Assembly (NCBI GenBank): GCA_021793575.1
Contig: JAJYSM010000001.1
Span: 3,371 to 67,370, forward strand
DNA: 64,000 nucleotides
DNA from: Pseudomonadota bacterium
Lineage (GTDB): Bacteria; Pseudomonadota; Gammaproteobacteria; Xanthomonadales; Rhodanobacteraceae
Direction of reading: 5' to 3'
The notes under the pieces: model-generated
The model's input: the letters and a program-made list of their open reading frames with translations, nothing else
What the model was told of the DNA's origin: nothing
The model's database searches: none
Shown here: piece by piece, positions 1 to 64,000 of the stretch
Position numbering within the stretch: the stretch's first letter is position 1
How the letters are laid out: the number at the start of each line of letters is the position of its first letter
Made by a program: the position numbers and the translations under genes

Positions 1-510
1 GCCAAGCTGCTTCTGCTCGTCCTTGAACTCGGCGAGCGCTTTCTCACCCGGCGTTTGCACGGCCATCAACTGGATGTTCACACCGGTGCTGGCATTGCCC
101 TTGGTCAACACCGGCGCCTGGATCGGCATCACGTAGTGGCGCTCGCCGTCGGTCAGGGTGGCCTGCACCACGTAGAGATCATCCGGCTTCACTTCGGCCG
201 GGTTGAAGCTCAGCTGGAACGGCTGCGGGAACGCACCGGCCGGGGAAGTCTTGCTGGCCAGCGGCGCGGCACCCGCCGCAGTGGAGGACACATCGACCAG
301 GTTGATCACCAGCGACGCATTTGGCGAGAGTTGGGTGGAGCCGCGCAGCGCGATCGTGCCGCTGACCTGGCTGACGATTCTTGCCGCCGCGGCGGCGGTG
401 GCGGCGGCTGTCGGCGCACCGACGTCAGCTGGCTGCGAGGAAGAAGGAGCATTGCAGCCGGACAGCGCCAGCGCTGCCACGGACGTCAGCGACAAAACCA
501 TCTTGCGCAT
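1..510 (-). CDS. YbaY-family lipoprotein (3' end outside window)
   Basis: Manual translation from ATG at 510: MRKMVLSLTSVAALALSGC lipobox, then VSGTIALR...LVINLVDVS...PQPFQLSFNPAEV...YVVQATL, typical of YbaY; the frame stays open to the window edge. Confidence 0.75.
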   Translation of the reverse strand, partial: MRKMVLSLTSVAALALSGCNAPSSSQPADVGAPTAAATAAAAARIVSQVSGTIALRGSTQLSPNASLVINLVDVSSTAAGAAPLASKTSPAGAFPQPFQLSFNPAEVKPDDLYVVQATLTDGERHYVMPIQAPVLTKGNASTGVNIQLMAVQTPGEKALAEFKDEQKQLG

Positions 511-737
511 GGGGAAACCTCATCAACGTGAAAACAAGCACGAAGCCAGTCAGGCGCCAAAACGCCACGGCTTTTCGCGGGGGAAGCTCCAAGCATAGCC
601 GAAAAATTCCGATGTGGAAAAGTCAAGCCAACCAATGGCCTATCCATGCGCAGGCGTACGCAGCTTCCAACCATCGCCCGGGAGCAGGCATCCCTCGCGC
701 GAAGTCCCACGGTGCCGCAGCGGCCGCGAAGAAAGCA

Positions 738-2021
738 TCAAGGCCGATGCAGGGCGCGGTAGGCGATATCGCGGCGGCAGAATGCGCCCGCGTAGCGGAT
801 CCTGTCCACGGCTGCATACGCGTGTTCGCGGGCGGCCGCGATGTCGCAGCCCAGCGCGCACACCGTCAGCACGCGTCCACCGGCGGTCACCGCGTGGCCC
901 TCAGCATCCAGCCGGGTGCCAGCATGAAACACCTTCACGTCGGCCTCGAACGGCACATCCAGACCGGCGATCCGGTCGCCGCTGTGCACCTTGCCGGGGT
1001 AGCCGCCGGCCGCCATCACCACGCCGATCGCCGGGCGCGTATCCCAGCGCGCGCGCGTGTCCTGCAGGCGGCCGTCCAGCGCGGCGTCGATCAGATCGAC
1101 CAGGTCGGACTTCAGCCGCAGCAGGATCGGCTGGGTCTCGGGGTCGCCGAAGCGCACGTTGAACTCGATCACCTTCGGCGCGCCGTGCTGGTCGATCATC
1201 AGGCCGGCATAGAGGAAGCCGATGAATGGCGCGCCCTCGATCGCCATGCCGCGCAGGGTCGGCTCGATCACTTCCTTCAGGATGCGCTGCTCGACCACCG
1301 GCGTCACCACCGGCGCCGGCGAGTAGGCGCCCATGCCGCCGGTGTTCGGCCCCAGATCGTTCTCGTCACGGCGTTTGTGGTCTTGGCTGCTGGCCATCGG
1401 CAGGGCGTGGCTGCCATCGCTCATCACGATGTAGCTGGCCTCTTCGCCGTCCAGAAACTCCTCGATCACCACCCGCGCCGAGGCGTCGCCAAAGCTGTGT
1501 GCGCCGAGCATGTCGTGCAGCGCCAGTTCGGCATCGGCCAGCGTCAGCGCCACCACCACGCCCTTGCCGGCGGCGAGGCCGTCGGCCTTGATCACGATCG
1601 GCGCACCCTGCTGCCGCACGTAGGCCAGCGCCGGAGTCAACTCGCTGAAGACCGCATAGTGCGCGGTGGGAATGTTGTGGCGTAGCAGGAAATCCTTGGC
1701 GAACGCCTTGGAGCCCTCCAGCTGCGCGGCGAGTGCGCGCGGGCCGAAAATGCGCAGGCCGGCCGCGCGAAAGCGATCGACCACGCCGGCGACCAGCGGC
1801 ACTTCCGGGCCGACCACGGTCAGCCCGATCTTTTCGCGTTTGGCCAGCGCCAGCAGGCCGTCAAGATCATCCATCGCCACGTCGGCGTTGCGCACGCCGC
1901 GCTCCTGCGCGGTGCCGGCATTGCCCGGCGCCACGATCACCTCGGTGACGCGCGGCGACTGCCCGAGCTTCCAGGCCAGCGCGTGTTCGCGACCGCCGCT
2001 GCCGATGACCAGAACCTTCAT
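738..2021 (-). CDS. purD: Phosphoribosylamine--glycine ligase
   Basis: MKVLVIGSGGREHALAWKL, KADGLAAGKGV, NTGGMGAYSP, EFNVRFGDPETQ motifs. Confidence 0.98.
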   Translation of the reverse strand: MKVLVIGSGGREHALAWKLGQSPRVTEVIVAPGNAGTAQERGVRNADVAMDDLDGLLALAKREKIGLTVVGPEVPLVAGVVDRFRAAGLRIFGPRALAAQLEGSKAFAKDFLLRHNIPTAHYAVFSELTPALAYVRQQGAPIVIKADGLAAGKGVVVALTLADAELALHDMLGAHSFGDASARVVIEEFLDGEEASYIVMSDGSHALPMASSQDHKRRDENDLGPNTGGMGAYSPAPVVTPVVEQRILKEVIEPTLRGMAIEGAPFIGFLYAGLMIDQHGAPKVIEFNVRFGDPETQPILLRLKSDLVDLIDAALDGRLQDTRARWDTRPAIGVVMAAGGYPGKVHSGDRIAGLDVPFEADVKVFHAGTRLDAEGHAVTAGGRVLTVCALGCDIAAAREHAYAAVDRIRYAGAFCRRDIAYRALHRP

Positions 2022-2108
2022 GCCTGCTTTCCCATGCCAGTGTGGGCGCGCGACGGCGCCGCACGCATTGTAGGGCAGCGCGCATGCAGGCGGTGCCGGC
2101 AGCGGTAT

Positions 2109-3482
2109 TCAGTCGTGATGGCGCAGCAGGTCGAGCAGCGCCGCGCGCGGCAGCTTGCCGGTCTCGTTGCGTGGCAGCGCGTCGACCAGCCGCAGCGGCC
2201 GCGGCAGGAACAGCGGATCGATCGCAAGGCGCAGGGCGTCGAGAATCGCGTGCTCGTCCAGCCCCGGCGCCACCGCCAGTGCGGCGATCCGGTGCACGCC
2301 CAGCGCATCGCCGTCATCGAGCTGCAGCACCACGCCGTCCTGCACGCCGGGTATCGCCAGCAGGCGACGGGTGAGGTCGCCGATCGAGGCGCGCTTGCCG
2401 GCGATCTCCAGCATGTCGGCGTGACGGCCGCGCAGGCGGAACCGGCGGCCGCCGTCGGACAGGCTGACGATGTCGGCCAGCGTGACCGCGGCGGCCAGCT
2501 GCGGCGCCTCGACTGCGGTGCCGTCCGGCTGCGGATGCAGGGTGACGCCTTCGTACAAAGTCCAGTCCTGCTCGCTCGCGGCGCGGCGGCTGGCGAACAC
2601 GCAGGTCTCGGTGGAGCCGAACACTTCCAGCAGCGGCGCCGCGAAGCGTCGCTCGGCCGCGCGCGCCAGTTCCGGCGGCAGCGGCGCGGTGGCCGACAGC
2701 ATGGCGGCGATCGGCGGCAGCACGATGCCGGACTCGACCAGTGCGCGCAGGTGCACCGGCGTGGTCACCAGCACGCGCGGTGCCGGCACCTCGGCCAGTG
2801 CCGCGGCTACATCGGCCGGCAGGAACGGGCGCCCGGCATGTACGCCGACCTCGCCGAGCAGCGGCAGCAGCACCGACATCTCCATGCCGTACATGTGCTG
2901 CGGCGGCACCGTGGTGACCACCGCGAAGCGCGCGCCGACCGCCGCGCGCAGCAGCGCCAGGTTGCCTGCGTTGCTGGCGTGGAAGCTGTCCCAGGTCTTC
3001 AGATTGGCGCTGGGCACGCCGGTGGAACCGGAGGTGTAGCCGATCGCCACCACCTGCTCGGCGGGGATCAGCGGCCACACCGGCTGCGCTGTCAGCGGCC
3101 GCGCAGCGTCCAGCGCCGGCAGCTGCAGATAGCCGCGCGGCGCCGGATCGAGCGGCAGCTCGCCCAGCGCATAGCAGCCTGGATGCGCCTGCATCACCTC
3201 GTCCACCGCCTGCGGCGCGCGCGAGGACGGCAGCAGGCTGGCCTGGCCGCGCAGCGCGATGGCGCAGAACGCGACCATGAAGGCGTAGCGGTTCTCGCAC
3301 AGATTCACCGCGCTCGGCGCAGCCGGCAGGGTCTCGGCCACGGCATGCACGTCGGCCAGAAACCGGGCGGCGCTGATCGCCACGCCCGCATGCCATGCCA
3401 CCACCCGCTGCGGATCGTTCGCGCTCAGCAGTGGCAGTCGCTGCGGCGCCTCGCGCTGGTAGGTGTCGTAAACGATGGCCAC
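2109..3482 (-). CDS. AMP-binding acyl/aryl-CoA ligase (aryl-polyene/xanthomonadin ligase-like)
   Basis: YTSGSTGVP A3 loop, PPQHMYG, EVFGSTET, GRHADMLEIAGKR. Start chosen at GTG 3482 with GGGAGA upstream; alternative ATG at 3527. Confidence 0.8.
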   Translation of the reverse strand: MAIVYDTYQREAPQRLPLLSANDPQRVVAWHAGVAISAARFLADVHAVAETLPAAPSAVNLCENRYAFMVAFCAIALRGQASLLPSSRAPQAVDEVMQAHPGCYALGELPLDPAPRGYLQLPALDAARPLTAQPVWPLIPAEQVVAIGYTSGSTGVPSANLKTWDSFHASNAGNLALLRAAVGARFAVVTTVPPQHMYGMEMSVLLPLLGEVGVHAGRPFLPADVAAALAEVPAPRVLVTTPVHLRALVESGIVLPPIAAMLSATAPLPPELARAAERRFAAPLLEVFGSTETCVFASRRAASEQDWTLYEGVTLHPQPDGTAVEAPQLAAAVTLADIVSLSDGGRRFRLRGRHADMLEIAGKRASIGDLTRRLLAIPGVQDGVVLQLDDGDALGVHRIAALAVAPGLDEHAILDALRLAIDPLFLPRPLRLVDALPRNETGKLPRAALLDLLRHHD

Positions 3483-3627
3483 GCCGTCTCCCGGATGTCG
3501 TTGATCAGTCGCGTTGCCAGGCAGCATCGCAGGCGCTGATGAACGCCAGCGTGAAGGCTGTGACAAGGTCATTCGGCTGCGCTGCGCGTGCCTGGCGTGA
3601 CCGCGGGCGCGCTGCGTTCCCCCCGCT

Positions 3628-4200
3628 TCAACCGCGGATGATAGCGCCCGAGAGCGCATCGCGGATCGGCGTGGGCATGGCCTGGCCGCCCAACGGAGCG
3701 TCCAGCAGGCCGTCCAGTGCGTCGCCGAAGCTGCTCGCCACCGCCTGCGCCGTGCGCGCCGCCGGCTGCCCGTGCGGGTTGGCGCTGGTCGACACCAGCG
3801 CACCGCCGAACGCACGGCACAGCGCGGCGGCTGGCGCATGCGCGGTGACGCGCAATGCGATGCCAGCGTGCGCGCCGGCGACCCACGCCGGCACGTCAGT
3901 CGCGCGCGGAAACACCCAGGTATGCGGCCCCGGCCAGCTCGCCTGCACCTGCTGCAGCACCTGCGGCGGCACCGCAGCGAGGTCGATGTAGGGCGCCAGC
4001 TGCGCGAAGTCCGCGCCGATCAGCAGCACGCCCTGCGTCGGCGGCCGCTGCTTGAGGGCAAACAGCCGCCGGAATGCCGCCTCGTCCTGCGGGTCGCAGC
4101 CGAGGCCGAAGACGGCCTCGGTCGGGTAGGCCAGCACGCCGCCGCGGCGCAGCAGGGCGGCGGCGGCATCGAGCCCGGCGAGGGTGAAATGCTGCAGCAC
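3628..4200 (-). CDS. tsaC: L-threonylcarbamoyladenylate synthase (Sua5/YrdC)
   Basis: AYPTEAVFGLGCDP, LKQRP, WPGPHT, LVSTSAN motifs. Confidence 0.93.
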   Translation of the reverse strand: MLQHFTLAGLDAAAALLRRGGVLAYPTEAVFGLGCDPQDEAAFRRLFALKQRPPTQGVLLIGADFAQLAPYIDLAAVPPQVLQQVQASWPGPHTWVFPRATDVPAWVAGAHAGIALRVTAHAPAAALCRAFGGALVSTSANPHGQPAARTAQAVASSFGDALDGLLDAPLGGQAMPTPIRDALSGAIIRG

Positions 4201-6729
4201 TCAGGCCTCGGCTTTCGCCGCCGCGGTCTTGCCGGTGGCCGCTTTCCGGGTGGCCGTTTTCTTCGTGGCGGTCTTGCGCGCGGCGGTATTCTTGCTGGCC
4301 GCGGTTTTCTTCGGCGCCGCCCGTTTCGCGATGGCCTTGCTGGCCGCGGTCTTGCTGGCGGGCGCCTTCGGCACGGCGGCTTTCTTGACGGTCGCTTTCT
4401 TGCTGGCGGTCTTCTTGCCGAAGCGGCCCTTGCGCACCGGCGCGGCGGCGAGCAGCTCCAGGCACTGCGCCTCGGTCAGCTCCTTCGGCTCCTGCTCTTT
4501 CGGAATGCGCGCGTTCTTCTCGCCGTCGGTGATGTAGGCGCCGTAGCGGCCGTTCAGCACCTGCACGCCGTTGCCGAAGTCGAGGATCAGCCGGTTCGCC
4601 AGCATCTCCAGCTTCTCGGCCACGATCTGCAGCGCGCGCGGCAGATCGATGGTGTACGGGTCGTCCTCGGGCTTGAGCGAGGCATAGGTGCTGCCCTGCT
4701 TCACGAACGGCCCGAAACGGCCGACGCCCACGCTCACCGCGTCGCCGTTTTCCGCCTCCCCCAGCTGGCGCGGCAGCTTGAACAGCTCCAGCGCGTCGGC
4801 CAGGCTGATGGTGTGCATGCTCTGGCCGGTGCGCAGGCTGGCGAACGCGGGCTTGTCCTCGTCCTCCTTGGTGCCGATCTGCGCGAACGGCCCGTAGCGG
4901 CCCAGCCGCACCGATACCGGCTTGCCGGTTTTCGGATCGACGCCCAAATCGCGCGCGCCGGTGGCCTCGTTGCGGTCGACCGACTCGGTCTTCTCGTCCA
5001 CCTGCTGCTTGAACGGCAGCCAGAAGCGCTCCATCAGCGGCACCCACGCCTCCTCGCCGCGGCTGACCGCGTCCAGCTCGTCCTCCATCTTGGCGGTGAA
5101 GTCGTAGTCGACGTAGCGGGTGAAGTGCTGGGTCAAGAACTTGCTGACCGCGCGGCCGACGTCGCTGGGCTTGAAGCGGCGGCTGTCGAGGATCACGTAC
5201 TCGCGGTTCTGCAGCACCTGGATGATGCTGGCGTAGGTGGACGGCCGGCCGATGCCGTGCTCCTCCAGCGCCTTGACCAGGCTCGCCTCGGAATAGCGCG
5301 GCGGCGGCTCGGTGAAATGCTGGTCGGCGGCGATCTCGTGCAGCGGCACCTGCTCGCCTGCCAGCATGCGCGGCAGGCGGCGGCCCTCGTCGTCGTCCTC
5401 GGCCGTTTTCTGATCGCGGCCCTCCTCGTACACGGCGAGGAAGCCCGGATCGACCACGGTGGTGCCGCTGGCGCGGAACGAGGCATCGCCACCGGCCACG
5501 TGCGGCACCGCAAACTCCACCGAGACGGTGTTGAGCGTGGCGTGGATCATCTGGCAGGCTACGGTGCGCTTCCAGATCAGCTCGTACAGCTTGCGCTGGT
5601 CGTCATTGAGAAACGCCGCCACCGCCTTCGGCGTATGCATGGCGGAGGTCGGACGGATCGCCTCATGCGCCTCCTGGGCGTTCTTCGACTTGGTCTTGTA
5701 GACCTGCGCCGCATCTGGAAGCGCCTTGGCGCCGAAGTCGCGCGCGATCAGCTGACGCAGCTCGGCCACCGCATCGTCGCCGAGCATGGTGGAGTCGGTA
5801 CGCATGTAGGTGATCAGGCCGACGTTGCCCTCGTCGCCCAGCGCCACGCCCTCGTACAGGCCCTGCGCCACCTTCATCGTGCGGCTGGTGGTGAAGCCGA
5901 GCTTGCGCGCGGCCTCCTGCTGCAGCGTGGAGGTGGTGAACGGCGCGGCCGGGCGCCGCTTGCGCTCCTTCGAGCTGACGTCACTGACGGTGAGGCGGCC
6001 GCGCGCGGCCTGCTTCAGCGCGTCGCGGGCGGCCATGGCGTCAGCTTCGGCGGTGAGGTCGAACTGTTCGAACTTCTTGCCGTTGAGCTTGGAGAGGCGC
6101 GCCGTGAAATCGCCCTCCGCATGCTGCAGCTGCGCCTCGATGGTCCAGTATTCGCGCGCCTTGAACGCCTCGATCTCCTCCTCACGCTCGACGATCATGC
6201 GCAGCGCCGGCGACTGCACGCGGCCGGCCGACAGCCCGCGCTGCACCTTGCGCCAGAGCACCGGCGAAAGGTTGAAGCCGACCAGGTAATCCAGCGCGCG
6301 GCGCGCCTGCTGCGCGTCGACCAGGTCGTGCGAGAGCTGGCGCGGGTTGGCCACGGCGGCCTTGATCGCCTTCGGGGTGATCTCGGAGAACACCACCCGA
6401 TGCAGCCGCTTGCCTTCGGTAAGACCGCGCTCCTTGAGGATCTCGCTGATATGCCAGCTGATCGCCTCGCCTTCGCGATCCAAGTCGGTTGCCAGATAGA
6501 TGTCGTCGGCCAGCCTGGCCGCCTTGGCGATCGCGTCGACGTGCTTCTCGTTGCGCTCGATCACCTCGTAGGCCATGGTGAAACCGTGCTCGGTATCGAC
6601 CGCGCCCTCTTTCGGCTTCAGGTCACGCACGTGGCCGTAGGAAGCCAGGACATGAAAATCCTTGCCGAGGTATTTGTTGATCGTCTTGGCCTTGGCCGGC
6701 GATTCGACGATGAGCAGGTTTTTTGCCAT
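4201..6729 (-). CDS. topA: DNA topoisomerase I with Lys/Ala-rich C-terminal tail
   Basis: LLIVESPAKAKTI, ATDLDREGEAI, SAGRVQS, ITYMRTDS (catalytic Tyr), QEAHEAIRPT. Confidence 0.98.
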   Translation of the reverse strand: MAKNLLIVESPAKAKTINKYLGKDFHVLASYGHVRDLKPKEGAVDTEHGFTMAYEVIERNEKHVDAIAKAARLADDIYLATDLDREGEAISWHISEILKERGLTEGKRLHRVVFSEITPKAIKAAVANPRQLSHDLVDAQQARRALDYLVGFNLSPVLWRKVQRGLSAGRVQSPALRMIVEREEEIEAFKAREYWTIEAQLQHAEGDFTARLSKLNGKKFEQFDLTAEADAMAARDALKQAARGRLTVSDVSSKERKRRPAAPFTTSTLQQEAARKLGFTTSRTMKVAQGLYEGVALGDEGNVGLITYMRTDSTMLGDDAVAELRQLIARDFGAKALPDAAQVYKTKSKNAQEAHEAIRPTSAMHTPKAVAAFLNDDQRKLYELIWKRTVACQMIHATLNTVSVEFAVPHVAGGDASFRASGTTVVDPGFLAVYEEGRDQKTAEDDDEGRRLPRMLAGEQVPLHEIAADQHFTEPPPRYSEASLVKALEEHGIGRPSTYASIIQVLQNREYVILDSRRFKPSDVGRAVSKFLTQHFTRYVDYDFTAKMEDELDAVSRGEEAWVPLMERFWLPFKQQVDEKTESVDRNEATGARDLGVDPKTGKPVSVRLGRYGPFAQIGTKEDEDKPAFASLRTGQSMHTISLADALELFKLPRQLGEAENGDAVSVGVGRFGPFVKQGSTYASLKPEDDPYTIDLPRALQIVAEKLEMLANRLILDFGNGVQVLNGRYGAYITDGEKNARIPKEQEPKELTEAQCLELLAAAPVRKGRFGKKTASKKATVKKAAVPKAPASKTAASKAIAKRAAPKKTAASKNTAARKTATKKTATRKAATGKTAAAKAEA

Positions 6730-6844
6730 GAATACAGAATTTCCAGTAGCGAACCACCGGCGCTTGCGCCACCGGACATATATATAGTTGAAACCACGTC
6801 GCGCCGGCGGCTGTCAAGCGCGGCAGACCCCGGGCCTGCCGCTT

Positions 6845-8005
6845 TCAGTCCGGCAGGCGCTGGTAGCGATTGCCCGCCAGTCCCTCGACCCGCCCCTCCA
6901 GTTCGAGCATCAGCAGCATCGAGGAGAGCGCCGCGGTCGATTGCCCGCTGCGGCGAACAAGTTCGTCCAACGTCACCGATTCATGGCCTAGATGCGCCAA
7001 TAGCTGCTGATATTCGGGATCACGCTGCCAGCCATGAAGGCTGCCGGAACGCTCCAACTGGGCCGGCTCAGGCGTGGGCATGCTCGCCTTGTCCGCGCCC
7101 TGCGCCTGCAGCCGGGTGGCCAGTTCGCCGCCCAGCATGCGCGCTGCCGGCACCAATGTCTCGATAATCTCGGCCGCGCTTTCCACCAGCCGGGCACCAT
7201 CGCGAATCAGCCGATGGCAGCCGCGGGCCAGCGGATTATGGATGGAACCGGGCAGCGCGAACACCTCACGGCCCTGTTCGGCGGCCAGTCGCGCCGTGAT
7301 CAGCGAGCCGGATTGCAGCCCGGCCTCGATTACCAGGGTGCCCAACGCCAGCCCGGCGATGATCCGGTTGCGGCGGGGAAAATGATCGGCGCGGGCCGCC
7401 GTGCCGGGCGGAAATTCGCTGACCAGCGCGCCGTGCATGGCGATTCGCTCGGCCAGCGCGTGATGCTTGCGCGGGTAGACCCGATCGGCCCCGGTGCCGA
7501 CCACCGCCACCGTCGCCGCACCCGCCTCCAGCGCCGCCACGTGGGCGGCACCGTCGATGCCGTCGGCCATGCCGCTGGTGATGACGAAACCGGCCTGCGC
7601 CAGCGCCCCGGCAAACGCGCCGGCGTGCGCCAGCCCGGCCCCGCTGGCGCTGCGCGCGCCCACGATGGCCACCTGCGGAAGCAGCAGCAGGCTGGCGTCG
7701 CCCAGCACGAACAGGGCCGCCGGCGGCTGCGGGATGTTTTCCAGCTGCGGCGGAAAATCCGCCTCGTTGCATCGCAGCAGCCGATGCTGCGGCTGCGCCA
7801 GCCAGGCCAGGTCGGCGGCCAGCCGGGCGGCATCGGGTTGCTGCAGCCAGCTGCGCGCCGCTTCACCGAGTGCACCAGGCTGACGGCGCAGCTGCGCCAG
7901 CACCGCCTCGATGTCGCCACCGGCCGCATCGAGCCGCTCGCGCAAGCCGCCCGGGCCGAGGCCGGGGGTGCGCAGCGCGATCAGCCACGCGCGCAGTTCA
8001 TCCAT
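6845..8005 (-). CDS. dprA: DNA-processing protein DprA
   Basis: VAIVGARSAS, ITSGMADGID, FPRRNRIIAGL, SGSLITA, FALPGSI; start 8005 or 8014. Confidence 0.95.
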   Translation of the reverse strand: MDELRAWLIALRTPGLGPGGLRERLDAAGGDIEAVLAQLRRQPGALGEAARSWLQQPDAARLAADLAWLAQPQHRLLRCNEADFPPQLENIPQPPAALFVLGDASLLLLPQVAIVGARSASGAGLAHAGAFAGALAQAGFVITSGMADGIDGAAHVAALEAGAATVAVVGTGADRVYPRKHHALAERIAMHGALVSEFPPGTAARADHFPRRNRIIAGLALGTLVIEAGLQSGSLITARLAAEQGREVFALPGSIHNPLARGCHRLIRDGARLVESAAEIIETLVPAARMLGGELATRLQAQGADKASMPTPEPAQLERSGSLHGWQRDPEYQQLLAHLGHESVTLDELVRRSGQSTAALSSMLLMLELEGRVEGLAGNRYQRLPD

Positions 8006-8096
8006 GTTGTTCATGCGCTCAAGTGTACGCAGTATGCCCAAACAGAAACGGCGCGGTGGTGGCCGCGCCGCGCTGTAGGAATCGACCGCCGGAGGA

Positions 8097-9218
8097 TTAC
8101 TCCGGCATGCGCAGCCGGTTGCCGATGTGCACTGGCCGCAGGCTGTCCATCACCAGTCCGTAGCTGACCCGGTCGAAGGTGCGGAAGACCATCACGTGGC
8201 CAACGTATTCGTCCGGCAGCTTGACCCTCTCGCCCACGCTGCGATCCCAGCTGTTGCTGGCCACGTCGTCATGAATGGTTTCGCCGTGCTGGAAGATTGC
8301 GTAGGTCTGACCGTTGTCGACACCATCCCTGGAACCGATCGACAGCGCCACCACCTGGCGCGAGCCGACCGCATCCATCGCATCGACAAAGCCGATCACG
8401 CGGGCATCGTGCGGCACTGACTTGGGCGGATGCGGGTAGTAGTAGGCGTCGTACGGGGTATTGTCGACCGGCATGATGCGGTCGCCGCTGCGGATTTCCT
8501 TGGTGGCATCCAACAGCAGCAAGGTGGCCGGATCGCCCATCCGCAACGTTTCGGCGGTACCGATCACGCTGACCTCCACGCCGAGATCGTCGCCGCGGCC
8601 ATAATGGCCGTCGTTGCGGGAGTTCTCCCGCCACGGCGCGTGCACCATCGCGGCATTGCTGTCCAGGTTGTGGCTGACCAGGTCGGCCTGCTCCGGATCG
8701 TTCTGGTCGAAGCCGCGGAAGATGTGGCTGGGCCGCACAATCGCCCAGCGCTGGCCGGGCTCGCCCTGGAGACCGCGCACATAGATGTTCTGACCGACCG
8801 TGCCGCGCAGGCGGTTCTCTTCCAGGCCCACCACGTACGGCGCCGTGCGCACGGCGTTGGCATCCACCACGCGCAGGTCCTTGAGGAACATCTTCAGTTC
8901 GGACAGCGGAATGGCCGGCACCGCTTCGCCTTCGGCATGCACTCGCGGCTGCAGGGTCAGTTGCGGACCGTGGATGAAGGACAGGTTCAGTACATCGCCG
9001 GGGTAGATCAGATGCGGATTGCGCACCTGCGGATTCGCCTGCCAGATCTCCGGCCATAGCCACGGCTTGGAGAGGAACCTGGCCGAGATGTCCCACAGGG
9101 TGTCACCGCGGCGCACGGTGTAGCTGTCGGGATGATTCGCGCGCAGCTGCGCGCCGGCCGCATAGACAGCAACCGTGACCAGCATGCCGGTCAGCAGAAC
9201 GAGAATTTTTCTGATCAT
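8097..9218 (-). CDS. LysM peptidoglycan-binding domain protein
   Basis: Signal peptide MIRKILVLL..., YTVRRGDTLWDIS...WPEIWQAN...NPHLIYPG; conserved position between dprA and def. Confidence 0.92.
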   Translation of the reverse strand: MIRKILVLLTGMLVTVAVYAAGAQLRANHPDSYTVRRGDTLWDISARFLSKPWLWPEIWQANPQVRNPHLIYPGDVLNLSFIHGPQLTLQPRVHAEGEAVPAIPLSELKMFLKDLRVVDANAVRTAPYVVGLEENRLRGTVGQNIYVRGLQGEPGQRWAIVRPSHIFRGFDQNDPEQADLVSHNLDSNAAMVHAPWRENSRNDGHYGRGDDLGVEVSVIGTAETLRMGDPATLLLLDATKEIRSGDRIMPVDNTPYDAYYYPHPPKSVPHDARVIGFVDAMDAVGSRQVVALSIGSRDGVDNGQTYAIFQHGETIHDDVASNSWDRSVGERVKLPDEYVGHVMVFRTFDRVSYGLVMDSLRPVHIGNRLRMPE

Positions 9219-9406
9219 TGGCGGGAATCCCCCTTCCCCAGATGCTCGATCGAGTGTAACCGAACCGTTAAAGCGCGCAACAGGTGCCAGTTGGCAAAAA
9301 TCGTCTGCGCGCACGTGGTTGCCGACGTACAATGAGGCACATTCTAGATCCCGTCGGGGGTGGTTTTTTACCAAGCCGCCCGCAGTTCCGACGCCGAGGT
9401 GAACCC

Positions 9407-9916
9407 ATGTCCCTGCTCCCCATCCTTGAATTTCCCGACCCGCGCCTGCGCACCCGCGCCGCGCCGGTGCACGCGTTCGACGCCTCGCTGCAGCAGCTGG
9501 TCGCCGACATGTTCCAGACCATGTACGACGCCAACGGCGTCGGCCTGGCCGCCACCCAGGTCAACGTGCATCAGCGCGTGCTGGTGGCTGACATGAGTGA
9601 CGAGCGCAACCGGCCGCTGGCGCTGGTCAATCCGCAGATCCTGGAAAAGGACGGCTCGCAGGTCTATCAGGAAGGCTGCCTGTCGTTTCCCGGCCTGTAT
9701 GCCGATGTGACCCGCGCACTGCGGGTCAGGGTGCGCGCCCAGGATGTGCATGGCAGCGAGATCACGGTGGAGGCCGACGGCCCGCTGGCGGTGTGCATCC
9801 AGCACGAGATGGATCACCTGGAAGGCAAGGTCTTTGTCGACTACCTGTCCTCACTGAAGCGGGCGCTGCTGCTGAAGCGGCTGGACAAGCAGCGCAAGCA
9901 GGCGGCCACGGCTTGA
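9407..9916 (+). CDS. def: Peptide deformylase
   Basis: [19 protein letters not shown] motifs; ATG at 9407. Confidence 0.97.
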
Positions 9917-10869
9917 GCGTGGCCGCTGCCGGCAACCGGCACCTGCGGGTGGCGTTTGCCGGCACCCCCGAATTCGCCGTGCCGTGCCTGACCGCCTGCC
10001 TCGCCAGCGGCGTCGAGGTGGTGGCCGTGTATACCCAGCCCGACCGGCCGGCTGGCCGCGGCCGCAAGCTCTGCCCCAGCCCGGTCAAGCAGGCCGCGCT
10101 CGACGCCGGGCTGCCGGTCGAGCAGCCGGAATCGCTGAAATCGGCGGCGGCGCAGCGCACGCTGGCCGGCTACGCGGCCGATCTGCTGGTGGTGGTCGCT
10201 TACGGCCTGATCCTGCCGCGCCGGGTGCTGGCGATTCCGCGGTACGGTGGCTGGAACGTGCACGCCAGCCTGCTGCCGCGCTGGCGCGGCGCGGCGCCGA
10301 TCCAGCGCGCGATTCTCGCCGGCGACAGCGAAAGCGGCGTCGGCCTGATGCAGATGGAAGCGGGTCTGGACACCGGTCCGGTGCAGCTGGAACGACGCAC
10401 GCCGATCCTGCGCGAGGACACCGGCGGCTCGCTGCATGACCGGCTGGCGGCGCTCGGCGCCGAGGTGCTGGGCGAAGGTCTGCTGCGCCTGCAGTCCGGC
10501 GCGCCGCTGCCGGCGCACGCCCAGGCCGAGGCCGGCATCACCTATGCCCGCAAGCTGGACAAGGCCGAGGCCCGGCTCGACTTCACGCGGCCGGCGCTCG
10601 AACTGGAGCGCCAGGTGCGCGCGTTCGACCCGTGGCCGGTGGCCGAGGGCACGATCGCCGGCGAGCCGCTGCGCGTATGGGCAGCGCAGGCGATCGCGAC
10701 CTCGCATGCCGCTACGCCGGGCAGCGTGCTCGCTGCCGGGCGCGACGGCATCGACGTCGCCTGCGGCGCGGGCGCGCTGCGCATCACCGTCGTGCAGCGC
10801 GCCGGCGGCAAGCGCATCGGCGCGCTCGACTACCTGAATGCACGACCCGAACTGCGGCGCGCGCTATGA
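9913..10869 (+). CDS. fmt: Methionyl-tRNA formyltransferase
   Basis: [37 protein letters not shown]; start TTG 9913 overlapping the def stop, or GTG 9919. Confidence 0.96.
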
Positions 10870-10879
10870 AGTCCCACCG

Positions 10880-12181
10880 ATGAAACCCGAAACCCGCGCG
10901 CTGGCCGCCAAAGGGCTGGCCGAGATCGCGCTGCGCGGCGCCTCGCTGCGCGACGTGATGGCGCGTCAGGCGCCGCAGCTGCACGACCCGCGCGATCGCG
11001 CGCTGCTGATGGCGCTGCTCAGCGAGGGCGCGCGCTGGTGGCTGCGCTTCGACGCGGCGATCGACGGCCTGCTGGAAAAACCGCTGCGGCACAAGGACCC
11101 GGCGATCCACGCGCTGCTGGTGCTGGGGCTGGTGCAGCTGGAGATCCTGCAGCTGCAGGATTATGCGGCGGTGGCCGCCACCGTCGAGGCCGTCCGCGCG
11201 CTCAAGCGTCCGGCGCTGGCCGGTCTGGTCAACGCGGTGCTGCGCCGCTGGCAGCGCGAGCGCGAGACGCGGCTGGCCGCTCTCGACGCGCGCCCCGCCA
11301 CGCGCCACGCGCATCCGGTCTGGCTGGCCGACGCGCTGCGGCGCGACTGGCCGGCGCAGGCCGACGCGGTGATGACCGCCGACAACGGCGAGCCGCCGCT
11401 GATGCTGCGGGTCAACCGCACGCGCAGCGATCGCGACGCGCTGCTGGTGCTGCTGCAGGCGGCCGGCCACGCGGCGACGCTGCATCCGTGGCTGGCTGAC
11501 GCGCTGGTGCTGCCGCACAGCACCGACGTCACCCGCCTGCCCGGCTTCGAGGACGGCGCCTTCGCGGTGCAGGACGGCGCCGCCCAGGTGGCCGCCGACC
11601 TGGCCGATCTCGGCGATGGCCTGCGCGTGCTCGATGCCTGCGCGGCGCCCGGCGGCAAGGCCTGCCATCTGCTCGAACGCGCGCGGATCGAGCTCACCGC
11701 GCTGGAGTCCGACGCCGGGCGCGCCGAACGCATTCGCCAGAACCTGATGCGCTTGCGGCTCGACGCCAAGATCGTGATCGGCGATGCCGGCGCGCCGGCG
11801 GACTGGTGGAAGCGCCAGCCGTTCGACCGCATCCTGATCGACGCGCCGTGCTCGGCCACCGGCGTGCTGCGGCGGCGGCCGGACGTGCGGCTGCACCGGC
11901 GCGAAAGCGACATCGCCGCGATGGGCGCGCAGCAGCGGCGCATTCTTGGCGCGCTGTGGCCGCTGCTGGCGCCCGGCGGACGGCTGGTCTACATCACCTG
12001 CTCGGTGCTGCGCGCGGAGAACGAGGCGGTGGTAGGCGAACTGCTGGCTGCCCAGCCGGATGCGCAGACGCTGGCGTTCACCCTGCCGGTGGGGCAGCCG
12101 GCCGCCGTGGGCTGGCAGATCCTGCCCGGCGACGGCGATCTCGACGGCATGTACTACGCGGTGCTGCAGAAGGGGCGCTGA
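10880..12181 (+). CDS. rsmB: 16S rRNA m5C967 methyltransferase
   Basis: NusB-like N-terminus, VQDGAAQ, LDACAAPGGK, DAPCSATG, YITCS. Confidence 0.95.
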   Translation: MKPETRALAAKGLAEIALRGASLRDVMARQAPQLHDPRDRALLMALLSEGARWWLRFDAAIDGLLEKPLRHKDPAIHALLVLGLVQLEILQLQDYAAVAATVEAVRALKRPALAGLVNAVLRRWQRERETRLAALDARPATRHAHPVWLADALRRDWPAQADAVMTADNGEPPLMLRVNRTRSDRDALLVLLQAAGHAATLHPWLADALVLPHSTDVTRLPGFEDGAFAVQDGAAQVAADLADLGDGLRVLDACAAPGGKACHLLERARIELTALESDAGRAERIRQNLMRLRLDAKIVIGDAGAPADWWKRQPFDRILIDAPCSATGVLRRRPDVRLHRRESDIAAMGAQQRRILGALWPLLAPGGRLVYITCSVLRAENEAVVGELLAAQPDAQTLAFTLPVGQPAAVGWQILPGDGDLDGMYYAVLQKGR

Positions 12182-12237
12182 GCCGGGCGCCGTCGGGCTT
12201 TCGAACGCGACGGTCCGTCCCGCTATGCTGACGGCTG

Positions 12238-13263
12238 TTGCAGCCTGCCGATGGAAGCCGCCGCGTGGCGAAACCCTGTGCACCACTCACCCGAACGGCG
12301 CCGCGCATCCAGCTGCTGGGCCGCGACAACGGCGCGGGCCTCAGCCGCGATCTCAAGCTGCTGGCCGCCGCGCTGCGCCAGGCCGGCGGTGCGCCCAGCA
12401 TCAACGCGCTGCCGCGACGCGGACGCGGCGCCGAATGGCTGACCCGGCTGCGCCTGCTGGGCGCGGCGCCGGCGTTCGAGCTCAACCTGATGCTGGAGCG
12501 GATCCGGCCGGAGTTCGTCCGCGCCGCCAGCCGCAACGTGCTGATCCCGAATCCGGAATATTTCCGGCCGCGCGATCGCGCCGCGCTGCAGGCGATGGAT
12601 GCGGTGTGGGCCAAGACGCGCCACGCCGAGCGGCTGTTCACCGCGCTGGGGGTGCCCACGCAGTTTATCGGCTTCGCCAGCGCGGACCGGTACGATGCGG
12701 GCATCGAGCGCCAGCGCGCCTTCTTCCACGGTCCCGGCCGCAGCGGCAACAAGGGCACCGCGGCGCTGCTGCGGCTGTGGTCTGCGCACCCCGCCTGGCC
12801 GATGCTCACCGTGGCGTGGCGGCGGCGGCAGGTCGAGCCCGGCAGCCTGCCGGCCAACGTGCGCGTGCTGCGCGAGCATCTGGACGACGCGGCCTACCGG
12901 CGACTGCAAAATGCCCACCGCTTCCACCTGTGCCCCTCGCAGACGGAAGGCTACGGCCACTATCTGGTCGAGGCGATGAGCTGCGCGGCGGTGGTGATCA
13001 CGCTGGACGCCGAGCCGATGAACGAGCTGGTCGGCGCCGACCGCGGCCTGCTGGTGCCGGCGCGCGCCATCGGCCAGCAGGATCTGGCGACGCTGTACGA
13101 TTTCGAACCCGCCGCGATGGAACGCGCGGTGGAAAGCTGCCTGCAGATGAGCGACGCCGAAGCCGACCACCTCGGCCGCGCCGCGCGCGCCTGGTACGAC
13201 GCCGAAAGCGCCGCGCTGCCGCAGCGTCTGCGCGCAGCGCTGGATGATCTTCCACAACGATAG
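12238..13263 (+). CDS. Glycosyltransferase (GT-B fold, GT4-like)
   Basis: HLCPSQTEGYGHYLVEAMSC (E-x7-E motif), PMNELV; start uncertain (12238 or GTG 12265). Confidence 0.75.
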   Translation: MQPADGSRRVAKPCAPLTRTAPRIQLLGRDNGAGLSRDLKLLAAALRQAGGAPSINALPRRGRGAEWLTRLRLLGAAPAFELNLMLERIRPEFVRAASRNVLIPNPEYFRPRDRAALQAMDAVWAKTRHAERLFTALGVPTQFIGFASADRYDAGIERQRAFFHGPGRSGNKGTAALLRLWSAHPAWPMLTVAWRRRQVEPGSLPANVRVLREHLDDAAYRRLQNAHRFHLCPSQTEGYGHYLVEAMSCAAVVITLDAEPMNELVGADRGLLVPARAIGQQDLATLYDFEPAAMERAVESCLQMSDAEADHLGRAARAWYDAESAALPQRLRAALDDLPQR

Positions 13264-13299
13264 GCGTCCGGACGTCCAGACGTCCGAAACACCACGGCG

Positions 13300-14127
13300 T
13301 CACTCCTCCAGCAGATCCCGGTGACTATCGACACCCTGCATACAACGCGTCACCCCCTGCGTGCGGGTCGCGTGGAACAGCCGGTTGTTGGGCAGGCTGA
13401 GGTCGTCCACATCCGGCTGCGCGCGCGAGCGGTGCCACAGGTGCACCGCCAGCGCCGCCCACTTCAGCTGACGCCGGCGCACGCCCGCGTTGGCCAGCCG
13501 CGCGGCCAGCTCGCGGTCTTCCGCGCCGTAGCCCTCCATGCGCTCGTCGAAGCCGTTCACGCGCAGCAGGTCGGCGCGCCAGAAGCTCATGTTGCAGCTC
13601 ATCACGCGGCCGCCCGAGCGCGCGCGCGCCTTCCAGCGCGCCAGCGCGGGCTGGCGAAACGCGTACAGCCGGCGGGTGCCGTCGAACTCGTGGAAGTGGC
13701 CGGCCATCCACGGCGCGAACAGCGGCCGGCCGCCGGCGAGCAGGCGCGCGGTTTCCGCCGCGGTGGCCTTGAGCCGACCGCCCTGCAGAAAGCAGCCCGG
13801 TTCGGCCAGCGCCAGATGGTCGGCGATGAACGCCGGGTGCAGCAGCATGTCGCCGTCGATCAGCACCACGTAGTCGCCGCGGCTGGCGGCGATGCCGCGG
13901 TTGCGGCAGCGCGCGGCGCGAAAGCCGCGATCCTGGTGCCACAGGTGGCGCAGCGGCAGCGCCAGCTCGGCGCCGAGGCGCGCGATCAGCTGCGCCGTCT
14001 CCGCGGTCGAGCCGTCGTCGGCGACCAGAACCTCGTCCGGCCGCCGCGTCTGCGCTGCCACGCTGCGCAGCACCTGCTCCAGCGCTGCCGGCCAGTTGTA
14101 GGTGAGCACCACCAGCGACACGCGCAT
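13300..14127 (-). CDS. Glycosyltransferase family 2
   Basis: MRVSLVVLTYNW, VADDGS, CRNRGI, IDGD, NGFDERMEGYGAED. Confidence 0.9.
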   Translation of the reverse strand: MRVSLVVLTYNWPAALEQVLRSVAAQTRRPDEVLVADDGSTAETAQLIARLGAELALPLRHLWHQDRGFRAARCRNRGIAASRGDYVVLIDGDMLLHPAFIADHLALAEPGCFLQGGRLKATAAETARLLAGGRPLFAPWMAGHFHEFDGTRRLYAFRQPALARWKARARSGGRVMSCNMSFWRADLLRVNGFDERMEGYGAEDRELAARLANAGVRRRQLKWAALAVHLWHRSRAQPDVDDLSLPNNRLFHATRTQGVTRCMQGVDSHRDLLEE

Positions 14128-15050
14128 CAGCGGCGCCCGTTGCCACGCAGGCCGCGGCGAAGCATCGCCACGGCGCGCTCCACGCGCTTCCACCACGGCG
14201 CCGGTGCGCGCATCGCGATGCCGGCATACATCCACGCGGTCGCCCAATCCGGCGCCGGCCGGCTGAGGAATTCGGGCTTGGCCAGCTCCAGCGCGTGCGC
14301 ATCGAGGTGGCTGCGCTGCGCGTAGTGATTGATCAGGCTGCGCGAGCGCAGCAGCGCCGGGAACTGCCCGGCCCGGGCCTGATCGTGCCACCAGCCGTTG
14401 CGGCCGTGGATACGGTAGTCGACCGCGCCGGTCGGCAGGAAATACTTGCGCCCGCCGAGCACGCTGGCGCCGAACACGAGGCAGTTGTCGGCGCTGATGC
14501 GCCAGCTGGCCAGCATCTCGGGCGGCAGGTCCAGCACCCGCAGCGCCAGCGCCCGGCGCAGCGACAGCGCCGAGGTCGGTGCGCCGTACCAGCGCGCGCG
14601 CACCCAGGTGGCCAGCACCGTATAGCCCAGATCCTGCGCCTGTTCGGCATAGCCCTGGCGGCCGGATTCGTTGCCGATCAGGCGCACGTCGGAGAACACG
14701 AAATCGACATCGCCGCGCGCGTCGTACAGCGCGCCGATGCGCTCCAGGTAATCCGGCGCCCAGCGGTCGTCCGCATCCAGAAAGCACACCACCTCGCCGC
14801 GGCTCGCCGCCAGCCCGCGCTGGAACGCCGACAGCTGGCCGCCGTTGCCGACGCACAGCAGCGTCACCGACGGCTGCGCCGCGTAGCGCGCCTGCAGCAG
14901 CTCGACCGAACCGTCGCTGGAGCCGTCGTCCACCACCACGATCTCGCACGGCGGACGCGACTGCGCCAGCGCGCTGTCCACCGCCTCGATCACGAACTCG
15001 CGGTAGTTGTAGCTGGTGACCACCACGGAAAATTGGACCGGCGCGGCCAT
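14127..15050 (-). CDS. Glycosyltransferase family 2
   Basis: FSVVVTSYNY, VVDDGSSD, CFLDADD; ATG at 15050. Confidence 0.88.
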   Translation of the reverse strand: MAAPVQFSVVVTSYNYREFVIEAVDSALAQSRPPCEIVVVDDGSSDGSVELLQARYAAQPSVTLLCVGNGGQLSAFQRGLAASRGEVVCFLDADDRWAPDYLERIGALYDARGDVDFVFSDVRLIGNESGRQGYAEQAQDLGYTVLATWVRARWYGAPTSALSLRRALALRVLDLPPEMLASWRISADNCLVFGASVLGGRKYFLPTGAVDYRIHGRNGWWHDQARAGQFPALLRSRSLINHYAQRSHLDAHALELAKPEFLSRPAPDWATAWMYAGIAMRAPAPWWKRVERAVAMLRRGLRGNGRR

Positions 15051-15052
15051 GC

Positions 15053-15991
<939 letters not shown>

Positions 15992-16023
15992 CTGAACCCC
16001 ATCCGGAGAAAATGCACCGGCGG

Positions 16024-17283
16024 TCAGTGTAGCGGCAGCGGCTGTGCCGGATCCCGGCAGTCGCGCGCGCCCAGGCCCAGCGCCAGCGCAAACGGCAGCC
16101 AGATCAGCAGCCAGCCGGGGCGCGGGCTGTCGAGCAATTGCGGCATGTCGAACTGCAGCACCACGCTGGCGAACACCCACAGCGACAGCAGCAGGCGTCC
16201 CTGCGCATGGCCGCGCCAGCGCCAGCCCTGCCAGCCGATCAGCAGCCACAGGATCAGCGTCAGCAGCAGCCCCGGCAGGCCCAGCTCGATCGCCGCCTGG
16301 GTGAACAGGTTGTGGCTGTGGGTGAACTGCTCGCCGGCCACCGCGAAGCGGAACGGCGCGCCCTGGCCCAGCCCGAGCCACGGATGCGCCCGGATCATGC
16401 CGAGCGCGTGCTCGAAGATCTGCGGCCGCAGCGACAGGCCGCGCGCGCCCAGCGGGTCGCTCGACAGCAGCAGCAGCGCCAGCGCGCCGAGCACGGTCAG
16501 CAGCGCCAGCACCCGTGCGGCGCGCCGGCGGTTCCACAGCGGCGCCAGCACCATGCAGGTGCCCAGGCCCAGCCACACGCTGCGGGTATCGGACATCGCC
16601 ACGAAGCCCAGCAGCGGCAGCAGCGCCAGCCAGCGGGCGATGTTCCAGCCGCGCGACGGCGGCGGCAGCTGCAGCATCCACACGCTGGCCACGCCCATCG
16701 CCGCGGCGGCGTAGTTGGCATTCGCCACCACGCCCTCGCCGTCGATGCGGTCACCCGCGTGATAGTGCAGCAGGAACGGCCCGACGAAGGCCAGCGCGCA
16801 AAGCGCCATGCCGATACCGACGCAGCGCAACAGCAGCAGTCCGCGGCGGCCGTCGGGCGCCGCCCAGACGAACCAGCCGAGCGCGAACAGCGCCGCGCTC
16901 AGCACCCGCCCCACCTCCTCGGACGGCCGCTTGAGGCCGGCCCAGCCGAGCGACACCAGTGCCCAGCCCAGCAGCAGCAGGAACACGCGGAACGACCGCT
17001 GCGGCCACAGCTGCTGGCGGATCAGCCGGCCGTGCGTGGCGATCGCCCACAGCGCGGGCAGGTACAGCAGCAGCACCAGGCTCAGCTGGAACGCGCGGCT
17101 GGGGTTGAGCGAGACACCCGCCGGCATCACCAGCATGCCCAGCATCACCCAGACGAGGCCCGCGCCAAGCAGCCGGTGCGCGGGCGTTTGTCCGGCCCAA
17201 AGCTGGCGCATGCCGGTGCTCGCGGTGGTGGTTGGCGTATCCATCTGTCCCGTTATACCTGTGTGCTCGTCAACCGCGCTCAT
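16024..17283 (-). CDS. O-antigen ligase (WaaL/Wzy_C) family membrane protein
   Basis: About 10-12 hydrophobic segments; SDTRS, R-PQIF...PWLGLG, HSHNLF. Start 17283 or 17244. Confidence 0.85.
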
Positions 17284-17409
17284 CCCGCGGGCTTCCATGC
17301 GTGGGTGCGGGGCGGGATTGTGCCATCGGCGCGATGACGTTTCGGTAAATCCGGACACCGGGGTGGCGCGCGCCCTGAGCGGCGCCAGGGATCGGCTAGA
17401 ATCGCCGCC

Positions 17410-18225
17410 ATGTCCACGCTGCCGCTGACCCTCGCCGTCATCACCCACAACGAGGCCGACACCATCGGGCGCTGCCTCGACAGCGTGCCGTTTGCGGCCG
17501 ACAAGCTGGTGGTGGACAGCGGCAGCGACGATGCCACGGTGGCCATCGCGCAGGCGCACGGCGCGCGCGTGGTGTCGCAGGACTGGCTCGGCTTCGGCGC
17601 GCAGCGCAACTTCGCCACCACCCAGTGCCTGCACCCGTGGATCCTGGTGCTGGATGCGGATGAATACCTCACGCCGGAGCTTGCCGCCGAGCTCCAGCAG
17701 CGCCTGCCGGCGCTGATGGCCGGGGATGCTCCGGCGGCGTACCTGCGCCGCCGCACGATCTACATGGGCCGGCCGATGCGCTGGTATCGCCCGGCGATGG
17801 GCGAGAAGCTGGCGCGCCTGTACCACCGCGACCGCGCGCGCTGGAGCGACGCGCGCGTGCACGAATCGCTGCGCTTCGACGGCAGCGCGCCGACGCTGCA
17901 TGCGCCGTTCAACCACCTCAACAACCCGACCCTGGTGCACAAGCAGCTGAAGGTGCTGCGCTACGCCGAGCTGAAGTGCCGCGACTGGCTGGAGAAGGGC
18001 AAGCCGGTGCGCATGTGGCAGGCGCCGTTCGTGTTCGCCACCGCCTTCCTCAAGGACTACGTGTTGCGGCTGGCGTGCCTGGACGGCTGGCGCGGCTTCG
18101 TGATCGCGCACACTGCCGCCAGCTACGCGCTGTACAAGCGCATGCGCCATTTCGAGATGGTCAGCAACCCGGAGTCGGTGGCGCGCGCCGCCGCCGCACT
18201 TCAGCAACATGGCATCGATCGCTGA
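17410..18225 (+). CDS. GT2 glycosyltransferase (WaaE/KdtX-like)
   Basis: ITHNEAD, VDSGSDD, GFGAQRNFA, LDADE, VHESL. Confidence 0.88.
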   Translation: MSTLPLTLAVITHNEADTIGRCLDSVPFAADKLVVDSGSDDATVAIAQAHGARVVSQDWLGFGAQRNFATTQCLHPWILVLDADEYLTPELAAELQQRLPALMAGDAPAAYLRRRTIYMGRPMRWYRPAMGEKLARLYHRDRARWSDARVHESLRFDGSAPTLHAPFNHLNNPTLVHKQLKVLRYAELKCRDWLEKGKPVRMWQAPFVFATAFLKDYVLRLACLDGWRGFVIAHTAASYALYKRMRHFEMVSNPESVARAAAALQQHGIDR

Positions 18226-18305
18226 CCGATGAACGATGCGGATGGCTGGTACGCCATGATCGGTATTCTGCGCCGCCCTCTGTGACAGCACGCCCGAGCC
18301 ACATC

Positions 18306-19331
18306 ATGCCCAAGCACTACCTTCTGTACGGCTCCGAGCGCTACGCGCTGGCCATCCTGCGGCCGCTGCAGGAGGCGATCCGCGCGCGCGGCGACGAGGC
18401 GGCGTGGTTCTTCGACGGGCCGGGCGCGGAGGATCTGCGCGAGGACGAGCGGCTGCTCACGGTGGCGCAGGTGCGCGCGTGGCAGCCGCTCGCCGTGCTG
18501 ACGCCGGGCAATCACCTGCCGCATTTCTTCCCCGGGGTGAAGGTCGAGGTGTTCCACGGCTTCGATGCCGGCAAGCCGCGGCACATCCATATCCGCGGAT
18601 TTTTCGACCTGTACTGCACCACCGGGCCGCGCGACACGCAGGCGTTCGCCGAGGTGGCGGCGCGGCTCGGGCATTTTTCGGTGGCCGAGACCGGCTGGCC
18701 CAAGCTCGACCCGTTCCTGCGCGCCAGCGCCGGGCCGCTGCCACCGCTGCACCAGCCGCCGGTAATCCTGTACCACTCGACCTTCTCGCCGTCGTGGAGC
18801 GCGGCCGACACGCTGTACGAGGAGGTGCGGCGGCTGTCGCGCGACGGCCGCTGGCGCTGGATCGTCACCTTTCATCCGAAGATGAATCCGGCCACCACCG
18901 CGCGCTACAAGGCGCTGCAGAACGACTACCTCAGGTTCGCCGAAAACGACAACATCCTGGAGCTGTTTGCGCAGGTCGACCTGATGTGCTCGGACACCTC
19001 CTCGGCGCTGAGCGAGTTCCTGCTGACCGGCAAGCCGGTGGTGACGTTCCGGAACCGGCGCCCCGGCCCGCAGCTGATCGACATCGACGATCCGGCGCAG
19101 TTCGAGCCGGCGATCGAACGCGCGCTGGCGCGGCCGCCGGCGCTGCTGCAGGCGATCGCCAGCCACGCGGCGGCGATCCACCCGTACCGCGATGGCCGCT
19201 CCAGCGAGCGGGTACTCGATGCGATCGACGCCTTCATCGCCGCCGGCGGGCGCAACCGCCGGCGCAAGCCGCTCAACCTGTGGCGCAAGCTGCGGCTGCG
19301 CCGGCGCATCGGCTACTGGGGTCCGGCCTGA
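18306..19331 (+). CDS. CDP-glycerol glycerophosphotransferase (TagF-like) family protein
   Basis: VFHG, TGWPKLD, YHSTFS, FHPKM, SDTSS motifs. Confidence 0.82.
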   Translation: MPKHYLLYGSERYALAILRPLQEAIRARGDEAAWFFDGPGAEDLREDERLLTVAQVRAWQPLAVLTPGNHLPHFFPGVKVEVFHGFDAGKPRHIHIRGFFDLYCTTGPRDTQAFAEVAARLGHFSVAETGWPKLDPFLRASAGPLPPLHQPPVILYHSTFSPSWSAADTLYEEVRRLSRDGRWRWIVTFHPKMNPATTARYKALQNDYLRFAENDNILELFAQVDLMCSDTSSALSEFLLTGKPVVTFRNRRPGPQLIDIDDPAQFEPAIERALARPPALLQAIASHAAAIHPYRDGRSSERVLDAIDAFIAAGGRNRRRKPLNLWRKLRLRRRIGYWGPA

Positions 19332-19408
19332 GGCAGCCTGACCGGCACGCCACAGTGACGCCCGGTGGTGCAGGCTAGAATCAACGTACTTCCGCCACGA
19401 GTCCGCCT

Positions 19409-21136
19409 GTGTCCGTCAGCGCCTATCGCCGTTCCGAATCCCTGCGCGCCGCGTGGCCGTGGCTGCCGCTGTGGGCGGTGGTGGCGCTGCTGGCGATCTT
19501 CTCGCACGGGCCGATGCCGCTGTATTCCACCCGCACGCTGGCGGTGGCGTGGGAGATGTGGAACCACGGCCAGTGGCTGGTGCCGCACATCAACGGCGAG
19601 CCGTACAGCGAGAAGGCGCCGCTGCTGTTCTGGCTGATCCAGGCCGGCTGGTGGGTGTTCGGCGTCAGCGACGTGTGGCCGCGCGTGCTGGAGGTGCTGA
19701 TCGGCGGCACGCAGCTGCTGCTGCTGTCGCTGCTGGCGCGGCGGCTGTTTCCGGCACGGCCGTGGCTGGCACGGGCCGCACCGTGGATGCTGCTGGCGCT
19801 TGCCTACGCGTTCCTGTTCGGCCTGCAGATCATGTACGACGTGCTGCTGGCGGTGTTCGCGCTGGCGGCGCTGCTGTGCCTGACGCCGAAGCTGCATCGG
19901 GCCGAGCCGCGCTGGCTGCTGTTCGGGCTGTGCATCGGCGCCGGGATGCTGACCAAGGGCCCGGTGATGCTGCTGCACGTGCTGTTTCCGTGGCTGCTCG
20001 GCCCGCTGTGGAACGACTGGGCGCGCCAGCATCGCGCGCGCTGGTACGGCCGCGGCGCGCTGGCCGTGCTGCTGGGTGCCGCGATCCTGCTGGCGTGGGC
20101 GCTGCCGGCCGGCTTTGCCGGCGGCGAGGCGTACCGCCAGCGACTGTTCTTCACCCAGACCGCCGGTCGCGTGGTGGACGGGCTGGCCAAGGGTCAACAT
20201 CTGCAGAGCCACGCGGAACCGCTGTGGTTCTATCTGGCGTGGCTGCCGGTGCTGCTGTTTCCATTCAGCGGCTGGCCGCGCATGTGGGTGGCGCTGGCGC
20301 GCCTGCGCCGTCCGCTCGAACCGGGGCTGCGCTTTGCGCTGTGCTGGCTGCTGCCGGTGTTCGCGGTGTTCTCGCTGATCAGCGGCAAGCAGCTGTATTA
20401 CCCGTTGCCGGAGTTCGGCGGCGTGGCGCTGCTGCTGGCCGCCGCGATCGCCGTGCTGCGCGAGCGCCATCCGCGGCTGGCCGAGCAGCGCTGGCTCGGC
20501 ACCTGGCCGCTGGGCGTGCTCGGCATCGGCGTGGCGCTGGGCCTGTTCGTGCTGCCGCTGCTGGCGCACGGCAGCCACCAGCACAGCGAATGGCAGGACA
20601 CCGTCGCGCCGTACAGCCGTTACTTCAGCGTGGTGTTTCTGCTGCTCGGCGGTCTGCTGCTGCTGCACGGGCGCGGCGAGCTGCGCCGGCTGGCGGTGGC
20701 CGGGCTGGTTGGCACGCTCACCCTCAATACGCTGTTCACGCTGACCCTGTGGCCGCGCTTCGATCTGCGCCCCGCTGCTCGTCTGTTGAGCGCGGCGCAG
20801 CAAGCCCACCGTGCGATCGGCACCCTCGGCACCTACGAGGGCCAGTACCATTTCGAGGGCCGGCTGAACGCACCGATCACCGAGCTGTTCGGCGAGCAGG
20901 CGCTGCAGGACTTCGCCCGCGCACACCCGGACGGGCTGGTGGTGGCGCGGCCGGACAAACTCGACGCCAACGACCTGCGCTATGCGCTGCTGGTGCAGCC
21001 GTTCCGCTCGACCTGGATCGTGATCTGGCCGGCCGCCTCGCTGGCCGCGCTGGACAACGGGCACACGCCACCGGAGCCGGCGCAGCCGACCCAGGTGTAT
21101 CCCGCTCACGGCTGGCGCGATCACGGGCAGCCGTGA
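19409..21136 (+). CDS. ArnT/GT39-family lipid A-modifying membrane glycosyltransferase
   Basis: EMWNHGQWLVPHINGEPYSEKAPL, LTKGPV, KQLYYPLP; multiple transmembrane segments. Confidence 0.88.
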   Translation: MSVSAYRRSESLRAAWPWLPLWAVVALLAIFSHGPMPLYSTRTLAVAWEMWNHGQWLVPHINGEPYSEKAPLLFWLIQAGWWVFGVSDVWPRVLEVLIGGTQLLLLSLLARRLFPARPWLARAAPWMLLALAYAFLFGLQIMYDVLLAVFALAALLCLTPKLHRAEPRWLLFGLCIGAGMLTKGPVMLLHVLFPWLLGPLWNDWARQHRARWYGRGALAVLLGAAILLAWALPAGFAGGEAYRQRLFFTQTAGRVVDGLAKGQHLQSHAEPLWFYLAWLPVLLFPFSGWPRMWVALARLRRPLEPGLRFALCWLLPVFAVFSLISGKQLYYPLPEFGGVALLLAAAIAVLRERHPRLAEQRWLGTWPLGVLGIGVALGLFVLPLLAHGSHQHSEWQDTVAPYSRYFSVVFLLLGGLLLLHGRGELRRLAVAGLVGTLTLNTLFTLTLWPRFDLRPAARLLSAAQQAHRAIGTLGTYEGQYHFEGRLNAPITELFGEQALQDFARAHPDGLVVARPDKLDANDLRYALLVQPFRSTWIVIWPAASLAALDNGHTPPEPAQPTQVYPAHGWRDHGQP

Positions 21137-21459
21137 ACGACGCCCTGATCGCCCGTTTGCGCAGCCAGTGCGGCGGCCCGCGCGATGGCGCGCTGCTGCG
21201 CTTTTCGCTGGGCAACGCGCAGCTGGGCGAAGGCGATGCCGCCGCGGCAATCGACGAACTGCGCCGCGCGCTGGCCTTCGACCCCGGCTATTCGGCCGCA
21301 TGGAAGCTGCTCGGCAAGGCCTGCCTGCAGGCCGGCCAGGCGCAGGCCGCGGCTGACGCCTGGCGCAGCGGCATCGCCGCCGCCGCGCAGCGCGGCGACA
21401 AGCAGGCGGAAAAGGAAATGACGGTGTTTCTGCGCCGGCTGGAAAAACCGCCAGCCTGA
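21133..21459 (+). CDS. Small tetratricopeptide-repeat protein
   Basis: GTG overlaps the upstream TGA; LLRFSLGNA...YSAAWKLLGKA TPR pattern. Confidence 0.8.
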   Translation: MNDALIARLRSQCGGPRDGALLRFSLGNAQLGEGDAAAAIDELRRALAFDPGYSAAWKLLGKACLQAGQAQAAADAWRSGIAAAAQRGDKQAEKEMTVFLRRLEKPPA

Positions 21460-21470
21460 GCAACCGGCGG

Positions 21471-22004
21471 CTACGCGATGCGGCGCAGCTGCCCCGGCGC
21501 CAGGCCGTCCAGCGCGTGCTCGCCGATCCGCACGCGGATCAGCCGCAGGGTCGGAAAGCCCACCGCGGCGGTCATCCGGCGCACCTGCCGGTTGCGCCCC
21601 TCGCCCAGCGTGAGGCTGAGCCAGCTGGTGGGAATCGCCTGGCGAAAGCGCACCGGCGGATCGCGCGGCCACAGCCACCCTGGCTCGTCCGCACGCTCGG
21701 CCAGCGCGGGCAGGGTCGGGCCGTCCTTCAGCCGCACGCCGTCGCGCAGGGCCTGCAGCGCGGCCGCGTCGATCGCACCCTCGACCTGCACCAGGTAGGT
21801 CTTGGGCTGCTTGTGGCGGGGGTCGGTGAGGCGGTGCGCCAGCCGACCGTCATCGGTCAGCAGCAGCAGGCCTTCGCTGTCCTGGTCCAGCCGTCCAGCC
21901 GCATAGACGTCCGTTTGCTGCACGTAGTCGGCCAGCGTGCGGCGGCCGGCCGCGTCGGTGAACTGGCACAGCACGCCGTAGGGCTTGTTGAAGGCGATCA
22001 ACAT
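21471..22004 (-). CDS. rluE: rRNA pseudouridine synthase (RluE-like)
   Basis: [36 protein letters not shown]. Confidence 0.88.
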
Positions 22005-22027
22005 GGCAATGGTCGCGACATGTCGCC

Positions 22028-22957
22028 TCAGCGGGGCGGACTGGCCGGCCCGGCGGCCGGCGGTGCCAGCGGCTTGACGAAGCGCAGCGTCATGCGGTCG
22101 GACTCGCCGATCGCCAGATACTTCGCGCGATCCTGTTGACCGAGCGCCAGCGTGGGCGGCAGCGTCCAGACGCCTTTCGGATAATCCTTCGTATCCCTGG
22201 GGTTGGCATTGATCTCGCTGGCCTGCTCCAGCACGAAGCCGGCGTCGGTGGCCAGCTTCACCACGTAGCGGGTGGGCAGGTAGCCGCTGGATTTCACCGT
22301 CGCCAGCGCCGCATCGGCGTCGGCGCGGTGATCGACCACGCCAAGCACGCCGCCCGGCCGCAGCACCGCATGGAACGCCTTGAACATCGCCGGCGCGGTG
22401 CCGGCCATCACCCAGTTGTGCACGTTGCGGAAGGTCAGCACGCGATCGGCTGAGCCCGGCGGCCCGAACACCGGCGCGCGCGGATCGAACTCGACGACTT
22501 GCGCATGGCCGTAGCGCACCGCATCGGCGGCGAACTTGCGTCGCAGCGCGTCGCCGTCGCGGCGCGCCTCGGCATCAGCGCCGGGCGCCGGCACCGCGGC
22601 GATGTAGTGGCCGTTGTCGTGCAGCAGCGGCGCCAGGATCTCGCTGTACCAGCCTCCGCCGGGAGTGATCTCGATCACCGTCTGATCCGGCCGGACGCCG
22701 AAGAACTGCAGCGTGGCCTTGGGGTGGCGGTACACATCGCGGGCGCGGTTGGCGGCCGAGCGCCAGCTGCCGGCGAGCACCTGGTCCAGCTGCATCGCGG
22801 TGAAATCGCGGGCGCTGGTCGGTGGCACCAGCGCGTCGGTCGGCTGGTCCTCGGCCGAGTCGGCCGGGGCCATCTGCGCGGCGACCGGTGCGGTCGCTCC
22901 GAGGCAGGCCGCCAGCAGCAGCATCGCGCAGGCCGCTCTCAGGCGATCGACTTGCAT
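22028..22957 (-). CDS. Predicted exported class I SAM-dependent methyltransferase (COG4798-like)
   Basis: Signal peptide, [40 protein letters not shown]. Confidence 0.8.
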
Positions 22958-23180
22958 CACGTGGGTTCCCCTTGAGCGATTCATGGACGATGACGCCTTG
23001 CGGCAATCTGGCAAACGCAGCGTGCAGATACGGTGGACGGCCCGGCCTGGATGCGCACAGCCAGCACGTCGGCAGGCCCGCGCCAGCGGTGCTGCGCGAC
23101 AGGAACACGGCGGGAACGCGCGGCGACCGAGCCGATGCGCGCGATCATGTTACATCGGATCCGCACGCGCTTCGGGCTGC

Positions 23181-23594
23181 TCAGAGGCCGCCCAGCGCCG
23201 CCGCCAGAGCGTCCAGCCCGATGCGGTAGCTGGAGCGCATGGCCGCCTCGGCCATGCGCTCGGCGTCTCCCAGCACATCGAAATCGGACGACCAGGCCAC
23301 CAGGCATTGCGCGCCGTCGGGGTGCACCTCCAGCCGCGAGCGGCAGGCCTGCAGCGGCAGCGAGCCGCCGACCAGCGCGTACGCGTAGCGATACGCCGCA
23401 TCGTTGCGCGCCTCCAGCCGCTCCACCGTGCGGCTGCCATCGGCGTAGTGCAGGGTGCGGATGCGTCCCTCCCACGACAGGTCGAGCCGGCGTACCTGCG
23501 GGTGCCAGCGATGCAGCCCGCCGAAATCGCCGATCAGCGCCCACGCCGCCTCGGCGGGACAGTACAGACGCTCGGTTACATGGATGCTCGTCAT
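23181..23594 (-). CDS. SRPBCC / polyketide-cyclase-2 domain protein
   Basis: AWALIGDFGGLHRWHP, ERLEARN...YAYAL, VAWSSDF pattern. Confidence 0.8.
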   Translation of the reverse strand: MTSIHVTERLYCPAEAAWALIGDFGGLHRWHPQVRRLDLSWEGRIRTLHYADGSRTVERLEARNDAAYRYAYALVGGSLPLQACRSRLEVHPDGAQCLVAWSSDFDVLGDAERMAEAAMRSSYRIGLDALAAALGGL

Positions 23595-23897
23595 GGCCAC
23601 CTGCCGGGTCGACCGCGCACAGCCTTGCAGGCAAGCAGGCAAGAGGCGGGCCAAGACGCACCGCGTAGCCGGACGCCATGCGCGGCCGGGCGCGCCGCAC
23701 GTTGTTGCTTTAATGGCGCAGCGCTGCCGTGACAGAGCGTGCCAAAGGCCGCACGCGGCGTGCGTTTCATGCTGCGCTGCAGTTTGCGGCAGGCGCGCCA
23801 CGGCGCGATGCTTGAGACCGTTCTGCCAGCGTCAGGCCGCGACCTTCGCGGCACAATCGCAATCCATCGCGAGCGGATGCGCTGGCAGCAAGGGAGC

Positions 23898-25853
23898 ATG
23901 CTCATGAGCCACGTCCTGTCGGCCCGACCGCCGTCGTCGCAGATCACCCGTCTGCTGCAGGCGCGCACCGGGATGACCCAGGTGGCTGCCCACGTCGCCA
24001 AGTCCTGGGATCGCTGCCTCAACCGCTACAGCATGGAGCCCGACGCCGAGCGCAACACCATCGTGCTCGATGCCGACTCGGTACGCGCGCGGCAGCAGAC
24101 CTTCGGCGAGCTGCTCGGGGTGGCCCGCGCAGAGATGGAAAACCTGTACGAGCAGATCGCCGGCTCCGGCTACGCGGTGATCCTCAGCGACGCCGATGCG
24201 GTGGTGCTCAGCGCGATCACCGACCCGGGTCTGAAGCGCGAATTTCGCGGCGCCGGGCTGTGGATCGGCGCGGTGTGGAGCGAGCAGAACGAAGGCACCA
24301 ATGGCCTCGGCACCGCAATCGCCGAGCGCATGCCGGTGACCGTGCACTGCGGCGAGCATTTCCGCCGCTACAACGTGGGGCTGTCGTGCTGCGGCGCGCC
24401 GATCCTGGATGTCGACGGCAGCGTGCTGGCGGTGCTGGACGCCTCGGCCGCCAGCTCGGCCGACACCCGGCCGGTGCAGAGCCACACCATGGCGCTGGTC
24501 AGCATGTCGGCCAACCTGATCGCGCGCTGCCATTTTCTCAGCCGCTTCAAGGATGCCTGGGTGCTGCGCTTCCACAGCCGCGCCGAATTCGTCGGCCTGC
24601 TGCACGAGGCGCTGATGGCGATCGACGGCAACGGCCGCATCCTCGCGGTCAACGAGAGCGCGGTGGTGCAGCTTGGCATGAGCACGCGAGCGCAGCTGGT
24701 CGGCCGGCTGCTGGACGATATCCTGCCGTTCGACTTCGCCACGCTGGAGCAGCGCGCGTCGAGCGAGCCGGCCTCGCTGTGGCCGATGCGCGACATCGCC
24801 TACGGCCGCCGCTTCTTTGCCAACGCGCGCGCACCGCTGGGCCACCATCACCGGGCGCTGCCCGCGCCTGCGGTCGCGCCCACGGTGGCCGCGGTGGTGC
24901 CGGCGCGCCAGCACGTCGGCAGCGATCCGCGCATGCAGCACAACCTCAACTGCGGCCGGCAGCTGTTCGGCCGGCGCGTGCCGATCCTGCTGCAGGGCGC
25001 CACCGGCACCGGCAAGGAAGTGTTCGCCAAGGCGCTGCACCGAGCCAGCAGCTGGGCCGAGCGTCCGTTCGTGGCGGTCAACTGCGCGGCGATTCCGGAG
25101 GCGCTGATCGAGAGCGAGCTGTTCGGCTACACCCGCGGCGCGTTCACCGATGCGGCGCGCGAGGGGCACGTGGGCAAGATCCGCCAGTCCAGCGGCGGCA
25201 CGCTGTTCCTGGACGAGATTGGCGACATGCCGCTGGCGCTGCAGACGCGCCTGCTGCGCGTGCTGGAGGAGCACGAGATCGTCCCGCTCGGCGGCGACAG
25301 CGCGATTCCGGTCGACCTGCACCCGATCAGCGCCACCCACCACGACCTGCTGCAGATGGTGCAGCTGGGCACCTTCCGCGAGGATCTGTATTACCGCCTC
25401 AACGGCATCACGCTGGATCTGCCCACGCTGCGCGAGCGCACCGACAAGCGCGAGCTGATCCAGACCCTGCTGGCCGAGGAAGCTTCGCAAGGGCGGCCGC
25501 CCGGGATCGATGAAGCGGCGCTGCAGCGCCTGCTGGACTATCCCTGGCCGGGCAACATCCGCCAGCTGCGCAACGTGCTGCGCACCGCCGCCGCGCTGGG
25601 CGGCGACCGCGGCTGCATCGGCCTCGCCCACCTGCCGCGCGAGATCACCGGCGAGCACCGGCATGCGGTCGTCGCCGCACCCGCGCCGGGCAGCGACGAG
25701 CCCGGGCCGCTGCGCACCGCCGAGCGCGACGCGCTGCGGCGCGAGCTGGAGCGCATGCACTGGAACATCAGCCGCACCGCCGAGCTGCTAGGCGTGAGTC
25801 GCAACACGCTGTACCGCAAGATCCGCAAGCACGAAATCGTGCTGCCCGACTGA
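23898..25853 (+). CDS. GAF-domain sigma-54-dependent activator (AcoR-like)
   Basis: GTNGLGT GAF motif, GATGTGKE Walker A, ESELFG-GAFTDA, FLDEIGD, WPGNIRQL, Fis-type HTH (NISRTAELLGVSRNTLYRK). Confidence 0.92.
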   Translation: MLMSHVLSARPPSSQITRLLQARTGMTQVAAHVAKSWDRCLNRYSMEPDAERNTIVLDADSVRARQQTFGELLGVARAEMENLYEQIAGSGYAVILSDADAVVLSAITDPGLKREFRGAGLWIGAVWSEQNEGTNGLGTAIAERMPVTVHCGEHFRRYNVGLSCCGAPILDVDGSVLAVLDASAASSADTRPVQSHTMALVSMSANLIARCHFLSRFKDAWVLRFHSRAEFVGLLHEALMAIDGNGRILAVNESAVVQLGMSTRAQLVGRLLDDILPFDFATLEQRASSEPASLWPMRDIAYGRRFFANARAPLGHHHRALPAPAVAPTVAAVVPARQHVGSDPRMQHNLNCGRQLFGRRVPILLQGATGTGKEVFAKALHRASSWAERPFVAVNCAAIPEALIESELFGYTRGAFTDAAREGHVGKIRQSSGGTLFLDEIGDMPLALQTRLLRVLEEHEIVPLGGDSAIPVDLHPISATHHDLLQMVQLGTFREDLYYRLNGITLDLPTLRERTDKRELIQTLLAEEASQGRPPGIDEAALQRLLDYPWPGNIRQLRNVLRTAAALGGDRGCIGLAHLPREITGEHRHAVVAAPAPGSDEPGPLRTAERDALRRELERMHWNISRTAELLGVSRNTLYRKIRKHEIVLPD

Positions 25854-25865
25854 ATCCGGCCCGCG

Positions 25866-28283
25866 CTAATCGGCGGTGGCGGTGGCGGCGGCGCCGAAGT
25901 CGTAGCGCAGCCCCACCAGCCAGGCGCGCGGCGCGCCTGGCGCCACAAAAAGGGTCGAGCTGCCGGGACCGCTGAGGTCGATCAGCCGGTTTGGCGTATC
26001 GAACACATTGGTGCCCAGCTGGCCGCTGATGGCGTAGCGGCGGTCGAGCGCGTTGTCGACGCGGGTGAACAGCGCCAGCCGTCGCGTGGCCTGATAGTGC
26101 ACGTCCAGCGCCAGCACCGCGTAGCCGGCGAGCGCGCCGTGGCGGTCGCGGTTGTTCTCGTCGCCCACGGCGAACTGGCGCGAACTGGCGCGCAGGTTGC
26201 CGCCGACCGACCACTGCGGGTCGAGCTGGTATTCAGCGGAAAAATTGAACAACCGGCGCGGCACGCCGGGCAGCCGGTCGCCGCGGCGCACGTGGATCAC
26301 GCCGCTGCCATCGGCGCTGGAGTTGGCGCTGCTCTGCGCGTCGAACGGGCTGCCATAGGTGGCGCTGACCAGGCTGAAGTTGGCCTGCCATTCAAGCCGG
26401 CCGAGCTTGCCGCCGAGCCCCATGTCCACGCCCTGGCGCAGCGTGCGCGGCACGTTGGCGAAATAGCCCTGGCCGCTGCCGCCGGTGTAGATGGTGAGGA
26501 TGTCGTGGCTGACCTGGCTGTAGTACGGCGCGATGTTCCAGTGCAGGTCGCCGCCGGCGAAGTTGCCGCGCAGGCCGCCGCTGAGGGTTTTGACCACCAC
26601 CGGGCGCAGCGGCGGATCGCCGGTGAAGTCGTTCGGCAGCGCGCACGGCGCGGCCGGATCGGCGCACTCGAACTCGATCGGCGTCGGCGTGCGCATGCCC
26701 TCGCCGTAGTTCAGATAGCTGCCGAACTGCGGCGTGATCGCCCACGTCACGCCCACGCTGGGATTGAAGCGGTGGAAGCTCTGCCGGCCGTTGATCTGCG
26801 GCTTCACGCCGGAGCGGTCGCGCACGGCCAGCTGGCTGTGGTTGTAGCGACCGCCGAAACTCAGATGCACGCCGTGCGGCAGCGCCAGCACATCCAGCAG
26901 GTACACGCCGTAGCTGCGATTGGAGGTGCCCGCGTAAGTGATCGGCGGCACGCCGAACGGCAGCAGACCCACGGCATCGCCGCGCTGCGCGACGCTGTAG
27001 GGAAAGTAGGCCGGCTGGCCGTACTGGCTGAACGCGCTGGCGCCGGCATCCAGGCTTACGCCGCTGGTGAACTGGTTGTCGCGCCCCCACAGGCGGCCGT
27101 CATCCACCGCCTGCAGCGAGCCGCCGTAGCCGCGGGTATGCAGATTGCCGAGCACGTTCCAGGCGGGCAGGTTGTTGAGGGTCGCCGCGGGCTGCCGCGG
27201 ATCGTAGGCCGGGCTTACTCCGGCAAAGTAGAACTGGCCGAGCGAGCCAGGATCGAACGGGCCGTTGACGGCATAGCCCAGCGGGCCGTCGGTGGCCGCG
27301 TTGTAGCTGCTGAAGCTGGCGGTGTTGCTGTTGAAGCCGCGGCTCTGCGAGATGCGCAGGTAGGCGTCTGCCTGCAGCGCCCAGCCCGCTTCGAGCTGAC
27401 GCGAGCCTTGCAGGTTGAACTGACTGAGATGGTTGATCGCGTAGTCCGGCCAGGTGTAGGCGACGGCCGGGGTGCGCATCCATGCCACCGGAATCGTCTG
27501 GGTGCCGAACAGCCGGCTGTGCGCGCCGGTGTAGCTCAGCATCACGCGGGTGTTTTCGTCCGGCCGCCAGTCGCCGCGCACGAAGCCCTGCTGCACCCGG
27601 CTCGACGCATGGTCGCGCCAGCCGCTCTCGTAGTCGCTGCTGGCGCCGGCGTAAATCCCGAAGTGCTGGCTGTGGGCGCCGAAATCCACGTCGGTCTGCA
27701 GCCGCCCCCACGAGCCGCCGGACACATCCAGTGATCCACCCGGGTCGCTGAAGCCGCTCTTGCTGGTCAGCAGCAGCGCAGCGGCCAGCGTGTTGAGGCC
27801 GTACAGCGGATCGGAGCCGGGCACCAGCTCGACGTCGCTCAGGGCGAAGTCGGGAATGAAATCCCAGTTCATCGTTTCGGCAAACGGCTCGTTCTGGCGC
27901 ACGCCGTCCATGTAGACGGAAATCCCGGACGGTGAGCCCAGCAGCGGCGACAGCGTGAAGCCGTGAAAATACAGGTTGCCCTGCCACGGATTGCCCTGCG
28001 ACTGGGTCAGGCTGATGCCCTGGAAATTCTGCTGCAGCAATTCGGTCAGCGACTGTCCGTGCAGCTGGCGGATATCGTCGGCCTGGGCGCTCTGCACGTT
28101 CAGCGGAATCTGCTGCACGGGCACGTCAAACCCCGGTAGCGGCGCCACCCCGACCACCTTCACCTCGTGCAGCTGCTGCACCGGCGGATCGGCCCGCGCC
28201 GGCCGCTGCATCGCCACGCCGAGCAGAAGCAGCAGCGCCGTGCAGGCGCGTGCGCGGCGGCGTGGGCGGAGCATCAAAGGCAT
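25866..28283 (-). CDS. TonB-dependent outer-membrane receptor
   Basis: Signal peptide, plug region SPLLGSPSGISVYMDGVRQNEPF, C-terminal NALDRRY...PGAPRAWLVGLRYDF. Confidence 0.92.
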   Translation of the reverse strand: MPLMLRPRRRARACTALLLLLGVAMQRPARADPPVQQLHEVKVVGVAPLPGFDVPVQQIPLNVQSAQADDIRQLHGQSLTELLQQNFQGISLTQSQGNPWQGNLYFHGFTLSPLLGSPSGISVYMDGVRQNEPFAETMNWDFIPDFALSDVELVPGSDPLYGLNTLAAALLLTSKSGFSDPGGSLDVSGGSWGRLQTDVDFGAHSQHFGIYAGASSDYESGWRDHASSRVQQGFVRGDWRPDENTRVMLSYTGAHSRLFGTQTIPVAWMRTPAVAYTWPDYAINHLSQFNLQGSRQLEAGWALQADAYLRISQSRGFNSNTASFSSYNAATDGPLGYAVNGPFDPGSLGQFYFAGVSPAYDPRQPAATLNNLPAWNVLGNLHTRGYGGSLQAVDDGRLWGRDNQFTSGVSLDAGASAFSQYGQPAYFPYSVAQRGDAVGLLPFGVPPITYAGTSNRSYGVYLLDVLALPHGVHLSFGGRYNHSQLAVRDRSGVKPQINGRQSFHRFNPSVGVTWAITPQFGSYLNYGEGMRTPTPIEFECADPAAPCALPNDFTGDPPLRPVVVKTLSGGLRGNFAGGDLHWNIAPYYSQVSHDILTIYTGGSGQGYFANVPRTLRQGVDMGLGGKLGRLEWQANFSLVSATYGSPFDAQSSANSSADGSGVIHVRRGDRLPGVPRRLFNFSAEYQLDPQWSVGGNLRASSRQFAVGDENNRDRHGALAGYAVLALDVHYQATRRLALFTRVDNALDRRYAISGQLGTNVFDTPNRLIDLSGPGSSTLFVAPGAPRAWLVGLRYDFGAAATATAD

Positions 28284-28374
28284 CGGGAGACGGCTTCCTG
28301 GGCGGGTGCGAGGGTCGCACCATTGTTCGGCGGGCGGCCGCACAAAGTCACGACACACGCAGACGGCATCGCGG

Positions 28375-28417
28375 CGGCGCTGCCGCCGCTTCACGCCGGA
28401 GCGGGGCGGCAGCGCCG
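28375..28417 (-). terminator. 13-bp-stem hairpin between gfa and the TonB receptor (terminator or stabiliser)
   Basis: CGGCGCTGCCGCC / GGCGGCAGCGCCG inverted repeat; no clear U-tract. Confidence 0.4.
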
Positions 28418-28428
28418 GCGATCTGCGC

Positions 28429-29004
28429 TCAGGCGTGCAGCGTGCCCTTGGCCTTGGCCACGTGGGTGGCGATGGCGTCCATCAGCGGCGGCGACAGGCA
28501 GTCGTACGGCGGCAGCCCGAGCTCGTTGAGGCGGGCGCGCACCGCGTCCATCCGCTGCGGGTCGTAGCCCGCCTCGATGATCGAGGAGACGAACGCGGCG
28601 AACACCGGCGCCGACCAGCCCTCTTCGGACGACAGCTCGGTGTGCACGAAGTCGAGCCCGTGGAACGGATGATTGGTGTCCTCGATGCGACCGATCATGT
28701 GCGTGCCACACACGGTGCAGGCGTGGCGCTGGATCGCCGCCTTCGGGTCGACCACCGCCAGCTTGTCGCCGTTCTCCAGCACGCTGACCTTGTCGCGCGC
28801 GACCACCGCGACCTGCGAAAAGGTGGCGCCGGCGGGCTTCCAGCACTTGCTGCAGCCGCAGACGTGATTGTGCGCGGTCTGCGCGCCCACCTTCACCTTG
28901 ACCGGCTTGTCCCTGCACTTGCAACTCAGCGTGCCGCCGCCGAAGTGGTCCTTGCCCGGCTTGACGCCGTGATCGACCGCGGGATGAATCGAAACGGTAG
29001 CCAT
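28429..29004 (-). CDS. gfa: S-(hydroxymethyl)glutathione synthase (formaldehyde-activating enzyme)
   Basis: [27 protein letters not shown]-xx-[17 protein letters not shown]; GGAGG RBS. Confidence 0.96.
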
Positions 29005-29099
29005 GGTTTACCTCCAACTGGTGAGTGACGGCGGCGGGGTCGGCAGCTGCGGCTGCCGGGGTTCTTGCGGGTGCGTGCGGCCCGATGGCGGGGAAGTCC

Positions 29100-29318
29100 T
29101 CATGGCGTCATCGCCACGCCCAGGGTGCGCTCGAGCATCTGCCTGGCACCCGCCAGCCAGGTTTCGTCAGTGTCGCCGCGCAGGTCGCCCGGCGTGAACT
29201 GGATCAACTCGACATCGGCAACCAGCGACGACGGCCGCGCGACCTTCGTCTGCCGCACGGATGACGCCGATGGCGCCGCCAGCAGACAGACAAGCAAGGC
29301 GGTGGCCGCGCGCGTCAT
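29100..29318 (-). CDS. Small hypothetical protein with signal-peptide-like N-terminus
   Basis: ATG 3 nt after the frmA stop; MTRAATALLVCLLAAPSASS; no family recognised. Confidence 0.35.
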   Translation of the reverse strand: MTRAATALLVCLLAAPSASSVRQTKVARPSSLVADVELIQFTPGDLRGDTDETWLAGARQMLERTLGVAMTP

Positions 29319-29321
29319 GGC

Positions 29322-31305
<1,984 letters not shown>

Positions 31306-31346
31306 TCGTGTGTGCTCTGTAGGGGGTGTTCGTCTGAGGGATGACG

Positions 31347-32195
31347 CTACAAATCGTTCATCGTGCTACCGGCGCCCTCGCCGGTCATCTCAACGCCATG
31401 CTTCTTCAGGATCGCCTGCAGCTGCGGACGGTTGGTTTTGATCAGCGCGTCCAGGCGCGTCTTCAACGTCTTGTCGTCCTTGCGTACCGCCATCGACATT
31501 GGGAACGAGTACATCTCCGGCGAACCGGTGGCGCGAGAGTTCGGCAGCGTCACCGTGGTCAGATCGGGGAAGGCCTTCAGGTAGGCGCCAATCGATGGCT
31601 GCCAGGTAATCATCACGTCGACGGTCCCGTTCTCGACAGCCTCCAGCACGCTGCGTGGCGAGGTACCGCTCTTGCCGCCGACGTTGTACGGCTTGGCTGT
31701 GGTGACCATGCCGCGCAGCTGCAGCCCGGTCTCGACCGGCGTCTCCGACTCGAAGCCGACCTTCAGCTTGCGCAGCTCTGGCGAATTCAGGCTCTTGAGG
31801 TCGTAACCCTTGTCCTTCTTGAACACGAACACGTACGAGGACACGTAGTACGGGTCCGTCGTCAGCTCCTCCTGGTTGCCGTAAGGCATGTTCATCACCA
31901 CGTCGCAGTGGCCGCTGTCGAGGTTGCGCGACAGGTATTCGGAAAAGCCGCCGTGGCCGCGCGAATCGGCCCAGGTGTAGTCGAGCGTGGCGCCGAGCTT
32001 GCTCGCCACGTAGCGGGCCACGGCGTTCTCGAAGCCCTTGCCGTCGCGATCGGAGTACGGCAGGTAGTTGGGATCCGCGCACACCTTGAGCGTGCCGTGC
32101 GTCGCTGCGGCCGCCGCACGCGCCGGCGGCAGCGACGCGAAGGCGCACACCAGTGCGCCGGCTGCAAACATCATCGTGGGGTTGATGGATTTCAT
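31347..32195 (-). CDS. xoxJ: XoxJ/MxaJ-family periplasmic binding protein
   Basis: LKVCADPNYLPYS...GFEN, TDPYYVSSYVFV, FPMSMAVRKDD; directly downstream of the dehydrogenase. Confidence 0.88.
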   Translation of the reverse strand: MKSINPTMMFAAGALVCAFASLPPARAAAAATHGTLKVCADPNYLPYSDRDGKGFENAVARYVASKLGATLDYTWADSRGHGGFSEYLSRNLDSGHCDVVMNMPYGNQEELTTDPYYVSSYVFVFKKDKGYDLKSLNSPELRKLKVGFESETPVETGLQLRGMVTTAKPYNVGGKSGTSPRSVLEAVENGTVDVMITWQPSIGAYLKAFPDLTTVTLPNSRATGSPEMYSFPMSMAVRKDDKTLKTRLDALIKTNRPQLQAILKKHGVEMTGEGAGSTMNDL

Positions 32196-32234
32196 GGAGC
32201 TCTCCGGGCGGGTCCCGTGGTCGTGGACAATGCA

Positions 32235-32263
32235 ACGCGATGCCCCGCTGCAGGGCATCGCGT
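32235..32263 (-). terminator. Perfect 11-bp hairpin immediately after xoxF
   Basis: ACGCGATGCCC-cgctgca-GGGCATCGCGT; no U-tract, so more likely an mRNA stabiliser or attenuator. Confidence 0.5.
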
Positions 32264-32276
32264 CGCCTGCTGCAGC

Positions 32277-34076
32277 TCAGTTGAGGGCAAATACCATCAA
32301 CGTGCCACCGAGGTTGGTGTATTCGCCGAGAGTAGCGGCGGCACCGACCCCACCGAGGCCTTCGGTGGCCTTGGTCAGCCCGTTGGACAGGCCGATCCCG
32401 GCCCAGCCACCAATGCCACTGAGTACCGCCACATACTGCTTGCCAGCATACGTGTAAGTCATCGGGTTGCCGATGATTCCCGACGGGCACTTGAACTGCC
32501 ACAGCACCTTGCCGGTCTTCAGATCGACCGCACGGAACCAGCCGGTCAGTGTGCCATCGAAGGCCACGCCACCCTTGGTGGTCAGCGCGCCGCCCCAAGT
32601 CTGGAAACGATCATTGATGGCCCACTTGGTCTTGCCGGTCATCGGGTCGAAGGCGATGAAGCGCCCGCCGACGTCACCGTGGTTGTATGGGTACATGTTC
32701 ACCAGCGCACCGACGTACGGGAAGCCCGCCTTGTACTTCACGTTGAAGGCCTGGTAGTCCATGCATAAATGGTTGGTCGGCACAATGAACAGGCCGCTGG
32801 CCGGGTCATAGGCTGCCGGCCCCTCGTTCTTCGAGCCCTGCGAGGACGGACAGATATCCTTCACGTTGAAGCCTTCCTTGGTCATCTTGTCGGCATTGAC
32901 CACCGGACGGCCGGTCTTCATGTCAATAGAGCTGGCCCAGTTGACGGTGGAGTCGAACTTGTGCGCCGCCAGCAGCTTGCCATCGGCGCGGTTCCACACG
33001 TAGGCAAAGCCGTTGCGGTCGAAGTGGGTGATCGTCGGAATCGACTTGCCGTCGACCATGGTGTCGGTGAGGATGCTCTCGTTGATGCCGTCATAGTCCC
33101 ACTCGTCGTGCGGCGTCATCTGGAACACCCACTTGGCCTCGCCGGTGTCCGGATTGCGGGCGATGATCGACATCGAGTACTTGTTGTCGCCCGGGCGCTG
33201 GGTCGGGTTCCAGGTACCGGGATTGCCGGTGCCGTAATACAGCAGGTTGAGCTTGGGATCGTAGGTGTACCAGCCCCAGGTGGTACCACCGCCGAGTTTC
33301 CACTGGTCGCCCTGCCAGGATTTCAGGCTCGAGTTCTTGCCGACCGGCTTGCCGGTGGCGCCGTCGATCGTCGTCGCCGGGTTGAACATGATTTGCGCAT
33401 CCGGGCCGGTGCTGTAGGCGCGCCACAGCTGCTTGCCGGTGTTGATGTCGTCGGCGGTGATATACCCCCGCACACCGAATTCGCCGCCGGAGACCCCGGT
33501 GATCACCTTGTCCTTGACGACGAGGGGCGCCATGGTCTGAGTTGCACCCATTTCCGGATCGGCGTTCTTCGCCTTCCATTTGACCTTGCCGGTCGCAGCA
33601 TCCAGCGCGTACAGATAACCGTCCAGTGCGTTGGCGAAGATCATGCCGTTGCCATAGGCGACGCCACGGTTGACGACGTCACAGCAAGCTACGGTAGGCG
33701 CGAATTTGTCTTGGTCAGGCGTGAAGTTCCAGATCATGCGGCCGGGATCTTTCAAAGAGACCGCGTAGACATGGTTCGGAAACGAACTCTCGAAATACAT
33801 CATGTCGCCGATGATCAGAGGCTGGCCCTCGTGACCACGCAATGAGCCGGTCGACATGGTCCATGCCACGTGCAGGTTCTTCACGTTGGCGGTCGTGATC
33901 TGATCCAGCGCGCTGTAGCGCTGCGCAGTGTAGTTGCCACTGGGCATGACCCATTGGTTGGGATCCTTGGCCATCTGCAGCAACGAATCATTCGCCAGTA
34001 CGGCGACTGCAGGCAGACTGAGGCCGAGACCCAGGATGATTGACCATCTGCGGGAACGTGCGGGTTTGTTTTGCAT
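32277..34076 (-). CDS. xoxF: Lanthanide-type PQQ methanol dehydrogenase XoxF
   Basis: 599 aa with signal peptide; RGHEG, vicinal ACCDVVNRG, GGEFGVRG (Glu ligand), GTGNPG (Asn ligand), TPHDEWDYDGINE (extra Asp of Ln-binding enzymes); no mxaI follows. Confidence 0.9.
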   Translation of the reverse strand: MQNKPARSRRWSIILGLGLSLPAVAVLANDSLLQMAKDPNQWVMPSGNYTAQRYSALDQITTANVKNLHVAWTMSTGSLRGHEGQPLIIGDMMYFESSFPNHVYAVSLKDPGRMIWNFTPDQDKFAPTVACCDVVNRGVAYGNGMIFANALDGYLYALDAATGKVKWKAKNADPEMGATQTMAPLVVKDKVITGVSGGEFGVRGYITADDINTGKQLWRAYSTGPDAQIMFNPATTIDGATGKPVGKNSSLKSWQGDQWKLGGGTTWGWYTYDPKLNLLYYGTGNPGTWNPTQRPGDNKYSMSIIARNPDTGEAKWVFQMTPHDEWDYDGINESILTDTMVDGKSIPTITHFDRNGFAYVWNRADGKLLAAHKFDSTVNWASSIDMKTGRPVVNADKMTKEGFNVKDICPSSQGSKNEGPAAYDPASGLFIVPTNHLCMDYQAFNVKYKAGFPYVGALVNMYPYNHGDVGGRFIAFDPMTGKTKWAINDRFQTWGGALTTKGGVAFDGTLTGWFRAVDLKTGKVLWQFKCPSGIIGNPMTYTYAGKQYVAVLSGIGGWAGIGLSNGLTKATEGLGGVGAAATLGEYTNLGGTLMVFALN

Positions 34077-34157
34077 GTTGTACCCCCCTTTGCCGTGGAA
34101 CATGCCGAATGAGCGGCCGCGGGAGATGCCCGGGACCGTAATAGGTGACAGTTCCGA

Positions 34158-34173
34158 AGCAGTCTGCGTGCCA
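34158..34173 (-). promoter_or_regulatory. Sigma-54 (-24/-12) promoter of the xoxF operon
   Basis: Minus strand TGGCAC-GCAGA-CTGCT, exact GG-N10-GC, about 80 bp upstream of the xoxF ATG. Confidence 0.75.
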
Positions 34174-34428
34174 TCCGGGAAAACTTGAACAAAACCATGA
34201 AAATCAGATGGCTGTGAAACTTGAACCCGCGCGTTCTCCGGCAGATGGCGCAACCGGTGTGCTTATAACGAAACAGTCATTGCTGCACATTTGACTCACC
34301 CCGGTCGCCATATGGCGCCAGGTCAAACGTCTTGATCGCGCATCCAGGCAGACTCATCTGTCATGCAGACCACACGCAATCCATCGGAGGGCTCCTCCCG
34401 GCTCTCTCCATGCTCCAGAGGATGTCCC

Positions 34429-35379
34429 ATGAAAAATCGCCGCCTCGGCCAATCACCGCTCGAAGTCGCCCCGCTCGTCTTAGGCGGCAACGTATTCGGC
34501 TGGAGCGCCGACGAGCCGCGCTCGTTCGAACTGCTCGACGCCTTCGTCGACGCCGGCTGCAACCTGATCGACACCGCCGACGTCTACTCGGCGTGGGCGC
34601 CGGGCAACCGCGGCGGCGAGTCGGAGGCGATCATCGGCCGCTGGCTCCGCCACAGCGGCAAGCGCGAGCAGGTGCTGCTGGCCACCAAGGTCGGCAAATG
34701 GAGCGAGCATCCCGGGCTGTCGCCGGTGAATATCCGGCAGGCGGTGGAGGCCTCGCTGCAGCGCCTGCAGACCGATCATATCGACCTGTACCAGGCGCAC
34801 GAGGACGACGCCAGCGTGCCGCTGGCCGAGACGCTGGGCGCATTCGGACGGCTGATCGAGGAAGGCAAGGTGCGCGCGATCGGCGCCTCCAACTACGGCG
34901 CCGACCGCCTGGCCGAGGCGCTGGCCGTGTCGAAGCAGCACGGCCTGCCGCGCTACGAAAGCCTGCAGCCGGAATACAACCTGGTCAGCCGCGCCGGCTA
35001 CGAAGCGGAGCTGGAGCCGCTGATCCGCCGCGAGCAGATCGGCGTGCTCAGCTACTACGGGTTGGCCAGCGGCTTTCTCAGCGGCAAGTACCGCAGCGCG
35101 GCCGACCTGGCGCAAAGCAGCGCCCGCAGCGGGGCGGTGAAGAAGTACCTGAATCCGCGCGGCCTGCAGGTGCTGGCTGCGCTGGACGCGGTCGCCGCCA
35201 GCCAGCGCGCCACCCCGGCGCAGGTGGCGCTGGCGTGGCTGATGGCGCGGCCCGGGCTCACCGCGCCGATCGCCAGCGCCACCAGCGTGGCGCAGCTGCG
35301 CGAGCTGATGGGGGCGACTGCGCTGACGCTGGATGCCGACGCCATCGCCACGCTGGATCGGGCCAGCGCCGAGGCCTGA
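34429..35379 (+). CDS. Aldo/keto reductase
   Basis: LGGNVFGW, IDTADVYS, ATKVG, DLYQAH, IGASN, LQPEYNL, PIASATS. Confidence 0.93.
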   Translation: MKNRRLGQSPLEVAPLVLGGNVFGWSADEPRSFELLDAFVDAGCNLIDTADVYSAWAPGNRGGESEAIIGRWLRHSGKREQVLLATKVGKWSEHPGLSPVNIRQAVEASLQRLQTDHIDLYQAHEDDASVPLAETLGAFGRLIEEGKVRAIGASNYGADRLAEALAVSKQHGLPRYESLQPEYNLVSRAGYEAELEPLIRREQIGVLSYYGLASGFLSGKYRSAADLAQSSARSGAVKKYLNPRGLQVLAALDAVAASQRATPAQVALAWLMARPGLTAPIASATSVAQLRELMGATALTLDADAIATLDRASAEA

Positions 35380-36468
35380 TCAACGCGGCGTCGAGGCGGC
35401 CGCCGCAGGCGCGCTGCTGGCTGCCGGCGCCGGGTCGGCATCCTGCTCCTGCGGCGATTCCACCGCGTAGCCCTGCGCCTTGAGCTGCGCCAGCCAGCCG
35501 TCCGGCGACAGCAGCTGGTCGATCGGCAGCAGCGCGAAGGTCTGCGCGTTGTGCGCCAACGCCGTGCGCGCGGCGGTCAGCCAGACCTCGCGCAGCCGCG
35601 CCGGCAGGTCGTCCAGCCCCAGCTTGTGCGCGAAACCGGCGCTGGTCAGCGCGGCCACGCAGGTATCGCGGCGATCGCTGTCGGGCAGCTGCTGCAGGGT
35701 CTGCAGATCGCCGCTGGCCCACGCGTTGGCGCGCGCCGCCATCGCCGGCAGGTCGTGCTCGATGCTGTCCAGCGTGTGGCTGAAGCAGGCGGTGTCGTCC
35801 AGGCCCGAAGTGGTGAACGCCTTGATCGCCGCGCGCGGCTGCTCGATCACGGTCCGGTAGACCACCGGCGTGGGCGTGATGCCGTGCTGCTTCGCCAGCG
35901 CGTCCACCGTCGAGGCGATGCCGCCCGAGTTGTTCAGGCCGTTGGCCTTGAGCGCCTTGTTGTAGAGCGCCTGCGCGGCGAAGATCGGCCGCCAGCGCTC
36001 GATCCCCCGATCATTGCCGATGTACTGCTGCTTGAGCACCAGCCAGCGCACGTACTGCGCCGGTGGCAGCAGCTGCTGCAGCGTCTTGCCGTCCGCGTTC
36101 TTGCGCGCGCTGTACGCCGCCGGCAGCAGGAACAGCTTGCCGAAGAAACCCACGTCCAGCTTCATCTTGAGCGACGGCGCCAGCAGCACCTGCTGCGAGC
36201 CGGCGATCACGTCCGCCACCTGCTGCGATTGCCAGGTCATGCTGCGCGGCAGCGGGGAAAGCGTGCCGAGTATCCACAGCACGTGATCGCCGCGGGACAC
36301 CTTCCACAGGCCCGGCCCCGGCTGCACGCCGCTGACCACCACCGGCTTGAGGTTGGCCACGTTCGACGGCGTCAGCGGCGGCGGCGCGCTGGCCGCGGTG
36401 GACTGGGCGAACGCGGGCATCAGGCCGCCCAGGGCAAACAGCAAGACGGCGGTGCGGCACAGTCGCAT
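35380..36468 (-). CDS. TraB/GumN family protein
   Basis: Signal peptide, PGLWKVSRGDHVLWILGT, C-terminal LLSPDGWLAQLKAQGYAVE. Confidence 0.85.
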   Translation of the reverse strand: MRLCRTAVLLFALGGLMPAFAQSTAASAPPPLTPSNVANLKPVVVSGVQPGPGLWKVSRGDHVLWILGTLSPLPRSMTWQSQQVADVIAGSQQVLLAPSLKMKLDVGFFGKLFLLPAAYSARKNADGKTLQQLLPPAQYVRWLVLKQQYIGNDRGIERWRPIFAAQALYNKALKANGLNNSGGIASTVDALAKQHGITPTPVVYRTVIEQPRAAIKAFTTSGLDDTACFSHTLDSIEHDLPAMAARANAWASGDLQTLQQLPDSDRRDTCVAALTSAGFAHKLGLDDLPARLREVWLTAARTALAHNAQTFALLPIDQLLSPDGWLAQLKAQGYAVESPQEQDADPAPAASSAPAAAASTPR

Positions 36469-36538
36469 CGGCGAACACTCCTTCGGCATGGGCCGTCATT
36501 GTGTCAGGCGGAAACTGACTGGCACGCTGCCGGCCGTT

Positions 36539-38275
36539 TCATGGCGGCAGCCGCGCGCTCTCGGGATAGGCTGGCACGTCGACGTGCTCGCCCGCGCGCA
36601 GTCGCGCCTGCAGCGCGCACCACCAGGCCGGGTCGAAGATTTCCGGGTGCGCGCTGACCAGCGCCGCGCGCAGCGGCGCCGGCACGCCGAGGAAGTTCAC
36701 GAACAGTTCGGGAAACACATCCTGCGGCGCGGCGTACAGCCAGTCGTCCAGCGGCCGCGTGGCGTCCTCGTCGCGCACCGGCGGCACCGCGCGGAAGCGG
36801 CACTCGCCGAGCAGGCACAGCTCGTCGTAGTCGTAGAACACCGCGCGGCCGTTGCCGGAGATGCCGAAGTTCTTCAGCAGCAGATCGCCCGGAAAGATGT
36901 TGCTGGCGGCCAGGTCCTTGATCGCCTGGCCGTAGTCGCGCATGGCGCGGCACGCCTCGGTCGGGTTCACCTCGCGCACGTACAGATCCAGCGGGCGCAG
37001 CCGGCGCTCCACGTAGCAGTGCCCGATCACCAGCTCGTCGCCGTCCACGCTCGCCGTGTCGGCGCATTCGGCCAGCAGCTCCGCCAGCAGGTCCGCGTCG
37101 ACCTGATGCAGCGGAAAGCGCAGCTGGCGAAACTCCTGCGTGTCGACCAGCCGGCCGGCGCGATCGTGGCGGAACACCAGCCGGTATTTGGCCTCCACCT
37201 GACTTCGCGTGGTGTCCTTCGGCCACGCAAAGCGGTCGCGGATCAGTTTGAACACCACCGGCAGGTCGCGCAGGGTGAACACCGCCATCACCATGCCGCG
37301 CTGGCCGTCGGCGCGCAGCAGGCGCTCGTGCGGGTGGATGGCCAGATGGCCGAACACGCGCCGGTAACGCTCGGTTTTGCCCTGCTTGGCGCGGCCGAGC
37401 ACGCTGTACAGCTCCTCCAGCGGCTTGTGCGGCAGCAACGCGCGCACGAACGCCACCACCGCGCCGACGTTGGCGATGTCCGCATGGAAATAGCTGCGCG
37501 CGTAGCCGAACAGGATCGACACCTGCTCGCGCGCGGTAAGCAGCGCATCCACCCGCACGCCGTCGTCGGCGTGCAGCAGCGCGATCACCAGCGGATGGCG
37601 GCGCTGGCCGCCGCGCACGCGCCCGACCAGGTAGGCGCGCTGCTCGCGGTAGAACACCGTCTGCAGCACGTCGAGGCTCTCGATCGCGGCCAGCCCCAGC
37701 GCGGCCAGCCGCGCGTGCAGCGCAGCGGCCAGCCGGGCCGCGTCGCCGGCGACATCGGCATAACCGAAATCCGCGTCGGCCAACAGCTGCGCGCAGGCGT
37801 CCGCCAGCGCGTCGCCCACCCGGTAGCGCCGATGCGGCGCGGCGTCGCTGGGCTCGGTATACGGCTCGCGGTCGAGCGCCACGAATTCGATCTCGGGCGC
37901 CACCCCGCGGGTGTGGAAGTGGCGCCGCGAGAGGGAGCTGAACCAGGTCTTGTACAGCTCGCGATCGGCCAGCTCGGCCACCCGCCGCTCGTACTCCCGG
38001 CGCATCGCCGCCCATAGCGCGCGCGAGCGCAGGCGGTCGTCGAGCAGTGCGTCCAGCCGGCCCTGCGTCTCGCGGATGCAGATGTCGTAGAGGTCGATGC
38101 GCGCATGCGCATCCACGGCGGCGGCGCGCCAGTCGCGCCGCTCGAAGCGGCGCCGCGCGCGCCGGGTGATGTCGGCAAAGCGTGCGTTGTAGTCGGCAAA
38201 GGCATCCACCAACAGTGCCGCCGCGGCACATGCCTGCGGATCGGCGGCTGACGCGGTGCTGACGACGGACTTCAT
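36539..38275 (-). CDS. aceK: Isocitrate dehydrogenase kinase/phosphatase
   Basis: FYREQRAYLVGR, GKTERYR, GMVMAVF, FKLIRDRF, NIFPGDLLLKNFG, VFYDYDEL. Confidence 0.95.
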   Translation of the reverse strand: MKSVVSTASAADPQACAAAALLVDAFADYNARFADITRRARRRFERRDWRAAAVDAHARIDLYDICIRETQGRLDALLDDRLRSRALWAAMRREYERRVAELADRELYKTWFSSLSRRHFHTRGVAPEIEFVALDREPYTEPSDAAPHRRYRVGDALADACAQLLADADFGYADVAGDAARLAAALHARLAALGLAAIESLDVLQTVFYREQRAYLVGRVRGGQRRHPLVIALLHADDGVRVDALLTAREQVSILFGYARSYFHADIANVGAVVAFVRALLPHKPLEELYSVLGRAKQGKTERYRRVFGHLAIHPHERLLRADGQRGMVMAVFTLRDLPVVFKLIRDRFAWPKDTTRSQVEAKYRLVFRHDRAGRLVDTQEFRQLRFPLHQVDADLLAELLAECADTASVDGDELVIGHCYVERRLRPLDLYVREVNPTEACRAMRDYGQAIKDLAASNIFPGDLLLKNFGISGNGRAVFYDYDELCLLGECRFRAVPPVRDEDATRPLDDWLYAAPQDVFPELFVNFLGVPAPLRAALVSAHPEIFDPAWWCALQARLRAGEHVDVPAYPESARLPP

Positions 38276-38412
38276 GGCCGCAGTCTAGCCGCAGCACCGG
38301 CCCGATCGGGCCGGGCGCCGGCAGAGCCGCCCGCCCACGCTGGCTTGCCGTCCAAGCCCGACGGGCTGCCGGTCCCGGTGGATGCCGGGGTGCTTCTGGC
38401 TGCGCGTCGCAG

Positions 38413-39972
38413 TCAGTGCGCAGTGCCCTTGCCGGCAGGCGGCTGCAGGCTGGGGCTGTCCAGATCCAGTGCGGTCGACTGCAGCAGCTCGGCCTGCGGA
38501 TACGCCTGGCGGATCGCCGCGGCGAACCGGGCGGCGTCGCCGACCACCACCACCTTGCTGCCCGTCGCGTCCAGATATTTGTGCGCGTAGGTTTCCACCT
38601 GCTGCGGCGTGACCGCCTGCACGCGCGCGATGTACTGGCCGATGCCGTCCAGCGGCAGGCCATACACCGCCAGTTTGCCGACCTGCTCGGCCAGCCCGGC
38701 GGTGGTTTCCAGGCTGCGGCCATAGGCGCCGATCAGGGCGGCCTTGCGCGCGGCCAGCTCCTGCGGGTCGACCAGCTGGCTGCCGAGGCGCTTGAACTCG
38801 CCCAGCATCAGTGCCACCACCTGCGGCGCCGACGGGTTCTTGGTCTGCGCCGCAGCCAGCCACAGCCCGGCATCGCCGAGCGGTTCCAGCCGGCTGCTGG
38901 CGCCGTAGGAAAGCCCGCGCTTGATGCGGATCTCCTCGTTCAGGCGCGCCGAGTACGAACCGCCGAGCACCGCATTGGCGACCAGCCCGGCGTAGTAATC
39001 GGCGTGCCGGCGCGACGGCGCGGCGTGTGCTGCGATCACCCCGGCCTGACCGGCGCCGCGCTGATCGATCAGCAGCACCGCCGGCAGCCGGCTGGCCGTG
39101 CTGCCGACCGGCCGCAGCGGCAGCGGCAGCGCCGGCTTCTGCCAGTGGCCGAAGCTGGCCTGCGCCAGCTGCAGCGCCTGCGCCGGGGTGACGTCGCCGG
39201 TGAGGATCAGGATCGCGTTGTCGGGCCGGTACAGCCGCGCGTGCAGCTGCTGCACCTCGGCGCGGGTGATGCGGGCGATCGACGCCGGCGTGCCGCTGCG
39301 CGAGTGGCCGTAGGCACCGCTGCCGAACACGCCGCGGCTTGCCGCCAGCGAAGCCAGCGCGGTGGGTCGGCTGAGCATCAGCCGCAGGTCATCGGCGGCC
39401 TGGGCCTTGGCCCGCTTCAGCTCGGCCGCGCTGAAATCCGGCCGGCACACCACCTCGGCCAGCAGATGCAGCGCCGGCGGCAGTTTGGGCGTGGTCACGG
39501 TGATGCCCACCGCGCTCTCGTCCCAGCCGGCAGCGGCGCTGAGCGAGCCGCCCAGCGCCTCGGCGGCGGCGGCGATCTGCGGCGCGCTCTGGCCGCCCGC
39601 GCCCTTGCTCAGCAGGTTGGCGGTGAGATCGGCCAGCCCCGCCAGCCGCGGCGGATCCATCTCGCCGCCGCTGCGCAGCACCAGCTGCGCGGTCACCAGC
39701 GGCAGCCCGGCGCGGCGCACGCTGATCACCTGCAGGCCGTTGGCCAGCGTCTGCGCAGACGGTGTCGGCACGCTCAGCTGTGGCGCCGGCCCGGGCGCGG
39801 GTGCGCTGGACGGAAAGCCGTCGAGCGCGGCGGTCGATGCGGCGCTGGCCGGTGCGGCCGCAGCGGTTGGCCGGGTCGGCGCGCCGCCCGGCGCGCAGCC
39901 GCTGACGATCACAAAAGCGGCAATAAGGATGGCCGTAAAGACGGCCAGACGCAGGCGAATGACGCGCTTCAT
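38413..39972 (-). CDS. M16 (pitrilysin) peptidase, non-catalytic-type subunit
   Basis: TLANGLQV, no HxxEH motif, LGGSYSARLNEEIRIKRGLSYG; lipoprotein-like signal; overlaps the upstream gene by 4 nt. Confidence 0.88.
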   Translation of the reverse strand: MKRVIRLRLAVFTAILIAAFVIVSGCAPGGAPTRPTAAAAPASAASTAALDGFPSSAPAPGPAPQLSVPTPSAQTLANGLQVISVRRAGLPLVTAQLVLRSGGEMDPPRLAGLADLTANLLSKGAGGQSAPQIAAAAEALGGSLSAAAGWDESAVGITVTTPKLPPALHLLAEVVCRPDFSAAELKRAKAQAADDLRLMLSRPTALASLAASRGVFGSGAYGHSRSGTPASIARITRAEVQQLHARLYRPDNAILILTGDVTPAQALQLAQASFGHWQKPALPLPLRPVGSTASRLPAVLLIDQRGAGQAGVIAAHAAPSRRHADYYAGLVANAVLGGSYSARLNEEIRIKRGLSYGASSRLEPLGDAGLWLAAAQTKNPSAPQVVALMLGEFKRLGSQLVDPQELAARKAALIGAYGRSLETTAGLAEQVGKLAVYGLPLDGIGQYIARVQAVTPQQVETYAHKYLDATGSKVVVVGDAARFAAAIRQAYPQAELLQSTALDLDSPSLQPPAGKGTAH

Positions 39973-41357
39973 TTCGCTGCTCCCTTGCCGGCGCCAGGCT
40001 TGCCGGCATCCGCCTGCGGCAGGTAGTCGATGGTGACGCTGTGCGCGCCGGTGACGTATTTCTGCAGCACGCGGTGCACGTCCTTCGCGGTGACCTTCTG
40101 CAGCGCCACCAGATCGGTATTGACGCGCTCGGGGTTGCCGTCGATCAGGATTGCCTGCCCCAGCGCAAACGCGATGCCCTGCGCGGTCTGGCGCTGCTTG
40201 AGCTGGCTGGTGAGCAGCAGCGTCTTGACCTTGTCCAGCTCGGCGGCGGGGATCGGCTGGGTGGCCAGCCAGATGATCTCCTCGTTCAGCAGCTTCTCCG
40301 CCGCGGCCGGCTGGTGGCCGCTGGCCAGGATCGCGTAGACCGTGAACAGGCCCGGGCCGACCCGGCCATCGGCATCGGCGCCCACCTGCTGGGCCACCTG
40401 ATGGCGGTACACCAGCGACTGGTACAGCCGCGACGAATCGCCTAGCGACAGCAGCGCCGCGGCCACCTGCAGCGGAATCGCGTCGGCGCTGTCCGCGGCC
40501 GGCGGGATCAGCCAGGTGATCGCCACCGCCGGCAGCGGCGCGATCGCGCTGGTGATGGTGTAACGCAGATTCTTCTTGCGCGCCGGCTCCTGCGCGGTCA
40601 CCTGCGGCACCGGCGTCGCCGGCTTGGCGATGCCGCCGAAGTAGCGGTCGACCCACGCATCGAGCTGCTGCGGGTTGAAGTCACCGGCGACGATCAGGGT
40701 GGCGTTGTCGGGCCGGTAGTAGGTGTTGTGGAACTTGATCACGTCGGCCAGCGAGGCCGCTTCCAGATCGGCGATGCTGCCGATGGTGGGCCGCCGGTAC
40801 GGATGCACCGTGTACGACATCGGATCGATCGCGTTGAACAGCTGGCCGTACGGGTTGGCCAGCACGCTCTGGCGGTACTCCTCCTCCACCACGGCGCGCT
40901 CGGAGACGAAATTCTTCTCGTCCACCTTGAGGTTGGACAGCCGCTCGGCCTCGGCCCACAGCAGCGTCTGCAGATAATTGCTCGGCACCACCTCGAAGTA
41001 GTTGGTGACGTCGTCGCCGGTGGAGGCGTTGTTGGCGCCGCCGACGTCCTCGGTGAGCCGGTCCATCTGCTCGGCGTGCATATGTTTGGTGCTCTTGAAC
41101 ATCAGGTGCTCGAACAGATGCGCAAAGCCCGAGCGCCCCTGCGGATCGTCGCGCGAACCCACGTGGTACCACATCTGCACCGCCACGGTGGGGCTGGCGT
41201 GATCCTCCACGCTGAGCACCTGCAGCCCGTTGGCCAGCGTGCGCTCGTGGTACTGGATGGGCGGTATCGCCAGTTCGGCCGCCGCCAGCGGCGATGCTGC
41301 CGCAGCGGCACAGAGCAGGGCAAACGAGGCGAACAGCGTGATCGGGCGCATCGGCAT
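39969..41357 (-). CDS. M16 (pitrilysin) zinc peptidase, catalytic subunit
   Basis: SGFAHLFEHLMF (HxxEH), NASTGDDVTNY, ERAVVEEE, YYRPDNA. Confidence 0.92.
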   Translation of the reverse strand: MPMRPITLFASFALLCAAAAASPLAAAELAIPPIQYHERTLANGLQVLSVEDHASPTVAVQMWYHVGSRDDPQGRSGFAHLFEHLMFKSTKHMHAEQMDRLTEDVGGANNASTGDDVTNYFEVVPSNYLQTLLWAEAERLSNLKVDEKNFVSERAVVEEEYRQSVLANPYGQLFNAIDPMSYTVHPYRRPTIGSIADLEAASLADVIKFHNTYYRPDNATLIVAGDFNPQQLDAWVDRYFGGIAKPATPVPQVTAQEPARKKNLRYTITSAIAPLPAVAITWLIPPAADSADAIPLQVAAALLSLGDSSRLYQSLVYRHQVAQQVGADADGRVGPGLFTVYAILASGHQPAAAEKLLNEEIIWLATQPIPAAELDKVKTLLLTSQLKQRQTAQGIAFALGQAILIDGNPERVNTDLVALQKVTAKDVHRVLQKYVTGAHSVTIDYLPQADAGKPGAGKGAAK

Positions 41358-41594
41358 CGGCGATCCATTGGTCGGAAAGTGCCCAACCTTAGCAACTCCG
41401 CGCCAGCGGCACGACCCGACCCATGGCAGGCGGCATAAGTTCGAGTAGGCCGGATGGCGGTTTATCCGGCGGTGCTGCACTACCCGCCAACGGAGCAGCA
41501 GCGCCACGCAGCAACCTGCGGATACCCGGCACATTGCCTGCAGGCACCCTGCTGACAGCCTCCGCCAGGCTAAAGGCGCACCACGATGCGTCTC

Positions 41595-41623
41595 TTGCCC
41601 GCATGTACTTAAATAGGTACTAT
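41595..41623 (+). promoter_or_regulatory. Sigma-70 promoter with overlapping GTAC-N8-GTAC operator for the RelE/HTH TA pair
   Basis: TTGCCC-17 nt-TACTAT ending 6 nt before GTG 41630; GTACTTAAATAGGTAC imperfect palindrome at 41605-41620. Confidence 0.55.
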
Positions 41624-41629
41624 CGCGGC

Positions 41630-41977
41630 GTGCCAACTTCTCCTCTTCTCGAAGTTCGCTTCTACGCCACGGATGCAGGCCGCGAGCCGGTTCGCGACTG
41701 GCTGAAGTCCCTGATGCCTGACGCGCGCAAGGCGATCGGCGAAGACATCAAGACCATACAGTTCGGCTGGCCCTTGGGTATGCCATTGGTGCGCAAGATG
41801 GAACCGGGATTGTGGGAGGTGCGCAGCACGCTCGACACGGGGATTGCCCGTGTGCTGTTCACAACGGCCGGCCCGGTCATGGTGCTCCTGCACGGCTTCA
41901 TCAAGAAGTCCGACAAGACACCCAAGGATGACCTGAAGCTGGCTCTGCGTCGCGCGAAGGAGGTTCATCATGGCTAA
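41630..41977 (+). CDS. RelE/ParE-superfamily toxin (Gp49/DUF891, HigB-like)
   Basis: FYATDAGREPVRDWL, QFGWPLGMPLVRKM, LWEVRS, VLLHGFIKKSDKTP. Confidence 0.88.
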   Translation: MPTSPLLEVRFYATDAGREPVRDWLKSLMPDARKAIGEDIKTIQFGWPLGMPLVRKMEPGLWEVRSTLDTGIARVLFTTAGPVMVLLHGFIKKSDKTPKDDLKLALRRAKEVHHG

Positions 41978-42263
41978 GCACAATGCTCACATCGGCAGCA
42001 CGCTGGACGATGTTCTCGCCGAGGACGGCGTACTCGAAGAAGTATCGACGCGTGCGATCAAACGCGTGATTGCCTGGCAGTTGCAGGAAGCCATGAGGGC
42101 TCAGGGCCTCACCAAGACGGCGATGGCCCGGCGCATGCACACCAGCCGCTCGATGCTCGACCGGCTACTCAGCGAGACCGACACCGGCCTGACCCTCGAC
42201 ACACTCAGCCGTGCAGCCCAGGCGCTGGGCTACCGGGTGAAAGTGGAACTGGCGGCAGCGTAG
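41970..42263 (+). CDS. XRE-HTH antitoxin (HigA-like)
   Basis: HIGSTLDDVL...KRVIAWQL...GLTKTAMARRMHTSRSMLDRLL...TLDTL; overlaps the toxin by 8 nt. Confidence 0.88.
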   Translation: MAKHNAHIGSTLDDVLAEDGVLEEVSTRAIKRVIAWQLQEAMRAQGLTKTAMARRMHTSRSMLDRLLSETDTGLTLDTLSRAAQALGYRVKVELAAA

Positions 42264-42383
42264 GGGCGACGGACGCTCTTGGTCTTCTTTTCGTGAGCGC
42301 GAGCCGCTCAAACACAGTCGACCCCGTCTCACCGCCGCACAGGGGCCCCGGGTAGAGCGGCGCGCATCCTGCGTGCACTTCGG

Positions 42384-42420
42384 TCACCAACCATGCGGTG
42401 AGAGCGTGCAATCCCAATAT
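42384..42420. repeat. 37-bp direct repeat, copy 1
   Basis: TCACCAACCATGCGGTGAGAGCGTGCAATCCCAATAT; 35/37 identical to 43957-43993. Confidence 0.9.
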
Positions 42421-42613
42421 TGCAAACCGCCAGCTGGCTACCCACTCCGGACATCAAACCGGACGAGCTTCGCCAGCAAAACTGACCACGCGCGCCAGGA
42501 CGCTGACCAGCGTAGTCGACTGCCTCGATTGGGGAGGGTCAGTTTGACCCGGGAGCTGTCACTCACAGCATGGCGGGCAGGTTGCATCGGGATCGTTCAG
42601 ACATCAGACTGAG

Positions 42614-42631
42614 CTACAGACAAAACTGTAG
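42614..42631. promoter_or_regulatory. Perfect 6-6-6 inverted repeat upstream of the Xre antitoxin (putative operator)
   Basis: CTACAG-ACAAAA-CTGTAG, 12 bp before ATG 42644. Confidence 0.55.
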
Positions 42632-42643
42632 GTGGGCTGTGTG

Positions 42644-43150
42644 ATGAGCAATCTGAAACAGACGAAAACAATGCGTAAGGCGGGCCAGAAGGCCTCGTTT
42701 GCAAAGGCCGATCACTCGGTGGCGAACATGGCGCTCGCACAGTCACGCAAGGGCGTCGAGCGGGTGAAGATCGCCCACCATAGCGGCGTCAACGCCCTGT
42801 TGGCGAAATACGCCGACAAGAGGACGGGGAACGTCGTCGTGGACCGGCTGATTGACGGTACCGGATTCACCAAGAAGAACCTGGCGGGCACGCTTGGCAT
42901 CAGTATGGATGCGATGTACCGCCCGGATCGGGTCAACTCGCCCACCACGCAGGTGCGAATGCGCGAGATGCTTGAAATTCTCGGGCGCATCACCGACTGG
43001 GCGGGGGGCGAAGTGCAGGCGATGGCGTGGTACCGAGGCCAACCGATCCCGGCCTTCGGAGGTCGTACCGCCGAGTCCCTGGTCAAGTCCAATCAAGCGG
43101 GGCCATTGCGCGACTATCTGGACCACATGGCCATGGGTGGCTTTGCTTGA
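42644..43150 (+). CDS. Xre/MbcA/ParS-type antitoxin (DUF2384-like)
   Basis: HTH-like core then WAGGEVQAMAWYRGQPIPAFGGRTAESLV...YLDHMAMGGFA. Confidence 0.85.
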   Translation: MSNLKQTKTMRKAGQKASFAKADHSVANMALAQSRKGVERVKIAHHSGVNALLAKYADKRTGNVVVDRLIDGTGFTKKNLAGTLGISMDAMYRPDRVNSPTTQVRMREMLEILGRITDWAGGEVQAMAWYRGQPIPAFGGRTAESLVKSNQAGPLRDYLDHMAMGGFA

Positions 43151-43677
43151 GGTTTGCGGGAAGGGCCTACCGGGGCCATGACCCGCAGTGGGCGTTCGCA
43201 CCGCTGTCGGGTGATGGGGCAGCGGTCTACGGCGGGCGCTTCAATCCAAAAGGTGTTGCCGCGCTGTACCTCGCGCTGTCCCCGACGGGGGCGATCAACG
43301 AGGTGTGCCAGGGTCTTGCTTCCCGCATTGCCCCGATGACCTTGGTCGAATACGAAGTGGATTGCACTGACATCCACGACTTGACGGACGCCGCGGCTCG
43401 CGCTGCGCTGGGGATTGCGAAATCGGACATGGCCTGCAATTGGGGTGATGAGGCCTTGATCGCTGGCAAGACGCCGGCATCGTGGGCGATCGCAACGAGG
43501 CTCATCGCGGGCGGCGCGGCGGGCATCATCGTGCCGAGCTATGCCCAGGAGGCAGCTGCCGATCACCGGAATCTCGTGCTGTGGAAGCGGGGGAACCGGC
43601 GCCCGCATCGTGTCCGGGCCTACGATCCCACCGGCAAGCTTCCCGCGAACCAACTGTCCTGGCCGAAATCTCGGTAG
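43147..43677 (+). CDS. RES-domain toxin (NAD+ phosphorylase family)
   Basis: TTG overlapping the antitoxin TGA; AYRGH (R), GGRFNPKG, AINE (E), IIVPS (S), NLVLW. Confidence 0.87.
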   Translation: MRFAGRAYRGHDPQWAFAPLSGDGAAVYGGRFNPKGVAALYLALSPTGAINEVCQGLASRIAPMTLVEYEVDCTDIHDLTDAAARAALGIAKSDMACNWGDEALIAGKTPASWAIATRLIAGGAAGIIVPSYAQEAAADHRNLVLWKRGNRRPHRVRAYDPTGKLPANQLSWPKSR

Positions 43678-43760
43678 AGCGCGTGTGGATCATGAGCGTT
43701 CCACCGCGTCTCGAGGCGGCAGCAGTTTCGCGACGCGGTGGGTCAGGGGGCGACTCGGCT

Positions 43761-43940
43761 CTGATGGTGCTGACCAACGACAGTCGCACCGGGCTGGCGC
43801 TGGCCACGCTGGCGCTGGTGCACTCGACCCTCGGCGGCGCCGTGCTGCTGGCCGGCACCGGCATGTTCGGCGGCATCGCGCAGATCGCCATCGTCAGCTG
43901 GATCCAGCGCCGGGTGGCGCCGGCGATGATGGGCCGCAGC
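43761..43940 (+). pseudogene. Internal fragment of an MFS transporter gene
   Basis: GLALATLALVHSTLGGAVLLAGTGMFGGIAQIAIVSWIQRRVAPAMMGRS: two TM helices plus a Q-x(n)-GR loop, truncated at both ends. Confidence 0.55.
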
Positions 43941-43956
43941 AACGCACCCTTCACAA

Positions 43957-43993
43957 TCACCAACAATGCGGTGATAGCGTGCAATCCCAATAT
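43957..43993. repeat. 37-bp direct repeat, copy 2 (coincides with the 3' end of the hypothetical gene)
   Basis: TCACCAACAATGCGGTGATAGCGTGCAATCCCAATAT. Confidence 0.9.
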
Positions 43994-44331
43994 CGGACGG
44001 AACAGAATTTACCGACGAAATCATAGAGCTTGCCGCGGCATGTTAGTGACGCAACCTCGTCTGGCGTGGCAGGCCGCAAACCGAGAAATTCGTGGAAGGC
44101 GATGTCATCGATGGTCGGACCATCACTAAGTTCGTACAGCTCGTTGTAGAGCGTCGGCACGCCGATTTGTTCGGCCACGAAATACTCGTAGCTATCGCAG
44201 GCTCCGCGGATCAACAACTCCAGCTTTTCACTGCACTCGCCGCGCAACAACAGCCGACCGGGCGTGCTGACGTTGTCGGCATCGCCGTATCGATAGACGA
44301 AAACGCTGTGCCGCTTTTCAGCCTTCGCCAT
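43957..44331 (-). CDS. Hypothetical protein (resembles uncharacterised mobile-element proteins)
   Basis: MAKAEKRHSVFVYRYGDADN...YFVAEQIGVPTLY...DDIAFHEF; start overlaps the end of the upstream gene. Confidence 0.65.
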   Translation of the reverse strand: MAKAEKRHSVFVYRYGDADNVSTPGRLLLRGECSEKLELLIRGACDSYEYFVAEQIGVPTLYNELYELSDGPTIDDIAFHEFLGLRPATPDEVASLTCRGKLYDFVGKFCSVRYWDCTLSPHCW

Positions 44332-44611
44332 CGTCATCTTCCTCATGATCGAAGTCGTCGAGGAAGTAGATGGCGTCGCGAAGCTCGTCCGTCCAAGGCT
44401 TTTTAGTCATCACGTAGCCCATGCGGTTGACGATGTGGAAACCGGGCGGCGCGTACCAGTTGCCGTCCTCGTCGGAGCCGGATTCGATAATGGTCCAGAC
44501 GTGGTTGAGCGGTTGATCCTTGACGTCCTCGAACTCAAACATAACGCCGCTGGCCTTCTGGATCACGCCCCAGTCATCCTAAAACTCGTCTTCGCTGATG
44601 GTGTCATCCAT
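44318..44611 (-). pseudogene. Acidic hypothetical protein with in-frame TAG at codon 11
   Basis: GGAAAAGAG-ATG 44611: MDDTISEDEF*DDWGVIQKASGVMFEFEDVKDQPLNHVWT...; TAG at 44581-44579. Confidence 0.65.
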
Positions 44612-44620
44612 CTCTTTTCC

Positions 44621-46666
44621 TCAGCGTGTGGCGGATGTGTCCAGCGTGGCCGAGCGATGCCGGCCGATAAAGGCAAGATCGGGAACGAACCGTTCGGGCA
44701 ATTCGATCTGCTTGTCTTCGATCGACCAAAACACCTCATGCAGGAACGCATCCTTGCTGGCCTTGAGCCGCGCGGACAGCACGATGCGCCAGTCGTCGCT
44801 GAGGGTGAAAAGGTGGCTGTCGAACGCCTTGTCATGGATGGCGGAGAGGCATAGCCCATTGCTTGGGTTGAGTCGGTTCGCCTTATCGGCACTCCACGGC
44901 ACGATATGGCTGGCGACGAGCAGGCGCGTGTCGGAGACGCCGGAGATGCAGCAGCGATCGCGATAGCTACTCAGCACCGCGCGACGAAAGAAGTTTTGCT
45001 TGATGCGCTGCTGCACGAGCGCTTGGCGCGTTTCGCCGGTGAAGTCGGTTAGCGCGATGCCATCGGTCTTCTCGACGGGCATGTCGTCGTTCAGACCATG
45101 CTCGCGCAGCAAGTATTGGCGGAGTTGCTCGCACTCGACGGCGAGTCGTTCCCAGTCGGCATGGAATTCGTTCCAAATCTCCTCGTCGAGGTGGGAGTGA
45201 TTCGTCAAGCCCACCCTTCCGCTCGCAATGATCGCCGGATCCAGACCTGCGAGGTTTCCGCATTTCCTTGCCACCGCACTGGGCGTTCGACCGATGAGTC
45301 TGGCGAGCTCGATGAGCTTTTTGTTCCGTGAGTGAAGTTGCCCAAATGGCGTCTGGCAATAAAAATGAAACGCGAGCTTGGTCTGCTCCGGTGTCCACAG
45401 TCCGCTGCTCGAAAAAGCGTTGGATGAGACGGTGAGCGTGTCGGTCACGGCAGCTTCCTTGGCAATGAGCTTGGAAGCCACACACTTTGCTACCGCATCG
45501 ATCATCGGCACAACCGCCGCTTCGGCGATGAGCTGGTAAGCCTGCGTATCGCTCACCGGTATCTTGAAGCTGTCCGGCAAGCCCATCAGCCGCGCGCACT
45601 CCCGCGGCGTCAGTCTTCGGGGTCGCTTTCGCGCACCCTGCGATACCAGCACTTCCGAGCCGTCCTTGTAGTAGCGGGCGGACAGCGTGCGGGTGACGCT
45701 GTCGCCGTCGACCAGCCCGAAGCCGAAGCCGTTGCCGGCGGCCTTGTGCTTGGCGGCGTAGGTCTGCAGGTAGGTCCACAGGTTGGCGGTGAGCGTGTAG
45801 CGGGCGTCGATCTTCGCCTTCGGGCCGATGGTGTAGTGCGACTCGGGCAGTTCGCTGCCGTCCTGCGGGTGCAGGATGGATTTCAGGCGCGGGCCGTCCT
45901 TGGGCAGCTGCAGGTCGTCCCACGCGAAATCGGTCGGCTCGCGGAAGCCGACGATGAGGATGCGCTCGCGGTGCTGCGGCACGAAGTGCTGGCCGTCGAT
46001 GACCTTGCAGTGGATGTGATAACCGAGGTCTTTTTCCAGCACCTTCCTGATCACGCGAAAGGTGTTGCCCTTGTCGTGGCTGACCAGGTTCTTCACGTTC
46101 TCCAGCAGGAACGCCGCAGGCCGTTTCGCCTTGATGATGCGCGCCACGTCGAAGAACAGCGTGTCCTGCGTCTCGTCGGCGAAGCCGTGCGCGCGGCCGA
46201 GCGAGTTCTTTTTCGACACGCCGGCAATGCTGAAGGGCTGGCAGGGAAAGCCGGCCAGCAGCACGTCGTGGTCGGGGACGTCACGCTCGTCCACCGTGGT
46301 GATGTCGCCGGCGAACGCGTGGGCGGCGTCGGGGAAGTTGGCCAGATAGGTTTTCTGCGCGTACGGGTTCCATTCGCTGGTGAACACGCAGCGCCCGCCG
46401 TGCGCCTCGAAGCCGATGCGGATGCCGCCGATGCCGGCGAACAGATCGATGAAGGTGAAGGCGGCGGCGCCTTTTCCGGACTGCGGCTCCAGTGGCAGCA
46501 GACGCTGGCGGATGGCGTCGACGTGATAGGCCGGCGGCTCGGTTTCACCCAGCTGCCAGCGCCGCACGGTGCGTGCGTTGACGCCGAGCAGATCGGCGAG
46601 CTCCTTCTGCGTGTAACGACCGTGCAGGCTGGCCAGCAGGTGCCGGATGTCTTCCATGAAGTACAT
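44621..46666 (-). CDS. dcm: Fusion: XRE-HTH + Dcm-like C5-cytosine methyltransferase + HNH endonuclease
   Basis: One open frame: TQKELADLLGVNARTVRRW (HTH); DLFAGIGG, GFPCQPFS, ENV, QHRER, RRLTPRECARLMG (C5 MTase); RCCISG...ASHIVPW...NGLCLSAIHDKAFD (HNH_2). Start 46666 or 46657. Confidence 0.88.
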   Translation of the reverse strand: MYFMEDIRHLLASLHGRYTQKELADLLGVNARTVRRWQLGETEPPAYHVDAIRQRLLPLEPQSGKGAAAFTFIDLFAGIGGIRIGFEAHGGRCVFTSEWNPYAQKTYLANFPDAAHAFAGDITTVDERDVPDHDVLLAGFPCQPFSIAGVSKKNSLGRAHGFADETQDTLFFDVARIIKAKRPAAFLLENVKNLVSHDKGNTFRVIRKVLEKDLGYHIHCKVIDGQHFVPQHRERILIVGFREPTDFAWDDLQLPKDGPRLKSILHPQDGSELPESHYTIGPKAKIDARYTLTANLWTYLQTYAAKHKAAGNGFGFGLVDGDSVTRTLSARYYKDGSEVLVSQGARKRPRRLTPRECARLMGLPDSFKIPVSDTQAYQLIAEAAVVPMIDAVAKCVASKLIAKEAAVTDTLTVSSNAFSSSGLWTPEQTKLAFHFYCQTPFGQLHSRNKKLIELARLIGRTPSAVARKCGNLAGLDPAIIASGRVGLTNHSHLDEEIWNEFHADWERLAVECEQLRQYLLREHGLNDDMPVEKTDGIALTDFTGETRQALVQQRIKQNFFRRAVLSSYRDRCCISGVSDTRLLVASHIVPWSADKANRLNPSNGLCLSAIHDKAFDSHLFTLSDDWRIVLSARLKASKDAFLHEVFWSIEDKQIELPERFVPDLAFIGRHRSATLDTSATR

Positions 46667-46685
46667 TCTCGCTATGGGATAATAT

Positions 46686-46702
46686 GCGGCCAGTCTGTCC
46701 GC
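46686..46702. promoter_or_regulatory. 17-bp near-palindrome upstream of the HTH-MTase (putative autoregulatory site)
   Basis: Minus strand GCGGACAGACTGGCCGC directly before TATTAT (46684-46679), about 20 bp from the ATG. Confidence 0.5.
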
Positions 46703-46790
46703 TTTATTTCCCTTTTTCAAGTGCTCCGACAGATGGCCCGGGGCGGAATCAGCCGACCTGATTGGTGTCGAACCTCAGCACACCACCGAT

Positions 46791-46922
46791 CCGGTTCCCG
46801 CCGAGCCCTTCGACGGGCTCAGGACAGGCGTAGCTTGCGCAAGCAAGCGAAGTCCGGTCGAAGCGCTGAATGGTCGATGCCCTTCGACTTCGGCGCTACG
46901 CGCCTGCGCTCAGGGCGAACGG
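46791..46922. repeat. Degenerate REP-like palindromic element (CCCTTCGAC...GCTCAGG type)
   Basis: Two CCCTTCGAC...GCTCAGG units (46806, 46880), with a left arm partly complementary to ...GCTCAGGGCGAACGG. Confidence 0.55.
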
Positions 46923-47044
46923 TGGGAGGCCCAGCTGAGGTTGGGCGCGAATAAGGTCAGCCGATGACGCTGCCCCGGATTTTTGCCAGAGAGTTCACCA
47001 TCAAGGCTGAAACCCTCACTTGCAGTGAGGATTATTCCTCTCTT

Positions 47045-48223
47045 TCAAGACCTGGTCTGCAGCTCGGCATCCATCGGCGGCCATGTACCCGCGGTACTGC
47101 GCTGTTGGTACCAACGATGCATCGCGGCGTCATCCACCGCGTATTCGCCGCGGGCGGATTTCCAGACCAGCGAGGGCATGTGCTGGCGCAGGCTTTCGAG
47201 CGCGCTTTGCGCCTGCTGCGCCGTCACCCGTTTGCCGGTTTTGTGGTGGTAGAAGCGTAACGCCTCGGCATCGTAGGGGCGAAAGCGCTGCGACTGTTCC
47301 AGCAACCGCCACAGCACGGCGCGTTCAAGTGGCTTGAGGCCGATGAAGTCGGATTCCATCTGCGCTTCGTCATCGCGCTGCCGCTGGTTGGCGGCCCCGA
47401 GTACCGCCGGTTCAAAGCGTCCGGCCGTGCCGGAGAGTGGACTCAAGGCTTGCCCCAGCGCCTCCATGAAAAACTGTGGCCGCTGGCCGAATTGACGAAA
47501 GGCCTCGGCAAGCATCGGTGCATCGACAGGACGCAGATCCGGCCGCTGTGCTTCGACCAGCCTGGCGATATGGTCGATGAAGTCCTCACCAAGCTCCGGC
47601 ATGCGCTGGATCTGCGAGCCGTAGAACGGCGCACCGTTGGTATGCACCAGGCGCAGCAACTTGTCCCGATCGGAGCCGGACATCACCAGCATCAGGTTGA
47701 CCTTGCCCGGCGCATTGAGCTGGTCGCGCGCGGATTTGAGGGCCGCCATGACCGCTTCACCCGCCTCACTGACCAGCGCGTGCTGCGCTTCGTCAATCAG
47801 CAAGGCCACCGGCACCTTCGCCGCGTCATGCAGGGCGCGCAATGCATCCGGCAGGGTGGTGCCGTCCGCGCGGCCAATCCTGCTGACGTCAATCTTCAGC
47901 GCGCCGGCAACATTGACGCTCTCCAGCCCGGACGCCTTGGCGGCTCTGGCCACCAACCCAAGATGCGGCTGGAGTGCACGGCCCACGGCATCCGCGATGA
48001 GGCTGCCCGGATCACGACGCTGATCGGACCAGAGATCCACATACACCACGATCATCCCCTGACGCTCCAGCTCAGGCTTCAGATCGGATTGCAAAAACGT
48101 GGACTTGCCGGTGCGGCGCGGGGCAGCAAGAAACAAGCCGTTGTGCGCGTCGCCGAAAATATCCTTGCCCTGCAAGGCCCGCGCAAGCTGGCGCGCCAGC
48201 TCAGTCCGAGGGAAATGGAGCAT
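47045..48223 (-). CDS. P-loop ATPase with C-terminal winged-helix-like region
   Basis: LAAPRRTGKST Walker A, LLIDEAQ Walker B, VMSGS, C-terminal AQSALESLR...LVWKSARGEY. Confidence 0.82.
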   Translation of the reverse strand: MLHFPRTELARQLARALQGKDIFGDAHNGLFLAAPRRTGKSTFLQSDLKPELERQGMIVVYVDLWSDQRRDPGSLIADAVGRALQPHLGLVARAAKASGLESVNVAGALKIDVSRIGRADGTTLPDALRALHDAAKVPVALLIDEAQHALVSEAGEAVMAALKSARDQLNAPGKVNLMLVMSGSDRDKLLRLVHTNGAPFYGSQIQRMPELGEDFIDHIARLVEAQRPDLRPVDAPMLAEAFRQFGQRPQFFMEALGQALSPLSGTAGRFEPAVLGAANQRQRDDEAQMESDFIGLKPLERAVLWRLLEQSQRFRPYDAEALRFYHHKTGKRVTAQQAQSALESLRQHMPSLVWKSARGEYAVDDAAMHRWYQQRSTAGTWPPMDAELQTRS

Positions 48224-48251
48224 GCTTTTATGCGCCTTTAGTAGGTTTTCA

Positions 48252-48277
48252 TAAATTATCTTTTCTAGGATAATTTA
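48252..48277. promoter_or_regulatory. AT-rich 9-8-9 inverted repeat upstream of the ATPase gene
   Basis: TAAATTATC-TTTTCTAG-GATAATTTA. Confidence 0.55.
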
Positions 48278-48429
48278 GCATAATTTAATGATGCCCAGAC
48301 ATGTTGCCCCAGTCGACCCGGGCAATGCCGTCGTCAAATTCATGCTCGCGACATGGCAAGTCGTGCAAGAGCAATTCTGCCGCTCTGCCCGATGCCCAGC
48401 CGATCACACGCCTGCACGTGAATGCCGGA

Positions 48430-51400
48430 TCAGATCGCCGGCTGCGGCTTGCCCAGCGCTTTGAGCCGCTTTTTCTCCGCCTTGGCGGCCTTGCGTGCGG
48501 CGCGGCGTTCGATGCGGCCGGCCTTGCGGATCTTGCGGTCGTGGTTCCACAGGTAGATCGCCGGGGTGCTCAGCAGGGTCAGCAGCTGCGACACCAGCAG
48601 GCCGCCGACGATGGCGATGCCGAGCGGTTGGCGCATTTCCGAGCCGATGCCGAAGCCGATCGCCAGCGGCAGCGCCGCGCCCATCGCCACCAGTGTGGTC
48701 ATGGTGATCGGGCGGAAGCGCACCAGCGCCGCCTCGCGGATCGCGTCGGGCGCGGACAGGCCGCGCTCGCGCTCGCCGACCAGCGCGAAGTCGACCATCA
48801 AAATCGCGTTCTTCTTGACGATGCCGATCAGCATCAGGATCGCGATGATCGCCATCAGCGAGATCTGCGTCTGCGTCACCAGCATGGCGAGGAACGCGCC
48901 GGCGCCGGCGGCCGGCAGCGTGGACAGGATGGTCAGCGGGTGGCCGAGGCTTTCGTAGAGGATGCCCAGCACGATGTACATCGCGATGATCGAGCCGAGC
49001 AGCAGGATCATGCCGTTGGACTGCGCCTGCTGCAGGCGCTGGTTGTCGCCGGTGAACTCGACCTTGACGCCGGCTGGCAGCCCCACCGCGTAGGCGGCCT
49101 GCTTGACCAGCGCGATGCCGCGATTCTGCGCCACGCCCTTGGCCAGGTTGTAGGTGAGTGTGGCCGCTTCCATCTGGTTGTGATGGCGAATGCGGATCGG
49201 GCTCATGCCCGGTTTGATCTGCGCCAGCGCGGACAGCGGAATCATCTTGCCCAGATCGCTGCGCACGCGCACATTCAGCAGCGCCTGCGGGCTCACGCTC
49301 TGCGCCGGGTTGGCGGTCAGCACCACCCAGTACTGATTGATGTCGGAGTAGATCTGCGACACCTGGCGCTGGCCGAACGAGCTGAACAGCGCGGTGTCGA
49401 TGGCGCCCATGCTGACGTGCAGGCGGGCGGCGGCGGCGCGATCGACCTGCACCTGCTGCTGCTTGCCGACCAGGTCGAAGTCGCTGCCGACGTCGCGGAA
49501 CTCCTTGATCGTGCGCATCTGCCGCACCATCTTCAGCGCCCACGGCTGCAGGTTGCCGCCGGTGCTGCTGATCAGCTGGAATTCGTACTGGCCGCCGGCG
49601 TCGCCGCTGCCGCCGCCGCCGAGAAACTGCACCGGACTGATCGACACCTGCACGTCGGGCAGCGCGTCGTAGATTTTCGCCAGCCGGCGAATGATCTGCT
49701 TGATGTCCTGCGGCCGCTCGCCCGGGCCGCTGCCGCGCGGCTTGAGGTCGACGAACATGCGCGCGCTGTTGCCCACCGCGCCGCCGCCACCGCCCATGCC
49801 GCCGAGCATGGTGAGCATGTCGAGCACCGCCGGGTCGGCGTGCATGATCCTGATCACCTGCTGCGTGCGCGTGGCCAGCAGGGTCGGCGAGATGTTGGCA
49901 TCGGCGCGGATGCTGAGCTCGAGCTGACCGGTGTCCTCTTCCGGCATGAAGCTGCCGCCGGCGGTCTTGGCCACCGCGAAGGCCAGCACGCCGGTGAGGA
50001 TCAGCAGGGTCAGCGGCTGCCAGCGCATGATCCGCCGATGACGCATGGCCCAGTCCAGCGCGCGCTCGTAGCGGCGCTGCAGGCCGCGGTCGAAGCGTTC
50101 CACCGCCAGCTCAAGGCGGCCGGGCGGCGTGACGCGCGCGGCCTCGTGCTTGAGAAAATGCGCGCACAGCGCCGGCGTGAGCGTGAGCGAGACGATCGCC
50201 GAGATCACCACCGCGGCGGTCAGCGTCACCGAAAACTCGCGCAGCAGCATCACCAGCATGTTGTTGCCGAACAGCAGCGGCGCGAATACCGCCACCAGCG
50301 ACAGCGTGATCGAGACCACCGTGAAGCCGATCTCGCCGACGCCGCTCATCGCCGCCTGCATCGGCGTCTCGCCGCGCTCCATGTGGCGCACGATGTTCTC
50401 GATCACCACGATGGCGTCGTCCACCACGAAGCCGATGCACAGCACCAGCGCCACCAGCGACAGCGTGTTGAGCGTATAGCCGAGCGTCCACATCACCACG
50501 AACGCGCCGGCCAGCGACAGCGGCACGCTGAGCATGGCGATCAGCGTGGGCCGCAGCCGGCGCAGGAACACCAGCATCACCAGCACCACCATCGCAATCG
50601 AGATCAACAGCGCCACCTTGACCTCGTGCAGCGCCGACTTGGTGGTCTGGGTGAGATCGAACACCGGCGTGATACTGACGTTCGACGGCAACGATGCGCG
50701 CAGCTGCGGCAGACGGGCGCGAATCGCCTCCACCGTGGCCACCGCGTTGGCCTCCGGCCGCTTGGTGATCTGCAGCCCGACCGTGCGCGCGGTGCCGCTG
50801 CCGATGCTGGAAAACCACGCCGCCTGATATTTGTCCTGCTGGCCGCTGTAGACGCGGGCCACGTCGGACAGCCGCACCGGCGTGCCGTTTTTCACCGCGA
50901 TCAGCAGCCGGGCGAACTCCTCCGGACGCTGCAGGCCGTCGTTGGCGGTCACCGTCATCTGCGTGTGGCCGTCGCTCAGCGTACCCAGCGGCGAGGTGAC
51001 GTTGGCCGCACGCAGCGCGTTGGCCACGTCGTTGGCGGTGAGCCCCTTGGCCGCCAGCGCGTTGTTGTCCAGGTCGATCCGCACCGCGTGCGGCGTGCCG
51101 CCGAACACCTCCACCTGCGCCACGCCGCTGATCTGCGCCACCGCCGGTTTCAGCAGGGTGTCGGCCAGGTCGAACAGCTTGTCCTGCGGCAGCCCGGTCG
51201 AGGTCAGCGTGATGAACAGGATCGGGATCTGCGAGGTGTCGAACTTGAAGAACGCCGGCGGCGCCGGCAGGCCCGGCGGCAGATCCACCGCGGCCGCGTT
51301 GATCGCCGCCTGCACGTCGCGCGCAGCGCCGTCGGAGGTGCGCCCGAAATGGAAGCGCACCATCACCGAGGCCGAACCTTCGGTGGCATTGCCGTACATC

Positions 51401-51636
51401 TCGTCGACGCCGGGAATCTGCCCCAGATGCCGCTCCAGCGGCGCCAGCACGGTGTTGGCCATGGTCTGCGCGCTGGCGCCGGGCTGCTCCGCCACCACGT
51501 ACACGCCGGGAAAATCCAGCGACGGCAGCGCCGCCACGCCGAGCAGCAGGTAGGCGCAGATGCCCGCCAGGGTCAGGCCCAGCGCCAGCAGCGAGGCGCC
51601 GGCCGGGCGGCGGATCAGGGGGGCGAAAATGTTCAT
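48430..51636 (-). CDS. RND permease, second MdtC-like paralogue
   Basis: MNIFAPLIRRP, VVDDAIVVIENI, IGIVKKNAILMVDFA, RFRPITMTT. Confidence 0.92.
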   Translation of the reverse strand: MNIFAPLIRRPAGASLLALGLTLAGICAYLLLGVAALPSLDFPGVYVVAEQPGASAQTMANTVLAPLERHLGQIPGVDEMYGNATEGSASVMVRFHFGRTSDGAARDVQAAINAAAVDLPPGLPAPPAFFKFDTSQIPILFITLTSTGLPQDKLFDLADTLLKPAVAQISGVAQVEVFGGTPHAVRIDLDNNALAAKGLTANDVANALRAANVTSPLGTLSDGHTQMTVTANDGLQRPEEFARLLIAVKNGTPVRLSDVARVYSGQQDKYQAAWFSSIGSGTARTVGLQITKRPEANAVATVEAIRARLPQLRASLPSNVSITPVFDLTQTTKSALHEVKVALLISIAMVVLVMLVFLRRLRPTLIAMLSVPLSLAGAFVVMWTLGYTLNTLSLVALVLCIGFVVDDAIVVIENIVRHMERGETPMQAAMSGVGEIGFTVVSITLSLVAVFAPLLFGNNMLVMLLREFSVTLTAAVVISAIVSLTLTPALCAHFLKHEAARVTPPGRLELAVERFDRGLQRRYERALDWAMRHRRIMRWQPLTLLILTGVLAFAVAKTAGGSFMPEEDTGQLELSIRADANISPTLLATRTQQVIRIMHADPAVLDMLTMLGGMGGGGGAVGNSARMFVDLKPRGSGPGERPQDIKQIIRRLAKIYDALPDVQVSISPVQFLGGGGSGDAGGQYEFQLISSTGGNLQPWALKMVRQMRTIKEFRDVGSDFDLVGKQQQVQVDRAAAARLHVSMGAIDTALFSSFGQRQVSQIYSDINQYWVVLTANPAQSVSPQALLNVRVRSDLGKMIPLSALAQIKPGMSPIRIRHHNQMEAATLTYNLAKGVAQNRGIALVKQAAYAVGLPAGVKVEFTGDNQRLQQAQSNGMILLLGSIIAMYIVLGILYESLGHPLTILSTLPAAGAGAFLAMLVTQTQISLMAIIAILMLIGIVKKNAILMVDFALVGERERGLSAPDAIREAALVRFRPITMTTLVAMGAALPLAIGFGIGSEMRQPLGIAIVGGLLVSQLLTLLSTPAIYLWNHDRKIRKAGRIERRAARKAAKAEKKRLKALGKPQPAI

Positions 51637-51852
51637 GGGGCTTCCGTGGCGGCCAAGCATAGCGGCGCACCGCCATGCGCGGACAGGCGTCCACTCGCCG
51701 GCGGGCTGGCAATAGCAGCGATGCAGGTTTCGATCATGCCGGCTTTATGCCCGTTGTCGCGCCCCGGCGTATGTGCCTTAAGTCCCCACCGTGTCGGAAG
51801 GCATGGGGCGCCGCTGCCGCAAATGGTCGCGGTCCACACCATCATCACCGCA

Positions 51853-53232
<1,380 letters not shown>

Positions 53233-53261
53233 GAGGCTGTCCCGGTTGCTTCGCGCTTACT

Positions 53262-53340
53262 GTGGGAGCGACTTCAGTCGCGATGCGGTTGCACTCGGAT
53301 CGGATCAAAACAGGAGCATCGCGACTGAAGTCGCTCCCAC
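53262..53340. repeat. REP inverted pair (Xanthomonadales type)
   Basis: GTGGGAGCGACTTCAGTCGCGATGC ... GCATCGCGACTGAAGTCGCTCCCAC, 25-bp perfect arms. Confidence 0.9.
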
Positions 53341-53366
53341 CCTCTTCCATGCGATCGATATTTGGT

Positions 53367-54374
53367 TCAGTCATGTCCGCGCTCCAGCGGCAGGTACAGC
53401 GTGAACACCGTCTCGCCGGGCCGGCTGGCGCAGCGCAATTCGCCGCCGTGCTCGCGCGCGATTTCGCGCGACAGCGCCAGCCCCAGCCCGCTGCCGTCGG
53501 CACGGCCCGATACCAGCGGCTGAAACAACGTGTCGCGCAGTGCGGCCGGCACCCCATGGCCGTCGTCGATCACGTCCACCCGCAAGGCCATGCGCAGGCT
53601 GCGCTCGCCCAGCCGCAGGCCATGCTCGACGCGCGTGCGCAGGGTGAGCGTGGCGGCGCCGGCCTCGCGCGCGTTGCGGGCCAGATTCAGCAGCACCTGC
53701 TGCAGCCGATCGGCATCACCGAGCAGATCCGGCACGCTCGGGTCGTAGTCGTGACGCAGCTGCAGCGGCGCCGGCTCGGCCTGCAACAGCTCGCCAAGCC
53801 GCTGCAGCAGGTGGTGGATATTCACCGGTACCAGCCGCGGCGCGCCGTCGTGATGCAGCAACCGGTTGGCCAGCGCATCGAGCCGGTCGGCCTCGCCAAT
53901 GATCAGGCCCGCCAGCGCCTGCAACTCGTCGCTGCCGACCCGCCGCTGCAGCAGTTGCGCGGCGCCACGCAGCCCGGCCAGCGGGTTCTTCACCTCATGC
54001 GCAAAGCCGCGCAAGGTGGCCGACAATGGCGAGCTTGCCGAAGGCGGCTCGGCCAGTGCATGCACCTCCAGCAGCAGGCCGTCCTCGAACGGCTGCAGCG
54101 CAATGTCCACCGTGGTTTCGTGACCGGCGGCGGTGTGCAAGGTGCCGCCGCGCCACTGCAGCGAGCGTTTCTGCGCGAGCGCCCGCGCCGCCAGTGCCTG
54201 CCCTTCCGGCTCCTGCAGCAGCAGCGCCAGCGGCTGCCCCACCGCACTGCGCGGACCCAGCTCCAGCCATTCCGCCAGCGCCGGATTGATCCAGCGCAGG
54301 CGCAGCTGCGGATCGACCAGCGCCACCCCGGTCGCCATCTGCCCCGCCCACTCGCGCCAGCTCGTCTCAGTCAT
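53367..54374 (-). CDS. ntrB: PAS sensor histidine kinase NtrB
   Basis: AHEVKNPLAGLRGAAQL H-box, LLNLARNA, DDGHG, FQPLVSGRADGSGLGL. Confidence 0.9.
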   Translation of the reverse strand: MTETSWREWAGQMATGVALVDPQLRLRWINPALAEWLELGPRSAVGQPLALLLQEPEGQALAARALAQKRSLQWRGGTLHTAAGHETTVDIALQPFEDGLLLEVHALAEPPSASSPLSATLRGFAHEVKNPLAGLRGAAQLLQRRVGSDELQALAGLIIGEADRLDALANRLLHHDGAPRLVPVNIHHLLQRLGELLQAEPAPLQLRHDYDPSVPDLLGDADRLQQVLLNLARNAREAGAATLTLRTRVEHGLRLGERSLRMALRVDVIDDGHGVPAALRDTLFQPLVSGRADGSGLGLALSREIAREHGGELRCASRPGETVFTLYLPLERGHD

Positions 54375-54408
54375 TGCACCATGATGGACAATGCGTGGAT
54401 TTGGTGCA
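54375..54408. promoter_or_regulatory. NtrC-box-like half-sites directly upstream of ntrB
   Basis: TGCACCA (54375-81) and TGGTGCA (54402-08), inverted with a 20-bp spacer. Confidence 0.45.
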
Positions 54409-54700
54409 ATTGCCTCTGATTCCGTGCCGGCGGCACCAGGCTGTCGTTGATCAAAACACCAACGAGTGCGTCTGCCAGACGTCTCCGGCCTGACGCACAT
54501 GAGCTATCGACGCCGTGCCCTGATGGTGAATAGCTACACCATAGCTACCGCAGTGACTGGCAGCAAACCAGCGACGTGTCTCTAACATTGGCGACTGGTT
54601 ACCGGTGCTTCGCCGAGGCAACCGGCCAGCGAGGCGCTGCCGGCACCGCGCATCTCCATCGTTTAGCCGCCCAGATGAAAATCGAGCACGGACGCCGACG

Positions 54701-57700
54701 CTAGCCCGCGCTGGCCGGTCGGGCCGGTCGGGCCGGTCGGAGCGCGCGGCCGGCGCGCCGCTCGCGCCGCCGCGCACTCCACGCCTTGCGCCGCGCGGCG
54801 AGGCAGGAGAACACCACGTACAGCGCCGGGGTGCTGAGCAGGGTCAAGGTCTGCGAGATCAGCAGGCCGCCGATCAGCGCGATGCCGAGCGGCCGGCGCA
54901 GCTCGGAGCCTTCGCCCAGGCCGATCGCCAGCGGCAGCGCGGCGAGGATCGCCACCATGGTGGTCATCATGATCGGCCGGAAGCGCACGATGCACGCCTC
55001 ACGCGCGGCGTGCAGCGGCGTCCTGCCGTGCTCGCGCTCGGCCACCAGCGCGAAGTCGATCATCATGATCGCGTTTTTCTTGACGATGCCGATCAGCAGC
55101 ACCAGCGCGATCTGCGCCACCACCGACAGCTCGGTGCCGGTCAGCCACAGCGCCAGCAGCGCGCCGACGCCGGCCGCCGGCAGGGTGGACAGGATGGTGA
55201 CCGGATGGATCAGGTTCTCGTACAGCATGCCGAGCACGATGTAGACGGTAAGCACCGCCGCCAGCACCAGCCACAGCATGCCGCTCTGCGACTGCTGGAA
55301 GCGGCGGAAATCGGCGCCCACGTTGAGCTTGATGTCGCCGGGCATGCGCATGTTGTCGACCGTGCTCTGGATGATCGCCAGCGCCTGGCCCATGCTCACG
55401 CCGGGCGCCAGGTTGAAGCTCAGATCCATCGTGGTGTACTGGTTCCAGTGGCGGATCTGCGAGGGCGCCAGCCCCGGCACCTGGTGCGCGAAGGCGGTGA
55501 TCGGGATCATCCTGCCGCTGCTGGATGACACGTAGAGCTGGCTGATCGCGTCGGTGGTGGCGGTCTGGCTGGGCAGCGCGTTGATCACCACCTTGTACTG
55601 GTTGATGTCGGAGTAGATGGTCGACACCTGGCGCTGGCCGAAGGCGTCGTACAGCGCGCCGTCCACCGCGCCGACCGACACGCCCAGCCGCGCGGCCTTA
55701 TCACGGTCGATCACGATGTTCTGGCGCAGGCCGGCCTCGTCGACATCGGTGCCGACGTCGCGCAGCATCGGGTTCTTCGCCAGCTGCGCCTGCAGCCGGG
55801 GCAGCCACTTTTGCAACGCGGCCGAGTCGTTGCCCTGCAGCGACACCTGGTACTGCGCGCCCTGGCTGGTGCCGCCCCCGCCGCCGCTGGGCAGATCCTG
55901 CAGCGGGCGCAGGCGCAGGTTGAGGTCGGGGTACTGGTCGGCCTTGGCGCTCAGCCGCGCCAGCACCGCGAAGGTGTCGTCGGTGCGGCCCTGCGCGCGG
56001 GTCTTCAGGTCGATGTTGAACGAGCCGCTGGTGCCCTGGCGGCTGCTGCCCAGGCGCGAGCCGACGGTGGCCACGTCCGGATCGGCCATCAGCATCGCGG
56101 TGAGTCGCTGCATGCGGTGCTCGCTCTCGGCGAACGAGACGGTGGCGCTGGAGCTGGCGCGGCCCCAGATCAGGCCGGTGTCCTGCGGCGGAAACAGCCC
56201 AGTCTTGACCACGCCGAGCAGAAAGAAAGTGGCCACGATCAGCAGCAGCGGCGTCAGCGACAGCAGCAGCACGTGGCGCAGCGAGAAATCCAGCGCCCGC
56301 GTGTAGACGCGCAGCATGCGTGCGTGGAAGCCGTCCAGCGCCCGGCTGAGCCGCGACGGCGGTCGCGACGGCGGCGCCGCATGCCCGCTCAGGAAGCGGC
56401 CGCACAGCGCTGGCGTCAGCGTCAGCGAGACCGCCGCCGACACCACGATCGCCGCCACCAGGGTGATCGCAAACTCGTGCATGAACATGCCGGTGATGCC
56501 GCCGGCGAACAGCAGCGGGATGAACACCGCCACCAGCGAGGCGGTGATCGAGACGATGGTGAAGCCGATCTCCTGCGCGCCGGCCAGCGTGGCCTGCATG
56601 CGCGTCATGCCCTGATCGATGTGGCGGATGATGTTCTCGATCACCACGATGGCGTCGTCCACCACGAAGCCGATCGCGATCACCAGCGCCAGCAGGGTGA
56701 GGTTGTTGAGCGTGTAGCCGAGCACGTACATCACCACGAACGCGCCGGCCAGCGCCAGCGGCACCGTCACCGCGGCGATCAGGGTCGGCGCCAGCCGGCG
56801 CAGGAACAGCGCCATCGTCAGGATCACCATCGCCAGCGAGATCAGCAGCGACACCTGCACCTCGTGCAGCGAGGCGCGGATGGTCGGCGTGCCGTCGAAG
56901 AACGGCGTCACCTCGGTACCCGGCTGCAGGAAGGTGCGCAGCACCGGCAGCTGCGCGCGCACCCGGTCGACCGTGGCGATCACGTTGGCGTCGGCCTTCC
57001 TGTAGACGTACATCAGCACCGCCGGCTTGCCGCGGAACCAGGCCGCCTGGTACGCGTCCTGCTGGCCGGCGTAGACGTGCGCCACCTCGTCCAGCCGTAC
57101 CGGCGTGCCGTTGTGGCTGGCGATCACCAGCCGGGCGAACTGCGCGGCGGTGTTCAGCTGGGTGGTGGCGCTGATCGTCATGGTGGTCTTGCCGTCCGAC
57201 AGCGAGCCCTCCGGCGAGGTGACGTTGGCCGCGGTCAGCGCGTTGCGCAGCTGATCGGGCGACAGCCCCAGCGCGTTCAGCGCGCGCAGGTTCACGTCGA
57301 CGCGGATCGCCGGCGTGGCAGCGCCGGCGATCTCCACCGACGACACCCCCGGCAGCTGCCGCAACCGCTGCGCCAGCAGGCTGTCGGCCACGTTGTAGAG
57401 GTCGGCCGCCGACTGCGTGTCCGAGGTCAGCGCGAACGCGATCACCGGGTCGTCGTTGGGGTTGGCCTTCTGGTAGCTGGGCGTGCCGTTGAGGCCGGCG
57501 GGCAGGTCCGGCGCCGCCGCGTTGATCGCCGCCTGCACCGCGCGCGCGGCGGCGTCGAGGTTGGTGCCGTTCTGGAACAGCATGAACACGAACGTGCTGC
57601 CCTCGGAGCTGGACGAGCGCATCGTGTCGATGCCCGGCACCTGGCCCAGGTGCCGCTCCAGCGGGGCGGCCACCGTGGCGGCCATGGTGCTGGCATCGGC

Positions 57701-57859
57701 GCCGGCCTCGCTGGCCTGCACGAAGATCGCCGGGAACTGCAGGTTCGGCAGCGCCGCCACGCCGAGCAGGAAATAGCTGATGGTGCCAGCCACCAGCAGC
57801 CCGATCGCCAGCAGCGAGGTGCCGATCGGACGGCGGATGAAAAGGCCGGAGAGGTTCAT
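54701..57859 (-). CDS. mdtC: RND permease MdtC
   Basis: MNLSGLFIRRPIGTSLL, KANPNDDP, VVDDAIVVIENI, KKNAIMMIDFA; follows mdtB. Confidence 0.9.
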   Translation of the reverse strand: MNLSGLFIRRPIGTSLLAIGLLVAGTISYFLLGVAALPNLQFPAIFVQASEAGADASTMAATVAAPLERHLGQVPGIDTMRSSSSEGSTFVFMLFQNGTNLDAAARAVQAAINAAAPDLPAGLNGTPSYQKANPNDDPVIAFALTSDTQSAADLYNVADSLLAQRLRQLPGVSSVEIAGAATPAIRVDVNLRALNALGLSPDQLRNALTAANVTSPEGSLSDGKTTMTISATTQLNTAAQFARLVIASHNGTPVRLDEVAHVYAGQQDAYQAAWFRGKPAVLMYVYRKADANVIATVDRVRAQLPVLRTFLQPGTEVTPFFDGTPTIRASLHEVQVSLLISLAMVILTMALFLRRLAPTLIAAVTVPLALAGAFVVMYVLGYTLNNLTLLALVIAIGFVVDDAIVVIENIIRHIDQGMTRMQATLAGAQEIGFTIVSITASLVAVFIPLLFAGGITGMFMHEFAITLVAAIVVSAAVSLTLTPALCGRFLSGHAAPPSRPPSRLSRALDGFHARMLRVYTRALDFSLRHVLLLSLTPLLLIVATFFLLGVVKTGLFPPQDTGLIWGRASSSATVSFAESEHRMQRLTAMLMADPDVATVGSRLGSSRQGTSGSFNIDLKTRAQGRTDDTFAVLARLSAKADQYPDLNLRLRPLQDLPSGGGGGTSQGAQYQVSLQGNDSAALQKWLPRLQAQLAKNPMLRDVGTDVDEAGLRQNIVIDRDKAARLGVSVGAVDGALYDAFGQRQVSTIYSDINQYKVVINALPSQTATTDAISQLYVSSSSGRMIPITAFAHQVPGLAPSQIRHWNQYTTMDLSFNLAPGVSMGQALAIIQSTVDNMRMPGDIKLNVGADFRRFQQSQSGMLWLVLAAVLTVYIVLGMLYENLIHPVTILSTLPAAGVGALLALWLTGTELSVVAQIALVLLIGIVKKNAIMMIDFALVAEREHGRTPLHAAREACIVRFRPIMMTTMVAILAALPLAIGLGEGSELRRPLGIALIGGLLISQTLTLLSTPALYVVFSCLAARRKAWSARRRERRAGRALRPARPARPASAG

Positions 57860-57982
57860 GGGCGGGGCGTGACCGGATGGCTGTCGGCGACATGCCGGGC
57901 AGGGCGTGCATGCATCATCCCACCCTCAACGCGTGACCCGCAAAATGGTTGATCCGCATACCACCTTGTGGGAGCAGCTTCA

Positions 57983-58067
57983 GCAGTGGGAGCGACTTCA
58001 GTCGCGATGCCTTTGCTTCGATGCAGCATCAGAGCAAAAGCATCGCGACTGAAGTCGCTCCCACTGC
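57983..58067. repeat. REP inverted pair (same family as 53262)
   Basis: GCAGTGGGAGCGACTTCAGTCGCGATGC ... GCATCGCGACTGAAGTCGCTCCCACTGC, plus a degenerate TGTGGGAGC half at 57967. Confidence 0.9.
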
Positions 58068-58075
58068 CAGGGACA

Positions 58076-61000
58076 TCATCCAGCGCTGTGATGGGCCACT
58101 CTCAGCGCGCGCTGCTCGCGGCGCAGCCGCAGCCAGTCGGAGAACCGCTCCATGTACAGGTAGATCACCGGCGTGGTGTACAGCGTCACCAGCTGCGACA
58201 GCAGCAGGCCGCCGACGATCGCCACGCCCAACGGGCGGCGCAGCTCCGAGCCGATGCCGTTGCCCAGCGCCAGCGGCAGCGCACCCAGCATCGCCGCGGC
58301 GGTGGTCATCATGATCGGGCGAAAGCGCAGCAGGCAGGCGCGGCGGATCGCGTCGCGCGCATTCATGCCGTTGCGCCGCGCCTCGATCGCGAAGTCGATC
58401 ATCATGATCGCGTTCTTCTTGACGATGCCGATCAGCAGCACGATGCCGACGATGCCGTCCACCGACAGGCTCATGCCGCAGATGATCAGCGCCAGCAGCG
58501 CGCCGACGCCGGCCGGCGGCAGCGTGGAGATGATCGTCAGCGGGTGGATGTAGCTCTCGTACAGCACGCCCAGCACGATGTAGATCACCACGATCGCGGC
58601 CAGCAGCAACAGCACTTCGTCGCCAAGCGAGGAGGTGAACTCGGCCGCCTTGCCGACGAACTCGCCGCGCACCTGCGGCGGAAACTTCAGCTGCGCCTCG
58701 ATCTGGTGGATCGCCGATACCGCGTCGGACAGCGAGTAGCCCGGCGCCACGTTGAACGACAGCGTCACCGCCGGCAGCTGCTGCTGGTGGCTGATCACCA
58801 GCGGCGCGCTGGTGATCTGGGCGCTGGCCAGCGAGGACAGCGGAATGGTGCCGCCGGCGCCGATCTGGAAGCCCACGTTGCCGGTGTTGCCGATGCCCGA
58901 GGGGGTGGCCGAGTTGCTCGACTTGACCTGGCCGAAGCTGGTCGCGTTGCTGCCGGTGAGCGCGCCGTTGCCATTGCCGCGCACGGTCAGCTTGGTCAGC
59001 AAATCGTTGCTGTTGCGAAACTCCGGCGCCACCTCCAGCACCACCCGGTACTGGTTGAGCTGGGTGAAGATGGTGGAGATCTGGCGCTGGCCGAAGGCGT
59101 CGTACAGCGTGTCGTCGATGGTCTGCACCGGCACGCCGAGGCGACTGGCCTTTTCGCGGTCGATGGTGAGCTTGAGCGCATTGCCGTTGTCGGCGAGGTT
59201 GTTGTCGACGTCAGCCAGCTCCGGCCGCTGGCGCATCGCCTGGGTCATCTGCGCGGCGTAGCCGGCCAGCTCGGTGGCATTCACCTCGGACAGCGAGTAC
59301 TGGTATTCGGTGGCCGAGACCGTGCTGTCCAGCGTCACGTCCTGCACTGGCTTCAGGTACAGCGCCACGCCGGGGATGTCGGCCACCTCGCGCTGCAGCC
59401 GCGGCAGCAGCTTGTCCAGGCCGTCGCGCTGGCTGCGCTCCTTCAGCACGATGCTGAGCTGGCCCTGGTTGAGCGTGGGGTTGATCGTGCCCGCGCCGAT
59501 GAACGCGGCCACGCCGGCCACCGCCGGGTCCTTGCGCAGCGCGTCGGCCACCGCCTGGGTGCGCCGCTCCATCTGCGGAAACGCGATGTTGTCGTCTGCC
59601 TGCACCACGCCGGTGATCAGCCCGGTGTCCTGCTCGGGCAGCAGGCTCTTGGGAATGGCGATGTACAGGAACACCGTCACCGCCACGCTGATCGCCGCCA
59701 CCAGCATGGTCAGCCGCCGATGATCGAGCACCCAGTCGAGCGAACGCTCGTAGGCGCCGACGATACGCGACCACACGGTGCGCCGGCCAGCAGCGGCGTG
59801 GCGCTCGTGCGCATCGTCGCCCTCGGGTAGTTGGTCGGGCTTGAGCAGGTAGGCGCACATCATCGGGGTGAGCGTCAGCGACACCAGCATCGAGATGCTC
59901 ACCGCGATCGTCAGCACCCAGGCGAATTCGTGGAACAGCCGGCCGGTGACCCCGGGCATCAGCAGCAGCGGCAGGAACACCGCCACCAGCGACACCGTCA
60001 GCGACAGCACGGTGAAGCCGATTTCCTTGGCGCCGATCTCGGCCGCCTCAGGGCCGCTCTTGCCCTGCTCGATGTAGCGCACGATGTTCTCGATCATCAC
60101 GATCGCATCGTCGACCACGAAGCCGGTGGCCACGGTCAGCGCCATCAGCGACAGGTTGTCCAGCGACATGCCGGTGAACGACATGACCCCGAACGTGCCC
60201 AGCAGCGACAGCGGCACCGCCACCGACGGAATCACCGTGGCCCACAACCGGCGCAGGAACACGAAGATCACGCCGACCACCAGGAACACGGTGAGGATCA
60301 GGGTGAACTCCACGTCATGCACCGAGGCGCGGATGGTCACCGTGCGATCGGCGAACACGTCCAGATGCACGTCGGCCGGCAGCGCGCTGCGCAGTTCCGG
60401 CAGGATCGCGCGGATCTGCTGCACCGTCTGCACGATGTTGGCGCCGGGCTGGCGGCGGATGTCCAGCAGCACCGCCGGTTTGCCGTTGGCCCATGCGGCG
60501 AGCTGGTCGTTCTCCACGCCGTCGACCACGCTGGCGACGTCCTTGAGCCGCACCGGCGCGTTGTTCTTGTAGCTGATGATGGTGTTCTTGTATTCGGCCG
60601 CGTCGGTGAGCTGGTCGTTGGTGCCGATCGAGTAGCTCTGCGTCTTGCCGTTCAGGGTGCCCTTGGGCGCGTTGACGTTGGCCTGGGTCAGCGCGCTGCG
60701 CACGTCCTCCATGGTCAGGCCGAGGTTGGCCAGCTGCGCCGGGTTCACCTGCACGCGCACAGCCGGGCGCACGTTGCCGGCGATCGACACCAGCCCCACG
60801 CCCTGCACCTGCGACAGCTTCTGCGCCAGGATCGAGTCGGCCAGGTCGTTGACGTCGCGCAGCGGGCGGCTGTTCGACTGCAGCGACAGCGTGAGGATCG
60901 GCGCATCGGCCGGATTGACGCGGTTGTACACCGGCGGATACGGCAGGTTACCGGGCAGCGTGCCCTTGGCCTGGTTGATCGCGGCCTGCACGTCCTGCGC

Positions 61001-61312
61001 GGCGATGTCGATGTCGCGGTCCATCCCGAACTGCAGCACGATGGTGGACAGCCCGGCGGAGGAATCCGAGCTCATCATGGTCAGGCCGGAGATCTGCCCC
61101 AGGTTGCGCTCCAGCGGCGTGGTGATCAGCGACGCCATGGTGGTGGCGCTGGCGCCCGGATACTGCGTGGTCACCACCAGGCTGGGCGCCTCGATCTCCG
61201 GCAGCGCCGACACCGGCAGCTGGCGGAAGCCGAGGATGCCAAGCAGCAGCACCGCCACCATCAGCAGCGAGGTGGCGATCGGCCGGCGAATGAAGAGCGT
61301 CGAGAATCCCAT
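58076..61312 (-). CDS. mdtB: RND permease MdtB
   Basis: FIRRPIATSLLM, PYPPVYNRVNPADAP, YESYIHPLTIISTLP. Confidence 0.9.
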   Translation of the reverse strand: MGFSTLFIRRPIATSLLMVAVLLLGILGFRQLPVSALPEIEAPSLVVTTQYPGASATTMASLITTPLERNLGQISGLTMMSSDSSAGLSTIVLQFGMDRDIDIAAQDVQAAINQAKGTLPGNLPYPPVYNRVNPADAPILTLSLQSNSRPLRDVNDLADSILAQKLSQVQGVGLVSIAGNVRPAVRVQVNPAQLANLGLTMEDVRSALTQANVNAPKGTLNGKTQSYSIGTNDQLTDAAEYKNTIISYKNNAPVRLKDVASVVDGVENDQLAAWANGKPAVLLDIRRQPGANIVQTVQQIRAILPELRSALPADVHLDVFADRTVTIRASVHDVEFTLILTVFLVVGVIFVFLRRLWATVIPSVAVPLSLLGTFGVMSFTGMSLDNLSLMALTVATGFVVDDAIVMIENIVRYIEQGKSGPEAAEIGAKEIGFTVLSLTVSLVAVFLPLLLMPGVTGRLFHEFAWVLTIAVSISMLVSLTLTPMMCAYLLKPDQLPEGDDAHERHAAAGRRTVWSRIVGAYERSLDWVLDHRRLTMLVAAISVAVTVFLYIAIPKSLLPEQDTGLITGVVQADDNIAFPQMERRTQAVADALRKDPAVAGVAAFIGAGTINPTLNQGQLSIVLKERSQRDGLDKLLPRLQREVADIPGVALYLKPVQDVTLDSTVSATEYQYSLSEVNATELAGYAAQMTQAMRQRPELADVDNNLADNGNALKLTIDREKASRLGVPVQTIDDTLYDAFGQRQISTIFTQLNQYRVVLEVAPEFRNSNDLLTKLTVRGNGNGALTGSNATSFGQVKSSNSATPSGIGNTGNVGFQIGAGGTIPLSSLASAQITSAPLVISHQQQLPAVTLSFNVAPGYSLSDAVSAIHQIEAQLKFPPQVRGEFVGKAAEFTSSLGDEVLLLLAAIVVIYIVLGVLYESYIHPLTIISTLPPAGVGALLALIICGMSLSVDGIVGIVLLIGIVKKNAIMMIDFAIEARRNGMNARDAIRRACLLRFRPIMMTTAAAMLGALPLALGNGIGSELRRPLGVAIVGGLLLSQLVTLYTTPVIYLYMERFSDWLRLRREQRALRVAHHSAG

Positions 61313-61399
61313 GGCTATCCGTAACGTGTTGGTGCGGCCGCCGCCGCGATCATGGCCGGACGGTGGCGGACGGGGTCATGCGCGCAGCGCGCTGTGCCA

Positions 61400-62620
61400 T
61401 CAGTGGTGGCGCATGTTGCCGCCCTTGCTGTCCTTCTTCGCCTTGTCCAGCTGCGCCGCGGTGGGTGCGGCCGGCACCTGGCCCGGCTTGAGCGCGTTGA
61501 CCTTGCTGCCCGGCTTGAGCCGGAACTGGCCCTCGGTCACCACCTGCTCGCCGACCTTGAGGCCGCTGCTGATCATCACGTGGCTGTCGCCCACCTCGCC
61601 GGCCACCAGCACCGGCTGCATCTTGACCGTGCTGTCGGCCTGCACCTGGTACACGTAGTCGCCGTCCGGGCCGCGCTGCACCGCCTGCGCCGGAATCACC
61701 AGACCGCCGTCGACGGTGTTGACCAGCAGCCGCACGTTGACGAACTGCCCCGGCCACAGCTCGTTCTTGCTGTTCGGAAACTGCGACTTCAGCCGGAACG
61801 TGCCGGTGGTGGCGTCGATCTGGTTGTCGATCACCTTCAGCACGCCGTCGCTGGCGATGGCATGCGCGTCGACCCGGTCGAGCGCGGTGACCTGCAGCGG
61901 CGTGGCGCCGAGCGCCGCCTTGCGCACCAGGTCGAGGTTCTGCTCGGGCAGGCTGAACATCACGTAGATCGGATGCAGCTGGGTCAGCGTGACGATGGCG
62001 GTGCCGGTGCTCACCACGTTGCCCGGATCGACGCCGCGGATACCGGCCAGGCCGTCGATCGGCGAGTGGATCTGGGTGTAGTCGAGCTGCACCTTGGCGT
62101 CGCGGATGGCCGCGTCGTCGGCCGCCACCGCCGCCTGGTACTGGGTGACGGTGTTCTTCTGCGTGACCTGGTCGATCTTCGCCACGTACTGGCTGTACTT
62201 GGGGTCCTGCGAGCGGTCGTAGTTGCTGCGCGCCGTGGCCAGCAGCGCCTCGTCCTGGCTGCGCTTGCCCAGCGCCTGGTCGTAGCTGGCCTGGAACGTG
62301 CGCGGATCGATCTGCGCCAGCACCTCGCCCTTCTTCACCGGCTGGCCCTCGGTGAAATTCAGGCTCAGCAGCAGGCCGGCCACCTGCGGGTTGACGGTGA
62401 TCGTGTTGAGCGCCTGCACCGTGCCCAGCGCGGTGAGGTAGACCGGCACGTTCTGCCGCACCACCGGCACCACGGTAACCGGCACCGGGGTGGCATCACC
62501 GCCTTCCTTACCCGCGGCCGACGCGGCCGAGCCGCCCGGCTTGTGCAGCAGCCGAAAGCCGACCGCGGCCACCACGATCACGGCAAGCACGATCAACGCG
62601 ATCTTCCAAAAACGCGACAT
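61400..62620 (-). CDS. mdtA: RND membrane-fusion protein MdtA
   Basis: N-terminal TM, ALGTVQA, SPIDGLAGIR, DNQIDATTGT, LWPGQFVN. Confidence 0.9.
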   Translation of the reverse strand: MSRFWKIALIVLAVIVVAAVGFRLLHKPGGSAASAAGKEGGDATPVPVTVVPVVRQNVPVYLTALGTVQALNTITVNPQVAGLLLSLNFTEGQPVKKGEVLAQIDPRTFQASYDQALGKRSQDEALLATARSNYDRSQDPKYSQYVAKIDQVTQKNTVTQYQAAVAADDAAIRDAKVQLDYTQIHSPIDGLAGIRGVDPGNVVSTGTAIVTLTQLHPIYVMFSLPEQNLDLVRKAALGATPLQVTALDRVDAHAIASDGVLKVIDNQIDATTGTFRLKSQFPNSKNELWPGQFVNVRLLVNTVDGGLVIPAQAVQRGPDGDYVYQVQADSTVKMQPVLVAGEVGDSHVMISSGLKVGEQVVTEGQFRLKPGSKVNALKPGQVPAAPTAAQLDKAKKDSKGGNMRHH

Positions 62621-62991
62621 GGTGAAACTCCTGAACTGTGCGGCGCTGCGGGCCTGCATTCGATCCCGCAGCATGCGTAACGGATGTGTCGGGAGATGGT
62701 CGGGTCATGCCCGATCCCGAACCGCCTGGACACCCAGCGGCCCGAAAGGGCTCCTGCTGGGTCAAAGCATAGGGGCAGACGAACGAACTTGAACAATGCC
62801 AGTTGACAGGGGTGGGGCATGACCGATGGCAGGGTTGGTGAGCCATGGCAGTGTCCGCTGCGCGGACCACGCCAGCCGTCGCGCCAGGCACGAAGCCTGA
62901 AACTTGTCGTGTGCTTCGCTTATAATCCGCGTCTGGTCGCCTGCCTGCTCCCGTCCGAAAGCTGCAGCGCCACATGACACAACGGCCGCGA

Positions 62992-63033
62992 TCCGGCAGG
63001 TGCGGCCACCCAGGCCGACCTGGGAGTGCCGGA
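62992..63033 (+). ncRNA. Putative structured RNA in the long leader of the cytochrome c5 gene
   Basis: TCCGGCA/TGCCGGA, CAGGT/ACCTG and CGGCC/GGCCG nested stems, downstream of TATAAT at 62921. Confidence 0.35.
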
Positions 63034-63117
63034 GCGGTGCCACAGAACACAGGCCAACCAGGCAGATCGGCGCAGCCCTCACGGCTGCCCGGCCCGCCCC
63101 CTGACAGGAGTACGTGC

Positions 63118-63651
63118 GTGAGCGGTTCCATAAGCAAATCCGACCAGAGCGTCATCCGCCAGTTTTCCGTGATGATCGGCGGCTTGATCGCGCTGACCCT
63201 GCTGCTGATCTTTCTGGCGCTGCTGATCTACCGGCACGAGCCGAAGGAAACCAATCCGAACCAGGCAGCGCAGGTGGCCGAGCGGATCGCGCCGACCGGC
63301 GCCGTCTACGCCGGCAACACCGGCATGGCGGCGATGCAGGCGGCCGCGGCCGCCGCAGCCAAGGCCGCTGCTTCGCAGGTCGCCTATGGCGGCACCACCG
63401 ACGGCAAGACCATCTACGACCAGCTGTGCACCAGCTGCCACACCGCCGGCATCGCCGGCGCGCCGAAGCTGGGCAACCAGGCCATGTGGGCACCGCGTAT
63501 CGCGCAGGGCATCGACACCCTGATCAAGCATGCCACCGAGGGCTACCACGGCCCGGACGGCAACTTCATGCCGCCCAAGGGCGGCAACCCCGCGCTCACC
63601 GATGCGCAGGTCAAGGCCGCGGTGACCTGGATCGTCAGCCAGGCCAAGTAA
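63118..63651 (+). CDS. Cytochrome c5 family (membrane-anchored, single heme)
   Basis: N-terminal TM, ERIAPTGAV, CTSCH, GAPKLG, MPPKGGNPAL; GTG start after ACAGGAG. Confidence 0.9.
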   Translation: MSGSISKSDQSVIRQFSVMIGGLIALTLLLIFLALLIYRHEPKETNPNQAAQVAERIAPTGAVYAGNTGMAAMQAAAAAAAKAAASQVAYGGTTDGKTIYDQLCTSCHTAGIAGAPKLGNQAMWAPRIAQGIDTLIKHATEGYHGPDGNFMPPKGGNPALTDAQVKAAVTWIVSQAK

Positions 63652-63676
63652 GCCAAGCTCCCATCGATTCACACCC

Positions 63677-63699
63677 ACGCCGCCTCCGGGCGGCGTTTT
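63677..63699 (+). terminator. Rho-independent terminator
   Basis: ACGCCGCC-TCCG-GGCGGCGT followed by TTT. Confidence 0.7.
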
Positions 63700-63708
63700 C
63701 GTTTGCCG

Positions 63709-64000
63709 TCATTCCTCGCGGGCAGAGGAGGCGCACGCCGCGATCCACTCGCGCGCAAAAACCTGCAGCTGCGGAAAGAAAGCCTCGAAATGCCCCTGCA
63801 GCTCCGCCTCGTGCGCCAGCAGCACCGGCAGCGCCGAGGCCAGCGGATTGACACGGCGCAGGCGCTGGCCGATGCCGGCGAGCGCCTGCGCCAGCACCGC
63901 GCGATCGGCATAGCCGGCCGGCAGCTGGTGCGCATCCATGTAGTCGCGAAAGCGCCGCAGCGCGGGCGGCAGCAGCGCATCGTGGTGCTGCAGCAGGGCG
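63709..64000 (-). CDS. acpH: ACP phosphodiesterase (AcpH/DUF479), C-terminal part
   Basis: ALAGIGQRLRRVNPLASA...LQGHFEAFFPQL C-terminal pattern; the 5' end lies outside the window. Confidence 0.7.
   Translation of the reverse strand, partial: ALLQHHDALLPPALRRFRDYMDAHQLPAGYADRAVLAQALAGIGQRLRRVNPLASALPVLLAHEAELQGHFEAFFPQLQVFAREWIAACASSAREE

Follow-up and report, generated by a model that had tools for sequence, protein, structure and literature searches.

How does a soil/groundwater member of the Rhodanobacteraceae come to carry an operon for a lanthanide-type methanol dehydrogenase, how would such an operon be controlled, and from where would the enzyme obtain its cofactors? These questions are raised by a group of genes in the window, by which we mean the whole stretch of 64,000 nt of DNA that was analysed. 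The original prediction for this DNA assumed a non-methylotroph lineage, in keeping with a family that has no reputation for methylotrophy.

Organization of the locus

The genes of the operon have the same orientation on the minus strand. The gene for a putative activator converges on the receptor gene at the 3' end, the two stop codons being 12 bp apart, and an SRPBCC gene diverges from the activator gene. The named genes, their shared orientation, the convergent activator and the divergent SRPBCC gene had all been predicted, and every one was found in the window:

32277..34076, minus strand: xoxF, lanthanide-type PQQ methanol dehydrogenase, 599 aa (TIGR03075 and XoxF structures)
31347..32258, minus strand: xoxJ-like periplasmic binding protein (TIGR03871, 195 bits)
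30532..31305, minus strand: two-haem c-type cytochrome, a two-domain fusion (PDB matches per domain)
29322..30434, minus strand: frmA, S-(hydroxymethyl)glutathione dehydrogenase, 370 aa (TIGR02818, 726 bits, cut-off 544)
29100..29318, minus strand: small ORF of 72 codons, DUF2380/DUF3280 (PF11684) remnant (comparison with an intact homologue)
28429..29004, minus strand: gfa, S-(hydroxymethyl)glutathione synthase (TIGR02820, 326 bits, cut-off 235)
28377..28415, minus strand: inverted repeat GCGCTGCCGCC-N17-GGCGGCAGCGC in the gfa-receptor spacer (read from the sequence)
25866..28283, minus strand: TonB-dependent receptor of an uncharacterised family, 805 aa, Plug and barrel domains (domain profiles, AF2 model)
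23898..25853, plus strand: AcoR/MimR-type sigma-54 activator, 651 aa (Sigma54_activat and HTH_8)
23181..23594, minus strand: SRPBCC gene of the Polyketide_cyc2 type, pointing away from the activator gene (profile match)

The dehydrogenase scores 698 bits against TIGR03075, the PQQ methanol/ethanol dehydrogenase family (cut-off 480). Its closest solved structures are the XoxF proteins 6oc5, 6dam and 4mae (759, 731 and 682 bits), compared to at most 649 bits for MxaF structures and at most 394 bits for PedH/ExaA. When aligned to these three XoxF structures it has the lanthanide signature D-Y-D in HDEWDYDGINE, with the extra Asp two residues past the catalytic Asp, as well as the vicinal Cys pair (ACCDVVNRG) and the Glu (GGEFGVRG) and Asn (GNPGTWN) ligands. 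Judged by its sequence the enzyme is of the XoxF type, nearer to XoxF than to MxaF or the ethanol dehydrogenases. The prediction of a lanthanide-type XoxF module with a glutathione-dependent formaldehyde route is supported. Methanol is assumed to be the substrate from family membership. No ORF resembling the small subunit MxaI was found among the module ORFs.

The best PDB match of the xoxJ-like protein is XoxJ (6onp, 107 bits), followed by MxaJ; translation of the xoxJ-like gene probably begins only at 32195 (MKSINP...). The cytochrome joins an N-terminal c551/c552-like domain (residues 34-113, matching 2d0s with 84 bits) to a C-terminal XoxG-like domain (residues 141-245), which matches XoxG 6onq with 39 bits and also the cytochrome domains of quinohaemoprotein ADHs.

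The promoter and the upstream region

A GG-N10-GC promoter had been proposed ahead of xoxF, and it stands up well. The element TGGCACGCAGACTGCT precedes the ATG of xoxF by 82 nt. It is the sole exact match to TGGCAC-N5-YTGCW in the 64,000-nt window and one of 26 such matches in the 3.2 Mb genome, in which rpoN was also found. In an alignment of six orthologous xoxF upstream regions (A2) the GGCA and TGC parts, with unchanged spacing, are invariant in 6/6. No second -24/-12 site was found in the intergenic parts of the module. Two further blocks upstream of the promoter are conserved:

34158..34173, minus strand: sigma-54 promoter TGGCACGCAGACTGCT, -24 GG and -12 GC (exact consensus match)
34180..34206, minus strand: AT-rich block TGATTTTCATGGTTTTGTTCAAGTTTT, between the candidate upstream activator site (UAS) and the promoter (TGATT core invariant in A2)
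34245..34299, minus strand: upstream block GTGAGTCAAATGTGCAGCAATGACTGTTTCGTTATAAGCACACCGG... with the dyad TGTGC-N22-GCACA (conserved in the six orthologous loci of A2)

The dyad block, some 100 bp ahead of the -24 element, is a candidate UAS; no further copy of its core was found elsewhere in the genome. The AT-rich block would be a possible DNA-bending (IHF-like) site.

The activator

The original prediction described the activator as a GAF-AAA-HTH protein. The last two parts of this description can be kept, as Sigma54_activat (PF00158, 207 bits) and HTH_8 were both found; the GAF part cannot, since residues 1-348 gave no GAF match at E <= 1 with the Pfam copy used and only a weak, sub-threshold PAS match. 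Orthologues of the protein carry PF26965 MimR_N, some homologues also have PF01590 GAF, and at JGI the homologues go by the name "transcriptional regulator of acetoin/glycerol metabolism". On sequence grounds the activator belongs to the AcoR/MimR group. It shares the overall layout of the AcoR/MimR/DhaR proteins, in which a sensor of the MimR_N/GAF-like kind at the N terminus is followed by a PAS-like segment, the AAA+ domain for sigma-54 and an HTH of the Fis type; it differs from them in its sigma-54 contact loop and in its presumed target operon, which is for xox functions and formaldehyde oxidation. The loop reads GAFTDA, the canonical form being GAFTGA, and GAFTDA recurs in the orthologues of four genera as well as in relatives with 62% identity. 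Genes for a PQQ dehydrogenase, cytochrome c, FrmA and Gfa adjoin a member of the activator family in a relative with as little as 63% identity. The activator gene is 8 kb away from the xoxF promoter. It should be noted that the departure from GAFTGA, this distance and the deduced nature of the binding site are points against the proposed regulation. The SRPBCC/activator divergent pair is also present in Dyella and Oleiagrimonas.

The formaldehyde genes

The start of frmA was set from the sequence and from 370-aa orthologues. FghA, the third enzyme of the glutathione route, is encoded outside the module on contig C78 (451 bits, cut-off 282), so that 3/3 of the enzymes Gfa, FrmA and FghA score above their equivalog cut-offs in this genome.

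The small ORF between frmA and gfa is an internally deleted remnant of a DUF2380/PF11684 gene which is intact in relatives. It retains the signal peptide and ~30 residues at the C-terminal end, with an in-frame loss of ~98 residues from the centre; the intact homologue, of 164 aa, is at L005:8342-8836 (91.7 bits). At the corresponding locus only a C-terminal trace of the gene is left in O. soli, and it was not found at the Dyella locus.

The spacer between gfa and the receptor gene is 145 bp long, and its inverted repeat may form an RNA stem-loop. The repeat has no T run and was not called by terminator prediction. A separate promoter or an attenuator could be hidden in this spacer, which counts against a single transcript extending to the receptor gene.

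With frmA and gfa inside the operon one may ask whether its main task is to detoxify formaldehyde or another short alcohol or aldehyde, methanol being neither the physiological substrate nor the inducer. Formaldehyde is among the compounds that XoxF enzymes can oxidise, carbonyl compounds are sensed by AcoR/MimR relatives, and the activator family adjoins frmA-gfa elsewhere too; all of this favours detoxification. We nevertheless consider it unlikely, as the dehydrogenase is nearest to XoxF enzymes characterised as methanol-oxidising, XoxJ- and XoxG-like partners are present, and the same genome has a separate ethanol-type module.

PQQ supply and the fate of methanol

A genome check for pqq, fghA, fdh and RuMP genes had been proposed, and the genome is 99.8% complete. 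By tblastn pqqA-E are absent from it; the search for pqqC, equally absent, was validated in relatives. As no pqqABCDE are present, PQQ has to be imported, and the host is by its gene content a PQQ auxotroph. A PqqU which keeps the residues F99, K274, R304, R365 and R536 is encoded on contig C64, in a second sigma-54 operon that serves a lanthanide-type ethanol dehydrogenase. Genome-wide there are two TIGR03075 matches, both of the D-Y-D type; with lanthanide-type enzymes only, the host has no calcium fallback.

A formate dehydrogenase alpha subunit gene is present elsewhere in the genome, and neither RuBisCO nor hexulose-phosphate synthase was found in it. The presence of fghA and fdh and the absence of these two enzymes fit the predicted role in energy gain rather than C1 assimilation.

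The TonB-dependent receptor

The receptor is the newest element of the locus. In Foldseek its AF2 model has PqqU (YncD in E. coli; 9c4o, 6v81) at ranks 1 and 2 as the closest solved fold; siderophore and copper receptors score just slightly below. Sequence identity to PqqU is 17-18%, and phmmer gave no match among PDB sequences at 1e-5. The receptor was tried as a PqqU and rejected. The PqqU signature is Y/F/W99, R304 and R365 (PMC12124388); in the window receptor they are replaced by L, S and F, the equivalence of R304 and R365 being less certain than that of Y99 due to the low-identity barrel alignment. The K274 position is gapped and R536 is replaced by Q, and both residues as well as the signature are replaced throughout the receptor family. 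Against the PqqU model NF041535 the receptor scores only 64 bits and the C64 PqqU 648 bits.

It could still be argued that the receptor is a second, divergent transporter for PQQ or a PQQ-metal complex. The host is a PQQ auxotroph, PqqU has the closest solved fold, the C64 PqqU is the sole paralogue-level link of the receptor within the genome, and some PqqU variants may co-transport a metal (PMC12124388). Against this stand the family-wide replacements and the finding of a true PqqU in 16/16 genomes carrying the receptor, often as the very next gene (tandem or convergent in R. glycinis, O. soli and three MAGs), which would put two receptors for the same ligand side by side. We regard a second PQQ transporter as quite unlikely.

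A further clue is that within this family of bacteria receptor homologues are nearly always neighbours of genes for lanthanide-type PQQ alcohol dehydrogenases (PQQ-ADH). These are encoded in 23 of the 24 genomes with a receptor homologue and in 13 of the 127 without (Fisher p = 6e-17), and in 19/24 the receptor and PQQ-ADH genes are at most 10 kb apart. The linkage spans several types of operon (the xoxF type, the ethanol type and the 47% type), and receptor homologues at 35-40% also adjoin PQQ-DH and MoxY-like two-component genes. This speaks against a cargo that has nothing to do with quinoprotein cofactors, such as copper, an iron chelate for the cytochromes or another nutrient, in which case the position of the receptor in the operon would say little. 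Such a cargo would agree with the generic iron-complex annotation of the receptor in the source data, a weak match to TIGR01783 and the nearly equal Foldseek scores of siderophore and copper receptors. The receptor, however, lacks a signalling domain of the STN/FecR type, siderophore genes were not found nearby, and we find an unrelated cargo improbable.

Known lanthanide receptors have PqqU as top PDB match and are missing the PQQ residues (preprint 10.64898/2026.07.10.737718), and the window receptor has the same pattern. The fold, the lost PQQ residues and the linkage to PQQ dehydrogenases make it a candidate importer of a lanthanide, a lanthanide chelate or another cofactor of PQQ enzymes; for a lanthanide we put the odds at slightly less than even. 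From the description of the published lanthanide receptors, the window receptor is more remote from PqqU than they are said to be, a point against the assignment. Its lack of a phmmer match to PqqU suggests that it is outside the LutH/LanA sequence cluster of the five confirmed lanthanide receptors, and no description of the family was found in a literature search. Beyond this receptor and the C64 PqqU no further PqqU/LutH-like receptors were found in the genome. Perhaps this is a new family of lanthanide importers with a PqqU-like fold and a rebuilt PQQ pocket; under sigma-54 control it would form one half of a two-receptor scheme of PQQ-auxotrophic Rhodanobacteraceae, PqqU being the other half.

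Distribution

The original prediction regarded the module as portable and self-contained, and on both counts the data are at variance with it. Gene order and flanks (pseudouridine synthase, methyltransferase-like gene, SRPBCC and aldo-keto reductase) are common to three genera, those of the host, Dyella thiooxydans ATSB10 and Oleiagrimonas soli. The module borders have neither an integrase nor a transposase gene, and tRNA genes and repeats were not found there either; the GC3 of the module (0.82-0.93) is like that of the host, and pqqA-E are missing, the PqqU-type importer, fghA and fdh being encoded on other contigs. The features that would suit a horizontally gained island are the patchy occurrence of the receptor orthologue (1/9 sampled genomes of its own genus, 13/151 of the family), the G+C content of xoxF, which is below that of its neighbours, and a 92%-identical receptor in a different operon of a related MAG. 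We hold such an origin to be very doubtful. The relatives labelled Rhodanobacter include MAGs with groundwater-well codes in their names (FW106, FW021).

Proposed mechanism

We consider it probable that the locus is a chromosomal, sigma-54-dependent Rhodanobacteraceae operon, xoxF-xoxJ-XoxG::c551-frmA-remnant-gfa-receptor, for methanol oxidation and formaldehyde removal with scavenged PQQ. The inducing signal would be a small C1 compound or an alcohol, in response to which the GAFTDA activator may bind the dyad block ~100 bp upstream and remodel the sigma-54 RNA polymerase held at TGGCAC-N5-CTGCT. Periplasmic XoxF, with a lanthanide and scavenged PQQ, would convert methanol to formaldehyde, with the two-haem cytochrome as its electron acceptor; formaldehyde would be taken to S-formylglutathione by Gfa and FrmA, and FghA and formate dehydrogenase, encoded elsewhere, would complete the oxidation to CO2. 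Because RuBisCO and RuMP genes are absent, methanol would yield reducing power and not carbon. PQQ would enter by the C64 PqqU and the lanthanide or its chelate most likely by the operon receptor.

Comparison with known systems

The clustering of xoxF with glutathione-dependent formaldehyde genes is already known: adhI and gfa accompany xoxF5-xoxG(cycB)-xoxJ in Rhodobacter sphaeroides, Paracoccus aminophilus and the Roseobacter strain La 6, and in R. sphaeroides formaldehyde derived from methanol goes to CO2 by the glutathione-dependent route (PMC5934484). Common to these loci and the window are XoxF, the cytochrome and XoxJ beside the glutathione formaldehyde dehydrogenase and Gfa, and the lack of MxaFI. 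The window locus differs from these clusters in its gammaproteobacterial host, the order xoxF-xoxJ-cytochrome, the two-domain fused cytochrome, the TonB-dependent receptor in the operon, the absence of PQQ biosynthesis, and the sigma-54 promoter with its AcoR/MimR activator.

Methylorubrum extorquens has a xox1 operon and a lut cluster with LutH, the LutAEF ABC transporter and lanmodulin (PMC7391723). It shares with the window the pairing of XoxF, XoxG and XoxJ with a TonB-dependent receptor, on which these proteins rely for their lanthanide in M. extorquens and may rely in the window. LutH is encoded in a separate cluster with the ABC transporter and periplasmic lanthanide-binding proteins and is repressed by La, and control in M. 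extorquens is by two-component systems, whereas the window receptor is inside the xox operon, belongs to a remoter sequence family and has no ABC transporter or lanmodulin nearby.

A non-methylotroph with a lanthanide PQQ alcohol dehydrogenase for energy is also represented by the ped cluster of Pseudomonas putida (PedH/PedE, PedS2/PedR2). In P. putida periplasmic lanthanide is sufficient. This organism makes PQQ and has a Ca-dependent alternative enzyme and a two-component lanthanide switch; the window genome, in contrast, has D-Y-D-type enzymes only and no such sensor in the module. For the exaA gene of Azospirillum brasilense Sp7, which codes for a PQQ alcohol dehydrogenase, a sigma-54 promoter is reported (Singh et al. 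2017, as cited in PMC6115532). To the extent of that citation, the two systems have in common a PQQ alcohol dehydrogenase gene behind a sigma-54 promoter, and they differ in that the window operon is for XoxF, with an AcoR/MimR-type activator of its own, and lacks a two-component system. A literature search turned up no account of xoxF being controlled by sigma-54 or by an AcoR-type protein.

Significance

Lanthanide-dependent methanol oxidation outside the classical methylotrophs is thought to be widespread, and its regulation and cofactor acquisition are poorly known. The locus represents a conserved design in which sigma-54 and a dedicated activator would replace the two-component systems of model methylotrophs, with a host that would have to obtain PQQ from neighbouring organisms and lanthanides from its surroundings. 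If the two-receptor scheme is true, PQQ and lanthanide would both be scavenged directly into the periplasm without an inner-membrane transporter, and the two receptors and the two dehydrogenase operons would each be controlled by dedicated sigma-54 activators of the GAFTDA AcoR/MimR subfamily that sense C1 or C2 substrates. The candidate receptor family is testable in the cultured strains Dyella thiooxydans ATSB10, Oleiagrimonas soli and Rhodanobacter glycinis, and auxiliary energy from methanol together with cross-fed PQQ could bear on the ecology of the relatives labelled Rhodanobacter.

The gene row

The row of genes predicted in one orientation, xoxF-xoxJ-diheme cytochrome-frmA-small ORF-gfa-TonB receptor, is found in both the ORF listing and the Pfam/NCBIfam scans. 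The coordinates and strands also agree with an activator gene converging on the 3' end, with 12 bp between the stop codons of the activator and receptor genes, and with an SRPBCC gene diverging from it.

34173-34158, minus: sigma-54 promoter TGGCACGCAGACTGCT, 82 nt upstream of the xoxF ATG
34076-32277, minus: xoxF (ORF listing, Pfam/NCBIfam)
32258-31347, minus: MoxJ/XoxJ-like binding protein, closest solved relative XoxJ (Pfam/NCBIfam)
31305-30532, minus: cytochrome, 257 aa, two CxxCH domains (ORF listing, Pfam/NCBIfam)
30434-29322, minus: frmA (Pfam/NCBIfam)
29318-29100, minus: small ORF, 72 codons (ORF listing)
29004-28429, minus: gfa (Pfam/NCBIfam)
28377-28415, minus: inverted repeat GCGCTGCCGCC-N17-GGCGGCAGCGC, 11-bp arms, no T run, in the gfa-receptor spacer
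28283-25866, minus: TonB-dependent receptor gene (Pfam/NCBIfam)
23898-25853, plus: sigma-54 enhancer-binding protein (activator) gene, convergent with the receptor gene (Pfam/NCBIfam)
23594-23181, minus: SRPBCC gene, divergent from the activator gene

Housekeeping genes with no relation to the row lie to either side of it: one flank has a pseudouridine synthase and a methyltransferase-like gene, the other an aldo-keto reductase, a TraB/GumN protein and AceK. XoxF is closest to the solved lanthanide XoxF enzymes (6oc5, 759 bits; 6dam, 731; 4mae, 682) and less near MxaF (at most 649 bits) and the ethanol dehydrogenases (at most 394 bits), and in the alignment it has HDEWDYDG, the vicinal cysteines and the Glu/Asn ligands. 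The cytochrome consists of a c551/c552-like domain fused to a XoxG-like domain. Between 30000 and 34000 the G+C content falls to 0.60-0.65 across xoxF-xoxJ-cytochrome compared with about 0.70 in the neighbours; GC3 of these genes is high (0.82-0.88), so the dip is mostly a matter of amino-acid composition and no clear sign of recent transfer.

The module is real and well conserved, and it is a variation on systems already known. Rhodobacter sphaeroides and Paracoccus are known to have a xoxF5-xoxG-xoxJ cluster with adhI and gfa (PMC5934484), and a XoxF from the Xanthomonadales (Dokdonella) was reported in one metaproteome (PMC8999231). Sigma-54 control of the PQQ enzyme ExaA of Azospirillum is cited in PMC6115532. 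Literature searches that paired xoxF with RpoN/sigma-54, Rhodanobacter or Dyella did not turn up this system.

Promoter and upstream DNA

The GG-N10-GC promoter postulated before xoxF stands up well. Besides TGGCACGCAGACTGCT the window has no exact match to TGGCAC-N5-YTGCW; the 3.2-Mb genome, which also carries rpoN, has 26 in all. The upstream DNA was aligned with that of five orthologous loci (XoxF identity 70-91%), six sequences in all. Invariant in all six are GGCA and TGC at equal spacing, an AT-rich block centred on TGATT and, about 100 bp upstream of that, a 50-bp block with the dyad TGTGC-N22-GCACA. This is how a -24/-12 promoter preceded by a bend and an activator site would be expected to look. 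There is no second copy of the candidate activator site in the whole genome, for instance at fghA.

A sigma-54 pattern allowing one mismatch is not enriched in the window, with 11 sites found against 7.4 expected. Weight was given only to the site that is exact, correctly positioned and conserved. One such one-mismatch site, TGGCAAAAAACCTGCT, lies at 6713-6728 on the minus strand, at the 5' end of an 842-codon ORF (4201-6729, minus). The intergenic parts of the module hold no further -24/-12 site, since all others in the module either fall inside genes or face the wrong way; a sigma-70-like promoter was not found, and terminator calls are at chance level. A putative common transcript would have to cross the 145-bp gfa-receptor spacer to reach the receptor gene, and the inverted repeat in this spacer could determine how much receptor mRNA is made relative to enzyme mRNA.

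The activator

The activator was described beforehand as a GAF-AAA-HTH protein. The sigma-54 AAA+ domain, with its lid, and a Fis-type HTH were found; the Pfam scan detected no GAF domain and only a weak PAS match. Precomputed matches of orthologues give PF26965 (MimR_N), and the database names of the family are taken from acetoin/glycerol regulators. The sigma-54 contact loop (residues ~423-428) reads GAFTDA, not GAFTGA. This is kept in the orthologues of Rhodanobacter, Dyella, Oleiagrimonas and Coralloluteibacterium as well as in 62%-identical relatives, and is thus a family trait and not decay. In another lineage a 63%-identical homologue has a PQQ dehydrogenase with its cytochrome c on one side and frmA-gfa, in convergent orientation, on the other, which ties the activator subfamily to C1 oxidation more widely. 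What induces the module we can only infer.

The small ORF

The 72-codon ORF was considered as a small lanthanide-binding protein, an idea that was dropped when it turned out to be the remnant of an in-frame deletion. It aligns at both ends (91.7 bits) to a 164-aa secreted protein of the DUF2380/PF11684 family, with about 98 central residues missing; the part that has survived best is an acidic loop, DLRGDTD(E/A)TW. Many relatives still have the full gene between frmA and gfa, one example being

L005 (locus in a relative):8342-8836: intact 164-aa DUF2380/PF11684 gene

and many relatives have intact copies on the contig of the activator. Only the last 20 codons are left in O. soli and nothing in Dyella. 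The gene thus belongs regularly to the module but can be lost from it, and is decaying here.

Distribution

The module had been called portable. In Dyella thiooxydans ATSB10 the genes come in exactly this order (SRPBCC / activator / receptor-gfa-frmA-cytochrome-xoxJ-xoxF), with matching flanks (pseudouridine synthase, methyltransferase-like gene, aldo-keto reductase); O. soli has the order and flanks too, plus an inserted pqqU. No mobility genes are present at the module and its GC3 is host-like, all of which speaks against portability, although the distribution is patchy, with a receptor orthologue in 13 of 151 family genomes and one of nine in its own genus. In a related MAG, a receptor of 92% identity is part of an ethanol-type operon. 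Taken together, this looks like an ancestral locus that underwent losses and some shuffling of modules; it is no mobile island.

The pathway in the whole genome and a second module

Nor is the module self-contained, as was originally proposed together with a genome-wide check for pqq, fghA, formate dehydrogenase and RuMP genes. The genome is 99.8% complete. A search that was positive in two genomes of the same family did not find pqqC, and tblastn with PqqA-E from one of these gave no match, so the organism is a PQQ auxotroph. fghA (contig C78) and the formate dehydrogenase alpha subunit (contig C54) were both found above cut-off, outside the module; RuBisCO and hexulose-phosphate synthase are absent by genome search. 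A full dissimilatory route from methanol to CO2 is encoded, spread over at least four contigs.

Another contig, C64, carries a second sigma-54 module outside the window.

C64:17205-26185: second sigma-54 module
C64:24115, minus: sigma-54 promoter TGGCACGGCTTCTGCT

It encodes an exaC aldehyde dehydrogenase, a lanthanide-type D-Y-D PQQ alcohol dehydrogenase (39% identity to XoxF), a fusion of a MoxJ-like protein with cytochrome c, and a TonB receptor. The divergent AcoR/MimR-type activator is 37% identical to that of the window and has the loop GAFTGA.

The operon receptor

PqqU (PMC12124388) and the lanthanide receptors LutH with their regulation (PMC7391723) have been described. Against the PqqU model the C64 receptor reaches 648 bits, the operon receptor 64 bits. 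To conclude that the first imports PQQ and hence the second lanthanide would be too quick, since known lanthanide receptors resemble PqqU too; both were then compared with PqqU residue by residue (E. coli numbering). The C64 receptor retains F99, K274, R304, R365, R536, Q84 and Q121 and so carries the published PqqU signature (PMC12124388). Throughout the family of the operon receptor the MAFFT alignment has L, S and F at 99, 304 and 365, a gap at 274 and mostly Q536. With these replacements and the low score, the operon receptor was rejected as a PqqU.

A phmmer search of PDB sequences gave no match. The AlphaFold model (pLDDT 79) is nearest to PqqU (9c4o, E = 5e-41; 6v81), ahead of siderophore receptors. 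Experimentally confirmed lanthanide receptors are likewise reported to have PqqU as best PDB match and to lack the PQQ residues (2026 preprint 10.64898/2026.07.10.737718), a combination that the operon receptor shares, although going by their description it is further from PqqU than they are. Homologues of at least 62% identity occur in Rhodanobacteraceae only, the next ones being at about 40%.

Among 151 family genomes 24 have a receptor homologue, 36 a PQQ alcohol dehydrogenase and 23 both (Fisher p = 6e-17), with the two genes at most 10 kb apart in 19 of the 24. All 16 of 16 receptor-carrying genomes have a PqqU-like gene, and pqqC is missing in 14 of them. Several PqqU-like genes in five relatives (G061, G067, G068, G069, G070) are recorded with one internal TGA or TAG, which could mean a pseudogene, a mistake in the assembly or reading through a stop further upstream. 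The R. glycinis order is alcohol dehydrogenase, SBP::cytochrome c, acetyl-CoA synthetase, receptor, pqqU. Receptor and pqqU stand in tandem there and in two MAGs and are convergent in O. soli and another (Rhodanobacter) MAG, where pqqU lies just downstream of the activator gene, behind a canonical sigma-54 promoter of its own.

L054 (O. soli):12047-12062, plus: pqqU sigma-54 promoter TGGCATGCTGCTTGCT
L007 (Rhodanobacter MAG):9929-9914, minus: pqqU sigma-54 promoter TGGCACAGACCTTGCT

By these promoters PQQ import appears to be sigma-54 controlled in both. Homologues of 34-40% identity (loci L059-L062) adjoin HisKA_3/GerE two-component genes, one sensor having a LapD_MoxY_N domain, with cytochrome b561-like genes and a 597-aa PQQ dehydrogenase as further neighbours; these loci resemble the PedS2/R2 or MxaY lanthanide-sensing arrangements.

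Co-occurrence, pairing with pqqU and the convergent sigma-54 layout thus all point to quinoproteins. Since PQQ and lanthanides are both used in the periplasm, either could be supplied by an outer-membrane receptor alone. The module has no ABC transporter, and with the cofactors being periplasmic we tentatively rate import of lanthanide or a lanthanide chelate as most likely, a ligand that we infer; less probably the receptor takes up PQQ or PQQ-metal, or an unrelated substrate. The operon receptor is a testable candidate for a new family of cofactor-import receptors.

Follow-up and report, generated by a model that had tools for sequence, protein, structure and literature searches.

In some soil proteomes, few proteins are as abundant as the XoxF methanol dehydrogenases, and surveys bin them into the groups XoxF1 to XoxF5 with primers or small reference trees. 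The 64-kb stretch of Rhodanobacteraceae DNA analyzed here (the window) encodes a XoxF whose best matches among solved structures are XoxF5 enzymes: XoxF1 of Methylorubrum extorquens (6OC5/6OC6) and XoxF of Methylotuvimicrobium buryatense (6DAM), with 759 and 731 bits, respectively, and 56-57% identity. These enzymes have the same fold, family, Glu, Asn, Asp and extra Asp ligands and vicinal Cys pair, and likewise have no small subunit and have XoxJ and XoxG-type partners. In contrast to the XoxF5 systems, the XoxF of the window lies outside their clade, its cytochrome has two haem domains, its gene has a putative sigma-54 promoter and its host is without PQQ synthesis. The gene order in the window is xoxF-xoxJ-cytochrome, compared with xoxF-xoxG-xoxJ in M. 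extorquens.

The XoxF4 enzymes (Methylotenera mobilis XoxF4-1 and XoxF4-2; Huang et al., 2018, PMC6028718) are also of the lanthanide type, share D-Y-D and YYGTGNP, and are about as distant from XoxF5 (roughly 57%). However, about 32 aa are inserted in the XoxF4 references at residues 232-256 of the window's XoxF, which lacks them, and XoxF4 pairs with MxaF in trees, whereas the window's XoxF (49% identical to XoxF4) does not. XoxF3 enzymes (Methylocella, Mesorhizobium and Methylosinus type) share D-Y-D, the placement of xoxJ and a cytochrome gene after xoxF, and overlapping hosts (Acidobacteriota, Proteobacteria). Unlike the window's XoxF, to which they are 45% identical, they form the basal branch of the entire XoxF/MxaF radiation, and their loci are linked to coxB, ctaD and ctaG, none of which was found within 6 kb of xoxF in the lineage described here. 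Verrucomicrobial enzymes of the XoxF2/XoxF1 type (SolV, 4MAE; Methylacidimicrobium AP8, 7O6Z) have identical ligand positions, the ND-L... type of mature N-terminus and a similar GWF[KR]AVD region, but form a separate clade (52-55% identity) with P-[WF]-D-x-W-D-Y-D in place of P-H-D-E-W-D-Y-D. With regard to the cofactor, the closest described system is PQQ scavenging by Escherichia coli PqqU (YncD; 6V81, 9C4O). The host likewise has a PqqU with the key residues and no PQQ synthesis genes, which is the majority pattern among PqqU carriers (PMC12124388), but its PQQ-dependent enzymes are two lanthanide-type alcohol dehydrogenases.

In combination, the results below make it likely (probability roughly three in four) that the locus encodes a periplasmic, homo-oligomeric XoxF-type methanol dehydrogenase from an uncharacterized lineage sister to XoxF5, XoxF4 and MxaF. 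It would have its own XoxJ and two-haem cytochrome, and would use scavenged PQQ, with methanol as extra energy.

The xoxF gene and its neighbors

The following genes of the cluster are encoded in order downstream from xoxF:

xoxF, 32277 to 34076, minus strand: 599-aa periplasmic PQQ methanol dehydrogenase with the lanthanide ligand set (basis: family model, ligands, phylogeny)
xoxJ, 31347 to 32258, minus strand: periplasmic binding-protein-like accessory protein, probable start at 32195 (MKSINP...)
Two-haem c-type cytochrome, 30532 to 31305, minus strand: 257 aa, two CXXCH motifs and two Pfam cytochrome c domains
adhC/flhA, 29322 to 30518, minus strand: S-(hydroxymethyl)glutathione dehydrogenase, true start probably at about 30431 (TIGR02818, 725.8 bits, cut-off 544)
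gfa, 28429 to 29004, minus strand: glutathione-dependent formaldehyde-activating enzyme (Pfam GFA PF04828, 40 bits, cut-off 24.3)
TonB-dependent outer-membrane receptor, 25866 to 28394, minus strand: plug and barrel domains

The xoxF ORF reads from an ATG at 34076, directly preceded by GGGGGG, to 32277, exactly the span given by the initial annotation, and its product has a signal peptide ending at ...AVAVLA/NDS. The protein passes the family test for PQQ-dependent methanol/ethanol dehydrogenases (TIGR03075, 698.7 bits against a cut-off of 480, residues 26-557). The motif MTPHDEWDYDGINES contains D327-Y-D329, comprising the catalytic Asp327 and the lanthanide-specific Asp329; the other metal ligands are Glu199 (SGGEFG) and Asn285 (GTGNPGTWN), and R354 is also present. 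In a gap-free alignment, E199, N285, D327 and D329 correspond to Glu172, Asn256, Asp299 and Asp301 of XoxF from Methylacidiphilum fumariolicum SolV (4MAE), and MxaF has Ala at the site of Asp329. All 120 of the 120 nearest database homologues have W-D-[YF]-D-G, so the motif is no chance match. The vicinal Cys pair is C131-C132, within TVACCDVVNRG. No small-subunit gene was found in the xoxF cluster, and the Pfam model for MxaI (MDH, PF02315) had no match in the whole 99.8%-complete genome, compared with 137-140 bits beside mxaF in two control genomes. A second MxaF-type gene was also absent from the genome. Thus, the D-Y-D motif, the Glu and Asn ligands, the Cys pair and the missing small subunit, on which the initial annotation had based its call of XoxF, all held up, and the family model, the position in the tree and the adjoining xoxJ and XoxG-like cytochrome genes support the same identity. 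The gene product is a genuine XoxF, of the lanthanide type by sequence, with predicted metal dependence and substrate range. Its lanthanide dependence would follow from the D-x-D rule, tested by experiment only in other clades. As a kind of enzyme, XoxF is already common and well annotated elsewhere, and the basic picture of it is unchanged by these results.

The xoxJ product scores 194.9 bits on TIGR03871, below the cut-off of 212, and 135 bits on the MoxJ model TIGR03870; its best solved structure is XoxJ 6ONP (107 bits), followed by MxaJ. The gene adjoins xoxF across the whole lineage (45-80% identity). The cytochrome joins a c551/c552-like N-terminal domain (CFSCH) through a Gly/Ala/Ser linker to a XoxG/PedF-like C-terminal domain (CFRCH). 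Residues 34-113 match the c552 structure 2D0S (84 bits), and residues 141-245 match XoxG 6ONQ (39 bits, E=5e-9) and the cytochrome domain of quinohaemoprotein ADH 1YIQ (48 bits). A two-domain cytochrome lies beside xoxF in the Rhodanobacteraceae, Acidobacteriota, Binataceae and Burkholderiales members of the lineage. In the related loci L006-L009, adhC occupies the same position (78-88% identity) and gfa is syntenic. The TonB receptor has a 69% identical orthologue in the same position in a Lysobacterales MAG, and a different receptor (31-33%) is found there in Dyella. With a score of only 63 bits for the PqqU model, it is not a PqqU-type PQQ importer, and it has no PDB relative at E<=1e-5. 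It is the best candidate for uptake of lanthanide (chelate). Searches of the genome found no LutH-like receptor and no lanmodulin, the latter by a crude EF-hand scan, which is a weak test.

Placement among the XoxF groups

The reference trees comprised MxaF and XoxF1 to XoxF5 (solved structures, primer-verified XoxF3 and Methylophilaceae XoxF4). The XoxF4 references were judged to be from Methylophilaceae by an MxaF of 1150 bits against that of Methylophilus W3A1, two Hps copies and the presence of MxaI. Small-genome Burkholderiales enzymes considered as XoxF4 references proved to be XoxF5-like. The set leaves out Candidatus Methylomirabilis XoxF1, proteobacterial and NC10 XoxF1 sequences and the published "XoxF6" (PMC7646524), and the XoxF1 test rests on one reference, 7O6Z.

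Maximum-likelihood trees under LG+G4 and LG+C20+F+G4 had the same topology. In both, the XoxF of the window falls in a separate lineage (support 100/99) with members from Dyella and Lysobacterales genomes, Acidobacteriota, Binatota and Eremiobacterota, and the sister of this lineage is XoxF5 plus the pair of MxaF and XoxF4 (100/97-98 under LG+G4). A 100/100 branch parts the XoxF/MxaF radiation from PedH, ADH-IIB and the host's own PedH-like enzyme; a place among non-methanol PQQ dehydrogenases, which the initial annotation had allowed for, does not apply, as the protein lies inside the radiation and apart from PedH/ExaF. The mean identity of the XoxF is 57.1% to XoxF5, 54% to XoxF1/2, 49% to XoxF4, 49% to MxaF and 45% to XoxF3.

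Approximately unbiased (AU) tests, primers and motifs bear on each named group. A joint clade with XoxF3 is rejected (p=0.0001), and the xoxF3 primers (Taubert et al., 2015, as listed in PMC7065363) have 5 and 5 mismatches to the gene. On the XoxF3 references, these primers (GE[ST][IM]TMA ... FYGTM[DE], about 1000 bp) give a 992-bp product with 0 forward and 2-3 reverse mismatches. An initial assumption of XoxF3, made because the nearest non-gammaproteobacterial relatives are Acidobacteriota, was dropped given the primer-verified references and the absence of cox genes beside the acidobacterial members; acidobacterial enzymes have been named XoxF3 (PMC10875860). XoxF4 is also rejected (p=0.016): the motifs FPNNVYA and YYGTGNP are spaced for 562 bp, compared with 659 bp in the XoxF4 references (a 660-bp amplicon is expected), a test made by motif and spacing only as the printed xoxF4 forward primer is not cleanly translatable. 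A joint clade with XoxF1/2 is marginally rejected (p=0.045), and 7O6Z (XoxF1-type) and 4MAE (XoxF2) form a separate clade. MxaF is set aside by D-Y-D rather than D-Y-A, the lack of MxaI and a position outside the 100/100 MxaF clade, and its sister position is not rejected (p=0.139).

The remaining group is XoxF5. The protein could be a deep-branching XoxF5 member, with its separateness an artefact of reference sampling or of the attachment of MxaF and XoxF4. The AU test does not reject its sister position to XoxF5 (p=0.096), the xoxF5 primers from the literature match the gene with 0 mismatches in one primer and 2 in the other, for a product of 359 bp, and the top-scoring solved structures are XoxF5 enzymes. 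However, the XoxF lies outside the 100/99 XoxF5 clade, with MxaF and XoxF4 intervening under both models (100/98-99). Its 57.1% identity to XoxF5 equals the distance between XoxF4 and XoxF5 (57.3%) and is below the range within XoxF5 (mean 71%, minimum 59.7%). Moreover, the XoxJ of the lineage shares only about 31-33% identity with its counterparts at XoxF5 loci, and no two-haem cytochrome appeared at the XoxF5 loci compared. We thus regard XoxF5 membership as unlikely, if still a serious contender. The clade, which the initial annotation had left undetermined, is now settled: by phylogeny and sequence comparison, the XoxF is in none of the five named groups as represented by the references used, with the caveat of the sister position to XoxF5.

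On this basis, we tentatively propose, at somewhat short of even odds, a sixth major lineage of XoxF in addition to XoxF1-5. It would occur widely among soil Acidobacteriota, Binatota and Eremiobacterota and in some Proteobacteria, with no member characterized so far, would be accompanied by a XoxJ of its own and a fused two-haem (c551 plus XoxG) acceptor, and would work in the host only by PQQ cross-feeding. Given that the XoxF5 and MxaF sister positions are not rejected, "sixth lineage" is readable as a deep XoxF5 branch. Either way, this well-supported lineage is not covered by the five XoxF bins, and xoxF5 primers would probably amplify such genes. It occurs in several abundant, poorly cultured soil phyla, and its presence in culturable Dyella strains offers a practical route to characterization; Dyella sp. 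EPa41 and Dyella ginsengisoli carry the cluster. A literature search on xoxF with Rhodanobacteraceae, Rhodanobacter or Dyella found nothing relevant.

Proposed physiological role and PQQ supply

In the proposed pathway, XoxF would hold PQQ and a light lanthanide through Glu199, Asn285, Asp327 (the catalytic base) and Asp329, with no small subunit, and would oxidize methanol in the periplasm, and probably also other small alcohols or formaldehyde. The two-haem cytochrome is the presumed electron acceptor. Its C-terminal haem domain, which is XoxG-like, may receive the electrons from XoxF and hand them to the fused c551-like domain, from which they would reach a terminal oxidase. Any formaldehyde that enters the cytoplasm would be joined to glutathione by Gfa and converted to formate by AdhC and FghA; the gene for FghA lies elsewhere in the genome (451 bits). 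Markers of the RuMP pathway (Hps) and the Calvin cycle (RuBisCO) are absent from the genome, with positive controls; methanol is thus most likely an extra energy source and not growth carbon. Overall, the enzyme most likely serves to oxidize methanol in a dissimilatory manner with PQQ that the host scavenges, with assimilation judged from the RuMP and RuBisCO markers.

The true substrate may instead be other alcohols or aldehydes (e.g., ethanol or formaldehyde), or the enzyme may serve in detoxification like ExaF/PedH. Characterized XoxF enzymes are broad in substrate range (PMC6028718), none of the lineage's members has been assayed, and the missing RuMP and Calvin-cycle markers would fit such a role. 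Against this, the XoxF lies within the XoxF/MxaF radiation and is distant from PedH/ExaA (100/100), and ethanol is already served by a second lanthanide-type dehydrogenase of the host, a PedH-like enzyme in an operon with the acetaldehyde dehydrogenase ExaC. Further, xoxF is linked to formaldehyde-specific Gfa and AdhC, as methanol oxidation requires. A main role other than methanol oxidation is therefore improbable, and we retain methanol oxidation as the likely role.

The host has no PQQ biosynthesis genes, a point missed by the initial annotation. The pqqC gene is absent from the genome (342 bits in two controls), and PqqB, PqqC, PqqD and PqqE of a control genome had no tblastn match in it. 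The assembly is a 99.8% complete draft in 123 contigs, so the absence is strong and not absolute. A PqqU-type importer (648 bits, 40% identity to E. coli PqqU) is encoded on another contig, in the PedH-like ethanol operon and not beside xoxF. It keeps K274, R304, R365, R536, Q84, Q308, N477 and Y481, the residues listed in PMC12124388. Without pqqBCDE, XoxF must be loaded with PQQ from other organisms through the PqqU-type TonB transporter.

The missing pqqBCDE genes could also be read as a sign that xoxF is a silent or decaying acquisition yielding an inactive apo-enzyme. The gene is carried by only 3 of the 37 genomes of the genus, and Asp506 replaces a nearly invariant Tyr (FDGT rather than FYGT). 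However, Asp506 is shared by a 91%-identical relative found on 9 contigs, the frame is intact with a strong G+C third-position bias as in the other ORFs of the window, and all ligands are kept. Lysobacterales and Dyella genomes that are themselves without pqqC have kept the whole eight-part xoxF cluster, the importer has its PQQ-binding residues, and PQQ scavenging is documented as common (PMC12124388). Decay is accordingly very improbable. Least probable is a calcium enzyme in spite of the D-x-D motif: a Ca-only XoxF1-MxaI complex is mentioned for Candidatus Methylomirabilis oxyfera, by way of a citation in PMC6028718, but the host genome is without MxaI, the ligand set is complete, and XoxF1, XoxF2, XoxF4 and XoxF5 need the extra Asp to bind a lanthanide (PMC10875860).

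The host, which has a PqqU importer and two quinoproteins of the lanthanide type but no genes for PQQ synthesis, is a clear example that ties lanthanide biochemistry to cofactor cross-feeding. If the XoxF does represent a sixth lineage supplied with PQQ by cross-feeding, lanthanide-dependent methanol oxidation in non-methylotrophic soil heterotrophs would be a community-dependent trait.

Putative promoter and regulation

Two further features belong to the cluster:

sigma-54 (-24/-12) promoter-like site TGGCACGCAGACTGCT, 34158 to 34173, minus strand: 82 nt upstream of the xoxF start codon
AcoR-like sigma-54 enhancer-binding protein, 23739 to 25853, plus strand: N-terminal sensory region, AAA+ sigma-54 domain and Fis HTH

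The site TGGCACGCAGACTGCT is the sole match to TGGCAC-N5-YTGCW in the window (0.2 expected), and no sigma-70 consensus promoter was found in 25500-34500. Upstream of the second PQQ-dehydrogenase operon lies a near-identical site, TGGCACGGCTTCTGCT, and the genome has an rpoN gene, on contig C25. These matches suggest that TGGCACGCAGACTGCT functions as a promoter. The AcoR-like protein (Pfam Sigma54_activat, 206.9 bits, plus HTH_8) is the presumed activator of the xox operon and would turn on the sigma-54 promoter of xoxF. Together with the fused two-haem cytochrome, control of the sigma-54/AcoR type would be a testable departure from the model XoxF5 systems. The electron path, regulation, receptor substrate and physiological role are all proposals. 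Over its full length, the activator shares 37% identity with the one beside the second PQQ-dehydrogenase operon, and homologues (43-57%) adjoin xoxF in four other loci of the set (L009, L022, L023 and L026).

Identity and metal ligands of the window XoxF

The PQQ dehydrogenase gene of the window heads a cluster of genes on the minus strand.

xoxF and the adjoining genes
32277-34076, minus strand: xoxF, with an ATG at 34076 preceded by a GGGGGG ribosome-binding site; 599 aa
after xoxF, minus strand: xoxJ (XoxJ structure 6ONP, 107 bits)
after xoxJ, minus strand: two-haem cytochrome, 257 aa, with two CXXCH motifs
after the cytochrome gene, minus strand: S-(hydroxymethyl)glutathione dehydrogenase (725.8 bits)
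after the dehydrogenase gene, minus strand: Gfa
after the Gfa gene, minus strand: TonB-dependent receptor
convergent to the xox genes: AcoR-like sigma-54 activator

A longer, TTG-initiated frame (to 34253) is not needed for the xoxF start. The protein begins with the signal peptide MQNKPARSRRWSIILGLGLSLPAVAVLA followed by NDSLLQ, a mature N-terminus of the same type as that of the SolV enzyme (PDB 4MAE). It scored 698.7 bits on the methanol/ethanol PQQ dehydrogenase model TIGR03075 (cut-off 480). The closest solved relatives were the XoxF of Methylorubrum extorquens (6OC5, 759 bits), Methylotuvimicrobium buryatense (6DAM, 731 bits) and SolV (4MAE, 682 bits), followed by MxaF large subunits (about 615-650 bits) and PedH (about 390 bits).

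The initial annotation had proposed a XoxF with the full lanthanide ligand set, and the residues it named (D-Y-D, Glu, Asn and the Cys pair) all map onto 4MAE. In the alignment, Glu172, Asn256, Asp299 and Asp301 of 4MAE correspond to Glu199, Asn285, Asp327 and Asp329; the Cys pair is C131-C132 and the conserved Arg is R354. The last ligand position is Ala in MxaF, whereas it is Asp329 here. The identification is thus correct and the enzyme itself is of an ordinary kind. We infer its metal dependence and substrate range from sequence, as we do the electron path, how the cluster is regulated and what the TonB receptor does. Residue 506 (codon 32559-32561) is Asp (FDGT) at a site that is a nearly invariant Tyr (F-Y-G-T) in XoxF and MxaF, and Ser, Thr or Gln in other PQQ alcohol dehydrogenases. 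This is not a sequencing error, as the same change is present in a 91%-identical database relative (P0002).

Phylogenetic placement and distribution

References for XoxF5, XoxF2, XoxF1-type, MxaF, PedH and ADH-IIB were PDB alignments (6OC5, 6DAM, 4MAE, 7O6Z, 4TQO, 9ISM, 6ZCW and 1KV9), to which 80 named genomic homologues from the species-genome collection were added. The XoxF3 references are plasmid genes from Mesorhizobium ciceri and Methylocella tundrae. These genes were accepted as XoxF3 because they contain both Taubert xoxF3 primer motifs (primers from the supplement of PMC7065363), with a perfect forward primer match and a 992-bp product (1000 bp expected), and because they are located in xoxF-xoxJ-cytochrome-cox/ctaG clusters, the reported XoxF3 context (PMC10875860). 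XoxF4 references came from four Burkholderiales genomes, which are probably Methylophilaceae given a 1150-bit match of their MxaF to that of Methylophilus W3A1, the presence of MxaI and two hexulose-phosphate synthase genes, several XoxF copies with FPNNVYA to YYGTGNP spacing giving a 659-bp product (the xoxF4 amplicon is 660 bp), and identities of about 71-93% to each other and about 52% to MxaF, which fit Huang et al. 2018 (PMC6028718). Putative Methylophilaceae (loci L115-L126; genomes G089, G305, G034, G342 and G266) encode MxaFI and three to five XoxF4 copies, and two genomes additionally have a XoxF3-type gene matching the xoxF3 primers, in agreement with the same study.

The maximum likelihood tree (80 sequences, LG+G4, ultrafast bootstrap/SH-aLRT) answers the clade question that the initial annotation had left to phylogeny: the window protein falls outside XoxF1-5, within its own 22-member clade (100/99). 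Members of this lineage include a Lysobacterales MAG (84% identity), Dyella sp. EPa41 and a Dyella MAG (76%), gammaproteobacterial and Burkholderiales MAGs, Binataceae, Terriglobia/Bryobacteraceae and Eremiobacterota/Vulcanimicrobiota. Its sister (100/97) is XoxF5 (100/99) together with MxaF+XoxF4 (97/88); XoxF2 and the XoxF1-type enzyme branch below these groups, and XoxF3 is basal. The topology was unchanged under LG+C20+F+G4 with 48 sequences. In AU tests, forcing the lineage together with XoxF3 (p=0.0001), XoxF4 (0.016) or XoxF1/2 (0.045) gave lower values than with XoxF5 (0.096) or MxaF (0.139). These values argue that the lineage is distinct but leave room for more than one sister, XoxF5 being among the candidates. 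On average the lineage shares 57.1% identity with XoxF5, as much as XoxF4 does (57.3%), and XoxF5 members share a mean of 71% with each other. A lineage outside the five named clades and without a characterised member goes beyond the routine; the name "XoxF6" has been given once to a group (PMC7646524). Amplicon surveys would probably record the window xoxF as xoxF5, since the published primers for that clade fit it with 0 and 2 mismatches.

Plasmid-borne Azospirillum enzymes with KTPFDEWD[YF]DG (L086 and L092) joined the XoxF5 clade, basally in two trees and within it in a third, and were placed apart from the primer-verified XoxF3 references. One soil study reported that cloned xoxF3 amplicons clustered with Azospirillum xoxF3 genes.

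An orthologue (88%) occurs in 2 of 36 other genomes of the host's genus, the rest having none or only relatives of 45-50% identity; xoxF is therefore an accessory trait in the host group. Database proteins reach 91% identity; the nearest ones are metagenomic, and those with names come from Dyella and Rhodanobacteraceae. Relatives across several phyla are consistent with horizontal transfer.

Gene cluster and proposed regulation

The two-haem cytochrome combines a cytochrome c551/c552-like N-terminal domain (2D0S, 84 bits) with a C-terminal one that is similar both to XoxG (6ONQ, E=5e-9) and to the haem domain of quinohaemoprotein alcohol dehydrogenases. The entire arrangement is also found in the Lysobacterales MAG, two Dyella genomes and one more gammaproteobacterial MAG. 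Across most of the lineage, xoxJ and the two-domain cytochrome adjoin xoxF, and sigma-54 activator homologues adjoin it in four further members. The sigma-54 consensus TGGCAC-N5-YTGCW has a single match in the 64 kb, at 82 nt upstream of the first codon of xoxF. The xox region yielded no match to the sigma-70 consensus, and rpoN is present in the genome. A fused two-haem electron acceptor and AcoR-type sigma-54 control, as predicted for this lineage, would go beyond the routine.

Upstream of xoxF are genes for a TraB/GumN-family protein (35380-36489) and the isocitrate dehydrogenase kinase/phosphatase AceK (36539-38275). Divergent from xoxF lies a gene for an aldo-keto reductase (34363-35379, plus strand), with conserved synteny in the Lysobacterales MAG. 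Window 41423-46720 is a probable mobile or defence patch.

Genes of the probable mobile or defence patch
41423-41977: Gp49/HigB-like protein
43027-43677: RES-domain toxin-like protein
44621-46720: C-5 cytosine DNA methylase fused to an HNH nuclease domain

PQQ supply and the formaldehyde route

Within the methanol/ethanol family, the host assembly (3.2 Mb, 123 contigs, 99.8% complete) encodes just the window XoxF and one further enzyme. The latter, on another contig (C64), shares the D-Y-D motif, carries YTPNDTWDYDGTNE and is most similar to PedH (416 bits).

Second PQQ-dehydrogenase operon, outside the window
C64:17205-26185: second lanthanide-type PQQ dehydrogenase operon

This operon encodes the acetaldehyde dehydrogenase ExaC (951 bits) and a XoxJ/PedG-like binding protein fused to a c-type cytochrome. 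Its sigma-54-like promoter, at about C64:24115, is near-identical to the xoxF site, and the divergent AcoR-like sigma-54 activator is paralogous to that of the xox cluster (37% identity). The operon also includes a TonB receptor, which gave a full-length match to the PqqU model (648 bits) and has 40% identity to E. coli PqqU. Among the PQQ-binding residues listed for PqqU (PMC12124388), K274, R304, R365, R536, Q84, Q308, N477 and Y481 are kept, and Y99F and Q310L are changed.

PqqC was absent from the host genome, two congeners with an orthologue, the Lysobacterales MAG and Dyella EPa41, and two controls scored 342 bits. Searching the host genome by tblastn with PqqB, C, D and E of a control genome gave no match. 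The absence of these genes indicates that the host is unable to synthesise PQQ. Import is its most likely source of the cofactor, a dependence that goes beyond the routine. The host and four genomes with an orthologous xox gene, for which the search was limited to pqqC (G415, G429, G003 and G004), look like PQQ scavengers. The xox-cluster receptor reached only 63 bits on the PqqU model and is not PqqU-like. Elsewhere the genome lacks a second PqqU-like receptor of the LutH type, so the xox-cluster receptor is the strongest, though unproven, candidate for taking up lanthanides.

Hexulose-phosphate synthase and RuBisCO were absent from the host genome, and the controls were detected. FghA is encoded elsewhere in the genome (451 bits), and the glutathione route to formate is therefore complete.

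Follow-up and report, generated by a model that had tools for sequence, protein, structure and literature searches.

A duplicated gene end beside an Xre/RES toxin-antitoxin cassette in Rhodanobacter, probably a trace of cassette arrival

Introduction

Integrative elements can reside at the 3' ends of protein-coding genes, as e14 and phage 21 do at icd. CIMEs are a known class (PMC5704250). Integrase-mediated elements of this kind are recognized by element DNA inside each flanking repeat, by a cognate recombinase in cis, or in trans with a matching att core elsewhere in the genome, and by repeated occupation of one site. Insertion with long target duplication has been described for R-M gene complexes without mobility genes, including in Xylella, of the Xanthomonadales (Nobusato et al. 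2000; Furuta, Abe and Kobayashi 2010, PMC2853133). Its footprint, frequent in transformable bacteria, is a small selfish unit flanked by genome-unique direct repeats of more than 30 bp, which align with a single copy in an insert-free relative and overlap gene 3' ends (PMC2853133). In homology-facilitated illegitimate recombination (HFIR), established in transformable bacteria, one stretch of homology and a short-microhomology joint fix foreign DNA, classically with deletion of recipient DNA (PMC6382021). Xre/RES type II systems, such as MbcTA and ParST, combine an Xre antitoxin, encoded first, with a RES NAD+ phosphorylase toxin, and their genes overlap by 4 bp.

The locus described here lies in a 64,000-nucleotide stretch (the window) of a Rhodanobacter chromosome, where a 37-bp direct repeat of a gene end brackets an Xre/RES module. 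It shares with insertions with long target duplication the small unit without a mobility gene, the genome-unique repeats, their position at a gene 3' end and their alignment with a single copy in an insert-free relative. It differs in that the cargo is a toxin-antitoxin pair rather than an R-M system, in that only the right half of the putative duplication of about 0.5 kb survives, the left being reduced to 37 bp with its outer flank replaced, and in that contiguity of the flanks in the empty genome is seen on the right side only. Microhomologies of 7-19 nt at the cassette/MFS joint, at a 200-bp deletion and in contig L126 recall HFIR, but here there is duplication instead of deletion. As with CIMEs and other elements at gene 3' ends, non-essential cargo lies between two copies of a gene end and leaves the target gene intact; unlike them, the locus has no cognate integrase, extra att copy or recurrent site use, and the right repeat has resident DNA on its inner side. 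The toxin-antitoxin pair has both domains, the gene order and the 4-bp overlap of Xre/RES systems, but is by its sequence and NCBIfam scores a divergent member.

Layout of the locus

The locus is a hypervariable toxin-antitoxin and defence islet between M16 peptidase genes and an RND gene. On its left, two M16 genes on the minus strand end at about 41357. On its right, from the second repeat copy onward, genes for a 129-aa protein, an 82-aa protein, a Dcm-HNH fusion and an AAA ATPase all lie on the minus strand, and the RND gene begins at about 48430. The features between are as follows.

41603-42263, plus strand: cassette of a HigB-like (Gp49/RelE) toxin and an HTH antitoxin (Pfam, NCBIfam)
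42317-42383, plus strand: truncated copy of a multi-copy REP/MITE-like genus repeat, abutting the stop codon of copy 1
42384-42420, minus strand: copy 1, orphan stub of the 129-aa gene 3' end (stop codon, 11 codons and 1 nt)
42421 to about 43733, plus strand: Xre/RES cassette, MbcA/ParS-type antitoxin and RES toxin (Pfam, NCBIfam, ends seen elsewhere)
43734-43948, plus strand: relic of a resident MFS transporter gene, codons about 295-363 of 430, in native place and orientation (215 bp)
43942-43956, no strand: remnant of the spacer between the MFS and 129-aa genes, at the right edge of a microhomology deletion of about 200 bp (GCCGCAGCA)
43957-43993, minus strand: copy 2, in its native place as the end of the intact 129-aa gene (WDCxLSPxC motif in the family alignment)
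43957-44566, minus strand: 129-aa and 82-aa gene pair, family unknown, upstream partner of the Dcm-HNH gene (44621-46720)

A predicted terminator (42261-42290, terminator scan) directly follows the HigBA cassette. The REP/MITE-like repeat has dozens of matches per genome, frequently in inverted pairs, and by alignment the copy at 42317-42383 lacks the 3' hairpin of its family.

The repeat pair

Copies 1 and 2, spaced by 1573 bp, were found by repeat search and are identical at 35 of 37 positions (95%). With up to three mismatches allowed, the 37-mer occurs twice in the whole window, against none expected from 100 shuffles. No third copy is present in the whole genome (3.2 Mb, 99.8% complete), where the next-best match spans 15 nt, and a degenerate scan for the exact 37-mer across 185,579 species genomes returned no copy. 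A looser 25-mer scan of metagenomes returned three contigs, among them the decisive L103. A de Bruijn assembly artefact is excluded for the repeat because the longest exact run common to both copies is only 18 nt. The junctions of copy 1 are backed by one assembly, since L116 and the window belong to one and the same contig.

An initial annotation had read the repeat as a gene 3' end duplicated beside a mobile-looking Xre/RES cassette, and in this it was right: the repeat and mismatch searches recover the same 35/37 pair, unique in the genome, and the translations agree. On the minus strand, copy 2 is the terminus of an open reading frame at 43957-44346, called as a gene at 43957-44331 (129 or 124 aa), which ends in YWDCTLSPHCW and a stop codon; the last 11 codons and the stop lie within copy 2. 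Copy 1 reads YWDCTLSPHGW and stop, with an in-frame stop codon seven codons upstream and no open reading frame leading into it. The residue replaced in copy 1, Cys to Gly, is invariant in the family alignment, and such a change is what a dead stub would be expected to show.

The 129-aa and 82-aa proteins match no Pfam, NCBIfam or PADLOC model, and the exact sequence of the 129-aa protein is not on record. In two genomes (G034, G009) the two genes are fused into a single 187-aa open reading frame. The C-terminal W-D-C-x-L-S-P-x-C is present in every Rhodanobacter homologue examined, and 58 loci from Lysobacterales, Burkholderiales and other groups have it too, with some variation. A second gene tail was sought in these 58 loci and none was found; about ten Rhodanobacter loci likewise have one tail each. 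On these alignments, copy 2 is simply the ordinary end of a functional gene.

Each copy contains a TCACC-N8-GGTGA dyad, as the annotation had reported. Its proposed role as a recombination core fared less well, since the dyad is coding sequence (the codons for SPHCW and the stop) and its folding does not stand out from that of shuffled sequence (z = -0.6 to -1.7). No terminator was called at the 37-bp repeat, and no Rfam family matched between 41400 and 44700.

The Xre/RES cassette

The cassette comprises a 223-bp upstream region, the Xre gene (42644-43150), the RES gene (43147-43677) and a short 3' flank, about 1.3 kb in all. A RES toxin (Pfam RES PF08808, E=9e-25) thus follows an antitoxin with an Xre/MbcA/ParS C-terminal domain (Xre_MbcA_ParS_C PF09722, E=3e-5, 24.3 bits, just below the cut-off of 24.5), as in Xre/RES type II toxin-antitoxin systems. 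The NCBIfam matches to NF049844 and NF049845 are weak and fall far under the subfamily cut-offs.

The same cassette is found in several other contexts. It lies among REPs and other toxin-antitoxin genes in one genome (G024:C35), adjoins an MNT/HepT pair in Logan contig L121 and an etfA fragment in L118, sits in an integrase-bearing island in L119, and occurs further in L117 and G029. It begins at one identical base, 42421 (TGCAAACCGCCAGC...), in the window, in G024 and in L121, and its right end falls within 43722-43748 (about 25 bp) across six contexts. The 37-bp repeat is absent beside the cassette in all of the six other contigs and genomes named above. Among 400 genomes of the family, other cassette copies are distant ones only, and a plasmid search returned coding-level similarity in rhizobia only. 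On this comparison, the inserted unit is the 1.3-kb cassette and not the 1.57 kb between the repeats.

In G024, arrival of the cassette was accompanied by deletion and not by duplication. A 44-nt "gene tail" left of the cassette in that genome may be a chance open frame. Two candidate mobile formats were considered and rejected by eye: neither 42421 nor 43733 has the GTTRRRY/RYYYAAC cores (attC) of an integron gene cassette, or the 11-6-11 dif-like sites of a Xer module. A TGCAAT-N6-ATTGCA palindrome lies at the copy 1 joint, and is missing from G024 and L121.

The ancestral state and the MFS relic

The DNA between the cassette and copy 2 matches a 430-aa MFS gene found in about 45 of 96 Rhodanobacter genomes, with 81-93% identity. 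Where flanks were fetched, relatives have the order M16-MFS-RND, which is common in the genus; no intact MFS gene was found in genome G000. The uninserted allele is preserved in the metagenome contig L103, which has M16, a 155-aa ORF, an intact MFS gene, a 34-bp spacer, the 129-aa gene tail and the 82-aa gene. There, the MFS gene converges on the 129-aa gene, the repeat tail is single-copy and the right flank is contiguous.

Overall, the window and L103 are 87-93% identical. The segment of about 243 bp just left of copy 2 (43734-43956) is collinear with L103 at 91-93% identity; within it, the MFS relic is identical at 192 of 207 positions. The block 43942-44076, which holds the spacer, the tail and the first 120 bp of the 129-aa gene, matches at 124 of 137 positions, and the remainder of that gene at 57% only. 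Between the MFS relic and copy 2, 8-15 bp of spacer survive. Relative to L103, which reads ...GCCGCGGCATCGCCCTCTTCACAC|TCACC... at the border of spacer and tail, about 200 bp are deleted between GGGCCGCA(G/C)CA, at MFS codon about 363, and CAGCCGCGGCA in the spacer. Because the DNA left of copy 2 is the ancestral neighbour, copy 2 has no attR-type junction. For the same reason, the idea that the MFS piece is cargo acquired elsewhere was rejected.

The right flank of the cassette is fused to MFS codon about 295 within a patch of 19-nt imperfect homology (cassette flank CTTGGCGACGATGGTCAG, MFS TTTCGCGACACGATGGGTCAG). This joint is common to the window, the genome G036, a soil-metagenome clade (L122, L129-L132) and the SHAF22 contigs (L123, L125-L127), and was therefore formed once. 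The right side remains complete in L130, which has the cassette, MFS codons 295-430, an HNH gene and the 129-aa gene tail. G036, the closest genome, has lost the stretch from the M16 upstream region to a point within RES.

Copy 1 and its left flank

As alleles, copy 1, copy 2 and the L103 tail group together, with 2 differences in each pairwise comparison and at least 6 to other alleles. The SHAF22 contigs carry a partial orthologous stub left of the cassette, covering positions 2-19 with 17 of 18 matching and with the C at position 9 shared. To the left of this stub lie another REP type, a hydrolase gene and a LysR gene, all without an orthologue in the window's genome. What had looked like a 10-nt spacer beside the SHAF22 stub is in fact where this second REP type ends. 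As the same stub-cassette-MFS block stands beside different left neighbours, block transfer does occur. In the L122 clade, the stub has been lost through a 120-bp deletion (window 42347-42466).

Left of copy 1, the lineages seen have the first REP type and HigBA, the second REP type and the hydrolase, or a deletion. Two different left flanks reach the stub within 5 nt of the stop codon, which is unlike random erosion and calls for crossovers in the stub or microhomology joints. In L126, the region downstream of HigA (window 42213-42322, 90% identical) lies 9 nt from a family-member tail that ends in WDYSLSPHYF and stop, so a haplotype in which HigBA adjoins the gene end does exist. The neighbouring toxin-antitoxin cassettes (HicAB, HigBA) sit outside the 129-aa-family gene and not 37 bp inside it. 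Copy 1 is best read as a dead stub of the gene end, most likely a scar left by cassette turnover and not an attachment site.

A possible history

The duplication was probably made when the Xre/RES cassette arrived. The reading that best accommodates the locus, one we find roughly as easy to doubt as to accept, is a recombinase-less insertion of the cassette with long target duplication, followed by erosion of the left copy to 37 bp. The repeat, at 37 bp, exceeds 30 bp, is unique and flanks genes without a mobility gene, as that footprint requires. The ancestor would have resembled L103, with M16, the 155-aa ORF, a rightward MFS gene, the 34-bp spacer and leftward 129-aa and 82-aa genes. The 1.3-kb cassette would have been spliced in by host recombination or end-joining and not by a dedicated recombinase. 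On its left it would have met the 129-aa gene 37 bp in from the gene's 3' end, and on its right MFS codon about 295, at the 19-nt imperfect homology. The two joints are in reversed order on the ancestral map, the left one being the further right, so the interval between them, about 0.5 kb (about 0.48 kb in an L103-like genome), would have been duplicated, leaving both convergent genes intact at first. Both joints in the window are cassette ends seen in other contexts, and a single insertion is accordingly the simplest account.

The outer left flank in the window is REP/HigBA and not MFS, which fits a long duplication only if the left copy was later replaced. The replacement, by the HigBA cassette and REP element, would have extended up to the stop codon, probably by homologous exchange within the 37 bp, the partner being a haplotype in which HigBA lies beside the gene end; a crossover there would put the edge at the very point at which the two haplotypes become homologous. 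A microhomology deletion would then have shortened the right copy by 200 bp. The alignments and the relatives show directly the ancestral order, the ends of the cassette, the two microhomologies and the variously eroded forms, whereas the origin of both joints in one event, the order of the later steps and the enzymology (host recombination or end joining) are our reconstruction. An intermediate with the full MFS gene and spacer left of copy 1 was present in no relative seen. This absence counts against the reading, as do the deletion that accompanied the cassette in G024 and the two left flanks that reach the stub so near its stop codon.

Alternative explanations

The initial annotation had gone further and taken the repeats as attL and attR of a 1.57-kb islet, inserted into the 3' end of the 129-aa gene, as attB, by a tyrosine recombinase acting in trans. 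Such an integrase-less, CIME-like islet would account for a direct repeat of a gene end around a toxin-antitoxin module and for the left edge of the stub at the stop codon in two different left contexts; CIMEs offer a precedent, and eight matches to the tyrosine recombinase model (PF00589) lie on other contigs of the genome. The rest of the evidence makes it improbable. The inner flank of copy 2 is collinear with uninserted L103, so 43734-43956 is resident and not element DNA, and the cassette, from 42421 to about 43733, recurs elsewhere without the repeat. PF00589 has no match on contig C29, the serine recombinase model (PF00239) has none in the whole genome, and no recombinase or transposase lies between the repeats or on the contig; nor does a third core, in the genome or as an exact copy among the species genomes, mark a partner element. 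The 58 family loci, with neither a second tail nor alternative cargo at the +37 position, do not look like a recurrently used attB. An empty-site homologue was duly found in L103, single-copy and without the cassette, but alternative cargos were not; similarly, recombinases exist in the genome, but not on C29, and further copies of the 37-mer do not. None of the hallmarks of CIMEs listed in the Introduction is seen here, and the dyad is an ordinary piece of coding sequence.

A different route, which we consider possible though doubtful, is recombination between haplotypes by HFIR. A HigBA(+REP)-gene haplotype without the MFS gene would have received a fragment carrying the cassette already within MFS. 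On its right side the fragment would have paired over a long homologous stretch, in the 129-aa, 82-aa and Dcm-HNH genes, and at its other end it would have been joined illegitimately to the recipient's gene at +37, so that copy 1 would be the recipient's own 37 bp. The L126 arrangement, with HigA-downstream DNA 9 nt from a family tail, speaks for such a haplotype, as do tails near M16 without an MFS gene in G098, L104, L102 and G097. M16 is less like L103 (87%) than is the MFS relic (93%), which suggests differing ancestries on each side, and HFIR itself is established in transformable bacteria (PMC6382021). However, the illegitimate joint would have to hit the left end of the cassette exactly, at the very base where it begins in G024 and L121, and the SHAF22 stub beside unrelated left DNA would require a further coincidence. 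Moreover, the known MFS-less haplotypes have different tail alleles (6-8 differences). Least probable of all is that a functional element, such as a terminator or protein-binding site, has been kept twice, or that the copies resemble each other by chance. In G012 and G098 the tail DNA is indeed about 92% conserved, against 68-76% for the remainder of the gene, but the invariant protein motif accounts for this; the Rfam, folding and terminator results above offer nothing for such an element, and the shuffles exclude a chance resemblance.

Implications

The locus illustrates how an att-like repeat can mislead: a single uninserted allele turns a 1.57-kb islet into a 1.3-kb cassette and resident DNA. 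It also provides a resolved series, with an ancestral form, a cassette-bearing form and four differently eroded derivatives, that shows small toxin-antitoxin modules entering an integrase-free defence islet and being overwritten there, with microhomology at the joints. This adds a bacterial toxin-antitoxin example to the long-target-duplication footprint known for R-M genes, and changes no major concept.

More speculatively, the Xre/RES cassette, and perhaps Rhodanobacter toxin-antitoxin cassettes generally, might be discrete recombinase-less mobile units with one exactly fixed end (42421). With similar reserve, we suggest that such units could splice in next to convergent gene ends, leaving either a long duplication (as in the window and an etfA-tail array in G024) or a deletion. 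Orphan gene-end stubs would then be footprints of a toxin-antitoxin mobility route so far described only for R-M genes. Further 3' stubs of the 129-aa gene occur in G085, where 250 bp lie beside HicAB, and in L102, where 155 bp lie beside M16.

Cassette ends and orphan gene tails

The left end of the Xre/RES toxin-antitoxin cassette is identical to the base in three unrelated contexts, namely the window and two other loci, L037 (contig C35 of the related genome G024) and L121, whereas the right end is spread over about 25 bp. Two further contexts, L117 and L118, carry a shorter version of the cassette that starts at approximately 42571 in window numbering.

Left end of the Xre/RES cassette, common start TGCAAACCGCCAGC: window 42421; L037 3825; L121 1038
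3'-end copies of etfA: L037 982-1119; 3422-3566; 5428-5541; 5959-6123

In L037, the 3' end of etfA is present four times, and three of these copies are orphans (83-98% identical). The copies have differing end points (+148, +150 and +170) and partition the toxin-antitoxin cassettes of the locus: one interval between tails holds PIN and MazEF, and another holds Xre/RES with a 99-aa gene. This array repeats the window's orphan-tail-plus-cassette pattern at an unrelated core gene.

The neighbouring genes

Most of the genus keeps an MFS transporter at this locus. It has been lost from the window's genome, where its sole remainder is a 215-bp relic (43734-43948). The annotated 121-aa ORF (43764-44129), which crosses this relic and overlaps the 37-bp repeat copy at the 3' end of the 129-aa gene, is probably spurious. 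Small deletions at the locus, independent of one another, are also found in relatives.

Small deletions in relatives: L126 4130-4260; L122 2300-2370; L038 1490-1510
82-aa and 129-aa genes: window 43957-44566; L015 1849-2412; L016 2221-2784
REP/MITE-like repeats, two different types: window 42317-42383; 46842-46904

In L126, a 7-nt microhomology (GCGCTGG) is visible between MFS codon ~318 and HigA; in L122, the breakpoint nearly coincides with that of the window, at MFS codons 361-363.

The 82-aa and 129-aa genes, which have no match in Pfam, NCBIfam or PADLOC, are joined as a single 187-aa ORF in the related genomes G034 and G009. An HNH_2 nuclease gene stands beside the pair in most of the loci examined; it is 288-298 aa long where free-standing and is otherwise fused to Dcm. 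The pair may be an uncharacterised partner of this nuclease. The 129-aa gene is mosaic when the window is compared with L103, a related metagenome contig without the cassette (reverse complement 3566-4018): identity is about 93% over the final ~120 bp of the gene, whereas its 5' two-thirds belong to different allele classes (57%).

Rhodanobacter genomes each carry the repeat type at 42317-42383 dozens of times, and its copies frequently form inverted pairs with 150-250 bp between them. The window's genome encodes two Y1 (RAYT-like) transposases, on contigs C118 and C22.

Follow-up and report, generated by a model that had tools for sequence, protein, structure and literature searches.

C5 cytosine methylases of the M.SsoII, M.Ecl18kI and M.EcoRII type consist of an N-terminal helix-turn-helix (HTH) followed by a Dcm-like catalytic domain. 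Members of the SsoII/Ecl18kI type combine this HTH with a palindrome in the promoter region, and the regulatory site of M.SsoII is AGGACAAATTGTCCT (PMC6100179).

The nucleases relevant to the present locus belong to the HNH_2 group. VcaM4I (EVE-HNH), TagI (SRA-HNH), ScoMcrA and the SruGXI-type wH-HNH enzymes are two-part nucleases of approximately 230-310 aa, in which a small N-terminal DNA-binding domain precedes a C-terminal HNH_2 module with an upstream R-x-x-Q-x-FR helix; a cognate methylase is usually absent. Modification-dependent restriction enzymes of related wH-nuclease architecture have been documented beside non-conflicting C5 methylases (PMC11037411). The HNH_2 group also includes the classical enzymes AlwI, HphI and BbrI, which have protective methylases, that of BbrI being an m5C methylase (PMC5714182, PMC5829577). 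Finally, the NgoAXIII remnant locus of Neisseria gonorrhoeae has the order pheS-V.NgoAXIII-truncated M-ORF-pheT, and its methylase is truncated and inactive (PMC6789123).

Here, we describe a gene that carries both kinds of module in one reading frame. It is located in a stretch of 64,000 nucleotides (the window) at 44621..46666 on the minus strand, as are its domains, its putative operator and the two small genes downstream, and has 681 codons plus a stop. The frame 44621..46720 is open over 699 codons when counted from a TTG, and yields 681 aa from the ATG at 46666; an alternative ATG at 46657 (MEDIRH...) gives 678 aa, matching the closest homologue. The true start is one of these two ATG codons and not the TTG, because a conserved operator (46686-46702) falls within the TTG extension. 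From N- to C-terminus, the encoded protein has a regulatory HTH and a C5 methylase of the Dcm/EcoRII type, which a linker joins to a helical, HTH-like domain followed by an HNH_2 nuclease. A first-pass annotation of this DNA had reported an uninterrupted frame of about 680 codons with an HTH, a methyltransferase and an HNH nuclease, and the domain matches agree with it. That annotation had also proposed homologues as a check on an artefactual fusion. Judged by such sequence comparison, the fusion is genuine and not a product of assembly, because both domains occur together in at least 120 homologous protein clusters, which are 60-90% identical, each about 675-690 aa long, and found across Gamma- and Betaproteobacteria. 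Both halves are under purifying selection (dN/dS 0.02-0.15 for the nuclease and 0.04-0.12 for the methylase). The protein is matched by the MTase_II and HNH models of PADLOC (PDLC03361, 2.5e-144; PDLC04132, 1.9e-104; PDLC03546, 2.2e-35). Nuclease and methylase share a single polypeptide, as in Type IIC enzymes. The architecture had been flagged as unusual, and no description of a C5-methylase-HNH fusion was found in the literature searched.

The N-terminal regulatory HTH (residues 10-50; 46517..46639) is matched weakly by HTH_23, HTH_3 and Xre-like models, every score being under its gathering threshold, and the region aligns to the N-terminal regulator of plasmid Dcm/EcoRII-type methylases. 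Upstream, at 46686..46702, lies an operator-like inverted repeat of the SsoII regulatory-site type, GCGGACA-GAC-TGGCCGC, which fits GGACA-N3-TGTCC with one mismatch and is followed by the start codon 20-30 nt downstream. It is the sole match of this type in the window, and fused homologues from two classes of proteobacteria have the conserved motif GGGACAAAAAGCGGACA-N3-TGTCCGC in front of the gene. The fused gene resembles those of M.SsoII, M.Ecl18kI and M.EcoRII-type enzymes in having an N-terminal HTH before a Dcm-like catalytic domain and a GGACA-N3-TGTCC-type palindrome ahead of the gene. The HTH had been called XRE; an HTH is indeed present, but it is better described as a putative SsoII/Ecl18kI-type autoregulatory domain with a predicted operator. 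The locus differs from that group in three respects: the protein has about 280 extra residues at the C-terminus (the HTH-like domain and HNH_2), the GN of the canonical motif X is missing from its methylase, and there is neither a vsr nor a separate restriction gene.

The C5 methyltransferase domain (residues 70-394; 45485..46459) matches Pfam DNA_methylase with an E-value of 1.4e-80, and NCBIfam PRK10458 (Dcm-like) covers residues 6-401. Its motifs include DLFAGIGG (74-81), GFPCQPFS (139-146), LLENV (187-191) and QHRER (231-235). Motifs I (FxGxG), IV (PC), VI (ENV), VIII (QxRxR) and IX are intact, and at least 115 of the 120 fused homologues keep them. The first-pass description of a Dcm/EcoRII-like methylase with PC, ENV and QxRxR in place holds to this extent, but motif X (QLIAEAAVVP, residues 378-387) departs from the canonical form. 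The GN(S/A)V of that form is absent from all 120 fused homologues, which have F(A/S)xAAV instead, whereas plasmid relatives retain FGNSV. Dnmt3 and some other active methylases also lack the GN, so that the fused methylase may still be active.

The fused methylases group together as a single clade. Their nearest non-fused relatives (60-64% identity) are found in dcm-vsr-EcoRII-C operons and in one dcm-vsr-(EcoRII-N+HNH_2) operon, with vsr directly after dcm. This kinship with the M genes of dcm-vsr-EcoRII-like operons makes CCWGG the probable specificity of the fused methylase and CCNGG a less likely one. The fused gene encodes the only C5 methylase of its 3.2-Mb genome, in which the observed/expected ratio of CCWGG is 0.76, versus 0.83 in a congener without any C5 methylase; a target-site footprint analysis revealed no enrichment of CCWGG deamination products, and neither measure gave an interpretable signal.

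A linker (residues 395-418; 45413..45484), which coincides with the position of the start codon in stand-alone relatives, connects the methylase to the nuclease half. The following domain (residues 419-530; 45077..45412) is predicted to bind DNA. It is all-helical in the AlphaFold model, with a pLDDT of 86 and a pTM of 0.79 when modelled alone. The linker and helical domain noted in the first pass were both recovered. Foldseek gave only weak matches, to MarR, LysR, Myb/SANT and homeodomain DNA-binding domains; profile searches of the PDB found no relative and there was no significant fold match. SRA, EVE/PUA, DpnI-type wH, SBD and NEco readers likewise had no sequence or fold match in this domain.

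The HNH_2 module (residues 531-675; 44642..45076) contains a Pfam HNH_2 core at residues 572-622 (44801-44953; E = 7e-13), and PADLOC model PDLC04132 ('HNH') covers residues 406-675. The motifs ASHIVPW (585-591), NPSNG (600-604) and IHDKAFD (610-616) supply the predicted catalytic residues H587, N603 and H611/D612, in accordance with the H, N and H read initially. The nuclease is a His-Me finger enzyme. Its closest solved relative is VcaM4I (PDB 6yex; E = 9e-9 with a single sequence and 1.2e-24 with a profile). In the AlphaFold model of the whole nuclease half the HNH core has a pLDDT below 50, and a fold search from this low-confidence model was uninformative apart from TagI, the lone meaningful match. 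The module is nearest to modification-dependent enzymes of the Type IV reader-HNH kind. The nuclease half shares with these enzymes the two-part organization described above and the usual lack of a cognate methylase; unlike them, it has an all-helical N-domain without detectable similarity to SRA, EVE/PUA, DpnI-type wH or SBD. The association of an HNH_2 nuclease with an m5C methylase is also seen for BbrI and in the dcm-vsr-(EcoRII-N+HNH_2) operon of Thauera pTha01, but the nucleases of BbrI, HphI, AlwI and pTha01 are separate genes with other recognition domains. The absence of an adjacent vsr, remarked upon in the first-pass annotation, extends further: no match to the Vsr family (PF03852) was found in the fused protein or anywhere in the genome.

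In classical restriction-modification (RM), the nuclease is unable to outlive its methylase. The C-terminal 276 aa of the fused protein correspond to an entire stand-alone nuclease of a very large family of HTH-HNH_2 proteins of about 255 aa, to which at least 7992 of the 8000 scored candidate clusters belong, and align over the full length with stand-alone proteins of 272 aa (65-77% identity). Close homologues of this half (60-77% identity) are intact without an adjacent methylase. Among 80 genome loci surveyed, approximately 27 were fused and approximately 47 were stand-alone with no methylase within 5 kb. At six loci, drawn from this survey and earlier look-ups, decayed remnants or in-frame deletions of this same methylase lie beside an intact nuclease, and in a distant member (L122) a 142-aa methylase stub adjoins the HNH gene. 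Fused and stand-alone forms interleave in a nuclease tree of 86 loci, which requires 21 changes; well-supported branches force at least 13 of these. Pairs of stand-alone nucleases are under purifying selection (dN/dS 0.09-0.17, about 0.1), and two genomes that carry the nuclease (G291 and G119) have no PF00145 match. The genomes of stand-alone hosts carry unlinked amino-methylases; protective methylation in trans by these enzymes was considered and judged unlikely. No Dam-family gene was present in six host genomes, an observation that weighs neither for nor against Dam-dependence.

The gonococcal NgoAXIII locus provides a parallel. It contains an intact HTH-HNH_2 protein of the same family (249 aa, 40% identical), whose gene directly follows the truncated C5 methylase and adjoins Vsr, so that here, too, the nuclease outlives the methylase. 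The locus differs in that the genes are separate and the methylase is a stub of 112-133 aa. The HNH gene is not discussed in PMC6789123.

A further feature of these loci is a small gene downstream. In the window, gene A (44318..44611) encodes an acidic protein, and its ancestral ATG (44611) follows the nuclease stop by 9 nt; an in-frame stop (44579-44581) replaces a conserved Trp, and the frame reopens at a GTG at 44566. Gene B (43957..44346), which encodes a 129-aa protein of the 'YRDASNYK' family, overlaps the end of A, and in Rhodanobacter glycinis A and B form one protein of 211 aa. A small partner gene follows the nuclease in most loci, fused and stand-alone, with gaps below 15 nt or an ATGA overlap. 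At least four unrelated partner families (A, B, C and D) accompany nucleases that are 60-90% identical, and some loci have no detected partner. Family B is also found beside SauUSI-like PLD-helicase-DUF3427 genes. The small partner proteins have no Pfam or PHROG match, and A and B of the window also lack NCBIfam and PADLOC matches. Upstream, an AAA_22 ATPase (47045-48223) was considered as a partner and ruled out, as it is not conserved; in the closest relative, the same locus adjoins an RND gene and other DNA replaces the ATPase. The islet in which the locus resides also contains HigB/HigA-like and Xre-RES pairs.

We tentatively interpret the fused gene as a separable composite of an autoregulated methylase and a defence nuclease that is self-safe, Type IV-like and coupled to a variable small partner encoded downstream, a reading that comes close to an even call but falls short of one. 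The HTH would bind the GGACA-N3-TGGCC palindrome and set the level of the whole protein, as in the SsoII paradigm, and the methylase domain would place 5mC on CCWGG. The C-terminal part would be a complete, autonomous nuclease, with a predicted helical DNA-binding domain and an HNH_2 module of the VcaM4I/TagI kind. The nuclease would most likely cut DNA bearing a host-absent mark other than Dcm-type 5mC, or else be gated in some other way, probably acting with its tightly coupled, variable small protein(s). Specific dependence on modification is a real possibility, though a doubtful one. The fusion probably arose once, at the position where relatives have vsr and/or a restriction gene, and the methylase half has been lost many times since. 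Counting against the composite, the helical domain resembles no known modification reader, the HNH_2 group includes classical enzymes with protective methylases, unlinked amino-methylases could conceivably protect the stand-alone hosts in trans, the nuclease occupies the 'R' position of several C5-methylase operons, and PADLOC groups the HNH with RM nucleases; the Type IV reading also leaves unexplained the conservation of the fusion across many lineages.

An alternative is that the gene encodes a single-chain RM enzyme with the logic of Type IIC/IIG and a C5 methylase, in which the HNH cuts unmethylated CCWGG-type sites, perhaps recognized through the methylase domain, and the methylase half protects the host. 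Two selected halves in one conserved polypeptide, both matched by PADLOC, speak for it; the methylase has relatives in true EcoRII-like RM operons, one with an EcoRII-N+HNH_2 nuclease, and for the HNH_2 enzyme BbrI an m5C methylase is essential. In the fused family, however, the methylase is dispensable for retention of the nuclease, which has persisted under selection through at least 13 methylase losses. Since the nuclease is found intact and under selection where there is no methylase, next to methylase remnants and in two hosts devoid of C5 methylases, comparative genomics indicates that it does not rely on the fused methylase to keep its host safe. This speaks against a classical one-gene RM system, whose nuclease is harmless only through cognate methylation. 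An unprotected CCWGG cutter would be lethal, because the genome has about 11,000 such sites and a relative without a C5 methylase is similarly rich. It is thus likely that there is no classical RM dependence, and the gene is probably not an ordinary one-gene RM system; the single-chain RM enzyme is unlikely, and this first of three readings offered in the first-pass annotation is disfavoured. The other two, a methylase serving as the targeting module and a guard, found no support in any computed result. A related scheme, in which a single chain either methylates or cuts, the Dcm-type domain giving the HNH its recognition of a site, mismatch or flipped base and stand-alone forms being targeted or gated through variable partners, appears improbable.

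The small downstream genes suggest a different possibility, a toxin-antitoxin or abortive infection system with the methylase as an optional passenger, in which a weakly specific HNH DNase is restrained by a small protein of family A, B, C or D and freed on infection. The tight coupling in most fused and stand-alone loci, the strong acidity of protein A and the neighbouring HigB/HigA-like and Xre-RES pairs are consistent with it. Four or more unrelated families beside such similar nucleases are unexpected for a specific inhibitor, however; moreover, some loci lack a detected partner, A is interrupted in the window while the nuclease is intact, and known immunity or antitoxin families gave no match to any partner, so that we regard this system as quite unlikely. 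The position of the nuclease, exactly where relatives have vsr directly after dcm, and the absence of Vsr from this genome and 16 of 19 other fused-gene genomes would instead suit an HNH-type Vsr analogue that nicks T:G mismatches arising from 5mC deamination, perhaps guided by the methylase. Such a role is very improbable: selection acts on stand-alone copies even where the genome encodes no C5 methylase, a real vsr has been captured between methylase and HNH in one lineage (L035), the HNH gene coexists with Vsr in Neisseria and L122, and the sporadic occurrence of the gene, in 8 of 401 genomes from the order, is more in keeping with mobile defence than with repair.

The source names seen for the fused family are just 'DNA (cytosine-5-)-methyltransferase', and the nuclease half has therefore been overlooked. 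If the methylate-or-cut scheme were true, the protein would be the first 5mC counterpart of Type IIG enzymes, and the family could alternate between methylase-coupled and methylase-free defence. HTH-HNH_2 proteins of about 255 aa repeatedly adjoin C5 methylases and repeatedly outlive them, whereas RM decay usually has the opposite result and leaves an 'orphan methylase'. Once identified, the substrate of the nuclease would clarify a common but unassigned class of defence-island genes, would explain the leftover gene of the gonococcal NgoAXIII locus, and may lead to new modification-sensitive or modification-dependent reagents.

The fused gene lies on the minus strand at 44621-46666; the open frame (44621-46720) spans 699 codons counted from a TTG, and translation beginning at ATG 46666 gives a 681-aa product. 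This protein matched the Pfam domains DNA_methylase (residues 70-394, E 1.4e-80) and HNH_2 (residues 572-622, E 7e-13), an NCBIfam Dcm-like protein (residues 6-401), the PADLOC Type II methylase model (residues 14-402) and, over its full 286 positions, the PADLOC 'HNH' model (residues 406-675, E 1.9e-104). Several HTH models also matched residues 10-50 weakly. As the first-pass annotation had stated, the protein retains the methylase's catalytic motifs (PC, ENV and QxRxR) as well as all of the nuclease's H...N...H/D residues. The single-frame architecture that it proposed, an HTH, a C5 methylase and an HNH nuclease, belongs to a conserved family: when 5.8 billion proteins were searched for homologues to see whether the fusion might be artefactual, both Pfam domains occurred together in each of at least 120 clusters (60-90% identity, ~675-690 aa). 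They came from Rhodanobacteraceae, Lysobacteraceae, Pseudolysobacter, Gallionella, Thiobacillus, Dechloromonas/Azonexus and others, and dN/dS was 0.04-0.12 in the methylase half and 0.02-0.15 in the nuclease half. The fusion is real; no description of the family was found in the searchable literature. In its own 3.2-Mb genome (99.8% complete) the gene is the sole C5 methylase, and the absence of vsr, earlier noted for adjacent genes, extends to the entire genome.

Fused homologues of both proteobacterial classes share a GGGACAAAAAGCGGACA-N3-TGTCCGC motif 5' of the start codon. Its copy here, GCGGACAGACTGGCCGC (46686-46702), is the sole match within the window, and the half-sites and spacing of the shared motif agree with the 15-bp site AGGACAAATTGTCCT that the N-terminal domain of M.SsoII binds, repressing its own gene (PMC6100179). 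Given this match, the HTH, present as annotated but labeled XRE, is by analogy an SsoII/Ecl18kI-type autoregulator, and the motif position places the true start at ATG 46666 or 46657. The closest non-fused methylases are plasmid dcm genes, with 60-64% identity that covers the HTH as well. In Aeromonas and Pseudomonas, dcm is followed by vsr and an EcoRII-C-type restriction gene, whose place is taken in Thauera pTha01 by an EcoRII-N+HNH_2 protein. Because these relatives belong to dcm-vsr-EcoRII-type operons, CCWGG would be the likeliest target, with CCNGG possible. The two groups differ in motif X, whose canonical GN is absent from 120 of 120 fused homologues, which have F(A/S)xAAV, whereas plasmid relatives retain FGNSV. 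The window protein has QLIAEAAVVP (45506-45535, residues 378-387) instead of RQFGNSVVMP, and the Asn position varies among the 120 (Q, D, E, H, R or G).

The nuclease half (residues 406-681) can be aligned over the full length of both partners with separately encoded 'HNH endonucleases' of 272-276 aa (65-77% identity) and, judged by this sequence comparison, is a complete, independent protein. The wider family (~255 aa, many phyla) comprises at least 7992 clusters among 8000 candidates scored; tandem HNH_2 genes of this family occur at L123:3033-4783 (4-nt overlap) and L006:7348-8824. The HNH module is nearest to that of VcaM4I, a modification-dependent enzyme (6yex, profile E 1.2e-24), and TagI was the only meaningful fold match of the nuclease half. 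Fold comparison of the predicted model matched no known modification reader to the N-domain, a confidently predicted helical bundle (pLDDT 86) only weakly resembling HTH, MarR, LysR and Myb/SANT DNA-binding domains.

We took in 80 genome loci encoding relatives of this half of the protein (58-87% identity). The nuclease was fused in ~27 and stand-alone, with no methylase within 5 kb, in ~47; methylase remnants adjoin an intact nuclease at six loci (five of the 80 plus Rhodanobacter glycinis). R. glycinis has a decayed in-frame C-terminal methylase stub, L031 has an in-frame deletion joining the HTH straight to the nuclease, and the other four have shorter stubs. A metagenomic protein likewise combines an HTH, the first 79 methylase positions and HNH. 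In a maximum-likelihood phylogeny built from the nuclease half, fused and stand-alone forms interleave, with 21 changes of state, of which well-supported branches force at least 13. Since the fused methylases form one clade relative to plasmid methylases (support 97), this pattern fits a history of one fusion and numerous later methylase losses. Methylase and HNH trees branch differently within main clades, which suggests recombination between the halves; the window methylase is 96% identical to that of L013, and its nuclease only 87%, being nearer L014 by tree path. Stand-alone nuclease pairs showed dN/dS of 0.09-0.17, and two nearly complete genomes retaining the nuclease had zero PF00145 matches, their methylases being unlinked amino-methylases only. 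In a distant member, a 142-aa methylase fragment precedes the nuclease, a GHKL (paraMORC-like) ATPase (compare PMC2292703) and Vsr. The same pattern of an outlived methylase is seen at the NgoAXIII locus of Neisseria gonorrhoeae (L127 3950-5741, a pheS-pheT insert), in which Vsr is followed by a truncated methylase (133-aa stub) and an intact 249-aa family member. That methylase is reported to be truncated in 25 of 25 strains studied and experimentally inactive in FA1090; the study does not mention the 249-aa nuclease gene (PMC6789123).

These losses disfavor a classical one-gene 5mC restriction-modification system, one of the readings offered initially: a nuclease checked solely by its partner's methylation could not outlast that partner, the genome with the window holds ~11,000 CCWGG sites, and the selected nuclease persists even in genomes without PF00145. 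A dedicated substitute for Vsr would accord with the absence of Vsr from 16 of 19 further genomes that carry the fusion, but is unlikely because stand-alone copies are maintained where no 5mC exists. Moreover, the Dokdonella locus L035 gained a real vsr yet keeps the nuclease as a separate ORF. It differs from its fused sister L037 (~98% identical Dokdonella/Lysobacterales loci) by an 807-bp insert (L035:4105-4911) containing a canonical methylase 3' end and vsr, which converted the fused gene to methylase-Vsr-HNH; ahead of the nuclease, a fused-type motif-X remnant remains in frame. The very fusion to a C5 methylase excludes a nuclease with a generic dependence on 5mC.

In most loci, fused and stand-alone alike, a small gene lies directly 3' of the nuclease, with a gap of <15 nt or a stop/start overlap. 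These partners fall into at least four unrelated families (A, B, an A-B fusion, C and D) and had no database match. The window carries A (44318-44611) and B (43957-44346). Its A gene has an in-frame stop (44579-44581) in place of a conserved Trp ('EDEF*DDW' versus 'NEFWDDW' in relatives) and may be a pseudogene or restart at GTG 44566. In two Xanthomonadales genomes (L096:841-4393 and L098:774-4346), a divergent B gene adjoins a SauUSI-like 1029-aa PLD-helicase-DUF3427 gene; no homologue of the fused gene's nuclease was detected beside it at either locus.

The fused gene resides in an islet (~41.0-48.3 kb, GC 0.57-0.66 versus ~0.70) with two toxin-antitoxin-like pairs, Gp49/HigB-like + HTH (HigB/HigA-like; 41423-42263) and Xre(MbcA/ParS_C)-RES (42632-43677). 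Two Gallionella/Nitrosomonadales loci (L061 and L086) likewise have a Gp49+HTH pair immediately 5' of the fused gene. The neighboring AAA_22 ATPase (47045-48223) was rejected as a system member, since the closest relative has the fused gene at the same site beside the RND pump without it. A stem-loop directly 3' of the ATPase gene (47014-47030) looks like its terminator, and the 330-nt spacer that precedes the fused gene contains a perfect 12-bp palindrome, GCTTGCGCAAGC (46834-46845), and other hairpins. GGWCC was the most under-represented palindromic 5-mer in this genome (observed/expected 0.47) and in G291, a genome with the nuclease but no PF00145 match (0.53); CTAG (0.21) and CTCGAG (0.27) were strongly avoided in the former. 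None of these biases is related to the fused gene.

The best-supported reading is a separable composite of an autoregulated Dcm/EcoRII-type methylase, a self-safe HTH-HNH_2 defense nuclease and a small partner. In this reading the nuclease would most likely be a Type IV-like enzyme.
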